From Candidatus Moraniibacteriota bacterium (GTDB lineage: Bacteria > Patescibacteriota > Minisyncoccia > Moranbacterales > GCA-2747515): DNA of 64,000 nucleotides. The stretch is taken from contig CP065011.1 of NCBI GenBank assembly GCA_016699795.1, positions 482,474-546,473 on the forward strand, read 5' to 3'. This document shows positions 1-64,000 of this stretch, piece by piece. The notes below the pieces were generated by a model. It was not told the origin of the DNA, did not search any database, and worked only from the letters and a program-made list of their open reading frames with translations. The position numbers and the translations under genes are program-made. Position 1 is the first letter of the stretch; each line of letters begins with the position of its first letter.

Positions 1-492
1 AAGGTATCCATTGTTTCTAGAGGCTCAGCAGGAGGTTATACCCTTTCTGTCCCAACTGAAGATAAAAGCCTTAGACGAAGAGATTATTTTATAGATGAAC
101 TTGCTGTACTTCTTGGTGCTTACACCAGTGAACATATTGTTTTTGGCGAAGTCACTACCGGAGCATCGAATGATTTAGAAAGAGCTACTCACATTGCCCG
201 TGAAATGGTAACTCGTTATGGAATGAGTTCTCTCGGACCTCGAACTTTCGGAAAAAAGAGTGGAAATATTTTTCTAGGAAGAGATATATCTGAAGAACGT
301 GACTATTCCGACACCACTGCCAGCGCTATAGATAAAGAAGTTTCTGATCTTATTAAAGATGCTTTCGAGACAGCTAAAAAAATCATTCTCGAAAAAAGAG
401 AAACTCTTAATAAAATAGCTGAGGTTCTTCTCGAAAAAGAGACTTTAGAGAAAGATGAATTTGATGCGATTATTTCCTCAAAAAAATCTTAA
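1..492 (+). CDS. ftsH: ATP-dependent zinc metalloprotease FtsH, C-terminal part (5' end outside window)
   Basis: Frame 1 from position 1 translates to ...IVSRGSAGGYTLSVPTEDKSL...FGEVTTGASNDLERATHIAREMVTRYGMS..., the conserved C-terminal M41 protease region of FtsH. The track ORF 205..492 is the tail of this frame. Confidence 0.85.
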   Translation, partial: KVSIVSRGSAGGYTLSVPTEDKSLRRRDYFIDELAVLLGAYTSEHIVFGEVTTGASNDLERATHIAREMVTRYGMSSLGPRTFGKKSGNIFLGRDISEERDYSDTTASAIDKEVSDLIKDAFETAKKIILEKRETLNKIAEVLLEKETLEKDEFDAIISSKKS

Positions 493-568
493 CTCATAGA
501 CAATTTTGTAATTGTTCTTTATTATTTACTCTAGCGATCTCTATTTTGTCCAAAATCAAGGACAAAAT

Positions 569-644
569 GAGTCCTTAGCTCAGGGGTTAGAGCGCTACGT
601 TGACATCGTAGAGGTCGGTGGTTCGATTCCACCAGGACTCACCA
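569..644 (+). tRNA. tRNA-Val (anticodon GAC), CCA encoded
   Basis: Manual cloverleaf: acceptor GAGTCCT/AGGACTC, D-arm GCTC..GAGC, anticodon stem CTACG/CGTAG with loop TTGACAT, T-arm GGTGG TTCGATT CCACC, 3' ACCA. Confidence 0.9.
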
Positions 645-1103
645 AAACAAGATTCTTTTATAAAAAACTTTTTCCTATAGTTCATTACTTTTTTTCTATA
701 TTTTTATAAAAAAGAAGTTTTTCTTCGTACTCTTTTTTATTTATCATCCTTTCTTTTTTATTCGAATCTTACATTAAAAACTATATAAAGTTCCTATTAA
801 AAAAATTTTATTCTTAAAGTTTAGACACTGAGAAGCTCCTTATTTTTTTATTCTCTCCCAAAAACTCATTTCTTAATTTCTTTAAGAATCTTCTTATTCC
901 ATTCAGTATTGCGTGATCGTACCAAAGAGTGTCTTTGCAGAAATAAATATGGAAGAAAATGATAGTTTCTCCCTCTATCCAAGAAGAAAGAAAAAATTAA
1001 ACAAAAACCTTTAAATGAAAAGTTTCGTTATTTCAAATGAGATCATTTTTCATATCAAGATAACCTCTCTTTTTTGATTTTATTTTGAGAAAAAATTCTC
1101 TAG

Positions 1104-2390
1104 TTAACAAGATTCGTAATAATATTTACAGTTTGCTTTGAGACTTCCCATTGCATTAGAATATGCCGATTGACATGCAGAAATTGTTGAAAAACTATTA
1201 GATATTCTTGTTGTTCCACAACAAGACGACTCTTCACATCTTATTAGAAAAGAATATGTTGTTCCGCCACTACCACTACCGCCGCCCCCTTTATAATACG
1301 AATTCCATGTAGAATTATTTGATTGATATAATTTATAAAATTGAGCCTTTGGTCCAATCTCACCGATAACCCGATTTACTTCCGATGTTATTTTTTTATC
1401 AATACTTCTTATTTCAGATGAAATGTGCTGTTGAATCTGACCTACACCACTACGAATAGTTTGTTGAATAAATGATGTTACAAAGGATGAAACGAGTGCG
1501 CTAAGAAATTCTCCAGGAGATTCCGCTGCTGCAATTATTTTATTTCCTAAGTCAGTAACCGCTGATTGTATATCTTTAATGAGAGATCCTGGTGTGATGA
1601 CATACCCTTCCGGCGTTGTTTGTGGTTTATAACCTTGATATGCCATTCCTTGTATCTTTGCCAATTCTTGTTTCTTTTCAAGTTCATAGGAATATTCTTG
1701 CTGAGCTATTGATGAATACCCGTAAGGATTATTATAATCATTTGAAAAATAAGCATCCCAACATTTCCAATTTCCAGCAGCAAACATTTCCGAAGGGTCT
1801 GTACAAAACTGATCCAGTGTATATTGTCTTACTTGATCCAATCCTTCAGCGACCACACCCCCGATAGCTCTTCTTGCATAATCTTCCATGTAAGAAGGAA
1901 AATTTTGGACAAATCTAACACCTTCATTAACAGCATCAACAGCAGCGCAAGAAGAAGAGACAAGATCCGTATAGGGATCATTCGTTGGACTCGAAGAATA
2001 AGCAGGGACATAATCACAGGTATTTTTTCCTTGAAAAGAAACTGAAAAAAAGTCATTTATGTAAAGAGTAGCCTCATCCATCGGAGCTTGAACAACAAAA
2101 TCTTCCCAATCCGTAATAATGAGAGTTTCTGAATAGCTTGCACCACCTATAAGTTGTCCTATTTGGGTATTAAGCAACTCGTAAGCTGTTACTTTTAATG
2201 TTCCTAGTATAGCCGCTTGAATTTCTGTATATGCAGTTTCCATAGCCTGCTTTGCAATCGCAGCCGCATAGGCCGCTCCCCAAACATCAGCCCGAGCAAC
2301 ATTCGGTTTCATTAAGAAAACTGAGGAAAAAAGAAAAATAATTAAGAAAAAGGAATGGGTTACTTTTATTTTACTTTTATTTTTTTGCAT
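1104..2390 (-). CDS. secreted hypothetical protein (signal peptide, Gly-rich linker, Cys-rich C-terminus)
   Basis: 428-aa ORF with N-terminal hydrophobic signal MQKNKSKIKVTHSFFLIIFLFSSVFLM...ARA. GGGGSGSGG stretch and terminal Cys cluster. No recognisable catalytic motif. Confidence 0.5.
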   Translation of the reverse strand: MQKNKSKIKVTHSFFLIIFLFSSVFLMKPNVARADVWGAAYAAAIAKQAMETAYTEIQAAILGTLKVTAYELLNTQIGQLIGGASYSETLIITDWEDFVVQAPMDEATLYINDFFSVSFQGKNTCDYVPAYSSSPTNDPYTDLVSSSCAAVDAVNEGVRFVQNFPSYMEDYARRAIGGVVAEGLDQVRQYTLDQFCTDPSEMFAAGNWKCWDAYFSNDYNNPYGYSSIAQQEYSYELEKKQELAKIQGMAYQGYKPQTTPEGYVITPGSLIKDIQSAVTDLGNKIIAAAESPGEFLSALVSSFVTSFIQQTIRSGVGQIQQHISSEIRSIDKKITSEVNRVIGEIGPKAQFYKLYQSNNSTWNSYYKGGGGSGSGGTTYSFLIRCEESSCCGTTRISNSFSTISACQSAYSNAMGSLKANCKYYYESC

Positions 2391-2406
2391 ATATTTTTAT
2401 TACACC

Positions 2407-3411
2407 CTACAAATCAAGTATCATATCTTGGACCCCGATAGTTTCTAATATTGTTGTTACTTCTTGTTGAAAATCACCAGCGAGAGCGATAAGTCCTTGC
2501 GCTCGCGAAAGAATGGCTATATTTCCAATAGGGTCTTCAGCATTTGGAGTTGATTCTTCTTCGAGAGAAAGCGCGTATTTTGCTATTTGTAAACCCTTTT
2601 TATGTATTGGAAGTACATTTTCTGGAACTTCCACATCATTCATAAGATTAAGAATACTTTCCCCTCGATCAGCCCATTGTTGAATGATCTTATAATTTCC
2701 CTGAGAAAATTCTGAAACTGAATTAGAAATTTCTGATTGCACAAAAGATGAAAAACCCTCTTGATCATTAAAGTCAATTTCATTTGACATTGCGGAAGCT
2801 ACGATATAAGAAATTTTAGATAAATACTCAGAAGTATCTTCCTTTTCTCTCTTCTTTCGTTCTTCTTCATCTAACTTTTTATATCCTTGTTTTAAAATCT
2901 TTATTTCATCATCAGCAATCTCAGGAAGTTGAATTTCTTTATTGGCTTCTTCCAAAGCTTGGCTCACTAATGACTCTACAGAATCTAGTGTTACCTCTGT
3001 TCCCTCAGCAGTTGCTTCTGAAGCGATCTGTGCAATTTGGGTTGCTGCTTTTTGTGTTAAATTTTCTTTTGTAGAAGAATCTTCTTCTCCTGTTTTTTCA
3101 TCCACTGAAACGACTTCTTTTTTTTCTACCGCAGGTGTGGGGGGTACTTCATCAGGAATAATTTTATCACCAGGCGCTGGCTTTAGAGGATTATAACCGC
3201 CCACAACTTCTGTATAATCACTATAACTATCTCCGTCGCTATCCGCATTATAGGGATCTGTTCCCAAAGCAGTTTCTTCAGAATTACTCAAACCATCTTT
3301 ATCAAAGTCTTCAAAAAGTGTTAAATTACTCGTTGCTCCTGAATATAAAGGGGAAAGTATTAAAATACTAATGACTAGTGCTATACTGAAAGTATAATTT
3401 TGATTGTGCAT
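2407..3411 (-). CDS. secreted/anchored acidic protein with thrombospondin-type-3-like Ca-binding motif
   Basis: 334 aa. N-terminal TM/signal. DPYNADSDGDSYSDY motif (DxDxDG-like). Long acidic coiled-coil-like remainder. Confidence 0.45.
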   Translation of the reverse strand: MHNQNYTFSIALVISILILSPLYSGATSNLTLFEDFDKDGLSNSEETALGTDPYNADSDGDSYSDYTEVVGGYNPLKPAPGDKIIPDEVPPTPAVEKKEVVSVDEKTGEEDSSTKENLTQKAATQIAQIASEATAEGTEVTLDSVESLVSQALEEANKEIQLPEIADDEIKILKQGYKKLDEEERKKREKEDTSEYLSKISYIVASAMSNEIDFNDQEGFSSFVQSEISNSVSEFSQGNYKIIQQWADRGESILNLMNDVEVPENVLPIHKKGLQIAKYALSLEEESTPNAEDPIGNIAILSRAQGLIALAGDFQQEVTTILETIGVQDMILDL

Positions 3412-3481
3412 ACATTTCTATTTTTATCATTTGCTAAAACTAGTATACTCTATTTTTATATTTTCGAAAATACTCTTCATT

Positions 3482-4405
3482 ATGAAAAATTCTATACTAA
3501 AAAATGAATTTCTTGAATCCCTTCTTGTAGAGAAAAATCGCTCTCATTTAACAAAAAAAACTTACGAAAGAAGGTTGAATCATTTTTTAAAATGGCTTCG
3601 TTATGAAGATCCTAAAGAAATAACTTTGGAACGCGTAAGAAGATATCGTATCTTTCTTAATAAGCAACTCAATCACGAAGGCTCTCCCCTTGATAAAAAA
3701 ACTCAATCTTATTACATCATAACTCTTCGAAGTTTTCTTAAATATCTTGCAAAAAGAGATATTACTTCTCTTAGTCCAGAGATACTTGATGTTGGAAAGA
3801 ATATTCAAAATGAAATAGAAACACTTAGCTCTGAAGAACTTCATCGACTTTTAAAAATTTCTTCAGGAAAAAATCTTCAAGATCTTAGAGATCGCGCTAT
3901 TTTAGAACTTCTTTTTTCTTCAGGGCTTCGTGTGAGTGAACTCACAAATCTAAATCGTTCCCATATAAATACCCATTTACAAGAAATGAGTATTCGGGGC
4001 AAAGGAAGAAAACTTCGATTAGTATTTATTTCTGATACAGCTAAAATAGCAATACAGAATTATCTTTCACAAAGAACCGACATGGAAGAGGCTTTATTTA
4101 TACGAACAGATAAAAGAGTCAAAAAAAATTCTTTAGAAAATCCCCGTCTCACATCAAGATCTATTCAAAGAATAGTAAAAAAACGAGCTCAAGAAGCAGG
4201 TATAGTAAAAGATGTTCATCCTCATACCTTACGACATAGCTTTGCTACTGATCTTTTAAGGAATGGTGCGGACATACGGAGTGTTCAGCTCATGCTTGGT
4301 CATGAATCTATAACAACTACTCAGATCTACACACATATCACAAACAAACAACTTAAAGGGATTCACAAAAAATATCATGGGAAATCCTCTTTGGAAGAAA
4401 GCTAA
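3482..4405 (+). CDS. tyrosine site-specific recombinase, XerC/XerD family
   Basis: C-terminal catalytic region HPHTLRHSFATDLLRNGADIRSVQLMLGHESITTTQIYTHI (R..H..R..Y box). Start moved to internal Met (MKNSILKNEF...) because the upstream extension is low-complexity. Confidence 0.8.
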   Translation: MKNSILKNEFLESLLVEKNRSHLTKKTYERRLNHFLKWLRYEDPKEITLERVRRYRIFLNKQLNHEGSPLDKKTQSYYIITLRSFLKYLAKRDITSLSPEILDVGKNIQNEIETLSSEELHRLLKISSGKNLQDLRDRAILELLFSSGLRVSELTNLNRSHINTHLQEMSIRGKGRKLRLVFISDTAKIAIQNYLSQRTDMEEALFIRTDKRVKKNSLENPRLTSRSIQRIVKKRAQEAGIVKDVHPHTLRHSFATDLLRNGADIRSVQLMLGHESITTTQIYTHITNKQLKGIHKKYHGKSSLEES

Positions 4406-4423
4406 AATAAATGAAAATTATCT

Positions 4424-6643
4424 TTATTTATGTAAAACATCAACTCCTTTGGAAATTTTTTTAATACCTACTTTTTGAAAAACAATGGTGTAGGTATCAT
4501 TATTTTGACTCACTATAACCCCTGAACCAAATGTATTGTGTGAGATACGTTCTCCGTCTTTATATTCTTTTTTATTCCTTTCTTCTTTTCTTTCTTTTAT
4601 ATACTCCTTTTTATTAAATTTTCTTTTTTCATATCTATACATTCCCTGACTATGCTCTTTTTTTTGCATCTCTTTCTTTACTAATACTTCAGGAATTTCA
4701 CTCAAAAATCGTGATGATGGATTTGCCTGCATAGAGCCAAAAAGCATTCTTTGTCGTGCGTAAAGTAAACAAATACTTTTTTTTGCTCGAGTTATTCCTA
4801 CATACATAAGTCTACGTTCCTCTTCAAGATCCTTTAATGAAAAAGAGCTTCGTGAATGTGGTAAAATATTCTCCTCAGTTCCTACAATAAAAACATGATC
4901 AAACTCTAAACCCTTCGCACTATGCATTGTCATACAATGAACAACATTTTCATTTCGATTAACTTGATCGCTATCAGCTATAAGCGCGGTTTCTTCTAAA
5001 AAAAACTGTAATGCTTCAGATAAATTCAATTCATCATAACGAGAAAGTACACTAAATAGCTCGCTAATATTTTCTATTCTTGCCTCATTTTCAGAAGTTC
5101 GTTTTTCACAAAGAGCAGCTTCATACCCTGAATTTTTATAGACATTTTTAGCCCAATCAGAAAGAGAGCTTTTTTCATTCAAAAGGGACATCCCTTTCAT
5201 TTTTTCACAAAAACTACGAATGCATTTACGTTTAGATTCTGCCATCACATCACAAGAAATTTCCATTCCCACATCAAGAATATTGCGAGAATTTTCTGCT
5301 AATTTTAACCACATTTCCAATGTCTTCTTTCCAATTCCTCGCTTTGGCTCATTTACAATTCTTATTAACGCCATTTGATCTGTTGGGTTAAGTAAGAAAC
5401 GAAAATATGCAATCATGTCCTTTATTTCTTTTCGATCATAGAATTTCAAGCCCCCCACTATTTTGTAAGGAATGTTTTCATGAAGAAAAATTTCTTCCAA
5501 TGCTCTAGATTGAGCGTTTGTTCTATATAAAACTGCAAAATTTTTATATAATTCTTCTTTATTTTTAGAAATCTCTTTTTTAATTGAATCAGCAACATAT
5601 TGAGCCTCCCCTGATTCATTATTCGCTTCATAAAAAATAATTTTCTTTCCCCCTTTTTTATCAGTCCAAAGTTTTTTCTCTTTTCTATTTTTATTTTGTG
5701 AAATAATACCATGCGCCGCATCAAGTATAATTTGAGTGGATCGGTAATTTTGTTCTAAATGTATTATCTTTGCGTCCGGATACTCTCTTTCAAAATCCAG
5801 AATATTACGAATATCAGCGCCTCGAAAAGCATATATAGATTGCCAATCATCTCCAACAGCACAAATATTTCTATGACTTTTTGCAAGTGTTGCAATAAAA
5901 CGATATTGAATATTGTTAGTATCTTGGTACTCGTCAACAAGAATATATTTAAAACGCTGTTGATATTTTTCTACAATATTTGGTTTTTTTTGAAAAATCT
6001 CCATTGTGACCAAAAGTAAATCATCAAAATCCAAAGCATTATCTCGAATAAGAATATCTTCGTATTTTTCATAAGCTCTTGCAATCATCTCTTCCATATA
6101 GTTCTGAGCTTGATCAGAAAATTCTCTTGAATTCAAAGATTTATTTTTTGCCGCTGAAATAATACTAAGAAATCCTTTTGGAGAAAATTGTTTCGCATCA
6201 AATCCAAGATCTTTTATTATTCTCTTGAGATACATCTCCTGTTCAGAAGTGTCAACAATGTGAAAATTTTTTTCCCTTCCTAATACCGTTATATCTTGAC
6301 GTAAAATTTTTGAACAAATACTGTGAAATGTTCCTGTGAGAGGGGTTTTTTCATGAAAGGAATTATTCGAAAAAAAAGATTGGGTAGGAATTTTTGTCAA
6401 CATTGCCAATCTTGATCGCATTTCTTCAGCCGCTTTGTTTGTGAAAGTAACTGACATGATATTTCCCCCGGAAACGCCTTTATTTCTTATAAGATGGGCA
6501 ATTCTATGCGTTAATGTTTTTGTTTTTCCTGAGCCAGCTCCCGCCAATATCAAAAGAGGCCCCTCAGTATGCAGGACGGCTTCTTTTTGTTCCTCATTTA
6601 ATGAAAAAAGTATATCTTCCATAGTGTTTTTCGATTGTATCAT
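4424..6643 (-). CDS. uvrD: UvrD/PcrA-family ATP-dependent DNA helicase
   Basis: 739 aa. N-terminal LNEEQKEAVLHTEGPLLILAGAGSGKTKTLTHRIAHLI (helicase motif I/Walker A). VDEYQDTN (motif II). Typical UvrD domain order. C-terminal Tudor-like tail. Confidence 0.85.
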   Translation of the reverse strand: MIQSKNTMEDILFSLNEEQKEAVLHTEGPLLILAGAGSGKTKTLTHRIAHLIRNKGVSGGNIMSVTFTNKAAEEMRSRLAMLTKIPTQSFFSNNSFHEKTPLTGTFHSICSKILRQDITVLGREKNFHIVDTSEQEMYLKRIIKDLGFDAKQFSPKGFLSIISAAKNKSLNSREFSDQAQNYMEEMIARAYEKYEDILIRDNALDFDDLLLVTMEIFQKKPNIVEKYQQRFKYILVDEYQDTNNIQYRFIATLAKSHRNICAVGDDWQSIYAFRGADIRNILDFEREYPDAKIIHLEQNYRSTQIILDAAHGIISQNKNRKEKKLWTDKKGGKKIIFYEANNESGEAQYVADSIKKEISKNKEELYKNFAVLYRTNAQSRALEEIFLHENIPYKIVGGLKFYDRKEIKDMIAYFRFLLNPTDQMALIRIVNEPKRGIGKKTLEMWLKLAENSRNILDVGMEISCDVMAESKRKCIRSFCEKMKGMSLLNEKSSLSDWAKNVYKNSGYEAALCEKRTSENEARIENISELFSVLSRYDELNLSEALQFFLEETALIADSDQVNRNENVVHCMTMHSAKGLEFDHVFIVGTEENILPHSRSSFSLKDLEEERRLMYVGITRAKKSICLLYARQRMLFGSMQANPSSRFLSEIPEVLVKKEMQKKEHSQGMYRYEKRKFNKKEYIKERKEERNKKEYKDGERISHNTFGSGVIVSQNNDTYTIVFQKVGIKKISKGVDVLHK

Positions 6644-6666
6644 AAAAAATTGCCTTTATCCAATAA

Positions 6667-8334
6667 TTGTTTCATACTAAAAATATGAAACTTATTATTT
6701 TAAAATTAGAGAGGATAATTAGCCTCCTAGAAAATACAAAAATTTCCTTTTCTCTTTGGATTGGGACCTTTTTAAGTATAATTTTTTCTAGAATCCTTAT
6801 TGAAAATTTGCTTGGAGGTTTTTCTCACAGAGAAATACATTTTCTTTTTTCGGAATTTTCTCATACGTTTCTTTTTTTCCTTCTTTCTTATTGTGTATTC
6901 CTTGTTCTTTTATCTAAAACGACAAAAACAAATATTTCAGCCACAGCAAATGTTCTTCTTTGGGGCTTTCTTATAATTCTTATTCCTCCCATTATAGATT
7001 ATTTTATCTCTCATGGGAGAGGTCTTTGGAGTTTCTATGAATTTGACAGCTTGGAAGGTCTTTTGCGTGGATTTTTCACTTTTTTTGGAGATACTCCTAA
7101 TATGGGAATTACCTATGGAGTTCGCATTGAGGTTATTTTGTCACTTTTCCTTTTTTTTGTTTATGTTTTTATTAAAACAAAAGACTATTTGCGAGCCCTT
7201 CTTACAACCTTTATTGCCTATACGTTCTTTTTTATACTTGGCACATTTCCTTCATGGATTGCATTCTTCGTACTTGGCTGGGAGAAAGGATTTATGGAAG
7301 TTACTTCTGTTGATATAGCGGGAATGTTTCTTTCTCCTGAAACATCCCTCTCTTATACTCCCGGGAACATCATAAATTCACTTAATGCAAAAATGAGCAT
7401 TATTTACGCCTATATTCTTTTCAATATCATTCCTCTATTTTCTTTTTTCTTCTACCCCAAAGAAACAAAATCACTTTTTCTTAATATTCGAGTACCCCAA
7501 ACTATTTACCACGCAGGGCTTGTTTATGTTGGGGCTGGTATTGCCCTCCTTTTTTCACAAAATCCAATAAACTTTCTAACTTTTTTTAATGGATTAGCCC
7601 TTGTTCTTCTTACCTTAACTGCGATAACAGCGTGGCTTACCAGCGTAGTAGTTAATGATATTTTCGATGAATCCATAGATGCTATTACAAATACCCATAG
7701 ACCCCTTATACAGAAAACTATTTCAAAAAACTCCTACAAAAAAGTTGGTTGGACTCTCTTCTTTCTCTCTTTATTTTTAGCAGGAATAGCTCATCCCTAT
7801 GCAATAGCCTTAGTTTTTGTGTATCACGCTCTCACATGGCTCTACAATGCACCTCCGTTTCGTCTCAAACGAATTCCTTTCATTGCAACATTCTTAGGAT
7901 CTATCGCCTCATTCATAATTATTCTTTTGGGTTATATTGCCTTTGACACCACAGGGATTATCACTGATATTCCTTGGGAAATAATTTTTCTTCTTCTTTT
8001 TTCTTATACTATTTCCCTTCCTATAAAAGACTTTAAAGATATTAAAGGTGATAAGAAAAATAATATTTGGACACTCCCTGTTCTTATGGGAGAAAAATAT
8101 GCACGACTTTTTGTAGCAACGGGAATTTTTTTCTCTTTTATTTTAAGTGCTCTTATTCTAAATGCTAAAAATATAATTCCTTGGGCTCTCATTTTTAGCA
8201 CAATTGCTTTTTTTATAGTATCTAATCCAAATCTTTCTATTTTGAATAAAAAAATTACTCCACAAATGCTCCCTGGTTTTATTATTGGCCTAGTCTTTCT
8301 TTACACATTAATTCTTTTGTTCTCAATCCTCTAA
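6667..8334 (+). CDS. UbiA-superfamily prenyltransferase with extra N-terminal multi-TM domain
   Basis: 555 aa polytopic membrane protein. C-terminal half carries NDIFDESID (NDxxDxxxD) and DFKDIKGD (second Asp-rich motif) characteristic of UbiA/DPPR-type prenyltransferases. N-terminal ~250 aa add ~7-8 more TM helices. Confidence 0.6.
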   Translation: MFHTKNMKLIILKLERIISLLENTKISFSLWIGTFLSIIFSRILIENLLGGFSHREIHFLFSEFSHTFLFFLLSYCVFLVLLSKTTKTNISATANVLLWGFLIILIPPIIDYFISHGRGLWSFYEFDSLEGLLRGFFTFFGDTPNMGITYGVRIEVILSLFLFFVYVFIKTKDYLRALLTTFIAYTFFFILGTFPSWIAFFVLGWEKGFMEVTSVDIAGMFLSPETSLSYTPGNIINSLNAKMSIIYAYILFNIIPLFSFFFYPKETKSLFLNIRVPQTIYHAGLVYVGAGIALLFSQNPINFLTFFNGLALVLLTLTAITAWLTSVVVNDIFDESIDAITNTHRPLIQKTISKNSYKKVGWTLFFLSLFLAGIAHPYAIALVFVYHALTWLYNAPPFRLKRIPFIATFLGSIASFIIILLGYIAFDTTGIITDIPWEIIFLLLFSYTISLPIKDFKDIKGDKKNNIWTLPVLMGEKYARLFVATGIFFSFILSALILNAKNIIPWALIFSTIAFFIVSNPNLSILNKKITPQMLPGFIIGLVFLYTLILLFSIL

Positions 8335-9192
8335 TTATATGTAATTTTCTTTTAGAAAATTTGTTATTTTTTTCCAGTCATTTACACTTAAGTCTTGAGC
8401 TCTAACTTTTTCCTTTAAATCTATTTGGAGAAGGAAATTTTCCATCATTTCTTTTTTTATAGGAAACCCATTCACAATGTTATTAGCCAATGTTTTTCTT
8501 CGAGCAGAAAAACCCGTTCTCACAACTCGAAAAAATAAATCTGTATTTTCATTATTTTTTTCACATTCTTTTTTTATTAAAACAAAAGCACTTTCCACTT
8601 TTGGAACTGGTTCAAATGCCTCTTTAGAAACAAAAAATTGTATTTCTGGGCGAGCATAATATTGCACCGCCACAGACAAAATGCTCATTTCTCCCAAAGG
8701 AGCACATATTCTTTCAGCAACCTCTTTTTGTATCATAAAAAACATTTCCCTCGGAGATTGTTTCATTTCTAAAAATTTTCGAATAATAGGTGAGGTTATA
8801 TAATAAGGTAAATTTCCAATCATTCGAAACGTCCCCTTTGAACTTTGAAGGTTTTTCTTTTTTTCATTTTCCACACTCTTTTCGCACAAAACCGTATTAA
8901 GATTTAATTCCGAAAAAATTTTTCCAATATCTGTTTTTAAAATATCTTGATGAACAATAAACGCATTAGAATAATTTTTAAATTTTTCTTTCAAAATAGG
9001 TATTAATCGATCATCTAATTCAATAGCTACCACGATAGCACCCGCATGAATAAGTTGCTCTGTTAAAACACCCTCTCCGGGACCAATTTCCACTATAAGC
9101 TCCCCCTCACATGGGGCGATCGCAGAAATAATTTTTTCTATCACCTGTTTATCTTGTAAAAAATTTTGTCCCAGTGATTTTTTTGCATCCAT
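8335..9192 (-). CDS. rsmA: 16S rRNA (adenine1518/1519-N6)-dimethyltransferase RsmA/KsgA
   Basis: 285 aa. KSLGQNFLQDKQVIEKII N-terminus and LIVEIGPGEGVLTEQL SAM-binding motif typical of KsgA. Confidence 0.85.
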   Translation of the reverse strand: MDAKKSLGQNFLQDKQVIEKIISAIAPCEGELIVEIGPGEGVLTEQLIHAGAIVVAIELDDRLIPILKEKFKNYSNAFIVHQDILKTDIGKIFSELNLNTVLCEKSVENEKKKNLQSSKGTFRMIGNLPYYITSPIIRKFLEMKQSPREMFFMIQKEVAERICAPLGEMSILSVAVQYYARPEIQFFVSKEAFEPVPKVESAFVLIKKECEKNNENTDLFFRVVRTGFSARRKTLANNIVNGFPIKKEMMENFLLQIDLKEKVRAQDLSVNDWKKITNFLKENYI

Positions 9193-9383
9193 ACAATAAT
9201 TTTCTTTCCTTTAAATATGTATTAAAAAACAAGATTTACATCTTTAATAGTAAGTCTTTTTAATACAAAAGCAAATTTCAACAAAAACTCTAAAAGATTC
9301 TTATTCGGATTAAAATATTATCACAATCTTTGTTATCAAATTTTACTATTTTTTCTAGATTTCTTTTTATTTTTAACAAACAA

Positions 9384-10322
9384 TTAATTTAAAATTTCTT
9401 CAACTTTAACTTCAATAACACCAGCACCTATAGATGCTATTTTTTCAAACGCCACCTTATCTAAATCTATAATTCTATTTTCTCCAAACGGCCCCCTATC
9501 ATTTATAACTACAATAACTGATTTTCCGTTTATCGTATTAGTTACTCTTACATGACTTCCTAGAGGCAACCAGGGACTTGCAGCAGCGTCTGTGCCTGTA
9601 AAAGAATACCACGTTCCAAAACCAGTATGTTTTTTACCAAGCTTCACATACGCTCCTTGCACCACTTTTTCATCCACCGGATCTTTTACAATCTCAGTTC
9701 GTATAAGTTTTCTCTTGATTTCCTTACTGTCATGCTTTAAAACTTCATACGTTAATTGTTTTTCACCCTTTTCTCCTTTTTGAATAATCTTTTTTTCCCT
9801 CCAACCTAAAGCGTTACTCTCTTCCGCTTGTATTTTATAAGGAATCATTTCCTTTTTCTTATCTTCTTGTATTTCAACTCGAATAACTTGTATTTCCATT
9901 CCATCAACCACAGGAACTCCCTTTTCAGGAAAGGTAATGTCTTCTTTTTTTAAAATTATATTATTTTCAGCTAAGACATTAGAAACAAAGGATGTATTAG
10001 TATTCAATTCATATTTTTTATCTTTCATAGTAATGTGAACTGTTTTTTTTCTCTGAATATAGAGTCGTAACCCCGAATCAATAAAAACATCTTTGGATGG
10101 AAAAATAGTATCACCCTCCAAAAGAACTATTCCTAGCTTTTGTAGAGCATCATTTACTGTTAGTGGTCCATCAAGCCTCACCGGATATTCCTTTTCTTCT
10201 TCACAAATAAAAAACTCACGAGTAAGATCACTCGTTTTAGAAGAATCTTTAGCGAATACAAAATAAAAAAATGAGCCCGATAACAGAAAAAGAAATATAA
10301 TAAAAGAAATACGAATCTTCAT
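9384..10322 (-). CDS. membrane-anchored 3D/RlpA-like (double-psi beta-barrel) cell-wall-binding protein, YabE-like
   Basis: 312 aa. N-terminal TM. C-terminal GTWYSFTGTDAAASPWLPLGSHVRVTNTINGKSVIVVINDRGPFGENRIIDLDKVAFEKIA resembles the 3D/RlpA DPBB domain. Confidence 0.55.
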   Translation of the reverse strand: MKIRISFIIFLFLLSGSFFYFVFAKDSSKTSDLTREFFICEEEKEYPVRLDGPLTVNDALQKLGIVLLEGDTIFPSKDVFIDSGLRLYIQRKKTVHITMKDKKYELNTNTSFVSNVLAENNIILKKEDITFPEKGVPVVDGMEIQVIRVEIQEDKKKEMIPYKIQAEESNALGWREKKIIQKGEKGEKQLTYEVLKHDSKEIKRKLIRTEIVKDPVDEKVVQGAYVKLGKKHTGFGTWYSFTGTDAAASPWLPLGSHVRVTNTINGKSVIVVINDRGPFGENRIIDLDKVAFEKIASIGAGVIEVKVEEILN

Positions 10323-10331
10323 AATAAAAAC

Positions 10332-11876
10332 TTATGATTCATAACGGAATCTATACTGTATCGCCTCAGCTATATGAGCAACACCAATTTCATTATTTTG
10401 TTCCAAATCCGCAATAGTACGTGCTGTTTTTATTAACCTATAATACCCTCGGGGACTCAATTTAAGAGCTGAGATAGCTTCTTTCAATAAAGTCTTACAT
10501 TCTGCATCCAATGAGCAATATTCTCCAACAGCCCTCGTTGAAAGCTGGCTATTTAAATCTATCTTCTCTTTTTCAAAACGATTTTTTTGTACCAATCTAG
10601 CATTAACAACACGACATCGGATATCATAACTTGATTCTGCTTCAGAAAAAGAAACTTCGGATTGAAGTTTTTCCACATCCAAACGTGGAACTTCTACTTG
10701 CAAGTCTATTCTATCAAGAAGTGGCCCTGATAATTTTTGTTGATACTTTTGTCTTTGACTATTCGTACAACTACACAAACGTTGTGGATCTCCTGCATTC
10801 CCACAAGGACAGGGATTCATCGCCGCAACAAGAACAAATCGTGAAGGAAATTCTATTGTTTGTTTCGCTCTTGAAACAACAACAAATCCTTCTTCCAATG
10901 GCTGTCTCAGATTCTCCAATACGCTTCTTGGAAATTCTGGAAATTCATCCAAAAATAATACACCTCTATGCGCTAAAGTTATTTCCCCGGGCCGAGGATT
11001 AGAACCTCCTCCTATAAGTGAGACGGCACTTGCGCTATGATGCGGACTTCTAAATGGTCGCTCTTTCAAAACAGCAATTTTTCTTGGTAAACAACCAGAA
11101 ATAGAATAAATTTTTGTAACCTCTAAACTTTCTTCTCGATTAAGTTCTGGGAGTATTGTAGGAACGGCACGAGCTAAAAGTGTTTTTCCCGATCCTGGAG
11201 GGCCTGAAAGAAGAACATTATGTCCTCCAGCAGCAGCGATCTCTAAAGCGCGTTTAGCATATTCCTGTCCGCGAATAAATCTAAAATCGCTTTCTCCAAT
11301 AATTCTTCCCTCATCAAAATCATAAGATTTATCAACAAATTGATGCGTCGGGAGCGTTTCTTTTCCTCGAAGATATAGTATTAACTCTCGCAAAGATTTT
11401 ACACCAAAAATATCAATTCCATCCACCACGGAAGCTTCATATAAATTTTCATAGGGGATAAAAATTTTTTCTATCCCTTTATTTTTAGCTTCACATACAA
11501 TTGATAAAATTCCACGAACAGGTCGCAAGCTTCCGGAAAGCGATAATTCCCCCACAAAGAGAAAATTTGAATTTACATAATCCAATTGTCCTGATGCAAC
11601 AAGGAAGCTTAAAGCTATAGGAAGATCATAAAGAGGACCTGCTTTAGGTAAATCAGCAGGGGCCAAATTAACAGTAACTCTTCCATGTGCATATGGAGGA
11701 GAGAATCCACTATTCTTTAAAGCTGATTCAACGCGACTTTTTGATTCTTTTACAGCCACATCCGGCAATCCCACAAGTATAAAACTTGGGAGTCCATTTC
11801 CTAAAACATCCGCTTCTACTTGAATAATCTTTCCCTCTAATCCAACCACCGCTCCAGAATTAACACTGCATATCAT
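10332..11876 (-). CDS. YifB/ComM-family Mg-chelatase-like AAA+ ATPase
   Basis: 514 aa. N-terminal Lon-like domain (MICSVNSGAVVGLEGKIIQVEADV). Walker A LLSGPPGSGKTLLARAV. Walker B GVLFLDEFPEF. C-terminal Mg-chelatase ChlI-like region. Confidence 0.85.
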   Translation of the reverse strand: MICSVNSGAVVGLEGKIIQVEADVLGNGLPSFILVGLPDVAVKESKSRVESALKNSGFSPPYAHGRVTVNLAPADLPKAGPLYDLPIALSFLVASGQLDYVNSNFLFVGELSLSGSLRPVRGILSIVCEAKNKGIEKIFIPYENLYEASVVDGIDIFGVKSLRELILYLRGKETLPTHQFVDKSYDFDEGRIIGESDFRFIRGQEYAKRALEIAAAGGHNVLLSGPPGSGKTLLARAVPTILPELNREESLEVTKIYSISGCLPRKIAVLKERPFRSPHHSASAVSLIGGGSNPRPGEITLAHRGVLFLDEFPEFPRSVLENLRQPLEEGFVVVSRAKQTIEFPSRFVLVAAMNPCPCGNAGDPQRLCSCTNSQRQKYQQKLSGPLLDRIDLQVEVPRLDVEKLQSEVSFSEAESSYDIRCRVVNARLVQKNRFEKEKIDLNSQLSTRAVGEYCSLDAECKTLLKEAISALKLSPRGYYRLIKTARTIADLEQNNEIGVAHIAEAIQYRFRYES

Positions 11877-11910
11877 AAAATCTAAAAAGTAAATAAAATT
11901 TAACCTATTT

Positions 11911-12354
11911 TCATCTTACCTCTTTTTTTATAAAAATACATAGGAAAAGTAAAGCTCCAAAAAAAATACCCGCATCTGCTATATTCCAATAAAAAAGATT
12001 AAAAAAAGAAAAATAATCATAAACACAACCAAAAATAAGTCTATCAAAGAAATTAGTTACACCTCCTCCAAAAAAAAGCAATAAAGCAATAATTTCTAAT
12101 GAAAAAACATTTTTCCTCTTCAAAGAGAAAATCTGAACTAAACACAAAAGAAGAAACAAGCTGATAATTATTATTATCCACATTTTCGAAAAAGAAGAAA
12201 ATGTCCCAAAAGAAAAACCAAAATTACAAAAAAGATGAGAATGGTATATGTATTTTAAAAATTGATGCGAGAGTAAAAATAAAATAGAAATAGAAAAAAT
12301 CATTTCCATCACAGAATGATTTTTAAAATATGAGCAAAAAAACAACTTATTCAT
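11911..12354 (-). CDS. lspA: lipoprotein signal peptidase II
   Basis: Conserved FFGGGVTNFFDRLIFGCVYDYFSF...WNIADAGIFFGALLFL block (GG..N..DR...G.V.DF and FN.AD motifs). Start placed at internal Met (MNKLFF...) to avoid overlap with the upstream gene. Confidence 0.7.
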   Translation of the reverse strand: MNKLFFCSYFKNHSVMEMIFSISILFLLSHQFLKYIYHSHLFCNFGFSFGTFSSFSKMWIIIIISLFLLLCLVQIFSLKRKNVFSLEIIALLLFFGGGVTNFFDRLIFGCVYDYFSFFNLFYWNIADAGIFFGALLFLCIFIKKEVR

Positions 12355-12703
12355 CAGCACACGTTTTAGCTTCAGGATAAATACGAAGCCTCTCTTCAGG
12401 AATAATTTTTCCACTCTTTTGTGAAATTCCATAATTCCCAGCATTAATCCTTTCCAAGGCTTCGATAATTTCTTGAAGATGTACTTCTAGTGTATTTTCT
12501 AAAGCAAGATTACTTTCATATTCCTCAACTTCGTGAGCATTATCTTCTTGATCTCGACCCAAATCATTGAATTGAGTTTCAAATCTTCCCTCTTGGTGAT
12601 CAGTTTCAATAGCAAAACGAGATAATTCATTTTCCAGTTTGGCCTTTTCTTCCAATAAAAAAACTTTCATCTCATCTAAAAATTTCTGATTATGTGTTTC
12701 CAT
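12347..12703 (-). CDS. DksA/TraR-family protein (zinc-finger cysteines mostly absent, YteA-like)
   Basis: 118 aa. Acidic coiled-coil N-terminal part and C-terminal ...INAGNYGISQKSGKIIPEERLRIYPEAKTCADE resembling the DksA/TraR C-terminus with only one Cys retained. Confidence 0.45.
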   Translation of the reverse strand: METHNQKFLDEMKVFLLEEKAKLENELSRFAIETDHQEGRFETQFNDLGRDQEDNAHEVEEYESNLALENTLEVHLQEIIEALERINAGNYGISQKSGKIIPEERLRIYPEAKTCADE

Positions 12704-12769
12704 ACAATTGAAGTTACTTTAACTTATTAAAATATAATACCATCCTAAAATAAAGGCGTCCAGATAGAA

Positions 12770-13189
12770 TTACAAAAATATATGTTCTAAATGACGAATA
12801 TTTTTTAAATTTTCATTCTCATCATAAGTAATTATGATTGCATCTAAAGAAAAAGGTGTCCGATTCCATTGAGGATGTTCTTTTAAATAACAAGAAATAA
12901 TTCGATGCAACTTTCTCAGTTTATCTTTCGTAATATTCATCTCTGGTGGAAGATTATCTTTTTTTAATCCAAAACCAGCCTTTACTTCAAAAAAAACTAA
13001 ATAATTATCTTTACAGGCTATAATGTCAATTTCACCCAAGGAATAGCCCTTAGAATTTCTAAAATTCCTTTCAATAATTTTATATCCTTTTCCTTTAAGA
13101 AAAACACAAGCATCATTTTCACCTTGACAACCCCTTTTTTTTAAATCTTTTTTAAAAGATTTACTCTTTAAAAATAAATTTCTCCACAT
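12770..13189 (-). CDS. yraN: YraN-family (UPF0102) predicted endonuclease
   Basis: GENDACVFLKGKGYKIIERNFRNSKGYSLGEIDIIACKDNYLVFFEVKAG matches the UPF0102 core. Start trimmed to internal Met because the long N-terminal extension runs into a GC-rich, probably non-coding island. Confidence 0.65.
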   Translation of the reverse strand: MWRNLFLKSKSFKKDLKKRGCQGENDACVFLKGKGYKIIERNFRNSKGYSLGEIDIIACKDNYLVFFEVKAGFGLKKDNLPPEMNITKDKLRKLHRIISCYLKEHPQWNRTPFSLDAIIITYDENENLKNIRHLEHIFL

Positions 13190-13239
13190 AAACAAAAAAA
13201 TCCCGAAAAAGGGAAATGCATTAAAAAGAAAAAATCTGT

Positions 13240-13600
13240 TACCAGGCGCCGTCCGCGCCCAAAAATATATTAATTTGGCTGTACGGCGCCCGATTTTTGT
13301 TATGCTCAAGCATCACTCGAGTATTTTCTATAAAGCGGGTGAGTGCTTTATAGTAACTCATTAGATGTAATGCTTTCGCACACTTGCCTCCCCGACCCCC
13401 GGCATAGAGCCTTTTTTTAAGGTACTGATTTTGTTTTTTTATTTTTATTTTAAGGATTTTTTTATTTTTATTTTTTTCTCCTCTCTCATACATTGTATGA
13501 ATAAAACGATAGGGGTCAGCGGAAACGTTCCGATTGCAAATAGGGGGAAATTACAACCGGAACGTTACCGCCGAAAAGCAAGTTTATTTGTTAATGTTCT
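13240..13600. ncRNA. candidate structured non-coding RNA (unassigned family)
   Basis: GC-rich segments inside a 480-nt intergenic gap in an AT-rich genome. Hairpin GGCGCCGT(13245-13252)/ACGGCGCC(13283-13290). 14-bp stem GCGGAAACGTTCCG(13519-13532)/CGGAACGTTACCGC(13558-13571) with one mismatch. GC-rich run CCTCCCCGACCCCCGGC at ~13387-13403. Confidence 0.2.
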
Positions 13601-13793
13601 CAACTCAACGATGTAAGTATAGCACGTAAAACCAATCTTTTCAAGTTAATTATTTAAACGACTCCATAAAGCGAAAAAATAACAATCTCTCTTCTCTTAA
13701 ATTTTTCAAATATACTTCTTATCCTTCTCTAAAAAAAAGTAATTCTCTTTTTTTAGCTTTAGATTAGCCTATAAAAAAGATCCTTTTATTTTT

Positions 13794-15776
13794 TTAGGGT
13801 ATCATATCAAGAACGACACGAACAGATTCCTTACTCGTTCCTATAGCAAGCATTTCATCCTTAAATGCATAATCAAAAGAATAATTTAAGGAACCTTTTT
13901 CAATATTATGAAAACGAACAGGGATGCTATTATATGAACCTGACATAAATGTATATACTGAAGGCAATAAAACAGCATCTTCATAAAGATCTTCTACAAG
14001 AAGAGCTCCGGATAATTCTAAATTTTTCTTTATATTTTCAGTTAATAATTTTTCTTTATTAAAATCAATAAGAAGTCCGAATCTTACTCCGTAAGACTCA
14101 TGACTTGCAACGAGATTCCAGGTAGCTTCTTTCGTTAAGTCGATAGTATTGGCTAAGGTAGAAAAAGCTTCTGTAATAGGAAAGGTTTCTTTTGTACTAG
14201 GATCTTTAAATTCAAATTTAAATTTATTTCCCACTGGTAATTCTTCTACATTTTCCCGTATCTTTTCTATTTCCTGATTAAAAGTAGTTTTATCCGATTG
14301 GATAATATTTATTTCATTTGTATTATATTTTTCAGCAACAACCACTGGTGGTATTATTGGATCTTCTTTAGGAATTTCATTACTAACGGGTGGTTTTATA
14401 GGCTCTTCTTCTTTTTTTACACCCAAACCTAAATACGACATTCCATCATATTGAATCCAAAAATAATAACCTCCCCAAAAAAATAAAATTAAAAAAATAA
14501 ATAAAAAAGAAAAATTGAAGATCTTTCTAGCGAAAGGTGAAAAAAAGTCCTCGTGAATTCTTTCTTTTTTATAAACAACTTTATCTTCAATTTTTGGAAA
14601 ATTATTTTCATTTGGATTTATTTTAACTTCCTCTTTTTTGCTTATATCTTCTGAAGAAAAATAATTATTTATTTTTTCTTTTTGTTGTTCAGTAATGTCA
14701 CCATTCTTCTCTGTAAAAGAAATTTCTTTATTCTCATTTTTAAATTCTATTGGTTTAGATTCTGTAATTGGAAGTTCTGGTATATTTTTTTCTGTAAATA
14801 CTTTTTCCTCTTTAGTATTCAAAGGCATTTTAACATCCCCATTTGGAATAACACCCTTCTCTAAAAATTTATTTTTTTCTTCCTGACTATTTTCCTCCTT
14901 ACTCTCTAGCGAGGAAGTTTTTCCCTCATGACTAGAAAATCCAAAAGATTTCTGAAAAAAGTCTTCAGCAGAGTCAAATTTTTCATCACTATTTTTTATA
15001 TAAGAATCATTTTCTTCTATTTTTTCATTTTCAGCAGAAGGTAATCGTGATAATATTTTCTCCTCTATATGCACATTATTAGAAATAGGAGTTGAAATAA
15101 TAATCTGTTCACCACCTCTTATTAAATCCTCCGTTTCAATATTTTTATCATTTTCCACTTTATCATTCTCTGATTCCTCTTTTTTTATAGACGTATCAAT
15201 GTTTAATTTTTCTTCATTTACTTCATCAACAATAGGAGAAGTAGTATCTACAGCGGGGATATTTTTATCCGAAAAAGTATTTATTAATTTTTCTCCTTCA
15301 TTAGTATTTAGTACTGATACAATTTCTTTCGAAGCTGTTGTCGTAACAACAGATGACTTATTAGAAAATTGTTCTTTTTGAACTCTAGATAAAGTCTCAT
15401 CAATAACGAGTGGCTTATTAACAGTACTATTCGGTGAATCAAAAATAATCTCTTTTATCCCGTCTTGTTTCTTTTTTAGAAAAAGATTCTCTTTATTATT
15501 AATTTCATCATTTCCAGAAGCTCCTATTTCTTGAGAAAAGAAAGGGGATGCTTCTTTTATGATACTATCTCTTTCATCGGATTTTATTTTTTCTTTTTCA
15601 GTCTCAAAAGAAATTCCAGAAACACCTTTTTTTTCAAAACGAAGCAAATCTTTTTTCATTGTTCTTATTAATGAAGAAAAATCTTTTTCAGGCTTACTTT
15701 GAGAATCCATTAACTCTGATGGATTTATAGTTTCTTGATCTTTTATTTTATTTTTTTTTCCAAACATACCAGACAT
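13794..15776 (-). CDS. bitopic low-complexity (K/E/N/S-rich) membrane protein, hypothetical
   Basis: 660 aa. ~400-aa charged low-complexity N-terminal region. Single TM (IFNFSFLFIFLILFFWGGYYFWI). ~225-aa C-terminal domain. Confidence 0.5.
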   Translation of the reverse strand: MSGMFGKKNKIKDQETINPSELMDSQSKPEKDFSSLIRTMKKDLLRFEKKGVSGISFETEKEKIKSDERDSIIKEASPFFSQEIGASGNDEINNKENLFLKKKQDGIKEIIFDSPNSTVNKPLVIDETLSRVQKEQFSNKSSVVTTTASKEIVSVLNTNEGEKLINTFSDKNIPAVDTTSPIVDEVNEEKLNIDTSIKKEESENDKVENDKNIETEDLIRGGEQIIISTPISNNVHIEEKILSRLPSAENEKIEENDSYIKNSDEKFDSAEDFFQKSFGFSSHEGKTSSLESKEENSQEEKNKFLEKGVIPNGDVKMPLNTKEEKVFTEKNIPELPITESKPIEFKNENKEISFTEKNGDITEQQKEKINNYFSSEDISKKEEVKINPNENNFPKIEDKVVYKKERIHEDFFSPFARKIFNFSFLFIFLILFFWGGYYFWIQYDGMSYLGLGVKKEEEPIKPPVSNEIPKEDPIIPPVVVAEKYNTNEINIIQSDKTTFNQEIEKIRENVEELPVGNKFKFEFKDPSTKETFPITEAFSTLANTIDLTKEATWNLVASHESYGVRFGLLIDFNKEKLLTENIKKNLELSGALLVEDLYEDAVLLPSVYTFMSGSYNSIPVRFHNIEKGSLNYSFDYAFKDEMLAIGTSKESVRVVLDMIP

Positions 15777-15831
15777 TTAATTTTTTTATTGTACATCAAA
15801 ATACAATTTTATGCCAACTATTTTTTTATAC

Positions 15832-17946
15832 CTATTCTGAAGCCTCTTTCATGGAGAGATTTATTCGTCCAAGATTATCAATCTCAATTACTTTAACTTT
15901 CACAATATCTCCAATCTTCACTATTGTTTCAACTTTTTCAACTCTTTCTTTTGAAAGCTGTGAAATGTGTATTAGACCTTCTTGTCCAGGAAGGACTTCT
16001 GCAAAAGCACCGAAATTCATAATACGAGTAATTTTTGCATTAAATAATTCCCCACTTTTCACTTCACGTGTAAGATTTTCAATCCATTGTTTCGCCTTTT
16101 CAGCACCTAATTCATCTACTGCTGTTATAAAGATAGACCCGTCATCTTCAATATCAATTTCTACACCCGTTTCACTAATAATTTCATTTATTATCTTTCC
16201 TCCAGGACCAATAACATCTCTTATCTTGTCTGGATTAATTTGAAGAATGATAATTCTTGGTGCATAAGGTGATAATTTTTCTCTAGGAGAGGCAATTTCA
16301 GATACTATAGAATTTAAGATGTCCATTCTATTTCCGTGTGATTGACGAAGAACTTCTTTTAACATTTCTACAGTAACTCCTTCAACTTTCACGTCCATTT
16401 GTAATGCTGTTATACCTTTTTGGGTACCTGCAACTTTAAAATCCATATCTCCGAAATGATCTTCGAGTCCTTGAATGTCTGATAATACTTTAAAGTCTTT
16501 TTCTCCAATAATAATACCCATAGCAATTCCACTTGCCGGAGCTTGTATTGGAACACCTGCATCCATAAGAGCAAGTGTTGAACCACACACTGAAGCCATT
16601 GACGAGGATCCGTTTGACTCTAAAACTTCACTCACTAAACGAATTGTGTAAGGAAAATCTTCTTTTGTTGGAAGTAATGGCTCCAAAGCTCTTTCAGCAA
16701 GCGCGCCATGTCCAATTTCTCTTCTTCCTGGTCCCCGCATCGGACGAACTTCACCTACAGAATATGGAGGAAAATTATAATGATGCATATAACGTTTTTT
16801 TGTATCATTTTCTTCCATTGAATCTAGTATCTGTTCTGCTCCTGGAGCACCTAAAGTTGCCACAGTAAGAGCTTGTGTCTCCCCTCTCGTAAAAAGACCC
16901 GTACCATGAGTCCTTGGCAAAACACCTGTTCTACAAGTTATTTTTCTTACTTCAGATAAAGCTCTTCCGTCTGGACGTTTTCCTTGTAATAAAACATTCT
17001 TATGCACAAGTTCATCTGCTACAATATCCACAATAAGAGAAGCTGCTTCTTTTGAGGCTTGTCCTTTTGGTTCTATTGAAGCTACCCACTCTTGTGTATA
17101 AGAAAATATTTTTTCACTTACTTCATTCAAACTATCATACTTCGCTACTTTAGAGTCCTTTTCAAATAAAATATCTTCATAAGAATTCTCTTGCAAAATA
17201 TTCCGTACGCCTAATTCAAATTCATCGCTCCACGTTAATAATGCGGGTTTTGATTTTTCTTTTCCTACATCTTCTCTTATGGAACGAATAAAATCTGATA
17301 TTTTTTTAAGATAAGAGGTTCCGTATTCAAAAGATTTAACAATATCATCTTCTGAAACTTGTTTCGCACCAGCCTCTATCATATTAATAGTATCACCACT
17401 TCCTGAAAGTACGAGATCTATATCACTTAATTTTCTTTCTTCATTTGTAGGATTTATAATAAAAGCATTGTCAATTCTCCCTATTCTCAAAGCGGCTATA
17501 GGGCCATTCCATGGTATATCAGAGATATGAAGAGCGAGTGAAGCTGCTATTATAGAAAGAACACTTGGTTCATTTTCTTGATCTATAGAAAGTACCGTAG
17601 CGATAACTTGAACATCATTTCTCATCCTCATATCAAATAAAGGTCTGATCGTTCTATCAATAAGACGTCCGTTCAAAATCGCTTCGTCTGTTGGGCGTCC
17701 CTCACGTTTAATGAATCGGCTACCCTTAATTTTTCCGGAAGCATAAAATCGTTCTTCATAGTCAACCATTAAAGGAAAATATCCTGTAATTCCTGATTGT
17801 CTTTTACTCATGGTAGCAGTTGCTAACACAACTGTTTCTCCATAACTCACACAAACAGATCCATTTGCTTGTTTCGCAAGCTCACCTGTTTCAACAGTAA
17901 GTGTTCTCCCCTCAAGTTCCATTGTCCAACGATTCACTTTACTCAT
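15832..17946 (-). CDS. pnp: polyribonucleotide nucleotidyltransferase (PNPase)
   Basis: 704 aa. Two RNase PH-like domains, a KH domain and a C-terminal S1 domain (...GELFNAKITRIMNFGAFAEVLPGQEGLIHISQL...). Immediately downstream of rpsO as in the classical rpsO-pnp arrangement. Confidence 0.9.
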   Translation of the reverse strand: MSKVNRWTMELEGRTLTVETGELAKQANGSVCVSYGETVVLATATMSKRQSGITGYFPLMVDYEERFYASGKIKGSRFIKREGRPTDEAILNGRLIDRTIRPLFDMRMRNDVQVIATVLSIDQENEPSVLSIIAASLALHISDIPWNGPIAALRIGRIDNAFIINPTNEERKLSDIDLVLSGSGDTINMIEAGAKQVSEDDIVKSFEYGTSYLKKISDFIRSIREDVGKEKSKPALLTWSDEFELGVRNILQENSYEDILFEKDSKVAKYDSLNEVSEKIFSYTQEWVASIEPKGQASKEAASLIVDIVADELVHKNVLLQGKRPDGRALSEVRKITCRTGVLPRTHGTGLFTRGETQALTVATLGAPGAEQILDSMEENDTKKRYMHHYNFPPYSVGEVRPMRGPGRREIGHGALAERALEPLLPTKEDFPYTIRLVSEVLESNGSSSMASVCGSTLALMDAGVPIQAPASGIAMGIIIGEKDFKVLSDIQGLEDHFGDMDFKVAGTQKGITALQMDVKVEGVTVEMLKEVLRQSHGNRMDILNSIVSEIASPREKLSPYAPRIIILQINPDKIRDVIGPGGKIINEIISETGVEIDIEDDGSIFITAVDELGAEKAKQWIENLTREVKSGELFNAKITRIMNFGAFAEVLPGQEGLIHISQLSKERVEKVETIVKIGDIVKVKVIEIDNLGRINLSMKEASE

Positions 17947-18000
17947 ATATCCTTTATTTCTGCTCTAGTAATAATCACACTAAATATTCTCTTACAAAAA

Positions 18001-18516
18001 CTAGCCCTTCACAGAAGAAGCAAATAGAAATTTCTTCTTTTCTGCACTTAAATCAAAAAATTCATCCGCTCTTTCAATAAGTTTAGCACTTGTTGATTCT
18101 CGAAATGCTATAACTTCAACACGACAACCAGCAGTATTTTGAATATATTCCACCAAAGGAAGATAGTCTCCGTCTCCAGAAACCAAAACAATAACGTCCA
18201 TCGATTTTGAAAATCGAACCGCGTCCATAGCAATACCAACATCCCAATCAGCCTTCTTTACTCCGCCAGCAAAAATTTGAAGATCTTTTTTCTTAACTTC
18301 ATATCCTGCGTTTTCAAGAGCTTCAAAAAAAGGCCCTTCCATACCCTCTTCAGTTTGAACTCCGTAAGCAATAGCTCTAATAAGCTTTCTTCCACTAACA
18401 CCTTCTTCAAGAATATTTTTAAAATTCACTCTTCGTCCATAAAGAACACGAGCCGTATAATACATATTTTGTATATCAACGAGAACACCAACTCTTTGTT
18501 CTTTAAATTTTGCCAT
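18001..18516 (-). CDS. NYN/LabA-like domain protein
   Basis: 171 aa. VGVLVDIQNMYYT...VIVLVSGDGDYLPLVEYIQ pattern typical of NYN (LabA-like) nuclease fold. Confidence 0.7.
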   Translation of the reverse strand: MAKFKEQRVGVLVDIQNMYYTARVLYGRRVNFKNILEEGVSGRKLIRAIAYGVQTEEGMEGPFFEALENAGYEVKKKDLQIFAGGVKKADWDVGIAMDAVRFSKSMDVIVLVSGDGDYLPLVEYIQNTAGCRVEVIAFRESTSAKLIERADEFFDLSAEKKKFLFASSVKG

Positions 18517-18548
18517 ATTTTTATTTTGAAGAAAGTATACTAAAGAAT

Positions 18549-18815
18549 TTAACCCTTGAGACCCAATTTTTTTACTACTTTTTTATATATATCTTCATTC
18601 GTTTTCTGCAAGTAAGCCATGAGGCGACGCCTCTTAGAAACCATTTTTAATAAACCTCTTCGGGAATGAAAATCTTTCTTATTCTGCTGTAAATGTGAAG
18701 TTAATCTTTTAATCTGCTCTGTAAATAGAGCTATTTGATATTCTGGGGATCCTGTGTCTTTATCATGACGTCGAGTATCTTTTGTTGCACCATTCTTTTG
18801 CTCTCCTGTAAGCAT
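18549..18815 (-). CDS. rpsO: 30S ribosomal protein S15
   Basis: ...[50 protein letters not shown]... matches S15. Start trimmed to internal Met (MLTGEQK). Confidence 0.85.
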
Positions 18816-19016
18816 ATATAAGTTTGAGCAGAGCATGAGTCTATAAAAACCCTTAATTCGTCTTATTAAACGAAATCAAACGAATAAAAAATTATCTTCA
18901 GAGTAAAGAAGCGATTTCTTTATTCAAATGCTTGCTTATAAATAAAAAATTACATTGAATACTATCTCATATATTCCAATTTTTGACAAGTCTTCTTTGA
19001 AATATACTTTTTAATT

Positions 19017-21473
19017 TTATACTGTCGTTGCTGCACTTAATTCATCCCCTGCTTTTGGACGCATAATACGAACTCCCTGTGTAGATCTACCCAAAAGAGG
19101 AATAGTTTTGAGAGCAATTCGAATTATTTGTCCTTTCTTCGTTATGATAATCAAATCTTCTTCAAGATCTTCTTTATAAACAACGCTAGCCCAAACTAAA
19201 TTACCTGTTTTTGGTGTTATATTAGCAGTTCGAATACCTCCCCCACCTCTTTTTTGGATTTTATATTGAGAGAATTTACTTCTTTTTCCATAGCCTTCTT
19301 TTGTAATAATAAGAAGTTCAGGATGTTTATCTAGATCTTGGATAACGTCCATGCCCACAACCTCATCGCCATGATGCAATCTTATTCCGCGAACACCAGC
19401 AGCCGTTCTTCCCATAGACCGCACATCCTCTTCGAAAAATCGAATAGCTTGTCCTTTGGCCGTTGTTAAGACTATTTCATTATTTCCAAATGTTGGTTTT
19501 ACCCAACCCAAAGTATCTTTTTCATCCAAGCGAATCGCAATAAGACCACTTCTTCGAACCTTCATCAAATCCAATATAGCTGTTTTCTTTATAACACCCT
19601 GAGCTGTGGCCATAACTAAATATTTATAAGCATGGTCTTTTCCAAAAGCAACGAATTCAGTTATATATTCACTTGGCGATAACTGTAGAAAATTAACCAT
19701 TGATTGCCCCTTAGAAACTCTAGATGATTCTGGTAATTCATAGGCTTTTAATTGAAATACCTTACCAAAATTTGTAAAGAAAAATAAATCATCATGCATC
19801 ATCACCGTTAACACTCTACGAATAAGATCATTTTCTTTAGTTGCAGCACCAATAACTCCCTTACCTCCTCTATGTTGAACACGATAGGTTGAAGGATCCA
19901 TTCTTTTCACATAGCCATCCCTTGATAAAGCTATTATAACCTCTTGGTTAGGTATGAGATCTTCTTGATTAATATCTCCAACACCTTGCGATACTACTTT
20001 AGTTTTTCGAGCATCCCCATAAGTCTTTTTTATTTCACGATATTCATCTTTTACAATACCCATAAGAGTCTCTCGTGAATCAAGAATACTCTGGAGTTCT
20101 TTCATTAAAATTTTCTTTTCTTCTAATTCATCTTCAATCTTTTTTCGTTCCAAACCAGCCAATGTCTGCAAACGCATTTCCAAAATTGCTGAAGCCTGTT
20201 TATCTGAAAATTGAAAAGAATTAACAAGATTTACATGAGCCTCTTCTTTTGAGGGCGACTTTTTTATAGTCTCTATAATCTTATTTATATGATCAAGTGC
20301 CTTTTTTAATCCCTCCAAAATATGTGCTCGATCTTTCGCTTTTTGAAGATCAAACTTTGTCCTTCTAAGAACAACTTCTTCTCTGTGTTTTAAATGCGCC
20401 TCTAAGACTGTTTTCAGATTAAGTACTTTTGGTTCTATTCCATCAACCAAAGCCAGCATATTTACATTAAAATTCTTTTGCAGATCTGTCATTGCATACA
20501 ATCTATTTAAGACTTTCTTGGGATAAGCGTCTTTCTTTAACTCTACAACAACACGAACTCCGTCCCTATCAGATTCATCTCGAAGATCCTTAATTCCTGT
20601 CATTTTTCCCTCATGAACTAGATTAGCAATTTTCTGTAAAAAATCAGCTTTATTTGTGGCATAGGTCATTTCAGAAATAATAATATGAAATACTCCATCA
20701 CGAACCTCCACAATTTCAGCTTTACCTCGCATTGCAATCTTTCCCCTACCCGTGCCATAAGCCTCTCGAATATCTTCTCGCCCAAAAATAATTCCTCCTG
20801 TAGGAAAATCTGGTCCTTTTATAAATTCCATAAGATCATCAACTCCTGCATCAGCATTATCCACAAGATATACAAGAGCATCCACAAGTTCTCCTAAATT
20901 ATGAGGAGGTATATTCGTAGCCATACCCACAGCTATTCCAACACTCCCATTAAGAAGAAGTTGTGGTAATTTAGAAGGAAGAACTGAAGGTTCTTTATGA
21001 ACACCATCGAAATTTGGAACAAAGTTAACAGTTTCTTTTTCAATATCAAAAAGCATTTCTTCTGCTATCTTCTGCAATTTTGCTTCAGTATAACGATAAG
21101 CAGCAGCGCTATCCCCATCCATTGATCCAAAGTTACCTTGACCCCAAATTAATGGGTACCTCAAAGAAAAATCTTGCGCCATTCGAACCATTGAATCGTA
21201 TACAGCAGTATCTCCGTGTGGGTGATATTTTCCAAGAACATCTCCAACTACTGTGGCTGATTTTCTAAATTTTGCACTTGATTTTAAACCCGAAGTCCAC
21301 AGTGAATAAAGAATTCTTCTGTGTACTGGCTTAAGACCATCTCGAACATCTGGCAATGCTCGAGAAACAATCACACTCATAGCATAATCAAGGTATGATT
21401 GTTGAATTTCATCAACAATAGACTTATCTTTAATATTTTCAGAAAATAAAGATTTTTCCGTTTCTTCTTTCAT
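19017..21473 (-). CDS. gyrA: DNA gyrase subunit A
   Basis: 818 aa. N-terminal [30 protein letters not shown] with active-site Tyr region. C-terminal beta-pinwheel repeats. Confidence 0.95.
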
Positions 21474-21474
21474 A

Positions 21475-21825
21475 CTAGTTTTTCTCTCTTATTTGATCAG
21501 TATTTGAAATATTTAAATTTTGTTGTTCATCTTCTGATTTTACGTTTTTATCATCATATTGAGTTTCTAACTGCTGTAAGGTGTTATATTTCAATTCCTC
21601 TGTTTCTTTATATATTTCCTTACCTCCTTCCATTAATTCTTTTTGAGGCAAAATATTTTCCAAGTTTTTTAATTGAAAAATAATTTGCATTTTTTGACTT
21701 GTAGAAACAAGCCAAATAACAACAATAAAAAACATACTCACAGAGACATAGGCGAGAACATATCTTTTTCTTATATATTCAGGTTTTTCTTTAATATTTT
21801 GAATATGTTTTGTAATAAAAAACAT
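21475..21825 (-). CDS. small single-TM hypothetical protein
   Basis: 116-aa ORF whose stop abuts the gyrA start. One hydrophobic helix. No homology recognised. Confidence 0.3.
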
Positions 21826-21853
21826 AGAAATTCATTCTCAAAAAAATAAAATT

Positions 21854-22507
21854 TTACAGAATTTGTGGTAATAATTCAACAATATCCATATTTCTATTAA
21901 CAAGATCTCTCGATTTTATTGTTAATTTAGGAAGAACTTCACAATCTTTGATTGCCATCTCAGAATAAAAAGCATCTTTTGTATTCTCTTCTCCGTATGA
22001 TTGTGGTATTCCATAATACATAGGAATTATTATTTTTGGCTCTATGGAGCGTATAAAATCCGTTGCTCTCTTAACATCCATAGCTTCTAATCCTCCTATG
22101 GGAATCATTAAAATATCACAATTATTCACTTGTGCATACACCTCTTTAGGAACATTACCACAGGTTCCTAAATGAACAATTTTTATATCCTCAACTTCTA
22201 TAAAATATCCTATTTTATCCCCCATGCAAACACCATCTCTATTTTCACAATCATATCCTATAATATTAACTCTGTGATGTGAATATTCTCCTGGTAAATG
22301 GATAGACATTGGCTTTCCTTTTATTTTAGATAAGGAAGATTTCTTTTTTGATGAAGTTAGAAATATAATATCTGCCTCTGTATATAAACCTTTCAAACCC
22401 GCTGTTTTTTCATCAGGATCAATAAAAAAGGTAAGTTCTTCAGCTAATCGACCCTCAGGTCGAGTTTGAATTTTAAAACTTGTACCGCCAAAATACTGAA
22501 TAATCAT
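21854..22507 (-). CDS. metallo-beta-lactamase-fold metal-dependent hydrolase (UPF0173-like)
   Basis: 217 aa. His/Asp-containing blocks (HLGTCGNVP, LMIPIGG) consistent with MBL fold. Assignment by overall pattern only. Confidence 0.5.
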   Translation of the reverse strand: MIIQYFGGTSFKIQTRPEGRLAEELTFFIDPDEKTAGLKGLYTEADIIFLTSSKKKSSLSKIKGKPMSIHLPGEYSHHRVNIIGYDCENRDGVCMGDKIGYFIEVEDIKIVHLGTCGNVPKEVYAQVNNCDILMIPIGGLEAMDVKRATDFIRSIEPKIIIPMYYGIPQSYGEENTKDAFYSEMAIKDCEVLPKLTIKSRDLVNRNMDIVELLPQIL

Positions 22508-22610
22508 AAAAAAGTCCTTAATTTACTTTTAAAGTATAAAAAAGTTAGCACATCTCACAATTTAAAGCAACTTACAAAAATATCTCTTTCACAATAAATT
22601 CTTTCTTTTG

Positions 22611-22840
22611 TCAATACTTATATTGTATTGTTCTATGTGGAACATTGTTTTGTATTTAAATTATTTATATTGCATTGTTCTATGTGGAACATTGTTTTGT
22701 ATTTAAATTATTTATATTGCATTGTTCTATGTGGAACATTGTTTTGTATTTAAATTATTTATATTGCATTGTTCTATGTGGAACATTGTTTTGTATTTAA
22801 ATTATTTATATTGCATTGTTCTATGTGGAACTCCTTTGTG
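22611..22840. repeat. 47-nt direct tandem repeat, ~5 copies, each with internal palindrome TGTTC-N6-GAACA
   Basis: Core TCTATGTGGAAC recurs at 22632, 22679, 22726, 22773 and 22820 (period exactly 47). Unit is ATTATTTATATTGCATTGTTCTATGTGGAACATTGTTTTGTATTTAA. First copy has 1 substitution and the last copy is truncated. Confidence 0.9.
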
Positions 22841-22890
22841 TTTTTTGGATACTTTATAAACACATTATCTTTAATTTGTCAATTATTAAA

Positions 22891-22919
22891 TTGACTTTTT
22901 GTTTTATATTCCATAGTAT
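22891..22919 (+). promoter_or_regulatory. putative sigma70-type promoter for the tRNA-Ala/tRNA-Arg genes
   Basis: TTGACT (22891-22896), 17-nt spacer, TAGTAT (22914-22919). Lies ~15 nt upstream of the tRNA-Ala 5' end. Confidence 0.35.
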
Positions 22920-22933
22920 ATATCTATGAGAAA

Positions 22934-23006
22934 GGGGATATAGCTTAGCTGGTAGAGCGCTTCCATGGCATGGAAGAGGTCGAGGGTTCGAGTCCCTCTA
23001 TCTCCA
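22934..23006 (+). tRNA. tRNA-Ala (anticodon GGC), CCA not encoded
   Basis: Acceptor GGGGATA/TATCTCC (one G-U). Anticodon stem CTTCC/GGAAG with loop ATGGCAT. T-arm GAGGG TTCGAGT CCCTC. Discriminator A. Confidence 0.85.
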
Positions 23007-23030
23007 CACCACACCAAAATCCAACAAAAA

Positions 23031-23102
23031 GCCCTTGTAGTTCAATGGATAGAACAGCACACTCCTAACGTGCTAATGTAGGTTCGATTCCTACCGAGGG
23101 CA
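23031..23102 (+). tRNA. tRNA-Arg (anticodon CCU), CCA not encoded
   Basis: Acceptor GCCCTTG/CGAGGGC. D-stem GTTC/GAAC. Anticodon loop CTCCTAA. T-arm GTAGG TTCGATT CCTAC. Confidence 0.8.
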
Positions 23103-23160
23103 CTCTCAATAATAATTCATCTTTACACGTTATTTTTTAGAATAAAACCTTTTAACCTTT

Positions 23161-23511
23161 ATGAGTTTACGACGAATTGAAAAAATAAACGAAGTTATAA
23201 ATCGAGAAGTTTCAGACATATTAAAACGTGATTTTTCCTTAGATTCAGAGATTTTCTGTACTATTATCAAAGTAGATACTTCACCAGATTTAAAACATTC
23301 AAAGGTGCATCTTAGTATATATCCAGAAAAAAGAGCCCCTTCTTTCTTAAAACGCTTAAGTAAACAAAAAGATAAAATTGAAAAAAAATTATTTTCTAAA
23401 CTCTGCATGAGAATAGTTCCGAAAATTGACTTTATTTATAATAAGACAGAACAAAAGGCCGATCATATTGAATATTTGCTAAAACGTATCCACGATGAAC
23501 AACAGTCCTGA
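23161..23511 (+). CDS. rbfA: ribosome-binding factor A
   Basis: 116 aa. MSLRRIEKINEVINREVSDILKRDF...TIIKVDTSPDLKHSKVHLS matches RbfA. Confidence 0.8.
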   Translation: MSLRRIEKINEVINREVSDILKRDFSLDSEIFCTIIKVDTSPDLKHSKVHLSIYPEKRAPSFLKRLSKQKDKIEKKLFSKLCMRIVPKIDFIYNKTEQKADHIEYLLKRIHDEQQS

Positions 23512-24532
23512 CTTACTGAAAACACCCTCGAGGATAAAGCCTTCTCTAGAACAACAAAAAAAGAAATTTCATAAAGAATTCCACACGTTCTATCACATTT
23601 TAAAAAATTCTAAAAATTTTCTTCTTGTTGCACACTCTTATCCTGACTTTGACACTTTAGGCTCAAATGTAGCTCTTTATAGATTTCTCAAACAGAATAA
23701 TAAAAAAGTAACCATTACTTGTACCCAAGAATTACCTTCGGAAATATCACATCTCTATCCTTCTATTTATCTAGAAAATCCAGAAAATCTCTCTCTTCAT
23801 TCCTATGATGTCATTATAGCCTGTGATTCGGTTGATAGGGGATTCTCAACTATTATTTATCCCCAGATAGACATAACGAAACAAATAACTGTTATTATCG
23901 ATCATCACCCCGATATCACAACACGTGCTGATGTAATGATTTTAGATCAATCCGCCTCTTCTGCTTGTGAATTATTAACAAAATTTTTTTATTCTCAAAA
24001 TATAGAAATTTCTTCTCTTATGGCAACGTCCTTACTTTCAGGAATATTGGGGGATACGGGAAATTTTCAACACACAAACACAACAAAACAAGTTCTTAAA
24101 ATAACATCACTTCTTTTAAATAAAGGAGCTCATCTAAAAAAAATTTCGTCTGGTATTTTTGCAAACAAAAAACTAAGCACACTCCAATTATGGGGAAAAG
24201 CTCTAGAAAATGCTAAAATAAACAAAGAAATTGGAGTTATTATTACAGGAATAACGCAAAAAGAAATAACTGATTGCCATGCTCATTCAGAAGAAATTTC
24301 TCAAGTTGCCAATATGCTTGCTACCGTTCCTGGTATTCATTTTTCTCTTGTATTAACTCAATACGATGCCTATACTGTAAAAGGAAGTCTTCGAGCAGAG
24401 CCTACTCATAACAATCCTATCGACCTTTCTCAACTCGCCCATAAATTAGGCGGGGGAGGACATGCGCTTGCTAGCGGATTTACGCTCAAAGGCCATCTTA
24501 TTCAAAGAAAAAATGATTGGATAATCCTCTAA
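23495..24532 (+). CDS. nrnA: DHH/DHHA1-family phosphoesterase (NrnA-like oligoribonuclease/pAp phosphatase)
   Basis: 345 aa. LLVAHSYPDFDTLGS and DHH-type motif IIDHHPD. C-terminal GGGH (DHHA1). Conserved position downstream of rbfA. Confidence 0.8.
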   Translation: MNNSPDLLKTPSRIKPSLEQQKKKFHKEFHTFYHILKNSKNFLLVAHSYPDFDTLGSNVALYRFLKQNNKKVTITCTQELPSEISHLYPSIYLENPENLSLHSYDVIIACDSVDRGFSTIIYPQIDITKQITVIIDHHPDITTRADVMILDQSASSACELLTKFFYSQNIEISSLMATSLLSGILGDTGNFQHTNTTKQVLKITSLLLNKGAHLKKISSGIFANKKLSTLQLWGKALENAKINKEIGVIITGITQKEITDCHAHSEEISQVANMLATVPGIHFSLVLTQYDAYTVKGSLRAEPTHNNPIDLSQLAHKLGGGGHALASGFTLKGHLIQRKNDWIIL

Positions 24533-24539
24533 TTGCTTT

Positions 24540-25103
24540 ATGGAAACTTTTGAAAAATTAGAAGGTCGTATTGTTAAATGCTATAAATGTTCTTTAGCAA
24601 CAACAGCAAAAAGAAAAGTTCCAGGATCAGGGAATAAAAAAGCTCATATCCTTTTTGTAGGGGAGGCTCCTGGAAAAAAAGAAGATGAAACAGGGGAGCC
24701 TTTTGTGGGAACGTCTGGAAAAATACTCAATGAACTCCTTGATTCCATATCCATAAGTCGTTCTGAAATCTTTATTGCTAATATTGTTAAATGTCGCCCT
24801 CCAAAAAATAGAGATCCTTCTCCTTCGGAGATTATTTTATGTAAACCATGGCTATTAAAGCAAATATCATTAATACAGCCAAAAGTTATCGTTACTCTTG
24901 GAAGACATTCTCTTAAAATATTTCTTGGAAATGATAAAAATATTTCAGAATGTCATGGAAAAAATCACACTATTTCTTTTTCTAAAGAAATAAAAGCTAT
25001 CACCATAATTCCACTGTATCATCCAGCTGCGACTATTTATAACAAAAAATTAAAAAAAGTACTCTTCGAAGATTTTCAGAAACTTCGAGAATTCCTTTCC
25101 TAG
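24540..25103 (+). CDS. uracil-DNA glycosylase, family 4
   Basis: 187 aa. KCYKCSLATTAKRKVPGSGNKKAHILFVGEAPGKKEDETGEPFVGTSGKIL (GEAPG and FVG.SG family-4 motifs with Fe-S cysteines). Confidence 0.8.
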   Translation: METFEKLEGRIVKCYKCSLATTAKRKVPGSGNKKAHILFVGEAPGKKEDETGEPFVGTSGKILNELLDSISISRSEIFIANIVKCRPPKNRDPSPSEIILCKPWLLKQISLIQPKVIVTLGRHSLKIFLGNDKNISECHGKNHTISFSKEIKAITIIPLYHPAATIYNKKLKKVLFEDFQKLREFLS

Positions 25104-25165
25104 CTTTATTCATTGACGACAACGACTCCTTTCTATACACTATCTATATAAGAGTGTGGGGAAAA

Positions 25166-25237
25166 GGTCGCGTGGCCGAGCGGTTTAGGCAAGGGTCTGC
25201 AAAACCCTCTACCCCGGTTCGATTCCGGGCGCGACCT
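25166..25237 (+). tRNA. tRNA-Cys (anticodon GCA), CCA not encoded
   Basis: Acceptor GGTCGCG/CGCGACC. Anticodon stem AGGGT/ACCCT with loop CTGCAAA. T-arm CCCGG TTCGATT CCGGG. Discriminator T. Confidence 0.85.
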
Positions 25238-25250
25238 CAGAAAAATTTTA

Positions 25251-25336
25251 GCCGCGGTGGTGGAATGGTAGACACGGAGGACTTAAAATCCTTTGAGATT
25301 TAAACCCTCATGCGAGTTCGAGTCTCGCCCGCGGTA
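25251..25336 (+). tRNA. tRNA-Leu (anticodon UAA), class II with long variable arm
   Basis: Acceptor GCCGCGG/CCGCGGT. D-arm GTG..CAC. Anticodon stem GAGGA/TCCTT with loop CTTAAAA. Long variable arm. T-arm GCGAG TTCGAGT CTCGC. Discriminator A. Confidence 0.85.
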
Positions 25337-25499
25337 CTTATAGTATAAATGGGAGGAAAAAATTTTATTACCAAAAAGAATTTATTTTCATTCTTGTAAA
25401 AAACTTTTTTCGTTAAAAACACAATACCTCCTTAAAATAATTTTAAGGAGGTATTTGCTCTCTTTTTTAATTTTCTCTTAATTTTCGAAAAAATATTTA

Positions 25500-26081
25500 T
25501 TATCGAATAACCTTTGCTTCAAGGTTTCTTCTCCCAAAAGCAATCGCTTCTTTTTTTGTTTCCATATAAATGTCAAATTTATTTCCTTTTATTGCTCCAC
25601 CACGATCTTCGCATGTATACATACCCATTCCATCTATAGAGATTTTCACTCCAAAAGGGTATTCTGGGGGACATGCTAAAGTTCTTTTTGGCTCAACCTT
25701 AACACCAGACGCTGTTATACCATCCGATTTTCCACATTCATCAGCTGATGCAGTATAAGCGCTAGCATTTATAACAAAATTTTCTTCCGAAAGATTTTTC
25801 CAACGATTCTCTTGTTTTTTTCTCCAAAGAGACATTTTTCTTTCGTATTCCAGATCAACTAATTGTTCTTCGGAATAAGGAATAATTCCTTCGTATACGG
25901 GCATATTTGGATTCTGCGTTCGATCAAAATTATAAAAATAAAGCAAATCTTTTTCTCTCAAATCTCCGCTTTCTGTTTCTGCTATTGCATAGAGAGGGGT
26001 AAAAAGAAACAATGAGAATAAAAATAAACTAGAACCAAAGAAATATTTCATTCTTAGAACAGAATTACAATATAAAGTCAT
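25500..26081 (-). CDS. secreted 3D-domain protein (MltA/Rpf-associated fold)
   Basis: 193 aa. Signal peptide. C-terminal ...ASAYTASADECGKSDGITASGVKVEPKRTLACPPEYPFGVKISIDGMGMYTCEDRGGAIKGNKFDIYMETKKEA matches the 3D domain (three conserved Asp). Confidence 0.65.
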   Translation of the reverse strand: MTLYCNSVLRMKYFFGSSLFLFSLFLFTPLYAIAETESGDLREKDLLYFYNFDRTQNPNMPVYEGIIPYSEEQLVDLEYERKMSLWRKKQENRWKNLSEENFVINASAYTASADECGKSDGITASGVKVEPKRTLACPPEYPFGVKISIDGMGMYTCEDRGGAIKGNKFDIYMETKKEAIAFGRRNLEAKVIR

Positions 26082-26393
26082 AAAATAACTTTATAATATT
26101 AGACTTTGTATTCTATAAAAAAATACAACGTGTCAAAAAATTGACTCACTACATTAACACTTTTTTATAATTTTGTCAATACTTCGGTGATGATTTTTCT
26201 GCTTTAAAAATGTTTCCTCATTATCATAGTTCGTTATTATATCTATCCTTCTTACTCCTTTTTTTCTCTTAAAATATATTTTTAAAAGAATTTTTTCATC
26301 ACAAAAAAAGATACTTTCCTTCAACAAAACACACTATTTTCCTTTCATTGATATTTTAAAAAGTCTTCGTCTCTTTTTTATAACCAAAAAATA

Positions 26394-26421
26394 AAAAATC
26401 CGTTTTTATACGGATTTTTTA
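26394..26421 (-). terminator. rho-independent terminator downstream of rpsA
   Basis: AAAAAATCCGTTTTTATACGGATTTTTT hairpin flanked by A/T runs (symmetric, could act on both strands). Confidence 0.5.
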
Positions 26422-26447
26422 TTCTATAAAAGCTTTTTCTCTGGTAT

Positions 26448-27614
26448 TTACTTTTTAAGAAGCATTAGTCCCATACGATGATCTTTTGATTCTATAGAAA
26501 GAATTTTCCAACGATACGTATTTCCTAAAACAAGAACTTCTTCCATCATCTTTCCCTGATATACATCTTTAAATTCACTAATATGAGCAAGTCCGTGAAT
26601 ATTTTGATCAAGATAAACGAAAGCACCAAAAGGATTTATCTTATCAACTTTACCTTCTACTTCATCCCCAACCTTATATTTAGTCTCTACATCTTCCCAA
26701 GGATCTTTTTTAAGAGCCTTAAGTGAGAGTGAGATTCTAGATTCTTCTATACCAATAATCTTTGCTTTTACCCTATCACCCGCTTTTACTATTTCTCGAG
26801 GATTATCGATTAATTGCCAAGCTAATTCTGAAATATGAACCAATCCTTCTAGTCTACTATCTCCAATTTGCTTTGATTCATCTACTTCGGAAGGATAAAA
26901 TTTAACAAAAGCTCCAAAATCAACAACACCACTCACCTCACCTTCAACAACATCTCCTTTCTTCAAACTAGAGATCATAGTCATTTCTTTCTCACTCTGA
27001 GCAGCTTTTTCACTTACAATAAGTTTTTCTGATTGTCTATCCCAATCAATAACACGAATCATTAATTCTTTTCCAATTAATCTGCGTAACATTTCCAAAA
27101 TTTTTGCTTTATCTCCATCATCAACTCGAGGATAATGTTCTCCTGACAATTGAGAAACTGGTAAAAATCCTGTAACTCCATTTACTTCAACAAGTAAACC
27201 TCCTTTATTTGCATCAAGAATCCTTGTTGGAACAGATGCTTTTTCTTTTGCTTTCTCTTCAATATCTTCCCATGCTCGTTCATAAGATGCCTGACGAACA
27301 GAAAGTTCTATATACCCATCTTCATTATCTAAATCTACAACCATTGCTTTTATAGGGTCTCCTATTTTGAGAGCATTAACAATTCCCATGCCGTCACGCA
27401 TTTCAACACCATAAACAATACCAATACCTAAAACGCCTAAATCTAACAAAAGAGCACTTGATTCTTTTTCGATAACACGTCCTTCTACGATATCACCCAC
27501 TAATGGAACATGAATTCCATTATTTTCAAGCATAGTTGTGAAAACATTCTCACTTTCTGAAGAACTTTCATTCTCCTTTACTTTTTTTTGGAAGATAAAT
27601 TTTGGTATACTCAT
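26448..27614 (-). CDS. rpsA: 30S ribosomal protein S1 (four S1 domains)
   Basis: 388 aa. Repeated S1 OB-fold modules (e.g. GDIVEGRVIEKESSALLLDLGV..., GDVVEGEVSGVVDFGAFVKF..., GDEVEGKVDKINPFGAFVYL...). Confidence 0.8.
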   Translation of the reverse strand: MSIPKFIFQKKVKENESSSESENVFTTMLENNGIHVPLVGDIVEGRVIEKESSALLLDLGVLGIGIVYGVEMRDGMGIVNALKIGDPIKAMVVDLDNEDGYIELSVRQASYERAWEDIEEKAKEKASVPTRILDANKGGLLVEVNGVTGFLPVSQLSGEHYPRVDDGDKAKILEMLRRLIGKELMIRVIDWDRQSEKLIVSEKAAQSEKEMTMISSLKKGDVVEGEVSGVVDFGAFVKFYPSEVDESKQIGDSRLEGLVHISELAWQLIDNPREIVKAGDRVKAKIIGIEESRISLSLKALKKDPWEDVETKYKVGDEVEGKVDKINPFGAFVYLDQNIHGLAHISEFKDVYQGKMMEEVLVLGNTYRWKILSIESKDHRMGLMLLKK

Positions 27615-27745
27615 AAGTATTTATTCAAAACATGTGAGGTCAAGATCCCACAAAACATTAATAAATTATTTACTTGACTACTTCTCTAGCCGGTATAAAG
27701 TACAGCATTTTTTTTCTTTTGGCAAGGGGTTATTCCTTCAAGGGG

Positions 27746-27773
27746 TTGACAAAAAAAATGAAGCTCGTATAAT
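27746..27773 (+). promoter_or_regulatory. near-consensus sigma70 promoter (TTGACA-16nt-TATAAT) upstream of the LysM-CHAP gene
   Basis: TTGACA at 27746-27751 and TATAAT at 27768-27773. ~150-nt leader before the ATG at 27924 contains palindrome CATTACTTCAAGTAATG (27821-27837). Confidence 0.5.
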
Positions 27774-27923
27774 TTTGTACGATATTTAATTCTTAAGGTT
27801 TCGTGATAATGATCATCCCTCATTACTTCAAGTAATGACTTCTGATCTCTAGTCTGAAACCATACAGAAGGAACGTGACGTATTCGTACGTACACACAAC
27901 AACAGCAACCAACTCATTTTGAT

Positions 27924-29075
27924 ATGGTTAGTTGCACAAATAGTAAAGATAGTCATCTTTTATCTAATGGTCGGCATAGATCCCGACTCTTCCATTTATT
28001 ACAAAGAGCTCGAAAAACTCGTAAGTATTCAGCTATAGCGGTTGTTTTAATGAGTGTTTTTCTTGTTTCTACTAATAATATTTCTACTCGTTATAAAACG
28101 AAAGATCAATTAGAAAAAGAAGTTTTTACGCATTCTTTTAAGACAAATACTATTGAAGAGAAAACTTCAAGAAATACCATTGCTGCTTTGCCTTATATTC
28201 AAACAAACAACACAACAACTTCACAACTAGAACAAAAACAGGAAATCTCCATTCTTCCACCTGATGCAAAAACTCAATCTGCTTTTTCTTATTTTTCAGC
28301 ACAATCCTTTGTAGCTACTGTTAATGCTATGGAAAAAGATCCTGAAATAGACGGTGGTATGACTCTTTATGTAGTACAAGAAGGGGATACGGCGAGTTCG
28401 ATAGCCTCAAAACATAATATAAACATCAACACACTCTACTGGGCAAACAATATTGAAAATATTGATGAGATTATGCCAGGAGACACCCTCTTCATCCTTC
28501 CTGTTTCTGGACTAAAATATAGTATTAAAAATGAAGACACTCTCAAAAGTCTTGCGGATAAATACGAAGTTAGTGAAGATCAAATCATAGCCTTTAATGA
28601 ACTTCCAGCAAATGGACAATTAAAAGAAGGTGATGAAATTATTATTCCGGGAGCAAAAAAGGATATTCCTGAACTGGAACAAGAAGAAGTATCACCAAAC
28701 ACAAATCTTTTTGCACCGAGGCAGTATACTGGATCTAACGGAAAAAATGTTGAGAACAGACATGGTAAACCCAACACTTTTCCTTATGGTTATTGTACGT
28801 GGTATGTAGCTCAACAAAAACACGTTCCTTGGCGAGGAAATGCTGGAACGTGGCTTTATAACGCCAAAGCCTCAGGATATGCAACAGGAAGTAAACCAAA
28901 AACAGGATCTATCGTTGTTACTACTGATAATACTTATTATGGCCATGTTGCTGTAGTAACGAAAGTATCGGAAGATTCTATTACTGTAAAAGAAATGAAT
29001 TATAAAGGATGGGGAGTTGTTAATACTCGAGATATTAGTATCAAAGATCGACGTATTAAAGGGTATATCTATTAG
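27924..29075 (+). CDS. membrane-anchored peptidoglycan hydrolase: 2x LysM + CHAP domain
   Basis: 383 aa. N-terminal TM. Two LysM repeats (YVVQEGDTASSIASKHNINTLYWANNI... and YSIKNEDTLKSLADKYEVSEDQIIAFNEL...). C-terminal CHAP-like domain with candidate catalytic Cys (YGYCTWYVAQ) and His (YYGHVAVVT). Confidence 0.75.
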   Translation: MVSCTNSKDSHLLSNGRHRSRLFHLLQRARKTRKYSAIAVVLMSVFLVSTNNISTRYKTKDQLEKEVFTHSFKTNTIEEKTSRNTIAALPYIQTNNTTTSQLEQKQEISILPPDAKTQSAFSYFSAQSFVATVNAMEKDPEIDGGMTLYVVQEGDTASSIASKHNININTLYWANNIENIDEIMPGDTLFILPVSGLKYSIKNEDTLKSLADKYEVSEDQIIAFNELPANGQLKEGDEIIIPGAKKDIPELEQEEVSPNTNLFAPRQYTGSNGKNVENRHGKPNTFPYGYCTWYVAQQKHVPWRGNAGTWLYNAKASGYATGSKPKTGSIVVTTDNTYYGHVAVVTKVSEDSITVKEMNYKGWGVVNTRDISIKDRRIKGYIY

Positions 29076-29287
29076 AAATTCTTTTTTAAAATAGGAATCA
29101 CACTCTTTAAAATACAGTATTGTGAAAAATAAATAGCATGATAAATCCTACATTTTTTAGTATTTTTTCTTTTAAAATAGGGGGGAATATTCTATTTCTT
29201 TCCAGGGTATGCACAAATTTTTGTTTTCATGATATTATAAAAATATAATAAAAAGATACTTTAGTGTAAGAATGTTTTCATTTTCTT

Positions 29288-31498
29288 ATGAAACAAATAC
29301 AAAATAAAAAAAGTTATTTCATTTTCTTTTCCACCTTCCTTTTCTTACTAGTTATTTTTCTTCCTACAATACTTTACGCTGCGCCAGGAGAGCCTAGTCT
29401 TGTAGATAAAGTTTTCAGCCCTATTATTAGCCTTTTACTCGGTATTCTTTGGTTAATAACTTCTCTTATTAATGTCGCGGCTGTTTTATTTGGCTATGTT
29501 GTTGATGCTAAAAGCTTTTCAACTATAATGAATAATCCAGCTATAAAGACTTCATGGATTGTTGTTCGTGATGTCCTTAATATCGCATTTATTCTTGTTC
29601 TTCTTTTTAGTGCTTTCGCTACTATATTTCAAATTGAAAAATTCCATGTAAAAAAAATCCTTCTTACTCTTATCATCATGGCTCTTTTAGTAAATTTCAG
29701 CTATCCCATATCGAGATTTATTATCGATACCGCAAACATCCCCATGTATCATATCGCCACTGTTGTTTTTGGCGAGGGCGCTGATTGGATGGCTGTTCTA
29801 GCGGGAGAGTCTGGATTAGGGGATCTCTTCAAGCCTGCAGCAGAATTTGAAAATCAACAATATAAAGATCTTTTAGCTGCTATTCTTTTTTCATTCATTT
29901 TTCTCATAACTTTAATGGCTCTTTCTGTTTTATTCCTCATTCGATTGGTAGTTCTTATTATACTTGTCATCTTTTCTCCTCTCGGTTTCGTAGCGGCAAT
30001 TCTCCCTTCAACCAAAAATTATGCTGATGATTATTGGACTGCCTTAATGAAAAATGCATTTTTTGGTCCCATTATGATGCTCATGCTCGCTCTCAGTATT
30101 TTTATTCTCAAGGCATTCCAAAGCGCAAGTATTGAAGGATTTGCTTCAGGAAATGCAGCTTCTACTTCTGGTGAAACAGCTCTTGCTCAATGGGCATTTG
30201 CTTTTGTTCCTGTTGTCATTCTTTGGGGAGGTATAATTTGGTCCCAAAAACTTGGTGCTGTAGGGGCAAGTTTAGTTATGAGTAAAGTTGATAGTTATTC
30301 CAGAAAAAGTTGGGGTGGTGTAAAACCCATTCTCTGGGCGGGAGATCGTGTAACAGGGGGGCTTACTAAAGGGATAGATGGGGGATTACGTTTTTTAGGA
30401 TATAATCGAGCTGCTCGAGTCAATTCAGCCTACAATCAAGCGAAAGCAGTTCCATCAGCAGTAAAAAAAGTTTATTGGGATGATAAAGTAGCCGCGAGAA
30501 AACAAGAAGCAGAAGATGCTCGAAACCTTGTAACAGGAAGATTACCTCTTAGCGGAACAACTGTTCGAAATGCCCACGAAAGACTCGAACAACAACAAAT
30601 ACAAAGAAAAAAGAAAGAAAATGAAGAGAAAAATTATACCATGTCCAACTATCGCAATGATTTAGCTGAATCGAACGACAAAGTAACCCGAATCGCGGCT
30701 GCTCAAGGAATGGCTCAAAAAGGATTTACGAACATTCCAGACATACAGAGAGCGCTCCAAGCTAGTAGAGGAGATTTGGATACGCAACAGTTAATCTTAC
30801 AAAAAATTCCCAAAGAATTAGCGTCGCAAATCAATCCAGATCAAATTCGTGGCTTAAGTAATAACCTCACAAATATAAATACTCTCCAAGAAAATCAACC
30901 AGGTCTCTCAAATGCTGACGCGCAGGCGGAAATTGATACCCTTAGAAACACGTTCGATTCCAAACTAAGAGAGAACCTTAAAGTAAAAAATACAGATGCT
31001 CTCGTTCAAAGTTTGTCGAATATACAAGGAAATACTAGACTCTCTTCCCAAATTTTAAAAAATGCGGATGCTGGAGCATTAAGAAATCTTAATACACAAC
31101 AAACAATAGCTCTTAGAAATACGCTAACTGACAGAGCCCGCATTCAAACTATTAATCCCCATCTCGATGCAACAGAAGTTGATGCTGAAATTGAGGAAGT
31201 AACACGAAGTCTTAGAAATGCTTTACGGGATGCGGGAAGAATAGATCTCTATATCGATAGTGAACTTGATCCAGCATATGTTGGTACTCGCACAAGAGAG
31301 CAAATCGTCAATACAACAGTCAGGAGTATGGATAATAAATCTCTTGGAAGCCAAAATGAGGCGTTCTATAGAAGTCAGGCTGTTCAAAACAATTTTGCAA
31401 ATATGACGCTTAACAATCCTCAAAGATTTAATGATGTAATGACACATATGAGCAATGAAAATCTAAACCATCTGCAAAGTCCAACTCTTCTCCCTTAA
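29288..31498 (+). CDS. VirB6/TrbL/PrgH-like polytopic membrane protein with ~330-aa hydrophilic C-terminal domain
   Basis: 736 aa. Signal peptide then ~8 TM helices. Long polar repeat/coiled-coil C-terminus. Architecture and position in a locus with VirB3-like and VirB4 genes suggest a T4SS channel component. Confidence 0.45.
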   Translation: MKQIQNKKSYFIFFSTFLFLLVIFLPTILYAAPGEPSLVDKVFSPIISLLLGILWLITSLINVAAVLFGYVVDAKSFSTIMNNPAIKTSWIVVRDVLNIAFILVLLFSAFATIFQIEKFHVKKILLTLIIMALLVNFSYPISRFIIDTANIPMYHIATVVFGEGADWMAVLAGESGLGDLFKPAAEFENQQYKDLLAAILFSFIFLITLMALSVLFLIRLVVLIILVIFSPLGFVAAILPSTKNYADDYWTALMKNAFFGPIMMLMLALSIFILKAFQSASIEGFASGNAASTSGETALAQWAFAFVPVVILWGGIIWSQKLGAVGASLVMSKVDSYSRKSWGGVKPILWAGDRVTGGLTKGIDGGLRFLGYNRAARVNSAYNQAKAVPSAVKKVYWDDKVAARKQEAEDARNLVTGRLPLSGTTVRNAHERLEQQQIQRKKKENEEKNYTMSNYRNDLAESNDKVTRIAAAQGMAQKGFTNIPDIQRALQASRGDLDTQQLILQKIPKELASQINPDQIRGLSNNLTNINTLQENQPGLSNADAQAEIDTLRNTFDSKLRENLKVKNTDALVQSLSNIQGNTRLSSQILKNADAGALRNLNTQQTIALRNTLTDRARIQTINPHLDATEVDAEIEEVTRSLRNALRDAGRIDLYIDSELDPAYVGTRTREQIVNTTVRSMDNKSLGSQNEAFYRSQAVQNNFANMTLNNPQRFNDVMTHMSNENLNHLQSPTLLP

Positions 31499-31503
31499 AT
31501 TGT

Positions 31504-32598
31504 ATGCCAAAACAAAAATATCCTTTTTTCTTTTATCCCATGCTTCTCGATAATGAAAAAAATCAAGGCTTTTCAAAAACATTTATCGACCATTGGATGC
31601 GCCAAAAAAAACTCCCCGAAAAAAGGGGTCTTGTTCTTGTTCACAGTAAAACAACCGAATGGATAGCAGAAATTTCAAAAAAATATAATTTTTCCGAAAA
31701 TCAGACAACAAGTCTTTCTCGTATTATTCGTGATTTTGGACTTAATGATATTAAGGAAAATGAAATTCCTTTGCTTATACAAAAAAGTTTCTCTGCTTTT
31801 TCCGAGGAGCAAAAAAAGTTTCTTGAGAATTTTATTGTAAAACTCTTTCAAATAGAGCTTCCTGAAGATACTCTTTATCAAGAAGAAATACCTAAGGAAG
31901 AAAGTAAAGAAAATTCTCTCCCAAAAGAGAGCATACCACAATCTCCAAAACTCACTCTTTTAGAAGCTCTTATTAAGTACCCACGAATAGGTCAGCAACT
32001 CATTACCTCTCAAAACATTGTTATGCGAGGTGCTCAAGAACCTGTTCGTCCTTCCATAAAAAATTGGATTACTCTTTATCAACAAGAAATGGGACCTTCA
32101 CCTCATGAAACTTTTGAAAGGGGAAATTTTCTTTTTCAAAATCAAAATGCTACAAGATTATCCCCGAGAGAACGTGAGTTAATTCATGAAATCCTCAAAT
32201 CTCTCGATGAAAACAAACCCCTTCCTATAAATCAAATTACTCAAGAAATCCGTCTGGATGAGATAATGAGTTCCTCTCAAGGTTCTTTTTCTAAAGAAAA
32301 AACTTCTCCTTCCATACAAACAACTTCGAATCAAAAAAAGGATTTAACTATGAATTCAGGCACGCTATCCCTAAATTCTTCTTCTACAAAAAAAGATAAT
32401 TTGGAGTATCGTTCGGAAGAAAAACCTTCTTATTCAAAACAAGACACTGCAATAGCATCAAATACTCAATCAACTTTTCAAGGATTGCGTATTGGCGGAG
32501 AAAATGATAATTTTTTTTCAAAAAAAACACTGGAAGATTCTCTTAATACTAAAAATATTAGTTTTTCCTCTGGTCAAAAATTCCCCGGAGAAGAATAA
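31504..32598 (+). CDS. hypothetical soluble protein within T4SS-like locus
   Basis: 364 aa with no TM. Ser/Thr/Gln-rich C-terminus. No motif recognised. Confidence 0.4.
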   Translation: MPKQKYPFFFYPMLLDNEKNQGFSKTFIDHWMRQKKLPEKRGLVLVHSKTTEWIAEISKKYNFSENQTTSLSRIIRDFGLNDIKENEIPLLIQKSFSAFSEEQKKFLENFIVKLFQIELPEDTLYQEEIPKEESKENSLPKESIPQSPKLTLLEALIKYPRIGQQLITSQNIVMRGAQEPVRPSIKNWITLYQQEMGPSPHETFERGNFLFQNQNATRLSPRERELIHEILKSLDENKPLPINQITQEIRLDEIMSSSQGSFSKEKTSPSIQTTSNQKKDLTMNSGTLSLNSSSTKKDNLEYRSEEKPSYSKQDTAIASNTQSTFQGLRIGGENDNFFSKKTLEDSLNTKNISFSSGQKFPGEE

Positions 32599-32683
32599 TT
32601 GATAAATTTTATTTTTTCTTATTTTTGTGTTACTCTCTAATACAGTAAGGTATTCTTTTTTTCAAAACAAAAATTATTAGAGT

Positions 32684-33163
32684 ATGATGCGATTTCCTGT
32701 TCCACAATTTATCGGAGTTGAAGATAAGATTGCAGGACCCCTCACATGGAAGCAACTTTATTGGATGATTGCTATGGGAGTATTTCTTCTCCTTCTATGG
32801 AAAGCTTTTTCCCTTATTGTTTTCATCCCTCTTGGTGGACTTGTTGTGAGTATTTTTACAGCATTTGCTTTCTATAAACCATGGGGTCAACCCCTTTCTA
32901 AAATGGTATGGCATGCTATGATATTTCTATTTCGACCCAAAACATATACCTGGCAACAAACACCCACTGCTGCAAAGATCATCGGGGGGGACATTGCCAT
33001 TCCGATAGCTCCAAAAAAAGAAGATCCTAAAAAAACATTACAACGAATACAAGATTATTCAGAAGTTCTTGATAATCCTACAAAGAAAACTTTTTCAGAT
33101 TCAATGGTGACTCCGAAATCAAAACGTGATATACTTTCAATATTCTCAAAAAAAGAAAAATAA
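32684..33163 (+). CDS. VirB3/PrgI-like small two-TM protein
   Basis: 159 aa with two adjacent hydrophobic helices (WMIAMGVFLLLLWKAFSLIVFIPLGGLVVSIFTAFAF). Sits directly upstream of virB4, the conserved virB3-virB4 order. Confidence 0.35.
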   Translation: MMRFPVPQFIGVEDKIAGPLTWKQLYWMIAMGVFLLLLWKAFSLIVFIPLGGLVVSIFTAFAFYKPWGQPLSKMVWHAMIFLFRPKTYTWQQTPTAAKIIGGDIAIPIAPKKEDPKKTLQRIQDYSEVLDNPTKKTFSDSMVTPKSKRDILSIFSKKEK

Positions 33164-33166
33164 CCT

Positions 33167-33874
33167 ATGTCAACAGAAAACCTACATCAGCCAAATCTTT
33201 CTCCAAAAAAACAAGGACCTAGTACTTTAGAGTATGTAGACGTTCAGGAAATTCATGATGGCATTGTAATACTCAGAGATGGCTCTTTTCGAGCTATTTT
33301 AGCTGTTTCTTCTCTTAATTTTGATCTCAAGTCTAGTGATGAACAAGATGCTATTATTTTTCGTTATCAGCAGTTTCTTAACTCTCTTGACTTTCCTCTT
33401 CAGTCCACTATTCATTCTCGAAGAATAAATATCGCACCTTATCTCGAAATGCTCAAAATTCGTGAAGCTGAACAAACAGATGAGCTTATGCGTATGCAAA
33501 TTTATGAATACCGTAATTTTATTAAGAATCTCACAGAAGTTCAAAATATCATGACAAAGTCTTTCTTTGTTGTTGTACCGTTTTTTCCTGTTGAAAAAAC
33601 AAAAAAAGGTATCTTTTCGGAACTTTTTCAAATGTTCAATCAAGATCTTGTTATCAAACACAAACTTGAAAAATTTGAAACTTACAAAAGCCAGCTCTTG
33701 CAAAGAGTTGATCATGTTGTTGCTGGTCTTTCTGGAATGGGGCTACGACTCGCGCTTCTAACCACAGAAGAAACCGTAGAACTTCTTTATAATTCATACA
33801 ATCCATCTCTCTTTAGTATGAATATTATTAATGACATCGAAAGTATGGAAACTCAAAATAGAATAACTCGATAA
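33167..33874 (+). CDS. VirB4 ATPase, N-terminal domain (separate ORF)
   Basis: 235 aa. LEYVDVQEIHDGIVILRDGSFRAILAVSSLNFDLKSSDEQDAIIFRYQQFLNSLDFPLQ matches the N-terminal region of Gram-positive VirB4/TcpF/Orf16-type ATPases. Ends with TAA 2 nt before the next ATG, in a different frame. Confidence 0.6.
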   Translation: MSTENLHQPNLSPKKQGPSTLEYVDVQEIHDGIVILRDGSFRAILAVSSLNFDLKSSDEQDAIIFRYQQFLNSLDFPLQSTIHSRRINIAPYLEMLKIREAEQTDELMRMQIYEYRNFIKNLTEVQNIMTKSFFVVVPFFPVEKTKKGIFSELFQMFNQDLVIKHKLEKFETYKSQLLQRVDHVVAGLSGMGLRLALLTTEETVELLYNSYNPSLFSMNIINDIESMETQNRITR

Positions 33875-33876
33875 AC

Positions 33877-35682
33877 ATGGACAATACTACAACAGAAAAA
33901 AAAGATTATCAGAAAGAAGACGAGCTCTATCAACAAGGAATGTCTTCTGTTCGAGGTTTTATAGCTCCTGCTGCTATGAAAATTTCTTCATCTTTCTTGG
34001 AGATGGGGAGTATCTTTTCTCGCACACTCTTTGTTATGACTTATCCGAAATATCTTAATAACGGTTGGTTTTCTCCCATAATTAATATTGATTTTTCCAT
34101 GGATATTGCCATGTTTATGCATCCCATGGATTCTTCTATTGTTCTCAAAGATCTTCAAAAACAATCGGCTCGAATTTATTCTCAAATTCATCTAGAAGCG
34201 GAAGGTGGTAAAGTTCGTAATCCTATTCTAGAAGCAGCTTTAGAGAATGTTGAGCGTTTACGAGATGATCTTCAAACTGGTACTGAAAGATTTTTTCGAT
34301 TTGGTATGTATCTTACGCTTTACGCATCATCCTCACAAGAATTAAATGATATAACGAATCAAATAGAATCTATTTTAGAAGCTCAGATGGTCTATTCCAA
34401 ACCCGCAGTTTTACGAATGGATGAGGGATATTCTTCTACCATACCATTAGCTAATGATGAGCTTGATTTAGCAAATAATCTTAACACCTCTCCTGTATCA
34501 ACAACCTTTCCTTTTATCTCTTCAGAACTTTCTTCTAATGAAGGTATTCTTTATGGAATAAATCGTCATAATAATAGCCTCGTTCTCTTCGATCGTTTTC
34601 ACATGGAGAACGCGAATATGGTTATTTTTGCAAAATCAGGTGCTGGAAAAAGTTATACTGTCAAACTTGAGATTCTTCGATCTCTTATGTTCGGAACTAC
34701 TGTTCATATTATTGACCCAGAAAATGAATATCAACATCTTTGTGGGGCTGTTGGAGGAACCTATGTGCCCATTTCACTTAACTCCTCCTATCACATTAAT
34801 CCTCTTGATCTTCCTAAGGTTGAGCCCGGAAAAGATGATCCTGAAGGAATTTTCCGAAGTCATGTAGCCTCTATAATCGGACTTCTTCATCTTATGCTTG
34901 GTTCCATAACTCCGGAAGAAGATTCTTTACTCGACCGTTCGATACGAGAAGCTTATGCCATAAGAGATATCACTCCTCATTCTAATTTTTCTATACTCAC
35001 AAGAGAACAAATGCCCACTATGAGTGATGTTCAGAATGTTCTTTCTAATGTACAGGGTGCTCAATCCCTCGCTGCACGTCTAGAAAAATATACTGAGGGA
35101 ATCTTTTCTGGATTTCTTAATCAACATACTAATGTTGAAACGTATGGAATACTCACAACGTATAATATTCGAGATCTGGAAGAAGAACTTCGCCCCATCG
35201 CTATGTATGTTGTTTTACAGCATCTCTGGAATGAAATGCGTCATGAGCTCAAACGAAGACTTCTTGTTATCGATGAAGCTTGGGTTATGATGCAAAATGA
35301 TGATGCAGCTTCTTTTGTTTTTGGTATTGCTAAAAGATGTCGAAAATACTACACAGGATTGACTACTATAACACAAGATATTGCTGATTTTATGAGCTCC
35401 CGTTATGGAAAACCTATTGTCACAAACTCATCTATTCAATTTCTTCTTCGTCAATCACCTGCATCTATTGATGTTATTCAAGATACTTTTTATCTTACAG
35501 ATCAAGAAAAATTTCTCCTCCTTGAAAGTAATGTAGGGGAAGGAATTTTCTTTGCTGGCCTCAAACATGTTGCTATACGTGTCGTCGCTTCTTACTCAGA
35601 AGATCAAATTATCACCTCAAATCCTCAACAAATTCTAGAAATTGAACAGGCTAAATCTGATTTTGAAAAAAGTAATCTCTAA
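33877..35682 (+). CDS. VirB4/TrbE/CagE-family conjugation/T4SS ATPase, catalytic part
   Basis: 601 aa. Walker A IFAKSGAGKSYTV. Walker B RRLLVIDEAWVMMQ. ...YPKYLNNGWFSPIIN... block typical of VirB4. Confidence 0.85.
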   Translation: MDNTTTEKKDYQKEDELYQQGMSSVRGFIAPAAMKISSSFLEMGSIFSRTLFVMTYPKYLNNGWFSPIINIDFSMDIAMFMHPMDSSIVLKDLQKQSARIYSQIHLEAEGGKVRNPILEAALENVERLRDDLQTGTERFFRFGMYLTLYASSSQELNDITNQIESILEAQMVYSKPAVLRMDEGYSSTIPLANDELDLANNLNTSPVSTTFPFISSELSSNEGILYGINRHNNSLVLFDRFHMENANMVIFAKSGAGKSYTVKLEILRSLMFGTTVHIIDPENEYQHLCGAVGGTYVPISLNSSYHINPLDLPKVEPGKDDPEGIFRSHVASIIGLLHLMLGSITPEEDSLLDRSIREAYAIRDITPHSNFSILTREQMPTMSDVQNVLSNVQGAQSLAARLEKYTEGIFSGFLNQHTNVETYGILTTYNIRDLEEELRPIAMYVVLQHLWNEMRHELKRRLLVIDEAWVMMQNDDAASFVFGIAKRCRKYYTGLTTITQDIADFMSSRYGKPIVTNSSIQFLLRQSPASIDVIQDTFYLTDQEKFLLLESNVGEGIFFAGLKHVAIRVVASYSEDQIITSNPQQILEIEQAKSDFEKSNL

Positions 35683-35687
35683 ACTCT

Positions 35688-36311
35688 ATGGAAAATGATA
35701 ATTTCCAAAGAGAATTCGAATATCAGCAACAACTCCAAAATCTACAAATCAATCAAAGGATGCGCTCTCAAAAAATAAATGAGAATTTGCAAAGAGGTGA
35801 AAAAACCTTACGCAAAGGATCCAGGATTGTTACTGATTTTAAAGGAATTTCTAAATCAAATCTTCTCAACGTCGTTAAATTAGCGAGAGAACATAGAGAG
35901 GCTATTAAGTATGGGGATTTTTCTGTTTTTTTTCTTCCTTTTGTTCTCGCTCTAGGAAAAGACGTGCCTCTTGACATGCTTGGGAATATTCCTATCTTTG
36001 GGCAACTTATAACAGCTATTCCTAGTTTTGCTATAACATTGTATCTTTTTGTATTTCTTTTTGGACATGGCTTGTGGTGGCGTAAAAGACTTTTACGAGC
36101 ATTACTCAAAATTTTACTTTTTTTACTTGATTATCTTCCTTTTCTCAATTTTCTACCTTGGACAACTTTGGGTGTTTTTCTTATTTATCGCGATGCCAAA
36201 AAAGACAAACGTGTAGCGGAAGAAGCTGAAAGAAAATTATTAGAAGAAGATAAAAAACAAAGATTACAAAATCGAAGACGTTTAGCACAAGCACAAGATT
36301 CGTTTATTTAA
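35688..36311 (+). CDS. hypothetical membrane protein (3 TM) in T4SS-like locus
   Basis: 207 aa. Polar N-terminus, three hydrophobic helices and a basic/acidic coiled C-tail. Confidence 0.4.
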   Translation: MENDNFQREFEYQQQLQNLQINQRMRSQKINENLQRGEKTLRKGSRIVTDFKGISKSNLLNVVKLAREHREAIKYGDFSVFFLPFVLALGKDVPLDMLGNIPIFGQLITAIPSFAITLYLFVFLFGHGLWWRKRLLRALLKILLFLLDYLPFLNFLPWTTLGVFLIYRDAKKDKRVAEEAERKLLEEDKKQRLQNRRRLAQAQDSFI

Positions 36312-36328
36312 TTAATTATTACCTTTTT

Positions 36329-36994
36329 ATGATTATTAAAAAAGAAATATTTCGATTTCTCTTCATTATCTTCGTAGCCGTTCTTGCTATGTTTTTTACT
36401 TTCCGATTTACTTCTAATGGTATTTTTGAAGGAATTCTTATTTATTTTATGTTTTTCTTCCTCTTTCCCTTATTATTTATTCTTTTTGTTCTCAAAGAAA
36501 AACTCACAAACTTCGGTTTTAAAATGAATATTTCCAAAACATCTCTCATTTGGTTTTCTGGAATACTCTTTGGTGCGGTATTCTTTTTCTCTTTATTTTT
36601 ATGGTTTTTTAACAAAGAAACAGAATTTATGCCACCCTCTGTTTTGACAGCATCTTTTTGGCCATTTTTTCTCTATTTTTTCATTTTATTGGGAAGTATT
36701 TCTCTTTTTTATGAAATATTCTTTCGTGGTTTTATCGAGCTTGGAACAAAAAAAATTCTTGGCTATTGGTCAATCCTCTTTCAATGGCTTCTTTTCATTT
36801 CCTTTCTCTATTTTACGAAAGATCTTTTTTTTGAGAATGGTTTTTTTAATTGGTTAATTCTTTTAGATATAACTTCTGCACTCTCATCAGGATTACTTAT
36901 TTATAAAACGGGATCTCTTTTTTTATCATTTCTTTTTTCTTGGTTTTTTGGTATACTTATTTCACTGATTTCGATAATCATCTATACTCTTTAA
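36329..36994 (+). CDS. hypothetical polytopic membrane protein
   Basis: 221 aa with ~6 TM helices. Weak resemblance to CPBP motif 1 (YEIFFRG) but lacks the His motifs. Confidence 0.4.
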   Translation: MIIKKEIFRFLFIIFVAVLAMFFTFRFTSNGIFEGILIYFMFFFLFPLLFILFVLKEKLTNFGFKMNISKTSLIWFSGILFGAVFFFSLFLWFFNKETEFMPPSVLTASFWPFFLYFFILLGSISLFYEIFFRGFIELGTKKILGYWSILFQWLLFISFLYFTKDLFFENGFFNWLILLDITSALSSGLLIYKTGSLFLSFLFSWFFGILISLISIIIYTL

Positions 36995-37037
36995 TAGATT
37001 TGAAAATACAAAAATTATTATTTTTAGAAAAATAAAT

Positions 37038-40000
37038 ATGCGCACAAGAAAAATTTCACGAATATTTGCATTTTTTCTTTTGATCAGCCTTAATATTACT
37101 TATATTTCTCCCGTTTTTGCCCAATTTAGTGGTCTTATTGAGGAAGCTGCGAGTATTATTGAGAGACGTTATCATCTCAATCTTGGATCCATACAAAACC
37201 AGGGTGAGTATTTTAATGTTTCCGATCAGAAAAAACTTGCTCCCGAACTTATTATGAATTTCACCCCAACAGATCCGAAGCCTGGGCAAGAACTTACAGC
37301 GAAATCTTTTCCTATGTATTTCGAAAATAATAAAGAAGAATTATATTATACATGGTATCTACAAAAAGAAGGTTGTGATGATCTAGATTCTAAAAATAAT
37401 TTAGAAAAATGTGATGCCGATGGAGATGGTACGCTTACCATTGAAGATTGGAAGGTGGAAGCTTCCCGTATAATTGCTAATAGCGTTATTGAAAGAGATG
37501 AAATTAAATATGACAATGATGATGATAATGATGGATTTGCTTATGTCCATACTGGTAAAAAAGTAGCTGTCTATGGTGGGGCTGCTCGAAGGCAAATACT
37601 TGAACGATGTTATATTCTGGATCGAGAAACTGGAGAACAACATGAATTAATTAAAGGAAAGGCTCCAGATGGAACTCCCGGAAATAATCAAAATCCATTC
37701 GATTGTGATCTGACAACACATAACGTTCGTTGTCTCGATCGTGCTGCTACACCCTCTGGATGTAGTTTACCTACTTGTTTTTCACATCCTTCACCCTATT
37801 TTACAGCGTTAGCTCCTGATTGTCTCTCTGATAATAAAATTTCTTGTGTAAGAGGAAAACCCTATTGTATAGCAAAAATCTATACACTTGATGATGACCC
37901 CGCGACTTATTTAGAAAAAGAACAATGTCATGATGACTACCCTGACTTTTGTGGCTCTCTTTATATAGATGCTAAAGAGTTAACTTCTTGTGATAATGGA
38001 GGTAATAATGGAAGTACTTATGCGACAGCTGGCTGTAAACACCTTTTTCCCAATGCTAAAGGAAAAGAATTTATAACAAACAACAAACAGGGGACTTCAG
38101 TCAATGAAGTTACAGGGGATGGGGAATACGAATTACAAGAAGAAAAATTTTGGGTTACCGATCCTCATAACGATGATACCGCCAACACAGGAAATGGTGA
38201 TGAATCCAATATTGTTGGTATGGGCATAGACACTTTTACATGGAATTATCAATTAGGCGATAAGGTTGGTTTGGTTATCGAAGGAACTTCCCAAATTCCA
38301 ACTAAATATGATAATCATTCCAAAATGATTATGTGGGCTTTTTCTAAAAATGATTGTCCCGTAACAGGAAAGGGTGTTTATTATCCCCAGGTAAAAGACT
38401 ATGCCGTTAAAATCCATACTACTACAATGGATCTTGATAGTTGTCTTGAAAAAAATCTTATCGATCCTCGAGAAGGGGGTCAAAAAAATAATATCGATGT
38501 AAGCTTGGTATATTCTCCTGAAAAACCAATGAATAATTCTCGTGTTGTTGGTGGTGAAGATACTGCTCCAGATAAAGATGATAGCCTTGGTTTTGGCGAA
38601 ACACTTACGATTAATTCTTCTATTTCAAATTCAAAAAAAGACGAGTCTCATATTTCTTATACCTGGAAAGTTTTTATTAGCAAAGATGGGACTTTCGATC
38701 CTAGAAAATATGTAAGGGAATCGGATCCTATTAAAACGGGAGATGAATCTACCGCAGGATGGGTTGAAATAACAAAAGAGCTTGTAAAATATAAACTCGT
38801 CGATCTCGTTGAGGGAAATAATATTTCAGATTTAGATATATCTCTCAATATAACTGAAAAGCTTTTAAAAGAAGCTGATCCTTCTCTAACTATTGAAAAG
38901 GTTTTTCCTGATTCTTTAGGAAATATTGGACATTTGCGAGTACGTCTTTATGTAAAAGAAGAATTTGCACCCGATGTATCTGCTGATGGAGTTTCTACGA
39001 TTATAATACCCGTTAATAATAGCGGGAAGAGACTTACCTCCTCATTAGCATTTCTTGATGATATAAAACCTAAAACTTTCATTAATGAAGATCCTAAATC
39101 TACAGCTAATAATAAAAAAGTTCTTATCTGTGAAGATAAACTTACTCTTGCTTCTGGCATTTGTTATGTAACCAAAAATGAAGTTATCGCTGCTGAATTA
39201 GGAAAGTTGGAAAATGAAGATGCTACTGAAAAACTTACTAATTTCTCATGGGAGCTTGACGGGAAACCCCTTCTTTGTGATAAGAATGTTTCTAGAAAAT
39301 ATTGTGAGGATGACAAACAAACTCGATACAATTTTTTTGCTATCACAGGAAAACCAGGAGAGCGTCATTCTTTAACACTAACAGCATTAGAAGAAGTAAC
39401 TGGTCAAGTAAAAACATTTACACAAACCTATGAAGTTGTCGATCCTTTTATAGAAATAATCCCCTTTGATGATAATGTTTGGCCTAAATATCTTGGAGCT
39501 TATCGAGACGCTCAAGGTAAATATCATGAAGATATAAGCACTGAAGTTTTTCAAGGTTATTTTGGGGACTCTGCCTATCTACAGGCTGTATTTTTTCCTG
39601 ATTTCTTGAAAAAAAGAGCTCGAAAACAATGGCTCTGCTCATCAAATCTTTGCGATACTACTCACATGGAGATTGGCGCAAATGAACTTCCTACCGTTTA
39701 TTTCCCTATGATAGATCCTCCGGGACATACTTATAATGTATCTATGGAAGCGATTTATCAACAGAACAGGGAAGTACGAGAGGCTATGCAAAGAATATGG
39801 GGAATGCGTATATTTGAAACTACTGATTATTGGATAAAGAAGGCTGTTCGTATTGAAGTTCTTGAAAATAATGAAGAGGAAGATATAGCTCTTTTAACTC
39901 CAAAAACATTTTTTGCCTCTGTTCTTTCAAACACCCCTAAACATATTTGGTTTGCAACGCAAGCATTTTTAAGCATTCTCGTTTCTATATTCATATTAGG

Positions 40001-40040
40001 AATTCTTTATTCTTTAGGAAGATCTAATCGTTCATCATAA
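37038..40040 (+). CDS. large Cys-rich cell-surface protein with signal peptide and C-terminal TM anchor
   Basis: 1000 aa. N-terminal signal (MRTRKISRIFAFFLLISLNITYISPVFAQ). Many Cys. Ca-binding-like CDADGDGTLTIEDW. C-terminal hydrophobic anchor FLSILVSIFILGILYSL followed by a basic tail. Confidence 0.6.
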   Translation: MRTRKISRIFAFFLLISLNITYISPVFAQFSGLIEEAASIIERRYHLNLGSIQNQGEYFNVSDQKKLAPELIMNFTPTDPKPGQELTAKSFPMYFENNKEELYYTWYLQKEGCDDLDSKNNLEKCDADGDGTLTIEDWKVEASRIIANSVIERDEIKYDNDDDNDGFAYVHTGKKVAVYGGAARRQILERCYILDRETGEQHELIKGKAPDGTPGNNQNPFDCDLTTHNVRCLDRAATPSGCSLPTCFSHPSPYFTALAPDCLSDNKISCVRGKPYCIAKIYTLDDDPATYLEKEQCHDDYPDFCGSLYIDAKELTSCDNGGNNGSTYATAGCKHLFPNAKGKEFITNNKQGTSVNEVTGDGEYELQEEKFWVTDPHNDDTANTGNGDESNIVGMGIDTFTWNYQLGDKVGLVIEGTSQIPTKYDNHSKMIMWAFSKNDCPVTGKGVYYPQVKDYAVKIHTTTMDLDSCLEKNLIDPREGGQKNNIDVSLVYSPEKPMNNSRVVGGEDTAPDKDDSLGFGETLTINSSISNSKKDESHISYTWKVFISKDGTFDPRKYVRESDPIKTGDESTAGWVEITKELVKYKLVDLVEGNNISDLDISLNITEKLLKEADPSLTIEKVFPDSLGNIGHLRVRLYVKEEFAPDVSADGVSTIIIPVNNSGKRLTSSLAFLDDIKPKTFINEDPKSTANNKKVLICEDKLTLASGICYVTKNEVIAAELGKLENEDATEKLTNFSWELDGKPLLCDKNVSRKYCEDDKQTRYNFFAITGKPGERHSLTLTALEEVTGQVKTFTQTYEVVDPFIEIIPFDDNVWPKYLGAYRDAQGKYHEDISTEVFQGYFGDSAYLQAVFFPDFLKKRARKQWLCSSNLCDTTHMEIGANELPTVYFPMIDPPGHTYNVSMEAIYQQNREVREAMQRIWGMRIFETTDYWIKKAVRIEVLENNEEEDIALLTPKTFFASVLSNTPKHIWFATQAFLSILVSIFILGILYSLGRSNRSS

Positions 40041-40059
40041 ACAAAAAAAACATTTTGCA

Positions 40060-41196
40060 ATGAAAAATATTTTTATTATAAGCTCTGTTCTCTTTAGTAT
40101 TACTCTACTTTCTTGGTTATTATTTGTTTTTTTTGTTAAAGATCCCAAAGAGATAGAAGAGAAGCCTTCTCCCATTAGTGAGATTCAAGAAAAAGAAGAA
40201 CCCAAAGAAACCAGCTCGCCTTTTCAAATTTTTAGTGATTTCCCTATTCTTTCTCCACTTCTTTCGGAAGACGGTTCTTCTATTTTTGGTTATCACAAAG
40301 AAACGTCCACACTTTATTCTCTTAATGTAGAAAGTGGAGAAAAAAAAGTCCTTCAAGACACACAACTCACAAATCCCCTCATTGCTCTCTGGGCAAAAGA
40401 TCCTCGTATTTCCATACTCAAAACTTCTCCCCAAAAAAATGCTGAGTATTTTCTCGTGGATAGTAATTCTCAAACAACAACACCTCTTCCTTCCAATATT
40501 ACCTATTTAAATTGGGATAATCTATCTGAAAAAATTATTTTCATTCAAAGAAAAAAGCCTGAGGAGATACTTTTTTCCACGGCAAAACCTGATGGATCAG
40601 AACCAAAAGAACTTCTTACTATCACAGAGAAAGGAAGAATTTCTCTTATTCCTGTACCACAATCCCCAGCTATAGCTTATTGGCCACAAAGCGCTAATAC
40701 AAAAATTTCACCACTTTTTCATATTAATCTTAGTTCCGGCACAAAAACGGAAATATTTTCAGGAAGATATGGGGGAGATTATCTCTATTCTCCTGATGGA
40801 GAAAAAATTCTTCTTAGTTGGTCTCCAGAAAAAAACAGTTCCAAACTCACACTCGCTCTCTTAAATAAATATGGCGGTCAATATAAAGATCTTGGCCTTC
40901 CTACATTAGTATCTAAATGTGCATGGGGAAAAAATACTGTACATATTTATTGCGCTGTTCCCACAGGAATACCCCAAACAGCTGTTATGCCCGATGATTA
41001 TCTTAATGGAAAAGTATCTACCGTAGATTCTCTTTGGAAAATAAACGTAGAAACTGGAAAAAAGGAACGTGTCGTAGAACTCTCTGATATAAAAGAAACT
41101 TTTGATGTTACTAATATTTTTATCGATGCAAGCGAGCAATTTCTTTATTTTACGAACAAATCCACAAATATCCTCTATAAAGTAAAACTCCCTTAA
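40060..41196 (+). CDS. membrane-anchored PD40/TolB-like beta-propeller protein
   Basis: 378 aa. N-terminal TM. Repeated ...SPDGEKILLSWSP..., ...KPDGSEP... blocks typical of PD40 propeller blades. Confidence 0.5.
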   Translation: MKNIFIISSVLFSITLLSWLLFVFFVKDPKEIEEKPSPISEIQEKEEPKETSSPFQIFSDFPILSPLLSEDGSSIFGYHKETSTLYSLNVESGEKKVLQDTQLTNPLIALWAKDPRISILKTSPQKNAEYFLVDSNSQTTTPLPSNITYLNWDNLSEKIIFIQRKKPEEILFSTAKPDGSEPKELLTITEKGRISLIPVPQSPAIAYWPQSANTKISPLFHINLSSGTKTEIFSGRYGGDYLYSPDGEKILLSWSPEKNSSKLTLALLNKYGGQYKDLGLPTLVSKCAWGKNTVHIYCAVPTGIPQTAVMPDDYLNGKVSTVDSLWKINVETGKKERVVELSDIKETFDVTNIFIDASEQFLYFTNKSTNILYKVKLP

Positions 41197-41211
41197 TCCA
41201 ATAGCTCTCTT

Positions 41212-42489
41212 TTGAAAATAAGAAAAAATATAGTAACCTCTATGTTTAAAAATAAAATATTTAAAAAAATAAACATCCTTCTTTTGAATATCAAAGAAAG
41301 AATTATTTTTTTTGTTTTTATTCTATCTTTTTTTATTATTCAAAGCCCCTCTGTTTTTGCCATGACTGAAGCTGAATGCGAAGCAAAAAGTGGTGCTGGT
41401 CCGAATGAGAAAGCTTATTGCTCTTCTACTATGTGCTCTACTGGGGAAGGGAAAGAGACTTATTTAGGAGAATGTGATTCACTTATCTCGCCACATTGTT
41501 GTAAAAAAGGAGATTACACTACAACTACAAGTTGCGCTGCTTTGGGTGGTACTTGTAGTGGCCACGCTAGTTGCCCCAGCCTCACCTCTCGTGTTGGTCT
41601 CTGTGATAAATTAGCTGATGGTGGAACTGATACTTGTTGTAAACCAACAAAGATTGTTTATCCTGATGGATCAACACCAAAAGCCAATTCAACCTCTTCT
41701 TTCGACTATACCCCCCTCGAACCCATTCCAGGTGCTACAAATGATACATCTACTCTTGCAGGATTTCTTGAAGGTCTTTATTTTTTTGTTATGTGGAGTG
41801 CAGGAGTGATGGCTATGTTCATGATAGGGTTGGGAGGTTTCTGGTATCTTACTTCAGCAGGAAACACTTCTCGTGTAGGAGAAGCTAAAACTATTATTGT
41901 TAATGCTCTTTTGGGACTTTTAGTTCTTACGTTTACATGGCTTATTCTCTACATCATTAATCCAGATCTTACTAAGTTAGATTGGAGTAGCTTGGAGGAA
42001 ATTCTCATTGATCGAAAGGGGTCCTCCTTTAACAATCCTCCTCAAATTGGTCCAGGAAATCCTAATAATGGTAATGGATCTTGTAGCCCAGTTTCCAATG
42101 GACCTTGTTCGGTTGAAAATTTAAAACAAACCTGTCTTTCTTCAAATGTAAATGTATTTTCACAAATATGTAATAAAGAAAGTAGTGGAGACCCTCTAAA
42201 ACCAAGTGTCGTTGATCGTTGTAAAAAAAGAGGTAATAATGAGCCCTTTTCTATAGGTCTTTATCAAATCAATCTTACTGTTCATACTATAGGCGGTCTT
42301 AATTGTCCTTCTGCCTTCAATGGAAAAAATTATGATTGTATAGTAATTAATAAGGATCTTTATGAAAAATGCGTTAAGGCGGCACAAGATCCCAATCTTA
42401 ATATAAAAAAGGCTTGCGAAATTTCAGGTAATGGTAATAATATAGGTCCTTGGAAAAATACAGCTATTACTTGCGGTCTTTATAAATAA
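41212..42489 (+). CDS. chimeric protein: signal peptide + Cys-rich domain + T4SS-pilin-like two-TM hairpin + lytic transglycosylase (SLT/VirB1-like) domain
   Basis: 425 aa. Hairpin LAGFLEGLYFFVMWSAGVMAMFMIGLGGFWYLTSAGNTSRVGEAKTIIVNALLGLLVLTFTWLILYIINP resembles TrbC/VirB2-type pilins of Gram-positive/CPR T4SS. C-terminal ...ICNKESSGDPLKPSVVD...FSIGLYQINL... resembles the SLT catalytic E-S and GLMQI motifs. Confidence 0.6.
   Translation: MKIRKNIVTSMFKNKIFKKINILLLNIKERIIFFVFILSFFIIQSPSVFAMTEAECEAKSGAGPNEKAYCSSTMCSTGEGKETYLGECDSLISPHCCKKGDYTTTTSCAALGGTCSGHASCPSLTSRVGLCDKLADGGTDTCCKPTKIVYPDGSTPKANSTSSFDYTPLEPIPGATNDTSTLAGFLEGLYFFVMWSAGVMAMFMIGLGGFWYLTSAGNTSRVGEAKTIIVNALLGLLVLTFTWLILYIINPDLTKLDWSSLEEILIDRKGSSFNNPPQIGPGNPNNGNGSCSPVSNGPCSVENLKQTCLSSNVNVFSQICNKESSGDPLKPSVVDRCKKRGNNEPFSIGLYQINLTVHTIGGLNCPSAFNGKNYDCIVINKDLYEKCVKAAQDPNLNIKKACEISGNGNNIGPWKNTAITCGLYK
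41695..42003 (+). repeat. 309-nt cassette, nucleotide-identical to 43614..43922 (pilin-like hairpin-coding segment), copy 1
   Basis: Direct comparison of the two stretches shows identity over 309 nt, encoding SSFDYTPLEPIPGATNDT...DWSSLEEI. Flanking sequence on both sides is unrelated. Confidence 0.85.
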
Positions 42490-42499
42490 AAATAGCTTT

Positions 42500-43054
42500 A
42501 TGAAAATAAATTATCGATTTTTTATTCTTTTTTTTCTTTCTCTTATTTTTTTAGTTGGGACTTTTTTTATAACACTACAGTATATTAACTTTCCTTTACT
42601 CCCAAATAAAAAAGAAACTCTAGAAAAAAAAGTGGGTGAAGAAAATAAACCTAAAAAAGAAAGAATTATTGAAATTCTAGACCATTCCAAATACACTCAT
42701 GAAAAAATAGGCTCGGATATAATATCTCAATCAAGAAAAATAGATGATACTATTTATATCTTTCTCGAAAAAAATAAAATTAGTGAATATGAAAATCCTG
42801 ATTATGTCATTTATTATTTTTTAAAAAAAAGTCCTAATGGGGAGATAAAACCTGAGGGCTCCGTAAGAATCATTCTTCAAAAAAAGCCATTTGAAGAGCT
42901 TAGAGCCCTTGCGGAAAAAGATTTTCTTGATAAACTTGCTCTTACAAAAGAGGATGCTTGTCAACTTGATATTTCAGAAACTATTTTATTTGAGATAGAT
43001 CCAGAGCATGGTGGGGTTGATTTTGGATTAAGTTTTTGTGAAAACTCTTTATAA
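42500..43054 (+). CDS. N-terminally anchored hypothetical protein (possible VirB8-like accessory)
   Basis: 184 aa. Single N-terminal TM then soluble domain. Assignment by architecture only. Confidence 0.35.
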   Translation: MKINYRFFILFFLSLIFLVGTFFITLQYINFPLLPNKKETLEKKVGEENKPKKERIIEILDHSKYTHEKIGSDIISQSRKIDDTIYIFLEKNKISEYENPDYVIYYFLKKSPNGEIKPEGSVRIILQKKPFEELRALAEKDFLDKLALTKEDACQLDISETILFEIDPEHGGVDFGLSFCENSL

Positions 43055-43205
43055 AGATTTCACTATTATTATAAATCCCTTCATAAAAACTTCTTCTAAC
43101 ATACTTTATTTTTCTTTCCAAAAAACGCATTGTCTTTTATAATTTAAAATAAGATATTTCAAATTATAAAATTAAATTGTCTTATTGTTTTTAAAATAAA
43201 ATAAT

Positions 43206-44420
43206 ATGAAAAATAAATTCTTTCCTTTTTTCTTTTCTTTTCTATTATTTTATTCATTCCTTCCGATTCAAGCTCAAGCAGGATTTACTTCAGATGCGGA
43301 ATGTTTTGATGCTTTTGGAGTACCAACAGCAAAGAATTCTGCTTGTGCGCAAGGGTATTATGAAGGTGGTGATATTTGTTACAAATTAGCTGATGGTACA
43401 ATTAACTGTAACTTAACAAAGTGTTGTATAGACGAAGAAAAAGGAAATAAAAATGATTTAACAAAAAAATGCCAAACTGAAATGGGGGGGACTTATATCA
43501 CAGGGAATATCTGCTCTACTGGTGATGATGAGAAAGGAACATTAAAAGATCCAAAAAATCCAACATATACCTACAAATGTTGTAAAAAAAATTATACAAC
43601 TCCTTCATCAGATTCTTCTTTCGACTATACCCCCCTCGAACCCATTCCAGGTGCTACAAATGATACATCTACTCTTGCAGGATTTCTTGAAGGTCTTTAT
43701 TTTTTTGTTATGTGGAGTGCAGGAGTGATGGCTATGTTCATGATAGGGTTGGGAGGTTTCTGGTATCTTACTTCAGCAGGAAACACTTCTCGTGTAGGAG
43801 AAGCTAAAACTATTATTGTTAATGCTCTTTTGGGACTTTTAGTTCTTACGTTTACATGGCTTATTCTCTACATCATTAATCCAGATCTTACTAAGTTAGA
43901 TTGGAGTAGCTTGGAGGAAATTGCAGTAGATGTGGGCTCTGAAACAGGAACAGGAAATAAATCAACAATTGATACACCAACAACCGTGGGTTGTGGGAAA
44001 ATAGTTGAAGCTGCGCATGCTATGGTAACTAGTGGCTGTAAATATAGCCAAGCGAAACGAAATGCTTGTACTGGAAATCCAGGGTATACAGATTGTTCTG
44101 ATTTTACATATCATGCCTATAAAAAAGCTGGTTGTAGCACTGGTTTTGGGAATACCACAGCTACTATGGTAGGTAAAACACCTACATTTAATGGAGATCA
44201 ATCAAGTCTTAAAGCTGGTGATGCTCTTGTTTATAATAATGGGGGTAGTGGTCATGTTGTTATATGTGAACAAGATGGCTGTAATACAATAACTCATGCG
44301 TCGGGAGAAAAAGCTGGTTTAAAAAAGGGAGCTTCCTCTGGTTACATATTTAAAAAACCGAACCTTCATGTTATTCGAGCAGAAACATTTTGTGCCAATG
44401 CTAAAGATGCTTCTTGTTAA
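43206..44420 (+). CDS. chimeric protein: signal peptide + Cys-rich domain + T4SS-pilin-like two-TM hairpin + NlpC/P60-or-CHAP-type cysteine peptidase domain
   Basis: 404 aa. Central 103 aa identical to the paralog at 41212..42489. C-terminal ...GYTDCSDFTYHAYKKAGC...GDALVYNNGGSGHVVIC... has Cys and His spaced as in NlpC/P60/CHAP papain-like peptidoglycan peptidases. Confidence 0.6.
   Translation: MKNKFFPFFFSFLLFYSFLPIQAQAGFTSDAECFDAFGVPTAKNSACAQGYYEGGDICYKLADGTINCNLTKCCIDEEKGNKNDLTKKCQTEMGGTYITGNICSTGDDEKGTLKDPKNPTYTYKCCKKNYTTPSSDSSFDYTPLEPIPGATNDTSTLAGFLEGLYFFVMWSAGVMAMFMIGLGGFWYLTSAGNTSRVGEAKTIIVNALLGLLVLTFTWLILYIINPDLTKLDWSSLEEIAVDVGSETGTGNKSTIDTPTTVGCGKIVEAAHAMVTSGCKYSQAKRNACTGNPGYTDCSDFTYHAYKKAGCSTGFGNTTATMVGKTPTFNGDQSSLKAGDALVYNNGGSGHVVICEQDGCNTITHASGEKAGLKKGASSGYIFKKPNLHVIRAETFCANAKDASC
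43614..43922 (+). repeat. 309-nt cassette, copy 2 (identical to 41695..42003)
   Basis: See copy 1. Offset between copies is 1919 nt. Confidence 0.85.
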
Positions 44421-44429
44421 CTTAAAAAT

Positions 44430-45146
44430 ATGACAAAAAAAATTATTTTTCTTATCGTTATCTTTCTATTCCTTCTAATTTTGGGAATATTCTTTTTTTT
44501 CCAAAAAAACAAAATAACACAAGAAGATTCTCCCACTAAAAATATACAAAAAATAGAAATTCCTACTGAGAAGGAAAAAGAAACAGCACTTATTTCAAAT
44601 GATTTACAAAATTTTCTTTCTACGCCGACATCAGAAGAAATAACGTGGTTCTCTCCAAAAAATACAGAAAAGAATGAGATTCTTCCTATAAGAGAATTTT
44701 TTCAAAAAAATTCTCTTCGTCTTTCTGTTGAAATGCAGACAAAGATCGATTGGAAAGACTATGATCTTTTTTTATGCCCATCTCCAGATGAAAATGGAGT
44801 GGGAGTCCGTCTTACTCAAATAGCAAATCCCCAAACAGGAAAACCTACTTATGAAGAAATACTTCAAGCTCTCGATACTTGGTCAAGCGTAATACCAATA
44901 GATCTTTGGTTATTATTTTTCAAAAATCCTGAAGAAACAAAAAATATACAATCCGTTTTTGTTGAAAATAAAGAGTATTCTTATGATTCTGCCTATGAAT
45001 GGAGATATAAAAAAGCAATTGTAACATTTGTTAGTGGAGAGAAAAAAGAATTTTATTATGGAACAGTTGCTCATAATATCCTTATTACGCAATCTCTTTC
45101 TTGTGTTCACAAAGTCTCCAAACAACTTTACGATCTTGTCCCATAA
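44430..45146 (+). CDS. N-terminally anchored hypothetical protein
   Basis: 238 aa. N-terminal TM (IIFLIVIFLFLLILGIFFFF) then soluble domain. 3' end overlaps the convergent gene by ~60 nt. Confidence 0.4.
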   Translation: MTKKIIFLIVIFLFLLILGIFFFFQKNKITQEDSPTKNIQKIEIPTEKEKETALISNDLQNFLSTPTSEEITWFSPKNTEKNEILPIREFFQKNSLRLSVEMQTKIDWKDYDLFLCPSPDENGVGVRLTQIANPQTGKPTYEEILQALDTWSSVIPIDLWLLFFKNPEETKNIQSVFVENKEYSYDSAYEWRYKKAIVTFVSGEKKEFYYGTVAHNILITQSLSCVHKVSKQLYDLVP

Positions 45147-46353
45147 AACAAACGAACCAAAATAAAAAACTTATATCATTCCTCCAATAGGGAGTGTCTA
45201 TTAAACCCCAGATTACTATCATACTAAGAAAAGAAAAAACAAAGAGATACAGTTCTTTGTTTTTTTTATCTCTTTCAAAAGAAAAAGTTAAAGAGTGTAG
45301 CGTACTTCCTAACACACAAAGAAAGCCTATAAAACCAACAAAGCCTGATTGCATATAAAAAGAAAGAAAAATATTGTGAGGATGTGGCACTGCCCATTCA
45401 AGATAAAAAGGATATTTATTTTGGTATTCCAGATACTTTTCTTGAAAATTTCCTGGTCCTATGCCCCAGAAAAAATTATCTTTGGTTATATCCCAAGCTG
45501 ATTGCCATATCATCAAACGAGAAACAAAGGATGATCTTGTTTCCATATCAAAAAATACAACTTCTTTTTCAAAGGTAAGAAAAAAGAAAACAACTACACA
45601 AAAAAGGAGGAGAAAGAAAAAATGCATACATATTAATAGTCCTTTTCTATTCTTTACCAAAGATAAAACACCTAAAGCAGTTAAGAGGCTCAAAAATGCA
45701 CCGTAAGACATTGTAAGTATCAAAGTTGAGATGATTATAGTAAAAAGAATATGATGGCCGTATTTCTCAAAAATAGAGCTTCTCATTGATATTTTCTTTT
45801 GTATTTTCTGCCAAAGATAGAGAAGGGCAGGTGCTATATATAAAGCAAGTTGATTAGGAGAATCATACCATCCTCGAAGACGATTATCGTACGTCATGCC
45901 AAAATCAAAAAAACTCAAAAAAAGAAGGGAAAAAGAAACCGCACCCGCACTTAAAACATAACTATACAGAAAGTTTTTCCATTCTTTTTCTTTTTTGTAA
46001 AAAGTAAAAAGAAGAAAAGTAAAAAGAAAGGGCAAAAAAAACCAACTCTTTATTATTCCCCATTCTCTGGAAGATATTCCTTCAGAAAAAAAGGCGGAAA
46101 AAAAAGTTCCAAAGAAAAGTAAAAGAACTCCAAAGAAAAAAAGTTTATTTTTTATTATTAAACACTGAAAACGGTATTGTAATTCTTTGGAGGAAAAAAT
46201 TCGTACAAGAAAAAGAAAAATACCTACAAGCAAAAGCACGTCTAGCATATTTGTTTTTATGCCAAAAAATTCAAACCGAATCACATATGTTGGTACAAGA
46301 AAAATAACTATATACGGATAATATTTTTCTCCTTTGGAAAAAAAATTTTTCAT
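45085..46353 (-). CDS. O-antigen ligase/Wzy-like polytopic membrane protein
   Basis: 422 aa with ~10-12 TM. ...HPHNIFLSFYMQSGFVGFIGFL... resembles the Wzy_C (O-antigen ligase) H-N...E/Q-G motif. Confidence 0.55.
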   Translation of the reverse strand: MKNFFSKGEKYYPYIVIFLVPTYVIRFEFFGIKTNMLDVLLLVGIFLFLVRIFSSKELQYRFQCLIIKNKLFFFGVLLLFFGTFFSAFFSEGISSREWGIIKSWFFLPFLFTFLLFTFYKKEKEWKNFLYSYVLSAGAVSFSLLFLSFFDFGMTYDNRLRGWYDSPNQLALYIAPALLYLWQKIQKKISMRSSIFEKYGHHILFTIIISTLILTMSYGAFLSLLTALGVLSLVKNRKGLLICMHFFFLLLFCVVVFFFLTFEKEVVFFDMETRSSFVSRLMIWQSAWDITKDNFFWGIGPGNFQEKYLEYQNKYPFYLEWAVPHPHNIFLSFYMQSGFVGFIGFLCVLGSTLHSLTFSFERDKKNKELYLFVFSFLSMIVIWGLIDTPYWRNDISFLFWFVCFMGQDRKVVWRLCEHKKEIA

Positions 46354-47636
46354 AGTATTTCTTCTTTCTGTTCTTTCTCAAACCAAAAAACACTTGAAAG
46401 AACAAGAAAAAGAACACTTATAATGTGAATAGAAAATAACGGGGTATCAAAAAACGTGTGCAGAGAAAAAACTCCGAGAGAAAACATCATGGATAAAGCG
46501 TAAAGATTTTTTTTCCTCTGTTGTAATCCAATCAAAAAAGATGCTCCTATCCACATAACCCAAAGAAAAAGTGAAAAAAGTCCCATTTCTACGGCGATAT
46601 CTAAATATATATTATGAGCATAAATAGGATCTCTATATTCAGCGCTAGGAAGAATTTCCAATGCATATCCACCCATACCCACACCCCAGGGCTTTTCCAT
46701 AATTATATACCATGATTGTTTCCACATATCCAATCGTCCTGCATTAGAATTATCTAGAGTAGAAAAAGAGGAAAGAGCTCTCTCAAAAAAAGGATTTTCA
46801 TAAAAAATAAAGGAAAAACAAAGAAATAAACTTATAAAAAGTCCTACAATAAGGCGAAATTTTCTCATTTGAACAAGAAAAAAAGATATTCCTAAAAAGG
46901 CGAAAAAGAAAAGTGCTATATAAGCACCTCGAGAAAATGTCAAGAGGAGAGCTAATAAAATAATACTTGCAATCATTGCGTATCCCCATGATTTTTTTGA
47001 ATAAGCATATATTAAGGTCCAAACCAAACAAAATTCCCAATAAAACGCGGCAATATGAGGATCTGGAAAAAATCCTATAGCACGAAAAACTGTTTCCCCT
47101 CCCACATTAACTAACCAACTCGAATATTCAATAACCGATTCCGAAAATGATTCTCCTAAAAAAAGAGGTGCTACAAGAGTCCTCCACCATAAAAGTGTTT
47201 TTTCTATACCAAAAAAGAATGGGAGTGTGAACTGAAAAATAGCAACGAGAGAGGATAAACATCCTGAAAATGCAAGTGCCTTTGAAAGAGCTTCGGGTGT
47301 CCATTTTTTTTGAAAAAACATCCAGGAAGCCATAAAAAAAAGGAGGAAAAAATTTATAAGAAAAAAAACTTTTCTTAGAGCCCATTCTTGGTTTTGGGCC
47401 CATAGAAAAGATAATGCAGCAAAAAAAAGGAAGGAAATACCTAGCCAAAAAGCCTTTGACTTTGGAAGTTCTAATTTTCCCGATATAAGAACTGTATGAA
47501 TCCAAAAGAAAAAAGCTAAAAAAATAATCAAACGAGTAATGCCTACATCAAAAGTTTCTGAAATATTAAGCGCGAATTGAAAAGGAAGAAAAAGAAGAAA
47601 AAGAAGAAGGAATTTATCGTTAAAAAATGATTTCAT
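46350..47636 (-). CDS. O-antigen ligase/Wzy-like polytopic membrane protein (paralog)
   Basis: 428 aa polytopic. ...AHNIYLDIAVEMGLFSLFLWVMW... matches the Wzy_C motif. ...SRGAYIALF... typical loop. Confidence 0.55.
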   Translation of the reverse strand: MKSFFNDKFLLLFLLFLPFQFALNISETFDVGITRLIIFLAFFFWIHTVLISGKLELPKSKAFWLGISFLFFAALSFLWAQNQEWALRKVFFLINFFLLFFMASWMFFQKKWTPEALSKALAFSGCLSSLVAIFQFTLPFFFGIEKTLLWWRTLVAPLFLGESFSESVIEYSSWLVNVGGETVFRAIGFFPDPHIAAFYWEFCLVWTLIYAYSKKSWGYAMIASIILLALLLTFSRGAYIALFFFAFLGISFFLVQMRKFRLIVGLFISLFLCFSFIFYENPFFERALSSFSTLDNSNAGRLDMWKQSWYIIMEKPWGVGMGGYALEILPSAEYRDPIYAHNIYLDIAVEMGLFSLFLWVMWIGASFLIGLQQRKKNLYALSMMFSLGVFSLHTFFDTPLFSIHIISVLFLVLSSVFWFEKEQKEEIL

Positions 47637-48442
47637 AATCGTGATCGTCTCAAATAAACATACAAAGAAAAAAATTTTTTCTCCAAAAAAGAAAGGTGTT
47701 TCTTACTGTATCGTTCCATTGAGTCATAATAGGCTGTTTTTTGCAATTTTTTATTTTCTTGAAAGCTTTTTCCCCCTTGATGACAAAATGTTATTTGAGG
47801 ATAATACCAACAGTTTTTTCCTTTTATCTCCTTCGTTCTCAAACAAAAATCCATATCTTCAAAATAGAGGAAAAAATTCTCATCAAAACCACCAAGATCA
47901 AAAAAGGTTTTTTTCCTAACAAAAAGAGTTGCCCCTGTCACCCATCCCGTCAATAAAGGTTTTTGAGGATCTGCCACAAAACCCGATACGAAGATACTAT
48001 ACCGAAAAATCCACCAAAAAAAATTTAAGAAATCTCCATAAATCCAAGGCTGAATGGTTCCTTTTTTTTCCACAAGTCGAAAACCCATAATTTCCACTTT
48101 TTGAGAAAGAAAAAAATTAAACGACTCTTTTATATCTCCGCTAAGATATTCTGTGTCAGGATTAATAAACCAAAGGTATTCTCCTTTTGCTTTTTTTGCA
48201 GCAAAATTACAAGCGCCTCCAAATCCAACATTTCCGCGTGGATGTAAAAATATTTGTAAAGAATATTTTTTCTTTTTATTTTCATCTATGAGAATACTCT
48301 CTGAAAAATCATTATTAATAATAATCCATTCAAACAAAAATCCTTCTTTTTCAAGACGAGTAGATAAAGAAAAAATGCATCGTTCAAGAAGAGATGCTGA
48401 TGCATAATTTACCACTATAAGAGAAAAAGTTTTATTCTTCAT
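47633..48442 (-). CDS. glycosyltransferase family 2
   Basis: 269 aa. N-terminal IVVNYASASLLERC. DxD-like region (FINPDTE). Overall GT-A fold pattern. Confidence 0.6.
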   Translation of the reverse strand: MKNKTFSLIVVNYASASLLERCIFSLSTRLEKEGFLFEWIIINNDFSESILIDENKKKKYSLQIFLHPRGNVGFGGACNFAAKKAKGEYLWFINPDTEYLSGDIKESFNFFLSQKVEIMGFRLVEKKGTIQPWIYGDFLNFFWWIFRYSIFVSGFVADPQKPLLTGWVTGATLFVRKKTFFDLGGFDENFFLYFEDMDFCLRTKEIKGKNCWYYPQITFCHQGGKSFQENKKLQKTAYYDSMERYSKKHLSFLEKKFFSLYVYLRRSRL

Positions 48443-49292
48443 ATGGGAGCGAACGTATAGCGAGATACACTGAACGTATCATAGCATTATTCGAATTCCC
48501 CCTAAAAAGATACCCACTTTTTATTTTGCGAACTATTTGAAAAATATACAGCCAAGGTCGCCACAATAAAGACATATTCTTATGAAAAAATAAGTTTCCG
48601 GAACGAATAAGAAAATAAGTCTTTTTTGGCTTATTAGACTCACTTACTTCTTCATGAACAATGGAATTTTTCGAAACAACATACACACCAAAACCCGCAT
48701 TTTTTGAGCGAAAACAAAAATCTACATCTTCATAATAAAGAAAAAATCTTTCATCAAAGAGTCCTATTTTTTTGTATACTTCTTTGGAAACCAACATCAC
48801 ACAACCAGGCACATAATCTGAAGGATAACAATCTTTATTTATTTTATTATCTTCGTGAATAGCCCTCAAACGAAACCAGTCAATCTTACCATAAGAAAAC
48901 CATATGGATCCATTAGGAAAAAGTATTTTTGGACTATAAACTCCTGGACCATATTTTTTTTGGGCGAAAGAAAGCTCTTTTATTGTGTTAGGGGAAAGAA
49001 AAGCATCATTATTAACAAGGAGAATATCATCCGCTCCTTTTTCTAAAGAAAATCGAATTCCTAAATTCATTCCAGCGGAAAATCCTGAGTTTTTTCCATT
49101 TATAATAAAATGTGCTCGTGAAAAATTTTTTTTCGCCAACTCCAAAGATCCATCAAAAGAGGCATTATCTACAACAACAACCTCGAAGTTTGGATATTTT
49201 GAAGCATAAATATGTTTAAGACAGGAAATTATAGTTGCCTTCCCATTATAATTTAAGACAACAACAAATACACGTCGATTTTTATAGTTCAT
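48432..49292 (-). CDS. glycosyltransferase family 2
   Basis: 286 aa. VVVLNYNGKATIISCLKHI...VVVVDNASFDGS...LLVNNDAF are classic GT2 motifs. Confidence 0.75.
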   Translation of the reverse strand: MNYKNRRVFVVVLNYNGKATIISCLKHIYASKYPNFEVVVVDNASFDGSLELAKKNFSRAHFIINGKNSGFSAGMNLGIRFSLEKGADDILLVNNDAFLSPNTIKELSFAQKKYGPGVYSPKILFPNGSIWFSYGKIDWFRLRAIHEDNKINKDCYPSDYVPGCVMLVSKEVYKKIGLFDERFFLYYEDVDFCFRSKNAGFGVYVVSKNSIVHEEVSESNKPKKTYFLIRSGNLFFHKNMSLLWRPWLYIFQIVRKIKSGYLFRGNSNNAMIRSVYLAIRSLPYEE

Positions 49293-49324
49293 AGGCTTTT
49301 TTTATTTTTTTAGTATAACACATC

Positions 49325-50752
49325 TTAAACAGGGAAACGATTAGGGAAAAATTGTTGCAATTCTTCCCTTGTAACTGCTCGAGTAAGGAAAATACTTACA
49401 CCATAAACAAACATAGCAATTCCCAATGTTACAAAAAAATGAAAATGCTCAGCACAAAGAAAGATAGCAAGAGCCATAAATCCTCCAGAAATTAAAATTC
49501 TCTCAATTCTTTTTGTCGCAAGAAAATATCCTATTTTCCTTTTCACAGCCCACCCAGTCAAGAGAGTAACGCAAAATTCTGTTATCACTGATGTCATCGC
49601 TGCTCCCAAAAATGAATATTTTGGTATAAGAATGACATTAAGTGCAAGATTTCCTAATGCACAAAAAAAGAGAAATTTCATAAGAAACATTTCTTTATTA
49701 GCGACTATTAAAATGGCATTAAAAAGATGTCCAAAAAACATACAACCAAGAGCAAAAAGGAGTATCTGCAAAACAGGAACAGATTCTATAAACGCAGCAC
49801 CTCCAATAAGAAGAATAATTTGTTCTGCTAACATAAAACCTCCTATTAACATAGGAATAACAATAAGAAAAAAAGTTTTTGCCGTTGCATCAGCAATTCT
49901 TTGAAAGCCTTTTTTGTCATCAAAAATTTTATGAGCAAGTAGTGGTAGCACTAAACCAATAATCATTGCTGGAAAGAAGACTACATTTTCTATTATTTTA
50001 TAAGCAGCCCCATAAATACCAACCGCTTCCGGACCCTTTATAAAAGAAAGGAGGATGGCATCAAATTTAAAATAAAAAAAGGTTATAAGAACCGAAATAC
50101 CCAAAGGAAATGATCGGCGAAGAAACACTTTCCAAAAAGAAATATCAAAACGAAAAGAAAAAGTAATAAATTTTCTACTCCAAAAAAAGAGAACGAAAAA
50201 ATTAAATGCCATAAAAACAACAAGCGAACTCATTATGGCAAGTAATCCCATATTCATCTTTATAGCAATAAAAATTATAGCTACTTGAATACATTTTCCT
50301 ATCAATTCAGTTAATGCTACACGATCCATGGAAAGATTTTTTTGAAAAATTCCATTCAAAACGGTATAAGAAGATGAAAAGAAGAAAGCGATCAAAGAAA
50401 GGATTATGGCTATTTTATGATAAGAAGAATAGGGAAGAAAAAAAACGAATACTGGTACTATTAAAATAACACTGAGTGATATAATCAATCGTAAAGTAAA
50501 AACATTCCCCATAATAAAAGCTTCATCGGCTTTTTTTCTTGATATTTCCCGAGTAGAGGCCGCGTTTAAACCAAAATCTGCTATTGCCATAAACAAAGCA
50601 AAAAATGCTAATGTTGTTGTGTATTCCCCAAAACCTTCTGGCCCAAGATATCGAGTAATTAAACCTATAGAAACAAGGGCTAATACTGTGGATAAGACTT
50701 TGGAAAAAGCACTAAAACCAACATTATATGCAATTTTTCTAGCAGTACTCAT
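49325..50752 (-). CDS. polysaccharide biosynthesis protein / Wzx-type flippase (MOP superfamily)
   Basis: 475 aa with ~12-14 TM. Typical N-terminal NVGFSAFSKVLSTVLALVSIGLITRYLGPEGFGEY of oligosaccharide flippases. Confidence 0.7.
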   Translation of the reverse strand: MSTARKIAYNVGFSAFSKVLSTVLALVSIGLITRYLGPEGFGEYTTTLAFFALFMAIADFGLNAASTREISRKKADEAFIMGNVFTLRLIISLSVILIVPVFVFFLPYSSYHKIAIILSLIAFFFSSSYTVLNGIFQKNLSMDRVALTELIGKCIQVAIIFIAIKMNMGLLAIMSSLVVFMAFNFFVLFFWSRKFITFSFRFDISFWKVFLRRSFPLGISVLITFFYFKFDAILLSFIKGPEAVGIYGAAYKIIENVVFFPAMIIGLVLPLLAHKIFDDKKGFQRIADATAKTFFLIVIPMLIGGFMLAEQIILLIGGAAFIESVPVLQILLFALGCMFFGHLFNAILIVANKEMFLMKFLFFCALGNLALNVILIPKYSFLGAAMTSVITEFCVTLLTGWAVKRKIGYFLATKRIERILISGGFMALAIFLCAEHFHFFVTLGIAMFVYGVSIFLTRAVTREELQQFFPNRFPV

Positions 50753-50812
50753 AGTTTTCTATTGAAAAATACTTATTCCTCTAGTATCCACGAAAAGAAG
50801 AAAAAAGTCGAG

Positions 50813-50845
50813 AAAAAAACCGCAAAAATTGCGGCTTTTTTTTCT
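50813..50845 (-). terminator. rho-independent terminator after the jag-yidC-rnpA-rpmH operon
   Basis: AAAAAAACCGCAAAAATTGCGGCTTTTTTTT: GC stem CCGCAA/TTGCGG flanked by A and T runs. Confidence 0.5.
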
Positions 50846-50863
50846 ATCTTTTTTTGGAAAAGT

Positions 50864-51352
50864 TTATTTCTTTCCTCCTACTGGCCTTATTATAACTTTT
50901 CTTTTTTCCCCTTCTCCAACACTTTCCGTTACTACATCCTCATTTTGAGAAAGACGCAAATGAACAAGTCTTCTCTCGTAAGCACTCATAGGACGCAAAG
51001 AAACGGCTTTATTTTCAGTTTTTGCCTCTTGAGCAGCTTGGTCTATCACATCAAAAATTAATTTATCTTTTTGTTGTCTATATCCATTAATATCAATAAG
51101 AAAAGGAAATTGATCTTCATGAAAAAGATGTTTTCTTACTAAAAGACGAATAATATATTGTAAAGAACGTAAATTTTCTCCACTTTGTCCAATAAGAATA
51201 TTAGCAGGTCCTGATGATTGAATATTAAAAATAACAACATCATCCAATGAAGAAGATGTAGAAACTTCCACTGAACAATCTTTCAGATCAGCCTTTTCAA
51301 GGATTTTTTCCAAGAATTTCTGTATTCTTTCTATAGCTTCATTTTGTTCCAT
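50864..51352 (-). CDS. jag: Jag/SpoIIIJ-associated KH + R3H RNA-binding protein
   Basis: 162 aa. C-terminal LRPMSAYERRLVHLRLSQNEDVVTESVGEGEKRKVIIRP is the R3H domain. Conserved position next to yidC. Confidence 0.75.
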   Translation of the reverse strand: MEQNEAIERIQKFLEKILEKADLKDCSVEVSTSSSLDDVVIFNIQSSGPANILIGQSGENLRSLQYIIRLLVRKHLFHEDQFPFLIDINGYRQQKDKLIFDVIDQAAQEAKTENKAVSLRPMSAYERRLVHLRLSQNEDVVTESVGEGEKRKVIIRPVGGKK

Positions 51353-51370
51353 ATCTTTCTGCTTTATCCC

Positions 51371-52123
51371 TTATAAAACACTTTTCCTTTTCATAACATA
51401 CCACTGTTGCGTAATCATAAAAAGAGTAGTTGTTAACCAGTAGAGTATCAGACCAGCACCAAACGTCAACCCTATAAACAAAGTAAGTGCAGGAAAAATA
51501 TAAAGCATTTGCGTATTCATCATTTCTGCAAAATCGGGAGTTGCTGATTTTTCATCTTTTTTATCCTCTTCTTTTTGCTTAATACTTTCATTTTTCTTTT
51601 TATTATTCATCATTTTCATTTGAAAATATTGTGCTACAGCTGTAATAAATGCCAGTATCGCATTTGGCTGATTGAGATCTAATATTCCCAAAAATAATGT
51701 ATCTACTTTTCCAGGATTAGGTACTATGGAATAAAGAAGTGTCTCATCTACAAGAAATCCTGCTCCAGAAATATTTATAAGTACTCTATAAATAGCGATG
51801 AAAAAAATAAGCTGTATAATAAGCGGCAAACACCCCCCCAAAGGATTCACTCCCTCTTTTTTATAAAGAGCCATAAGTTCTCGGGCTTGTTTCTCTTTAT
51901 CTTCTTTATACTTTTTTTGTAAAGCTTTAATTTTCGGTTGTATTTCTTGAAGTCCTTTTTGTGATTCAATTTGTTTTTTAGAGAGGGGTATAAGCACTAT
52001 TTTAAGAAGTATAGTTGTCAAGATGATAGCGATACCAAAATCTTCAAAAGAAACCGTATCATACAAACCTATAAGAATATTATAAAGTGGGTCATAAACA
52101 AGTGTGTGAAAAATTGAATTCAT
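51371..52123 (-). CDS. yidC: membrane protein insertase YidC/Oxa1 (short form)
   Basis: 250 aa with 5 TM. ...LSKKQIESQKGLQEIQPKIKALQKKYKEDKEKQ...GGCLPLIIQLIFFIAIYRVL... are hallmark YidC segments. Confidence 0.8.
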   Translation of the reverse strand: MNSIFHTLVYDPLYNILIGLYDTVSFEDFGIAIILTTILLKIVLIPLSKKQIESQKGLQEIQPKIKALQKKYKEDKEKQARELMALYKKEGVNPLGGCLPLIIQLIFFIAIYRVLINISGAGFLVDETLLYSIVPNPGKVDTLFLGILDLNQPNAILAFITAVAQYFQMKMMNNKKKNESIKQKEEDKKDEKSATPDFAEMMNTQMLYIFPALTLFIGLTFGAGLILYWLTTTLFMITQQWYVMKRKSVL

Positions 52124-52458
52124 AAAAAAATATTTTTTCTTTGGTTTAATAACGTCTCAATATCCTTTTTTACCTTATCAAAAACAATATCTTCTTTATT
52201 TCCACGAAAAACAAAAATGATATCGTATGTCGGTCTTATAAAAGGCAAAAGCGGATAAACCGCCTCACGAAGAATTCTTTTTATTCTATTTCTCTCATGA
52301 GCGCGTCGCCATTTCTTTGAACTTACAGCAACGCCCCAATGGAAACCTTTTTGAGAATTATTACAGAGCTGTATTCCACATACTCCATAAGAGAAAAAAT
52401 GACCTTCACGATACACCTTCTGAAATGAACGAAGTGTATAAGTATGTTTTTTTTTCAT
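52120..52458 (-). CDS. rnpA: ribonuclease P protein component
   Basis: ...GVAVSSKKWRRAHERNRIKRILREAVYPL... matches the RnpA RNR motif. Start set at internal Met (MKKKHT) so the gene does not overlap rpmH. Confidence 0.75.
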   Translation of the reverse strand: MKKKHTYTLRSFQKVYREGHFFSYGVCGIQLCNNSQKGFHWGVAVSSKKWRRAHERNRIKRILREAVYPLLPFIRPTYDIIFVFRGNKEDIVFDKVKKDIETLLNQRKNIFL

Positions 52459-52477
52459 AAAAATGAAAAAAGAAACT

Positions 52478-52609
52478 CTAAACGAGCTCTTTTCTTCCTT
52501 TTCTTCTTCTTGCTTGAAGTACACGCTTCCCTGCTGAGGTTAGGCTTCTTTTTAAGAAACCATGTGTATTTCTTCGCTTAATTTTCTTCGGCTGATATGT
52601 TCGCTTCAT
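52478..52609 (-). CDS. rpmH: 50S ribosomal protein L34 (missed by the >=60-aa ORF track)
   Basis: Manual reverse-complement translation gives [43 protein letters not shown] (44 aa), a textbook L34, in the canonical position upstream of rnpA. Confidence 0.85.
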
Positions 52610-53049
52610 ACTTTTTTGGATGATCTCTTAACTCGGAAAGAATATCTGTTTTTTTACTTATTGTCAATGCATTTTTCTTTTTATAAAAATATTTTTATTC
52701 TTCAGTACTCTATAAGAACGATTTTTTATTTTCAAATACGAGGTACAAGTTGTTAAAATAAAAAACTATTTATTTTTATTTTAAGGAATGTATATATTGA
52801 AAATTTGCTTTTTTATACGTATTTCGTATACATTTCGTATACTTTTCCACAGGTTTTCCACATGCATATTCTTTATTTCTTTTTATGCTTTAAATAAAGA
52901 ATATTCTTCTTTATTTTTAAATAATTTATTGGCTTTTAAAAAGAAAATAATGACATTATCCACAAGTTATCCCATATATACACCAAAAAACAATTTTCTC
53001 TGTGGTATACTGTTTTTTGAAAGATATCATTTATTCCTTTTTTGCTATT
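52610..53049. promoter_or_regulatory. rpmH-dnaA divergent intergenic region with consensus DnaA box (likely part of oriC / dnaA promoter region)
   Basis: AT-rich 440 nt. Perfect DnaA box TTATCCACA at 52956-52964. Weaker inverted box (tgtggtata) near 53003. Confidence 0.5.
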
Positions 53050-54447
53050 ATGAAATTTGATGAGATATGGAATGCCGTCCTAGGATCTATTGAGCTTTCG
53101 ATCTCAAAAGCTCAATTTGGAACATGGTTTAAAGGAACAAGAATACTTTCTTTAGAAAAAGATTCTGTTTATATTCGTGTTCCTAATGGATTTGCAAAAG
53201 AGTGGCTTGAAAATAAATTCAATATTATCATATTACGATCTCTTCATGACCTTGGTTATCCTGTAAAAGAAATTCATTGTAAGGTTGATGATTCTTTTAT
53301 TCCTAAAGAAAAAGTTTTTTCTGAAAAACAAAGCATTCCAACAAAAAGCATTCCTACATTTTCTTCGGAAATAAAAAATTTTCAACCAACTTCAAAAAAT
53401 TATCAGACTAATTCTTCCTCAAACCTTAATCCTCGTTATACCTTTGAGAACTTCATCATAGGAAATCATAATGAATTAGCATATTCAGCTTGTGTTGCTG
53501 TTTATCAAGATTTGGGAAATGCTTATAATCCACTTTTTATTTACGGAGGAGTAGGTTTAGGAAAAACGCATCTTCTTCAATCTATAGGGAATGCCATACT
53601 TAAAAATACTCCTGAAAAAAAAGTTCTTTACATAACAAGTGAGAAATTTACACAAGAACTTATTAATTCTATAAAGAACCATACGGTAGACACTTTTAAA
53701 AGTTTTTATCAAAACATAGATCTTCTTATTATTGATGATATTCAATTCCTTTCAGGAAGAGAAAAAACCCAACAAGAGTTTTTTCACATTTTTAATACTC
53801 TCTATCAACAAAACAAACAAATTGTATTAAGTAGTGATCGTCCACCAAAAGCAATCGCTACCTTAGAAGATCGCTTACGTTCTCGTTTTGAGGGTGGTAT
53901 GATTGCAGATATTAATAGACCTGATTTAGAAACAAGAATAGCCATTCTTCAAGAAAAAGCTCAACAAAAAAATATCTCTCTTTCTGATGAAATTTTTTCC
54001 TATATTGCCGAAAATATAACAAATAATGTAAGGGAGCTTGAAGGAGCACTTACTCGAATAACAGCACTTCAACAGTTTCATCACATAACACATCCTACTA
54101 TAAAAGATGTTGAGGATATTTTGAAAGAAATAGTTTCAAGTGGTAAAAAAAAGGCTATAAGCCAAGAAGATATTATACATTCTATCTCTTCATTTTATGG
54201 TATATCTTCAGAAGATCTCAAACAAAAGGGAAGAAAAAAGGAAATTGCAGAAGCTCGTCAAATGGCTATGTATCTTATGCGAAAAGAACTTCATCTTCCT
54301 TATACTGGAATTGGTAGATGTTTTGGAGGAAGAGATCATACAACAGCACTTCATGCTTTTGAAAAAATTGAAAAATTATTAGATACTGATGAAAAAACAA
54401 GAAAAGATGTTTCTTTTTTGAAGGAAAAAATTTATTGCATAGAATAA
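53050..54447 (+). CDS. dnaA: chromosomal replication initiator DnaA
   Basis: N-terminal MKFDEIWNAVL... AAA+ Walker A GGVGLGKTHLLQ. Walker B LLIIDDIQF. C-terminal DNA-binding helix-turn-helix (...EIAEARQMAMYLMRKELHLPYTGIGRCFGGRDHTTALHA...). Start trimmed to second Met. Confidence 0.9.
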   Translation: MKFDEIWNAVLGSIELSISKAQFGTWFKGTRILSLEKDSVYIRVPNGFAKEWLENKFNIIILRSLHDLGYPVKEIHCKVDDSFIPKEKVFSEKQSIPTKSIPTFSSEIKNFQPTSKNYQTNSSSNLNPRYTFENFIIGNHNELAYSACVAVYQDLGNAYNPLFIYGGVGLGKTHLLQSIGNAILKNTPEKKVLYITSEKFTQELINSIKNHTVDTFKSFYQNIDLLIIDDIQFLSGREKTQQEFFHIFNTLYQQNKQIVLSSDRPPKAIATLEDRLRSRFEGGMIADINRPDLETRIAILQEKAQQKNISLSDEIFSYIAENITNNVRELEGALTRITALQQFHHITHPTIKDVEDILKEIVSSGKKKAISQEDIIHSISSFYGISSEDLKQKGRKKEIAEARQMAMYLMRKELHLPYTGIGRCFGGRDHTTALHAFEKIEKLLDTDEKTRKDVSFLKEKIYCIE

Positions 54448-54747
54448 TTTTATTAGTGGAAAAGTTTTTTTTCTCTGTGTATTTTAAAAAATATTGGATA
54501 AGTCGTGTATAACTATGGAATAACTCTCGTATATCCATTGAATATTTCTGTTATTATTTTATTTTTTCTGTGTATAACGATAGTATCATTTTTCAAATAT
54601 ATTTTTTCCCACAATTTCTATTTATTTTTCCCAATAACCATTAATCTATTTTTATTTTATTAAAAGCTCTAATTTATGATATACACTTATCCACCTCACT
54701 AATAGTAATAAGTATTAATATATATAATTCTTATATCTTTCTCTTAT
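54448..54747. promoter_or_regulatory. dnaA-dnaN intergenic region with several DnaA-box-like 9-mers (candidate oriC/DUE)
   Basis: TTATCCACC at 54687-54695. TGTGTATAA (reverse complement of TTATACACA) at 54569-54577. TGGATAAG at 54495-54502. Extremely AT-rich. Confidence 0.45.
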
Positions 54748-55890
54748 ATGAAATTCATTTGTACTCAAGAAAACATAGCACAAGCACTTCATTACGTTTC
54801 TCGTATTGCAAAGAAACACGCAACTCTTCCTATTTTGGAAAATATTCTCATTCAAGTAGATAAAACAAAAATAAATATTATAGGCACAGATCTTGAAATG
54901 GGTATTTATCATTCTTTTCGAGCAAAAATTGAAGAAATTGGGGAGATTACTGTTCCTGCAAAAATAATAAGCGGTTTTATTTCACATATTCCTGCAGAAA
55001 ATTCCCTCACTTTTGAATTAAAAGAAAAAGATCTTTATATAGAAAGTGGAAAATATAAAGCTGTTATTGTGGGTTTGAGTGCTGAAGATTTTCCTATTAT
55101 CCCAAAACCAGAAAATCAAGAGAGGGAATTTTGTTGGGAAGTTTCTCTTTCTGAATTTCGAAAAAGAATAACACAGGCTATGGTTTGTATAGCTCCTAAT
55201 GATGTTAGAATTGAGTTCTCCGGGGTTTTTGTTCGTTTCTTGAAAGAGTCTATGGTTTTTGTTTCAACGGACGGATTTCGCCTTCTAGAGGTTCTATGTC
55301 CTTATGAGAAAAATAATAGTAAAGAGGAAGAAGATATTATCATACCTCTCAAAACTCTTTCTGAGCTTTTGCGATGTTTACCTACAAATTCTCAAGAAAA
55401 TATTCAAATACGAAAAGAAGAAGGGCAAATATTTTTCTTTATCGGAGAGAATACTATGATAGTTTCTCAGCTTATAAAAGGAAATTTTCCTGATTATTCT
55501 CAGATAATACCAAAAACTCATCATACTATAGTGGATTTGGATACAAAAGACTGTATTCGTGTTATGAAATTAGCTGGTGTTTTTGGGAGTAGTGTTATTT
55601 CAGAAGTCATTGTTCGAATAAATGCACAAGATAAAATTGTTCAATTTGAATCCAAGAGTGGAATTTCAGGAAAAAATACATCAATTCTCGAACCCCTTTA
55701 TCTTAAAGGGGTTGATCAAGAGATAATTTTTAATCCGAAATATATAAGTGATGCCCTCTCACTTTTTTCTAGCGATTCATTTCGTTGGGTGTTTGTAAAT
55801 GAATCATCACCAGCTCTTCTTGGAGAGATTGGAGAAAATGATGAAATTCATTCGGGATTTCAGTATGTACTCATGCCTATTAAAAAATAA
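54748..55890 (+). CDS. dnaN: DNA polymerase III beta sliding clamp
   Basis: 380 aa. MKFICTQENIAQALHYVSRIAKKHATLPILENILI... Three-domain length and position after dnaA. Confidence 0.9.
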   Translation: MKFICTQENIAQALHYVSRIAKKHATLPILENILIQVDKTKINIIGTDLEMGIYHSFRAKIEEIGEITVPAKIISGFISHIPAENSLTFELKEKDLYIESGKYKAVIVGLSAEDFPIIPKPENQEREFCWEVSLSEFRKRITQAMVCIAPNDVRIEFSGVFVRFLKESMVFVSTDGFRLLEVLCPYEKNNSKEEEDIIIPLKTLSELLRCLPTNSQENIQIRKEEGQIFFFIGENTMIVSQLIKGNFPDYSQIIPKTHHTIVDLDTKDCIRVMKLAGVFGSSVISEVIVRINAQDKIVQFESKSGISGKNTSILEPLYLKGVDQEIIFNPKYISDALSLFSSDSFRWVFVNESSPALLGEIGENDEIHSGFQYVLMPIKK

Positions 55891-55899
55891 AAAAGAAAT

Positions 55900-56184
55900 A
55901 TGGAACTTCTTTCTCATTATTTAAAATCACACGAGAAGAGAAAAATAGTTTTAGATGAGTCTACTGTACTTATTGCTGTTTCTCGTTGTATACAAGATCA
56001 ATTTGGAGCACAAGGAATGTGTAATATAAAAGCAGTTTCATGGAATAATGGAACGGTTATTTTGGAAATCCAAAAATCAATTTGGGCGGGGGAATTTCTT
56101 CAACAAAAAAAAACTTTTCTAGAATGTTGTAATAACTATTTTCAATCAGAACAACCTATTAAAAAAATTTTTGTTCGATCTTAA
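55900..56184 (+). CDS. small DUF721/DciA-like protein (possible helicase-loader-type), hypothetical
   Basis: 94-aa ORF immediately downstream of dnaN. Hydrophobic core ...VSWNNGTVILEIQKSIWAGEF... fits the DUF721 pattern. Assignment tentative. Confidence 0.35.
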   Translation: MELLSHYLKSHEKRKIVLDESTVLIAVSRCIQDQFGAQGMCNIKAVSWNNGTVILEIQKSIWAGEFLQQKKTFLECCNNYFQSEQPIKKIFVRS

Positions 56185-56298
56185 ATGATGAAGAGATAGT
56201 AAGAAATTATATTTGCTCTTTTAAATTTTTACTATGAATTAAAAATACAAAAAACTTGGATAGGTCTTTATAATTCCCGTAAAAAATAAAAATGAATT

Positions 56299-58929
56299 TT
56301 AAAAAGACACTTCAATTTTTTTCTCATCTTCTGCTGTATTTCCTACTTCATCTTGAAGTTTAACTTTGATAGAAAGTGTAGATCCATTTTTATCCTCTGG
56401 TATTGAATAAGAAATTGATTTAGAGGATGTTTTTTCTATTACATTTCCATCCACGATGTATTCAATAGAATCGATATCATAAGGAGAGTCTACATCAGTA
56501 CTTATAACGAGAGATCGTTGTGTGATTTGATTAGGGATAGAGAGTGATATTTTTGGTTTATACTCAGAAAAATCATCTTTTTTACATTCATCCTCAGGAG
56601 CTTCATCAAAAATATAATCTTCATCTTTATAATATTTCTGAACAGCTTTTTCCCAATTTTTATATTGAGGATCACTTTCGGGATTTTTTGGTTTCTCTCC
56701 TAGAGGATCTTTAATATCAACAAAATAAAGTATGGTATGTGCGTTAGCAAAATCTTTTTTTTCTTCATCATTATTGTCAGTACAATATTTATTAGCAAGA
56801 CAATATTTATCCTTTTTTCCTGGTATTTTACAAACTTTCACATTTTCTTTTATAGAGAGCTCACCATTAAGAATATCTTTTTCTCTTTTAAATTTTTCTT
56901 TATCGTATTCTGGAAAAGACTCCTTATTTGTATTTTTTAAAACTTCCTCAAGAAAAGAACGCCAAATAGGCGCGGCGATAACGCTACCATCAGCACCTAT
57001 TTTCATAGAACGATTATCATTATTACCAACCCAAACACCAACAGAAAGTGTTGGTGTATAACCCATTGTCCAAGCATCTCTGAATTCATTCGTTGTTCCT
57101 GTTTTTGCAGCGACTTGATAATTATCAAAACGAAGAAAGTTTTTTTCTCCAAATACAGGGGATCGGTATGCATTAGTTGAAAGAACATGATCTAACATAG
57201 CGACGTATTCTTCCTCTACAACACGAACACCTTGAGAAGATGTAAATTCTTCTAGGATTTTATTATCTTTCGTAACAACTCGAAGAATAGATGTTTTTTC
57301 ACGTCGAATACCACCCGATGCTAATGTCGCATAAGCATGAGTATGATCAAGAAGTTTTACTTCTCCACCACCAAGAACAAGAGAGAGGCCATAGCGACTA
57401 GGGTTATTGAGAGAGGTTATACCAAGACTTTTGGAAAGATTAATACTTTCTTTTGTACCAGCAAGATAAAGAGTTTTTACGGCAGGAATATTTAAAGATT
57501 GTGCTAAAGCTTCTTTCATAGGAACAGGACCACTAAATGTCCCATTATAATTTTGAGGAGAGTAGCCACCTTCTTTTTCATTATCAAATTGTGTTTCAAC
57601 ATCAAAAAGTATAGTTTCGGGTGTATATCCTTTTGTGAAAGCTGTAAGATATACAAAGGGTTTTATGGAGGATCCTGGTTGACGATCACGAAGAGCTACA
57701 TTTACTTGACCATCAATATCTTCACTAAAAAAATCTTTTGATCCAACCATGGCTACTATTTGACTATTTTTTGGATCTATAGCAACGAGTGCCGCATTCT
57801 CAGCATTCCATGAAGTTTTGTTTTTTTCTGCGCCTTCTCGAACAACTTTTTCTGCAAGTTGTTGTTTTTCCCAATCAAGTGTGGTGATAACAGAAAGACC
57901 TCCTTGTTCTAGCATTTCAACACCATATTTTTCTTCAAGATATTCTTTTACATACATAACAAAATGAGGTGCAAAAATATTATGAAGCTGAGGTTTTATT
58001 TTCTCAAGCGTATTTATATTTTTTGAATTTTCATATTCTTCTTGGGAGATGTAGCCTTTTTCTAGCATTTTGGATAAGGCTAATTGTTGTCTAGCGATAA
58101 GCTTCTCTGTTCGTGACCCGAATGGAGAAAGTGTTGAGGGTGCTTGGGGGAGTGATGCAAGAAGCGCAGATTCGTCAAGTGTCAAATCTTTAGCATTCTT
58201 ATTAAAGAATGTTTGTGATGCTGATTCTATTCCATAAGCATTTGATCCGTAGGGAATCTCATTAAGATACATAGAGAGTATTTCATCTTTGGAAAATTTT
58301 TGCTCTACTCGAAGAGAAAGAATAACCTCTTTAATTTTTCGTGTGTATGTTTTTTCAGATGTCAAGAGGGAATTTTTTATGAGCTGTTGTGTTATAGTGG
58401 AGGCTCCACGTTCTATATTCATTTTTATAATATTATTAAGAGCAACTCTTAATATGGAATCAATTTTTATACCTCGATGGTAATAAAAATCTTGATCCTC
58501 AAGTACTATCGTTGCATATTTCACACTAGAGGGAATATCGGAAAAAGGAATAAGTGTTCGTTTTTGTTCCCCATGAATTTCATAAAGAAGATGTTGACCT
58601 GTTCGATCATAAATTTTTGTGGACTCTGGTATTACTCGATCATTTACTTGACCTGGTGAGGGGAGATCTTTTGAAAAATAAAAAAACATTCCAATTAAAA
58701 AGATACTACCCAGACCAAAAAGAATACCAAGAATAGTAAAAAATTTTTTCCATGAAATTTTAAATCCTTTTTTTTCTTTTTGAGAATTGTTTTCGGGTGC
58801 TAATTTTCCATTTTTTGAAGAAGAAGATTCAAAAGAAGACTTCTTAATAACTGAGTTTTTTCTCTCGGGAAGATATTTTTTTGTAAAGATATAATTCATA
58901 AAATGATAGAATAAAGTATATTTAACCAT
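56299..58929 (-). CDS. class A penicillin-binding protein (PBP1A-type transglycosylase/transpeptidase) with C-terminal extension
   Basis: 876 aa. N-terminal TM. GT51 motifs (EDQDFYYHRGID, RGASTITQQL). Transpeptidase SSIKPF (SxxK) and KTGTT. ~170-aa extra C-terminal domain. Confidence 0.85.
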   Translation of the reverse strand: MVKYTLFYHFMNYIFTKKYLPERKNSVIKKSSFESSSSKNGKLAPENNSQKEKKGFKISWKKFFTILGILFGLGSIFLIGMFFYFSKDLPSPGQVNDRVIPESTKIYDRTGQHLLYEIHGEQKRTLIPFSDIPSSVKYATIVLEDQDFYYHRGIKIDSILRVALNNIIKMNIERGASTITQQLIKNSLLTSEKTYTRKIKEVILSLRVEQKFSKDEILSMYLNEIPYGSNAYGIESASQTFFNKNAKDLTLDESALLASLPQAPSTLSPFGSRTEKLIARQQLALSKMLEKGYISQEEYENSKNINTLEKIKPQLHNIFAPHFVMYVKEYLEEKYGVEMLEQGGLSVITTLDWEKQQLAEKVVREGAEKNKTSWNAENAALVAIDPKNSQIVAMVGSKDFFSEDIDGQVNVALRDRQPGSSIKPFVYLTAFTKGYTPETILFDVETQFDNEKEGGYSPQNYNGTFSGPVPMKEALAQSLNIPAVKTLYLAGTKESINLSKSLGITSLNNPSRYGLSLVLGGGEVKLLDHTHAYATLASGGIRREKTSILRVVTKDNKILEEFTSSQGVRVVEEEYVAMLDHVLSTNAYRSPVFGEKNFLRFDNYQVAAKTGTTNEFRDAWTMGYTPTLSVGVWVGNNDNRSMKIGADGSVIAAPIWRSFLEEVLKNTNKESFPEYDKEKFKREKDILNGELSIKENVKVCKIPGKKDKYCLANKYCTDNNDEEKKDFANAHTILYFVDIKDPLGEKPKNPESDPQYKNWEKAVQKYYKDEDYIFDEAPEDECKKDDFSEYKPKISLSIPNQITQRSLVISTDVDSPYDIDSIEYIVDGNVIEKTSSKSISYSIPEDKNGSTLSIKVKLQDEVGNTAEDEKKIEVSF

Positions 58930-58991
58930 ATTTTCTCTAAAAAGAAATTTTCTTTTTAGAGAAATGGCTATGTGAGATACAATTTTACTTC

Positions 58992-60407
58992 TTATTTTAC
59001 TTCAATAAGAAATTTCTTTAAATCACGTCGTCCAATAAGAACAGGATATTTTAAATGTTCTCGACTTGATATATTTAATTTAGAAGCAATATTCCTTTCA
59101 TTCATAATAAACTCTACAAGAACTACTGGACGAAGAGAAACGCCTGTGGCTGAAAAAACGAGAGAAACATCTTCTAAATGGGGAATTTTGTCATGATATT
59201 TTTCAAAAATCTGTTTTTCTAAAATTCTTCCGTATTTACTATTTTGAATATTAAATATTTCATCCGCAGTAAGTTTTTCAAAAATCTCTAAAGTTTTTTC
59301 GAAACCAAGTTTTTTTGCAAGATCTGTATCTATAGATGTTGAGTATGCTCCAGTATCTATTTTTGCCTTTACTTCAATTTGTCTATTATTTCTTCCAAAT
59401 AATTGAATCATTTCCATGGTTCCTATAACTTTTCTTCCAGAGATTTCTTCCAAGCTCTCCTCGATTTCTCCTCCGAAAAGATTTTTGCCTACGCGAGTGC
59501 CATGTTCCACACTTTTTATTTTTAAACCTGCCACGCGATCAAGCCGTTCACGAAGTCCTGAACGATTAGCTACTTGAATTTGAAGACCGGGACGGGAGTT
59601 TAATTCAAGAAAAACTGGACCTTTTTCTCTATCAATAGCAATGTCAGCACCAAGAAATCCTAAGCCAGAAACTTTTTGAGCTTCTATGGCGAGATGAAGA
59701 ATTTCCGTCCAATGAGGAATTTTTATTCCCGAAAGAGGCATTTCTGTTCCGGGAAGATATTCCACAGGACGAGCTTTTTTCCCATAGACTGCTGTTGTGG
59801 TAACGCCAGATGCCATATCAATTCCTAATCCCAAGGCTCCTTGTTGTAAATTTGCTTTTCCTTCAGATTCTTTTGTGGGGAGGCGGAGCATGGCCATAAC
59901 AGGAACATTGTTAAAAACAATAACGCGAATATCAGGAATTCCTTTAAAGGTATAGGGTTTAAATGTTTTACTTAGGCGCATGCGTTCTTCAAAAAAAGCA
60001 GTATCAGAAGTTCCTGATAAGGAAAAGGATCCGTCTAAAATATTATGAATATGCTCTTTTAGATCATACATCCCCACTTTTGAGCCATCAGCTTTTATCC
60101 ACGTAAGAGGATCTTTTTTTGATTTAGCATAGACAACAAGTATTCCACCACCACCAAATCCTCTATTTGGTTTTAAAACAAAAGTAGAGGGAAGAGATTC
60201 CCAATTGAACTGTTCAAGATCTTTATGTGTCTTTATGGAAGTTATCAAATCAGGCACAGGAAGGCCGTGTTTCTTAAAAAGCTTTTTACTAAGAAGTTTG
60301 TTATCAGCTAAAATTCTTGCTTTTCGAAGATTATTGGGTCGAATAAAATGAAGGTTCCGGGCATTCATTCCAAGAACAGACTTGCTTTTGTGAAAAAAAT
60401 CGAACAT
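58992..60407 (-). CDS. RimK-like ATP-grasp (alpha-L-glutamate-ligase-like) fused to retropepsin-like (DTGA) domain
   Basis: 471 aa. N-terminal ...FVLKPNRGFGGGGILVV...DIRVIVFNNVPVMAMLRLP... (ATP-grasp). C-terminal ...EVKAKIDTGAYSTSID...VLIGRRDL... with Asp-Thr-Gly-Ala aspartyl-protease signature (DUF785-like). Confidence 0.6.
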   Translation of the reverse strand: MFDFFHKSKSVLGMNARNLHFIRPNNLRKARILADNKLLSKKLFKKHGLPVPDLITSIKTHKDLEQFNWESLPSTFVLKPNRGFGGGGILVVYAKSKKDPLTWIKADGSKVGMYDLKEHIHNILDGSFSLSGTSDTAFFEERMRLSKTFKPYTFKGIPDIRVIVFNNVPVMAMLRLPTKESEGKANLQQGALGLGIDMASGVTTTAVYGKKARPVEYLPGTEMPLSGIKIPHWTEILHLAIEAQKVSGLGFLGADIAIDREKGPVFLELNSRPGLQIQVANRSGLRERLDRVAGLKIKSVEHGTRVGKNLFGGEIEESLEEISGRKVIGTMEMIQLFGRNNRQIEVKAKIDTGAYSTSIDTDLAKKLGFEKTLEIFEKLTADEIFNIQNSKYGRILEKQIFEKYHDKIPHLEDVSLVFSATGVSLRPVVLVEFIMNERNIASKLNISSREHLKYPVLIGRRDLKKFLIEVK

Positions 60408-60416
60408 AAAAATAAA

Positions 60417-61064
60417 CTATTTCAAAATATCTCGAAAACGCCAATATTCACTAATACGTAGACCTGTCCATTTCCCTACAGCAATATTGAGAACAATGGT
60501 AAGAAAAACAATCCAGGGAGATGCTAAAAGAAGGGTTTGAAAAGAAGGAATGCTGGTAAAATAATAACTTACTAAAGAAATAAGGAGTGTTTGACCAGAA
60601 ACAATGAAAGCTTCCTTCGTTCCTTTTTCCATTTGAGTAACAATAATTTTTTCAACTAAGGCAATCATAATGATAATAGGCGCTATAGACATAGCAGCAA
60701 AACCTGTTCGTTGAACAGAGCCACTTAAAGCCAAAAGGAGAAGTATAACGAAAGAAATAAAAGTTAATGTAATAGCTACTCGAGGAAGATAAAGGAGTCG
60801 AAATTTTTTAAGAAGGAAACGAGAAATCATTCCAACAAGAATAACGGTAGCAAAAATAGCAACGCCATATTTTACCCCAACAACAAGAAAAGAAAATGTT
60901 ATAAGTGTGGGCGTATAAATTCCAAAAGCCTTTATTCCAAAAACTTGTCTAAAAAAAGCAACGAGCGTTACTACAAAAGGAAGAAGAAGGAGATGTAATA
61001 CTGTTTCTTCAGGGACATTATGACTTATTATGTTGAGTATCCAGGGATGATAGAATGATTCCAT
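60417..61064 (-). CDS. multi-pass membrane protein (candidate 7TM-type partner of the RimK-like gene)
   Basis: 215 aa with ~6 TM helices. Immediately upstream and co-oriented with the ATP-grasp fusion (10-nt gap). Confidence 0.4.
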   Translation of the reverse strand: MESFYHPWILNIISHNVPEETVLHLLLLPFVVTLVAFFRQVFGIKAFGIYTPTLITFSFLVVGVKYGVAIFATVILVGMISRFLLKKFRLLYLPRVAITLTFISFVILLLLALSGSVQRTGFAAMSIAPIIIMIALVEKIIVTQMEKGTKEAFIVSGQTLLISLVSYYFTSIPSFQTLLLASPWIVFLTIVLNIAVGKWTGLRISEYWRFRDILK

Positions 61065-61085
61065 AGTGAATAATTATAAAATTTA

Positions 61086-61592
61086 CTATTTGAAAGGATT
61101 ATTTTTTCTACTATGAGCATGACAAAGCGCTATTGCTAAGGCGTCGGCTGTATCGTCAGGGGTTGGTATCTCTGGAAGAGAGAAAAGAGATGTTATCATT
61201 ATCTGCATTTGATACTTTTCTGCTCTACCATAGCCCGTTATCGATTGTTTTACCTGAAGCGGAGTGTATTCGGCGATACTAAGACCTTCATTAGCTAGTG
61301 TCAAGAGTATAGCACCTCGAGCCTGTGCTACTGTTATTATAGTCTTTTGGTTCTTAAAAAAAAAGAGCTTCTCAATTGCAGCCTCTTGGGGTTTATATTT
61401 CTTGCAAATATTTCGTATATCAAAAATTATTTCTTGAAGTCTTTCCACATCTTTATTTTTAGAAGATGTTTGAATGTGGCCATAAGCGATAGCTTTAGGT
61501 TTGATATCTACTTCTATAACTGCCCATCCCGTAGTGGCTGTCCCAGGATCAATTCCAAGAATAATTATTTTAGGTGAAGTTTCTTTTTTCAT
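61086..61592 (-). CDS. ruvC: crossover junction endodeoxyribonuclease RuvC
   Basis: 168 aa. IILGIDPGTATTGWAVIEV N-terminus (catalytic Asp). ...ADALAIALCHA... C-terminal motif. Confidence 0.85.
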   Translation of the reverse strand: MKKETSPKIIILGIDPGTATTGWAVIEVDIKPKAIAYGHIQTSSKNKDVERLQEIIFDIRNICKKYKPQEAAIEKLFFFKNQKTIITVAQARGAILLTLANEGLSIAEYTPLQVKQSITGYGRAEKYQMQIMITSLFSLPEIPTPDDTADALAIALCHAHSRKNNPFK

Positions 61593-61631
61593 TATTTTAC
61601 AAAAATATCACTACAATAGAAAAAGTGATAT

Positions 61632-62360
61632 TTAAATATTGTCGTAAATATTTTGAACATCTTCTTGTTCATCAAACTGCTCAAGGAGTGTTTCATAGCG
61701 AGAATATTCTTCATCAGAAAGAGAGATTTTTTGAGTACTTCGATATCCGATAGTAGAACTTAGTATGGAAATGTTTTTTTTCACAAGATTTTCCTGAGTT
61801 GTTTTTAAATTTTTTATTTCCGTATAGACAATAATAACATCATCTCTTATTTCTATATCAGAAGCACCAGCATCAATAATTATCATTTCCAAATCTTCTT
61901 GAGAAACTACTTGATCTTGAGAAAGTTCAATAATACCAACATTATCAAAAAGGTATCCAACAGATCCATTTGGAACCATTTGGCCCCCAGACTTTTTGAG
62001 AAAAGTTTTAATTTCAGAAACGGCACGATTTTTGTTATCAGTTGCAACAAGAATCATAAGAGAAATCTGACCAGCTGAAACGGGAATAAGTCCTTCATAA
62101 ACAATTTCTTGTATATCCCCACCTTCTTTTAACTCACCCGTACCTCTTTTTATAGCCCTTTCTATATTTTCTTTTGGCATATTCGCACTTCGAGCCTGGT
62201 CAACAAGGAGACGAAGACGAACATTCATAGAAACATCCCCTCCACCATCTTTAGCCGCTATAGTGATAAGTTTTCCAAATTTTGTGAATACAGAAGCCCT
62301 TTTTGCGTCAGTGATGGCTTTTTTGTGGCGAATACCATGCCAATGAGAATGTCCAGACAT
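61632..62360 (-). CDS. yebC: YebC/PmpR-family probable transcriptional regulator
   Basis: 242 aa starting MSGHSHWHGIRHKKA..., the invariant YebC N-terminus. Confidence 0.85.
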   Translation of the reverse strand: MSGHSHWHGIRHKKAITDAKRASVFTKFGKLITIAAKDGGGDVSMNVRLRLLVDQARSANMPKENIERAIKRGTGELKEGGDIQEIVYEGLIPVSAGQISLMILVATDNKNRAVSEIKTFLKKSGGQMVPNGSVGYLFDNVGIIELSQDQVVSQEDLEMIIIDAGASDIEIRDDVIIVYTEIKNLKTTQENLVKKNISILSSTIGYRSTQKISLSDEEYSRYETLLEQFDEQEDVQNIYDNI

Positions 62361-62619
62361 ACAATTATAATAAGTTGTTAATTACAGTATTCTATAATAA
62401 GAATAATGCTTGAAATACTATAAAAAATCAATACAAACTATTTAAGTGACAAGAGGAGAATAAGAAATAATAAAGTATTTGAAAATTATAAAGTTCATAA
62501 ATGTAAATATAGGTAATGAATTTTTTTAATATAAAAATAACTAATTTTTTAAAGAATGTTAAAATTTGCACAAAGAAAAAGAGGAAATAATATAATTTCC
62601 TCTTCGTAAGGACGTCCTT

Positions 62620-63102
62620 TTAATATAAAGCTTTTATTATATTTTTCGAGAGCTGAGTGTGTTCTTCTCTCCATTTTAAATCTTGTGGAGAAAGATACTT
62701 AAAACGACCATCACACACATCAGCAATGCGTTGTAAATCAGCTCGCGCAAGTGCGCCGATACTCATTCTTCCGTAAAGTTTTTTATTCTCCGTTATCCGA
62801 CGAGGAACACTAAGTGTCTCAAAAAAAAGAATAGGGCTACCCCCGCCATCGCGACGATAAAGATATTTCTCCATGTCTTTATCGAGAGGAATATCCCAAT
62901 CTAATTCAGAATTGAGACGAAAACATCCAGGAAATCCGAGTTTTCTATCATTGAGGGGAAAAGAATTCTCGAGTAAAATTTCATGTCCTATGTATCTGGG
63001 ATATTTTCTTTCCAGATAATGATCAATGAAATTTGTAACAACAACGAGAATTTTCTCAAAAAGAAATACTGTGCCTGGCTCTACGTTTTTTCTTTGATAC
63101 AT
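62620..63102 (-). CDS. hypothetical protein
   Basis: 160-aa ORF. No TM. No motif recognised with confidence. Confidence 0.4.
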   Translation of the reverse strand: MYQRKNVEPGTVFLFEKILVVVTNFIDHYLERKYPRYIGHEILLENSFPLNDRKLGFPGCFRLNSELDWDIPLDKDMEKYLYRRDGGGSPILFFETLSVPRRITENKKLYGRMSIGALARADLQRIADVCDGRFKYLSPQDLKWREEHTQLSKNIIKALY

Positions 63103-63425
63103 GGAACACCTCCTATTTTTTGCGAGATCTCTTCGAAAGAACTATTGGTAACAGTTTACTCAAAAAAACATATATGGCAAGTTTTTTGCTTTTTGAGAGA
63201 GAAGAAGCGTCAATTCGAAATATTTTTTGGTGTTTTTAAAATAAACATTTTTTGATTTGATGTTGAGAATAAAGAGAAAACCTTTTATAGTTGAATACAC
63301 AAAAGAAAAAAATAGAAGGATAGAAATTTGAGAAATTTCTTTTATGACGTACATTAAGAGTAAGAAAAAATGATAGAGTAAGGATAAAGAAGAGTTTTTT
63401 CGCGAAGATACATTACTGGTTATTT

Positions 63426-64000
63426 ATGAAATGTTCCTCTATGACTATACAAAAAAACAATAATACGCTTCTCCTCCTTGATGGAAATGCTATTATCCAT
63501 CGCGCGTTTCACGCTCTTCCACCTCTTACAACAAAAGATGGTAGGATTGTTAATGCTGTATATGGGTTTTCCATGACACTTCTTTCGGTTATTGAAAAGT
63601 TTCAACCTACCCATGTAGTAGCCTCATTCGATCTTTCTGGACCTACGTTTAGACATGAAGCTTACGAAGGGTATAAAGCAAAAAGAGTAAAAGCGCCTGA
63701 TGAATTGTATGCCCAAATTCCTTTGGTAAAAGAAGTTGTTCGAGCTTTTGATATTCCTATTTATGAAAAAAAAGGATTTGAGGCGGATGATATGATTGGA
63801 AGTATAGCGAAATTAGCTTCAAAAAAAGGATTTAGAGTTATAATTGTTACGGGAGATAATGATGCTTTACAGCTAGTGGATAGTAATATAAAAGTATTTA
63901 CTATGCGAAGGGGGATAAAAGACACCGTTCTTTTTGATAGTGAAAAAGTAATAGAGAAATATGGATTTTCTCCAGAAAAAATTCCTGATTATAAGGGACT
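63426..64000 (+). CDS. polA: DNA polymerase I, N-terminal 5'-3' exonuclease domain (3' end outside window)
   Basis: ...LLLLDGNAIIHRAFHALPPLTTKDGRIVNAVYGFSMTLL...AYEGYKAKRVKAPDELYAQIPLVKEVVRAFDIPIYEKKGFEADDMIGSIAKLA...IVTGDNDALQL are the hallmark 5'-nuclease motifs. Confidence 0.85.
   Translation, partial: MKCSSMTIQKNNNTLLLLDGNAIIHRAFHALPPLTTKDGRIVNAVYGFSMTLLSVIEKFQPTHVVASFDLSGPTFRHEAYEGYKAKRVKAPDELYAQIPLVKEVVRAFDIPIYEKKGFEADDMIGSIAKLASKKGFRVIIVTGDNDALQLVDSNIKVFTMRRGIKDTVLFDSEKVIEKYGFSPEKIPDYKG

Follow-up and report, generated by a model that had tools for sequence, protein, structure and literature searches.

A repeated VirB2-like pilin module, shared by two putative cell-wall hydrolases at a Moranbacteria-like type IV secretion locus, shows signs of gene conversion and acts as a recombination joint in sister lineages

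The locus and its genes

The window, by which we mean the whole 64,000-nucleotide stretch of DNA analysed here, comes from an ultra-small bacterium of the CPR (Moranbacteria) and carries a chromosomal type IV secretion system (T4SS) locus approximately 8.6 kb from the replication-origin genes, with dnaA at 53002..54447; dnaA, the genes placed by coordinates below and both copies of the repeat lie on the + strand. Such systems are nearly universal in Patescibacteria, sit beside the replication origin and, according to work cited in PMC12102498, are reportedly indispensable for growth as an epibiont. The cluster opens with a LysM-CHAP peptidoglycan hydrolase (27924..29075), followed by a PrgI/VirB3-like component (32684..33163) and a VirB4-type ATPase (33877..35682) whose protein is 93% identical to that of the related locus L001 and 79% to that of L002. 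Conserved within this syntenic block, too, are a secreted protein of 1000 aa and a beta-propeller protein resembling TolB (37038..41196). Downstream of these stand the two genes with which this study is concerned, here ORF A and ORF B, each with its own downstream neighbour.

ORF A (41212..42489) encodes a signal peptide, a Cys-rich N-domain of two units of about 40 aa, a pilin module, a linker and a putative C-terminal SLT_3 domain of the lysozyme-like/lytic-transglycosylase kind (42004-42489). Translation likely begins with the ATG at 41242; the gene as called in the database (P0002, 375 aa) starts only at 41362 and so omits the signal peptide. Two stretches of the C-domain, containing CNKESSG and GLYQIN, recall motifs I and II of family-1 lytic transglycosylases, and a sequence search of the PDB with this domain returned no match. 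ORF B (43206..44420) likewise begins with a signal peptide and a Cys-rich N-domain, unlike that of ORF A, and continues through an identical pilin module and a disordered linker into an NlpC/P60 domain (43923-44420). In the latter, Cys297 and His350 are predicted to be catalytic and are kept across 17 homologues, the DCS and GHV motifs are present in alignment with CwlO, and the fold resembles those of the NlpC/P60 hydrolases Cg1735, the T. thermophilus DL-endopeptidase, RipC and Tse1. Motifs, Cys/His pair and papain-like fold together identify a putative NlpC/P60 endopeptidase.

Pfam scores for all three domains fall just below the curated cut-offs, at 19.9 bits (cut-off 26.6) for PF18895 T4SS_pilin over residues 181-249 of ORF A, 24.6 bits (E = 3.5e-5, cut-off 27) for PF18896 SLT_3 over the ORF A C-domain and 21.1 bits (cut-off 23) for PF00877 over the ORF B C-domain, and the assignments draw instead on close relatives scoring above them, on motifs and on fold. 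For the pilin module such relatives include P0008 (32.4 bits), P0163 (32.6), P0151 (29.4) and the stand-alone 138-aa pilin P0017 (28.4); modules of the cut-off-passing relatives are 47-72% identical to that of the window, several homologues carry precomputed PF18895 matches, and HMMER retrieves 15,440 relatives. The module of ORF A reads, in order, SSFDYTPLEPIPG, a first transmembrane helix, the loop SAGNTSRVGEAK, a second transmembrane helix and a segment running from INPDL to LEEI. An AlphaFold model of ORF B renders it as a hairpin of two hydrophobic helices (residues 157-189 and 194-224, pLDDT 73-83) joined by the short basic loop, with a weak and non-significant Foldseek match to the conjugative pilus subunit 8dfu (E = 3.6). 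The module is internal within proteins of 404-425 aa, and in the window and the syntenic loci T4SS core genes (VirB4, VirB3/PrgI, VirB6-like) accompany it. By the positive-inside rule the loop would be cytoplasmic and both ends of the hairpin would lie outside the cell.

A repeat bounded by the pilin module

Positions 41695-42003 of ORF A and 43614-43922 of ORF B are identical over exactly 309 nt when the match is extended both ways, their starts lying 1919 nt apart. The repeat is in frame in both genes and spans 103 codons (162-264 of ORF A, 137-239 of ORF B), encoding in each the entire VirB2-like two-helix membrane hairpin that CPR annotations term 'T4SS_pilin'. The first base outside either end is already a mismatch, the flanks in register reach only the 20-52% identity per 60-nt block that is background for sequence of 33% GC, and BLASTP of ORF A against ORF B aligns the module alone (105/109 residues identical), with no significant match outside it (best E = 0.6). 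The original prediction of a 309-nt identity amid unrelated flanks was therefore accurate to the nucleotide; its description of the two genes as diverged paralogs was mistaken, the flanks being non-homologous domains (SLT_3 and NlpC/P60) rather than diverged copies. It had also taken the intervening DNA to be a single gene (42500..43054), which does lie there, but the 1.6 kb separating the copies also contains the ORF A hydrolase domain and the ORF B N-domain. Only two copies of this repeat occur in the window, which has one long repeat besides, a 47-nt tandem array (22618-22831).

Probable concerted evolution of the module

Syntenic gene pairs in related genomes carry repeats of their own: a perfect one of 319 nt in L001, one of about 318 nt with seven mismatches and equally sharp edges in L002, and one of 295 nt with three mismatches in L089. 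The pattern extends likewise to L014 (three mismatches), L048 (one) and L027/L035, which are separate contigs of one genome with modules 94% identical. In all seven within-genome pairs the paralogue is the nearest neighbour, at 87-100% nucleotide identity; module pairs drawn from different genomes have a median of 56% and never exceed 89% (n = 3396). Module proteins are 98-100% identical within genomes and 57-80% between them, unlike the N- and C-domains, which group by orthologue at 40-62% identity. Paralogues are also closer within a genome than orthologues between genomes at synonymous sites, with dS of 0, 0.014 and 0.075 within genomes and a saturated 1.26-1.70 between them, and the module has diverged between genomes as much as the rest of the locus. 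Such saturation means that identity within a genome comes from homogenisation and not from constraint on the nucleotides themselves.

These comparisons point strongly to concerted evolution, restricted to one domain and driven by gene conversion between the two genes: the modules would be identical because they are repeatedly copied from one gene to the other, through recurrent non-reciprocal homologous recombination. Conversion tracts would end where homology ends, which is at the domain borders, and the razor-sharp edges of the repeat would follow from that limit. Gene conversion had been put forward from the window alone, and the orthologous loci, near-identical within and diverged between genomes, came out exactly as concerted evolution predicts.

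A one-off insertion or duplication of the domain in the window genome, with no continuing homogenisation, would leave the same perfect identity and, within one genome, could not be distinguished from repeated conversion. We nevertheless judge it quite unlikely, since the A/B gene pair, with its orthologous N- and C-domains and its synteny, already existed before the window, L001, L002 and L089 diverged, since the pattern is found again in L014, L048 and L027/L035, and since the graded divergence of 0 to 13% resembles a balance of conversion and mutation. An ancestral pair whose modules are near-identical in each genome separately implies that homogenisation took place independently at least four times in the clade.

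The module as a recombination joint

The homology between copies that would sustain conversion also makes the module a joint for recombination. Crossing-over between the copies would delete the intervening 1.8 kb and leave a gene fusing the N-domain of A, the module and the C-domain of B. Alleles of this form are seen in two sister lineages, on short contigs of 2-9 kb. L086, L087 and L088, from three assemblies, are mutually identical, each being L001 minus a clean 1839-bp deletion between the repeats, with a private cluster of six SNPs relative to L001; L091 and L092 are each L089 with a like deletion, L091 bearing the diagnostic alleles of copy 1 and L092 those of copy 2. Among the proteins, P0160 consists of the N-domain of P0004, the module and the C-domain of P0003, and P0005 of the N-domain of P0164, the module and the C-domain of P0163. 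One and the same assembler, Logan, stops at the repeat where both genes are present and reads through it in L088. None of these alleles belongs to the lineage of the window itself, which the JGI collection does not include. The suggestion that a direct repeat of this kind could delete the DNA it encloses is thus realised in natural alleles.

Exchange at the joint may also account for the head of ORF B, whose N-domain is 50% identical to that of the corresponding L001 gene, the C-domains of the two being unrelated (NlpC/P60 in the window, Cys/His-rich and putatively LAS/M15-type in L001). Cassette exchange, likewise raised at the outset, gains support from this difference, and the unit swapped would be the segment 3' of the module, comprising the hydrolase domain and its cognate downstream gene. 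Use of the module as a joint is directly visible in the sister lineages; for the window genome we infer it.

Whether such variation might be programmed, the repeats feeding a regulated and reversible deletion, duplication or cassette swap that selects a hydrolase head in the manner of pilE/pilS or a shufflon, deserves consideration, as two-gene and fused single-gene alleles are both found in natural populations of the two sister lineages and P0155 and P0156 carry different N-domains on an identical module and C-domain. We regard it as very unlikely: once direct repeats have recombined to a deletion, only a donor copy could restore the lost DNA, the window shows neither silent cassettes, a site-specific recombinase nor inverted repeats, and the deletion contigs of the L001 lineage, identical and with private SNPs, are what one expects of a clonal variant and not of a switch that operates at high frequency.

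Authenticity of the repeat

Conversion between copies presupposes that both exist, and the original prediction had allowed for an assembly collapse. An artefact of this kind, with assembler or polishing either duplicating a single module or merging two diverged ones, draws what plausibility it has from the window being a consensus, in which short-read polishing of a 309-nt repeat could homogenise a few differences. Short reads from this strain, assembled independently (Logan contigs of SRR11674012, k = 31), reproduce the window at 100% identity in L094 (41974-43643) and L093 (43893-55146), and the contig ends fall exactly k-1 = 30 nt inside the ends of the repeat, as happens where an assembly graph branches, and hence where two real copies exist. 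Three of the four junctions (repeat to C-domain of A, N-domain of B to repeat, repeat to C-domain of B) are recovered at 100%, that between the N-domain of A and the repeat lying outside the contigs fetched. The source contig of the window is 1,186,598 bp long, and at least six further assemblies, made independently, show an equal architecture, the copies in some of them differing by 1-7 mismatches. We conclude that the direct repeat of 309 nt genuinely exists in two copies and that the collapse is largely refuted, artefact retaining a barely appreciable probability; the figure of 309/309 itself comes from one consensus assembly, in which polishing could mask a few real differences.

Hardly any credence attaches, finally, to the strong nucleotide-level constraint proposed at the outset, under which both genes would harbour, in these 309 nt, a conserved element of DNA or RNA (a regulatory RNA, recombination site or binding array): every synonymous site is identical within the window genome, but between genomes these sites are saturated (dS 1.3-1.7, third-position identity only 45-53%) while dN/dS is near 0.1 (approximately 0.11 for the window against L001), an Rfam search of the repeat matched no family, and the locus contains neither a recombinase gene nor an inverted repeat.

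Hydrolase heads and their partners

The family of proteins built on this module bears at least six clusters of C-domain, and the head can differ at an orthologous position, being NlpC/P60 in ORF B of the window and Cys/His-rich in the sister genomes. Heads are moreover accompanied by genes of their own. Directly downstream of ORF A, a 184-aa protein (42500..43054), N-terminally membrane-anchored and with two invariant Cys, is the specific partner of SLT_3-type pilin fusions, with homologues immediately following 8 of 11 such fusions and none of 59 with another classified C-domain (Fisher p = 2e-8, shared ancestry of loci ignored); L082 supplies another homologue, downstream of a fusion whose C-domain is unclassified. 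Searches of Pfam and the PDB found no relative of this protein, which is a candidate immunity or cognate factor. ORF B is followed by a 238-aa protein (44430..45146), also N-terminally membrane-anchored, whose homologues lie directly downstream of all three NlpC/P60-type fusions (window, L004 and L014; p = 7e-5, again ignoring shared ancestry of loci), the family occurring apart from such heads only as one weak match in L052. L001, L002 and L089, where the ORF B orthologue has another C-domain, lack the 238-aa gene. Neither partner shows homology to known immunity proteins or inhibitors, or to relatives of known function.

Covariation of hydrolase type with a specific downstream membrane protein suggests effector-partner cassettes. 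The heads probably act on peptidoglycan, whether that of the host or of the cell itself, with the partner as a putative inhibitor or immunity factor. One may go further and propose that in Moranbacteria-like CPR the hairpin is not, or not only, a pilus subunit, but rather a T4SS 'handle' of polymorphic effectors that attack cell walls, at which Cys-rich binding domains, heads and cognate membrane-anchored immunity proteins are shuffled, conversion keeping the handles matched to the single host-breaching T4SS of the epibiont. We offer this as a tentative proposal, possible on present evidence and on balance somewhat doubtful.

Implications

Taken as a whole, an explanation that combines a real repeat, a module homogenised by conversion and serving as a recombination joint, a shared-hairpin rationale for its identity and hydrolase-partner roles for the adjoining genes appears to us highly probable. 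The rationale, which we regard as moderately well founded, is that both proteins would present the same hairpin to one T4SS, which may insert, dock or polymerise it; because both must offer the same part to a single system, identity of the module would be tolerated or favoured, while the extracellular N- and C-terminal domains on either side of it would evolve fast. The hairpin may thus be the one part that two unrelated, fast-evolving, exported putative cell-wall hydrolases must share exactly, and evolution appears to have used that part as a joint, for head swaps, gene fusion and gene deletion. Module conversion coupled to a recombination joint, recurrent in related genomes, has not been described before for these pilins. 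It yields a set of candidate T4SS substrates or accessories (SLT, NlpC/P60 and putative Zn-peptidase heads) together with candidate immunity proteins. As assemblers will break or mis-join such loci, counts of their copies and architectures in CPR MAGs are probably too low.

Comparison with known systems

Peptidoglycan hydrolases are a familiar accompaniment of T4SSs, as in VirB1 and in PrgK/TcpG of Gram-positive conjugation systems (refs 74-76 of PMC12102498). The window resembles these in placing membrane-anchored cell-wall hydrolase domains of SLT and NlpC/P60/CHAP type within a T4SS locus, and differs in splitting the two activities over two genes, in anchoring each by a pilin-like hairpin instead of a single transmembrane helix, in placing a Cys-rich domain ahead of each, and in possessing an extra, separate LysM-CHAP hydrolase. 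Concerted paralogues such as tuf genes and rRNA operons (kinetics in PMC5485169) offer a second parallel, with near-identity of synonymous sites within a genome, normal divergence between genomes and tracts bounded by homology; homogenisation in the window, however, is limited to one internal domain of otherwise non-homologous proteins and is coupled to domain shuffling and deletion alleles.

Polymorphic toxins (CdiA-CT, Rhs, MafB and TpsA cassettes; PMC3848433) resemble this locus in combining a conserved module for delivery with an enzymatic head that varies at the C-terminus and with a downstream gene particular to each head, heads being exchanged by homologous recombination in the conserved part and with heads and partners that evolve fast. 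Conserved module, variable head and adjacent partner gene likewise recall the bactericidal peptidoglycan-hydrolase effectors of T4SSs and T6SSs and their adjacent immunity proteins (PMC6759196; Tse1). Unlike in these systems, the handle here is an internal VirB2-like hairpin with variable domains on both sides and both the immunity function of the partner and delivery to a target cell are putative; orphan cassettes were not seen.

Among VirB2-type genes themselves, Bartonella and Anaplasma also hold several per T4SS locus (cited in PMC12102498), but those arrays are read as diversifying, in keeping with antigenic variation, whereas at this locus homogenisation affects the pilin part and it is the fused domains that are diverse. 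The closest relatives are the VirB2-like T4SS_pilin arrays of CPR (PMC12102498), which have the same hairpin family near a monoderm-type T4SS (VirB4, PrgI, VirB6-like) and close to dnaA. That study, which concluded that pilus biogenesis is independent of VirB1, describes no fusion of pilin to hydrolase domains, the word 'hydrolase' appearing in its reference list only, and reports array members as highly variable, with a mean identity of 25% and a maximum of 54% over whole proteins. ORF A and ORF B are themselves about 25% identical over their whole lengths, because only the module is common to both, and a whole-protein figure hides the fact that the module is 100% identical and that only the fused domains differ. 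The 'highly variable pilin arrays' of the literature need to be re-read domain by domain.

A 309-nt repeat present in two real copies

Comparison of the window sequence with itself shows a repeat of exactly 309 nt, at positions 41695-42003 and again, without a mismatch, at 43614-43922; the bases just beyond both edges differ and flank identity in register is at background. This confirms the original prediction of perfect identity between unrelated flanks. The repeat, found twice in the 64 kb, comprises 103 codons in frame within ORF A (41212-42489) and ORF B (43206-44420), and a BLASTP alignment of the two products is restricted to this stretch. Both products are in the public protein set (IPN70_02585 and IPN70_02595, from a Candidatus Moraniibacteriota MAG), encoded on one 1,186,598-bp contig.

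An assembly artefact, the alternative offered with the original prediction, was checked here against an independent assembly, Logan (run SRR11674012). Logan is a unitig-based assembler with k = 31 and performs no repeat resolution. Its contigs L094 (window 41974-43643) and L093 (window 43893-55146) match at 100%, and their ends at the repeat fall exactly 30 nt, or k-1, inside the repeat ends. Breaks in this position are what a branch in the assembly graph leaves behind: in the reads, two sequences follow the repeat end and two precede its start. Both a collapse and a single-copy artefact are therefore excluded. Both copies are thus real; the figure of 309/309 is a consensus figure, in which polishing may mask a few interior differences. 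Searches of JGI metagenome contigs for the window lineage's chimera and native junction gave no match, which is uninformative either way since the lineage is absent there. An RNA element was rejected for want of an Rfam match at the repeat, and a site-specific recombination system for want of a recombinase or inverted repeats.

Short-read contigs carrying these genes frequently start or stop at the pilin module that the repeat encodes (L083, of 1.7 kb; L085, whose first base lies 130 nt upstream of the gene; L088; L094). For CPR MAGs this probably means that the number of pilin-fusion genes and their architecture are under-estimated. Only one further long repeat occurs in the 64 kb, and it is unrelated: an intergenic tandem array at 22618-22831 (4.6 copies of 47 nt, 99% matches; no Rfam match), lying between an ORF at 21854-22507 (-) and tRNA-Ala (22934), with a period that is not a multiple of three.

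A mature pilin-like unit within two putative cell-wall hydrolases

The products of ORFs A and B have a common layout of signal peptide, Cys-rich N-domain, module, low-complexity linker and cell-wall hydrolase domain, an architecture that is clear in parts and borderline by profile cut-offs in others. The module itself scores 19.9 bits against Pfam PF18895 (T4SS_pilin; cut-off 26.6), and relatives with modules 47-72% identical to it exceed the cut-off, including stand-alone 138-aa pilins consisting of signal peptide and module only. A word-indexed homologue search with the 103-aa module alone returned no match, and an exhaustive HMMER search returned 15,440 relatives. The homogenised tract begins some five residues ahead of a conserved YTPLEPIPG motif, the region where the mature protein starts in stand-alone pilins, and stops at the position of their C-terminus, so that it covers a single mature pilin unit in full. 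For the ORF B product, AlphaFold places a helical hairpin here (H157-189 and H194-224, pLDDT 73-83), for which a Foldseek match to a conjugative pilin was not significant; the model also has disordered linkers and a confident C-terminal NlpC/P60 fold. Foldseek matched the model to NlpC/P60 hydrolases, among them Tse1, an effector of the T6SS, and the predicted catalytic Cys297 and His350 are conserved. The ORF A C-domain scores 24.6 bits against PF18896 (SLT_3; cut-off 27) and carries ES and GLYQ motifs, which we take to be typical of lytic transglycosylases.

Each N-domain (41362-41694 and 43280-43613) consists of two Cys-rich units of about 40 aa with a CC pair at the end, and those of A and B have no significant similarity to one another; relatives have one to four such units, and one relative (P0008, residues 46-73) weakly matches Defensin_beta_2 (E = 0.0098). 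Binding is one possible role. The database call for ORF A (P0002, 375 aa) begins at Met51 (41362) and thus lacks the signal peptide, and the ATG at 41242 gives a typical one, ending ...SPSVFA|M; the same start-site error may recur among other family members. Elsewhere in the family, some proteins (P0007, P0011, P0014, P0089, P0142) carry three to seven tandem pilin modules per polypeptide, often with an SLT-type domain last, and locus L038 (6003-10022) has, in separate ORFs, two modules of a more distant pilin type at 86% nucleotide identity.

Concerted evolution of the module

Three syntenic loci from other metagenomes carry both genes in the corresponding place, and in each locus the two modules are again nearly identical to one another and sharp-edged as in the window: L001 (VirB4 93% identical to that of the window) with a 319-nt repeat without mismatches between copies, L002 (VirB4 79%) with about 318 nt and 7 mismatches, and L089 (VirB4 79%) with 295 nt and 3 mismatches. 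Across the window and these loci, module proteins are 98-100% identical within genomes versus 57-80% between them, and the N- and C-domains cluster with their orthologues (40-62%), those of paralogues being unrelated. Wider sampling of GTDB relied on an alignment-based scan, a single-protein scan of its genomes having given nothing; the best match was only 54% identical, so the species of the window is not among the representatives. In the resulting set of 83 modules, from 80 GTDB loci (mostly Moraniibacteriota) and the syntenic loci, all seven within-genome pairs, one of them with copies on different contigs (L027/L035), have 87-100% nucleotide identity versus a between-genome median of 56% and maximum of 89% (n=3396), and the nearest neighbour of every within-genome copy is its own paralogue.

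The original prediction also invoked strong constraint at the nucleotide level, and this does not hold: module dS is 0, 0.014 and 0.075 within genomes and saturated (1.26-1.70) between them, which excludes slow evolution or nucleotide constraint and calls for repeated homogenisation after the genomes diverged. Module dN/dS is about 0.11 between the window and L001. The module therefore evolves in concert, and the pattern of near-identity within genomes and divergence between them argues strongly for gene conversion, as predicted, as the homogenising process. The borders of the conversion tract would be set by where homology stops; in L048, whose proteins are without N-domains, the tract reaches upstream into the signal-peptide region. 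The modules of P0029 and P0031 are identical to those of other proteins, in contexts that are uninformative (short contigs or single copy).

Recombination at the module

ORF B and its L001 counterpart share 50% identity in the N-domain and differ in the C-domain, being NlpC/P60 in the window versus Cys/His-rich in L001, L002 and L089, all three of which also lack the 238-aa gene found downstream of ORF B. This comparison shows the replacement of a cassette at the module, in support of the cassette exchange first proposed. The Cys/His-rich domain may tentatively be a LAS/M15-type Zn peptidase, its only match being a non-significant one to Streptomyces Zn D-Ala-D-Ala carboxypeptidase (1lbu, E = 1.2). 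N-domains have been swapped as well: P0155 and P0156 have identical modules and C-domains with different N-domains.

Recombination between the two copies has probably also left deletion products in two sister lineages. Protein P0160 is exactly the N-domain of L001 gene A (P0004), the module and the C-domain of gene B (P0003), and its contigs L086, L087 and L088, mutually identical across three accessions and three assembly pipelines, each equal L001 minus a clean 1839 bp between the repeats. All three carry six private SNPs relative to L001, clustered in a 43-nt stretch of the Gly-rich linker of the C-domain (L086 5243-5285, L001 10960-11002) that resembles a small patch acquired by import or conversion. 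Similarly, P0005 joins the N-domain of P0164, the module and the C-domain of P0163 (the L089 pair), with L091 and L092 each equal to L089 with the corresponding deletion; L091 has the three diagnostic bases of copy 1 and L092 those of copy 2, implying that the crossovers fell at different points or that the parental states differed. Where both genes are present, the Logan assembler stops at the repeat, yet it passes through it in L088, and for this reason the deletion contigs are judged to be probably real alleles, not mis-joins. Deletion and fusion through the repeat are thus seen in sister lineages, and probably extend to the window lineage.

Genomic setting and partner genes

Upstream of the pair lie genes for a LysM-CHAP hydrolase, PrgI/VirB3, VirB4, a 1000-aa secreted protein and a TolB-like propeller; downstream are two Wzy_C genes, glycosyltransferases, yidC, rnpA, dnaA and dnaN. 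The locus is a chromosomal, origin-proximal monoderm-type T4SS as reported for Patescibacteria (PMC12102498). In all syntenic loci examined, the tandem Wzy_C (O-antigen-ligase-like) genes (45085-47636, - in the window) converge on the pilin-fusion genes, and beyond them both the window and the syntenic loci have glycosyltransferases, a flippase-like gene, yidC, rnpA and dnaA. The TolB-like beta-propeller gene (40060-41196) is upstream of the fusions in the window and directly downstream in 38 other Moranbacteria loci; following many head types, it is a general locus component, conserved in the block but mobile within it.

Which gene comes directly after a fusion varies with the hydrolase head, and in the window the partners that follow ORFs A and B both encode proteins with an N-terminal membrane anchor. 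Homologues of the 184-aa protein (42500-43054), whose family has two invariant Cys, lie downstream of 8/11 SLT_3-type fusions and 0/59 others classified, and those of the 238-aa protein (44430-45146) downstream of 3/3 NlpC/P60-type fusions, counts that ignore kinship; a further 184-aa homologue follows a fusion with an unclassified C-domain in L082. The first Wzy_C gene overlaps the 238-aa gene with its 3' end (~60 nt), and a homologue search with the 238-aa protein matched only itself. Pfam and PDB searches with both partner families found no relatives, and neither family has any of known function. Heads, N-domains and partners are 35-66% identical where VirB4 is 93% identical, indicating very fast evolution. 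Such heads and partners would fit effector-immunity or inhibitor pairs, as in polymorphic toxin systems, with the partner proteins perhaps acting as immunity factors or inhibitors. One T4SS would have to handle both fusion proteins, which would select for identical hairpins; by the positive-inside rule, both variable domains would lie outside the cell, where the hydrolase target might, speculatively, be host peptidoglycan.

Relation to known systems

The sole survey of these pilins found (PMC12102498) describes 441 VirB2 arrays with 'highly variable' members (mean 25%, maximum 54% identity) and infers that a VirB1-type hydrolase is not needed. Over the whole protein the window pair would also come out at about 25%, as in the survey average, and at whole-protein resolution neither the identical modules nor their fusion to hydrolases would be visible. 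An incomplete literature search found no description of concerted evolution or gene conversion of pilin modules in CPR, which is absence of evidence only. The process is already known, concerted evolution together with modular recombination of the kind seen in polymorphic effectors; its setting, an internal VirB2-like hairpin common to T4SS-linked CPR hydrolases, is undescribed.
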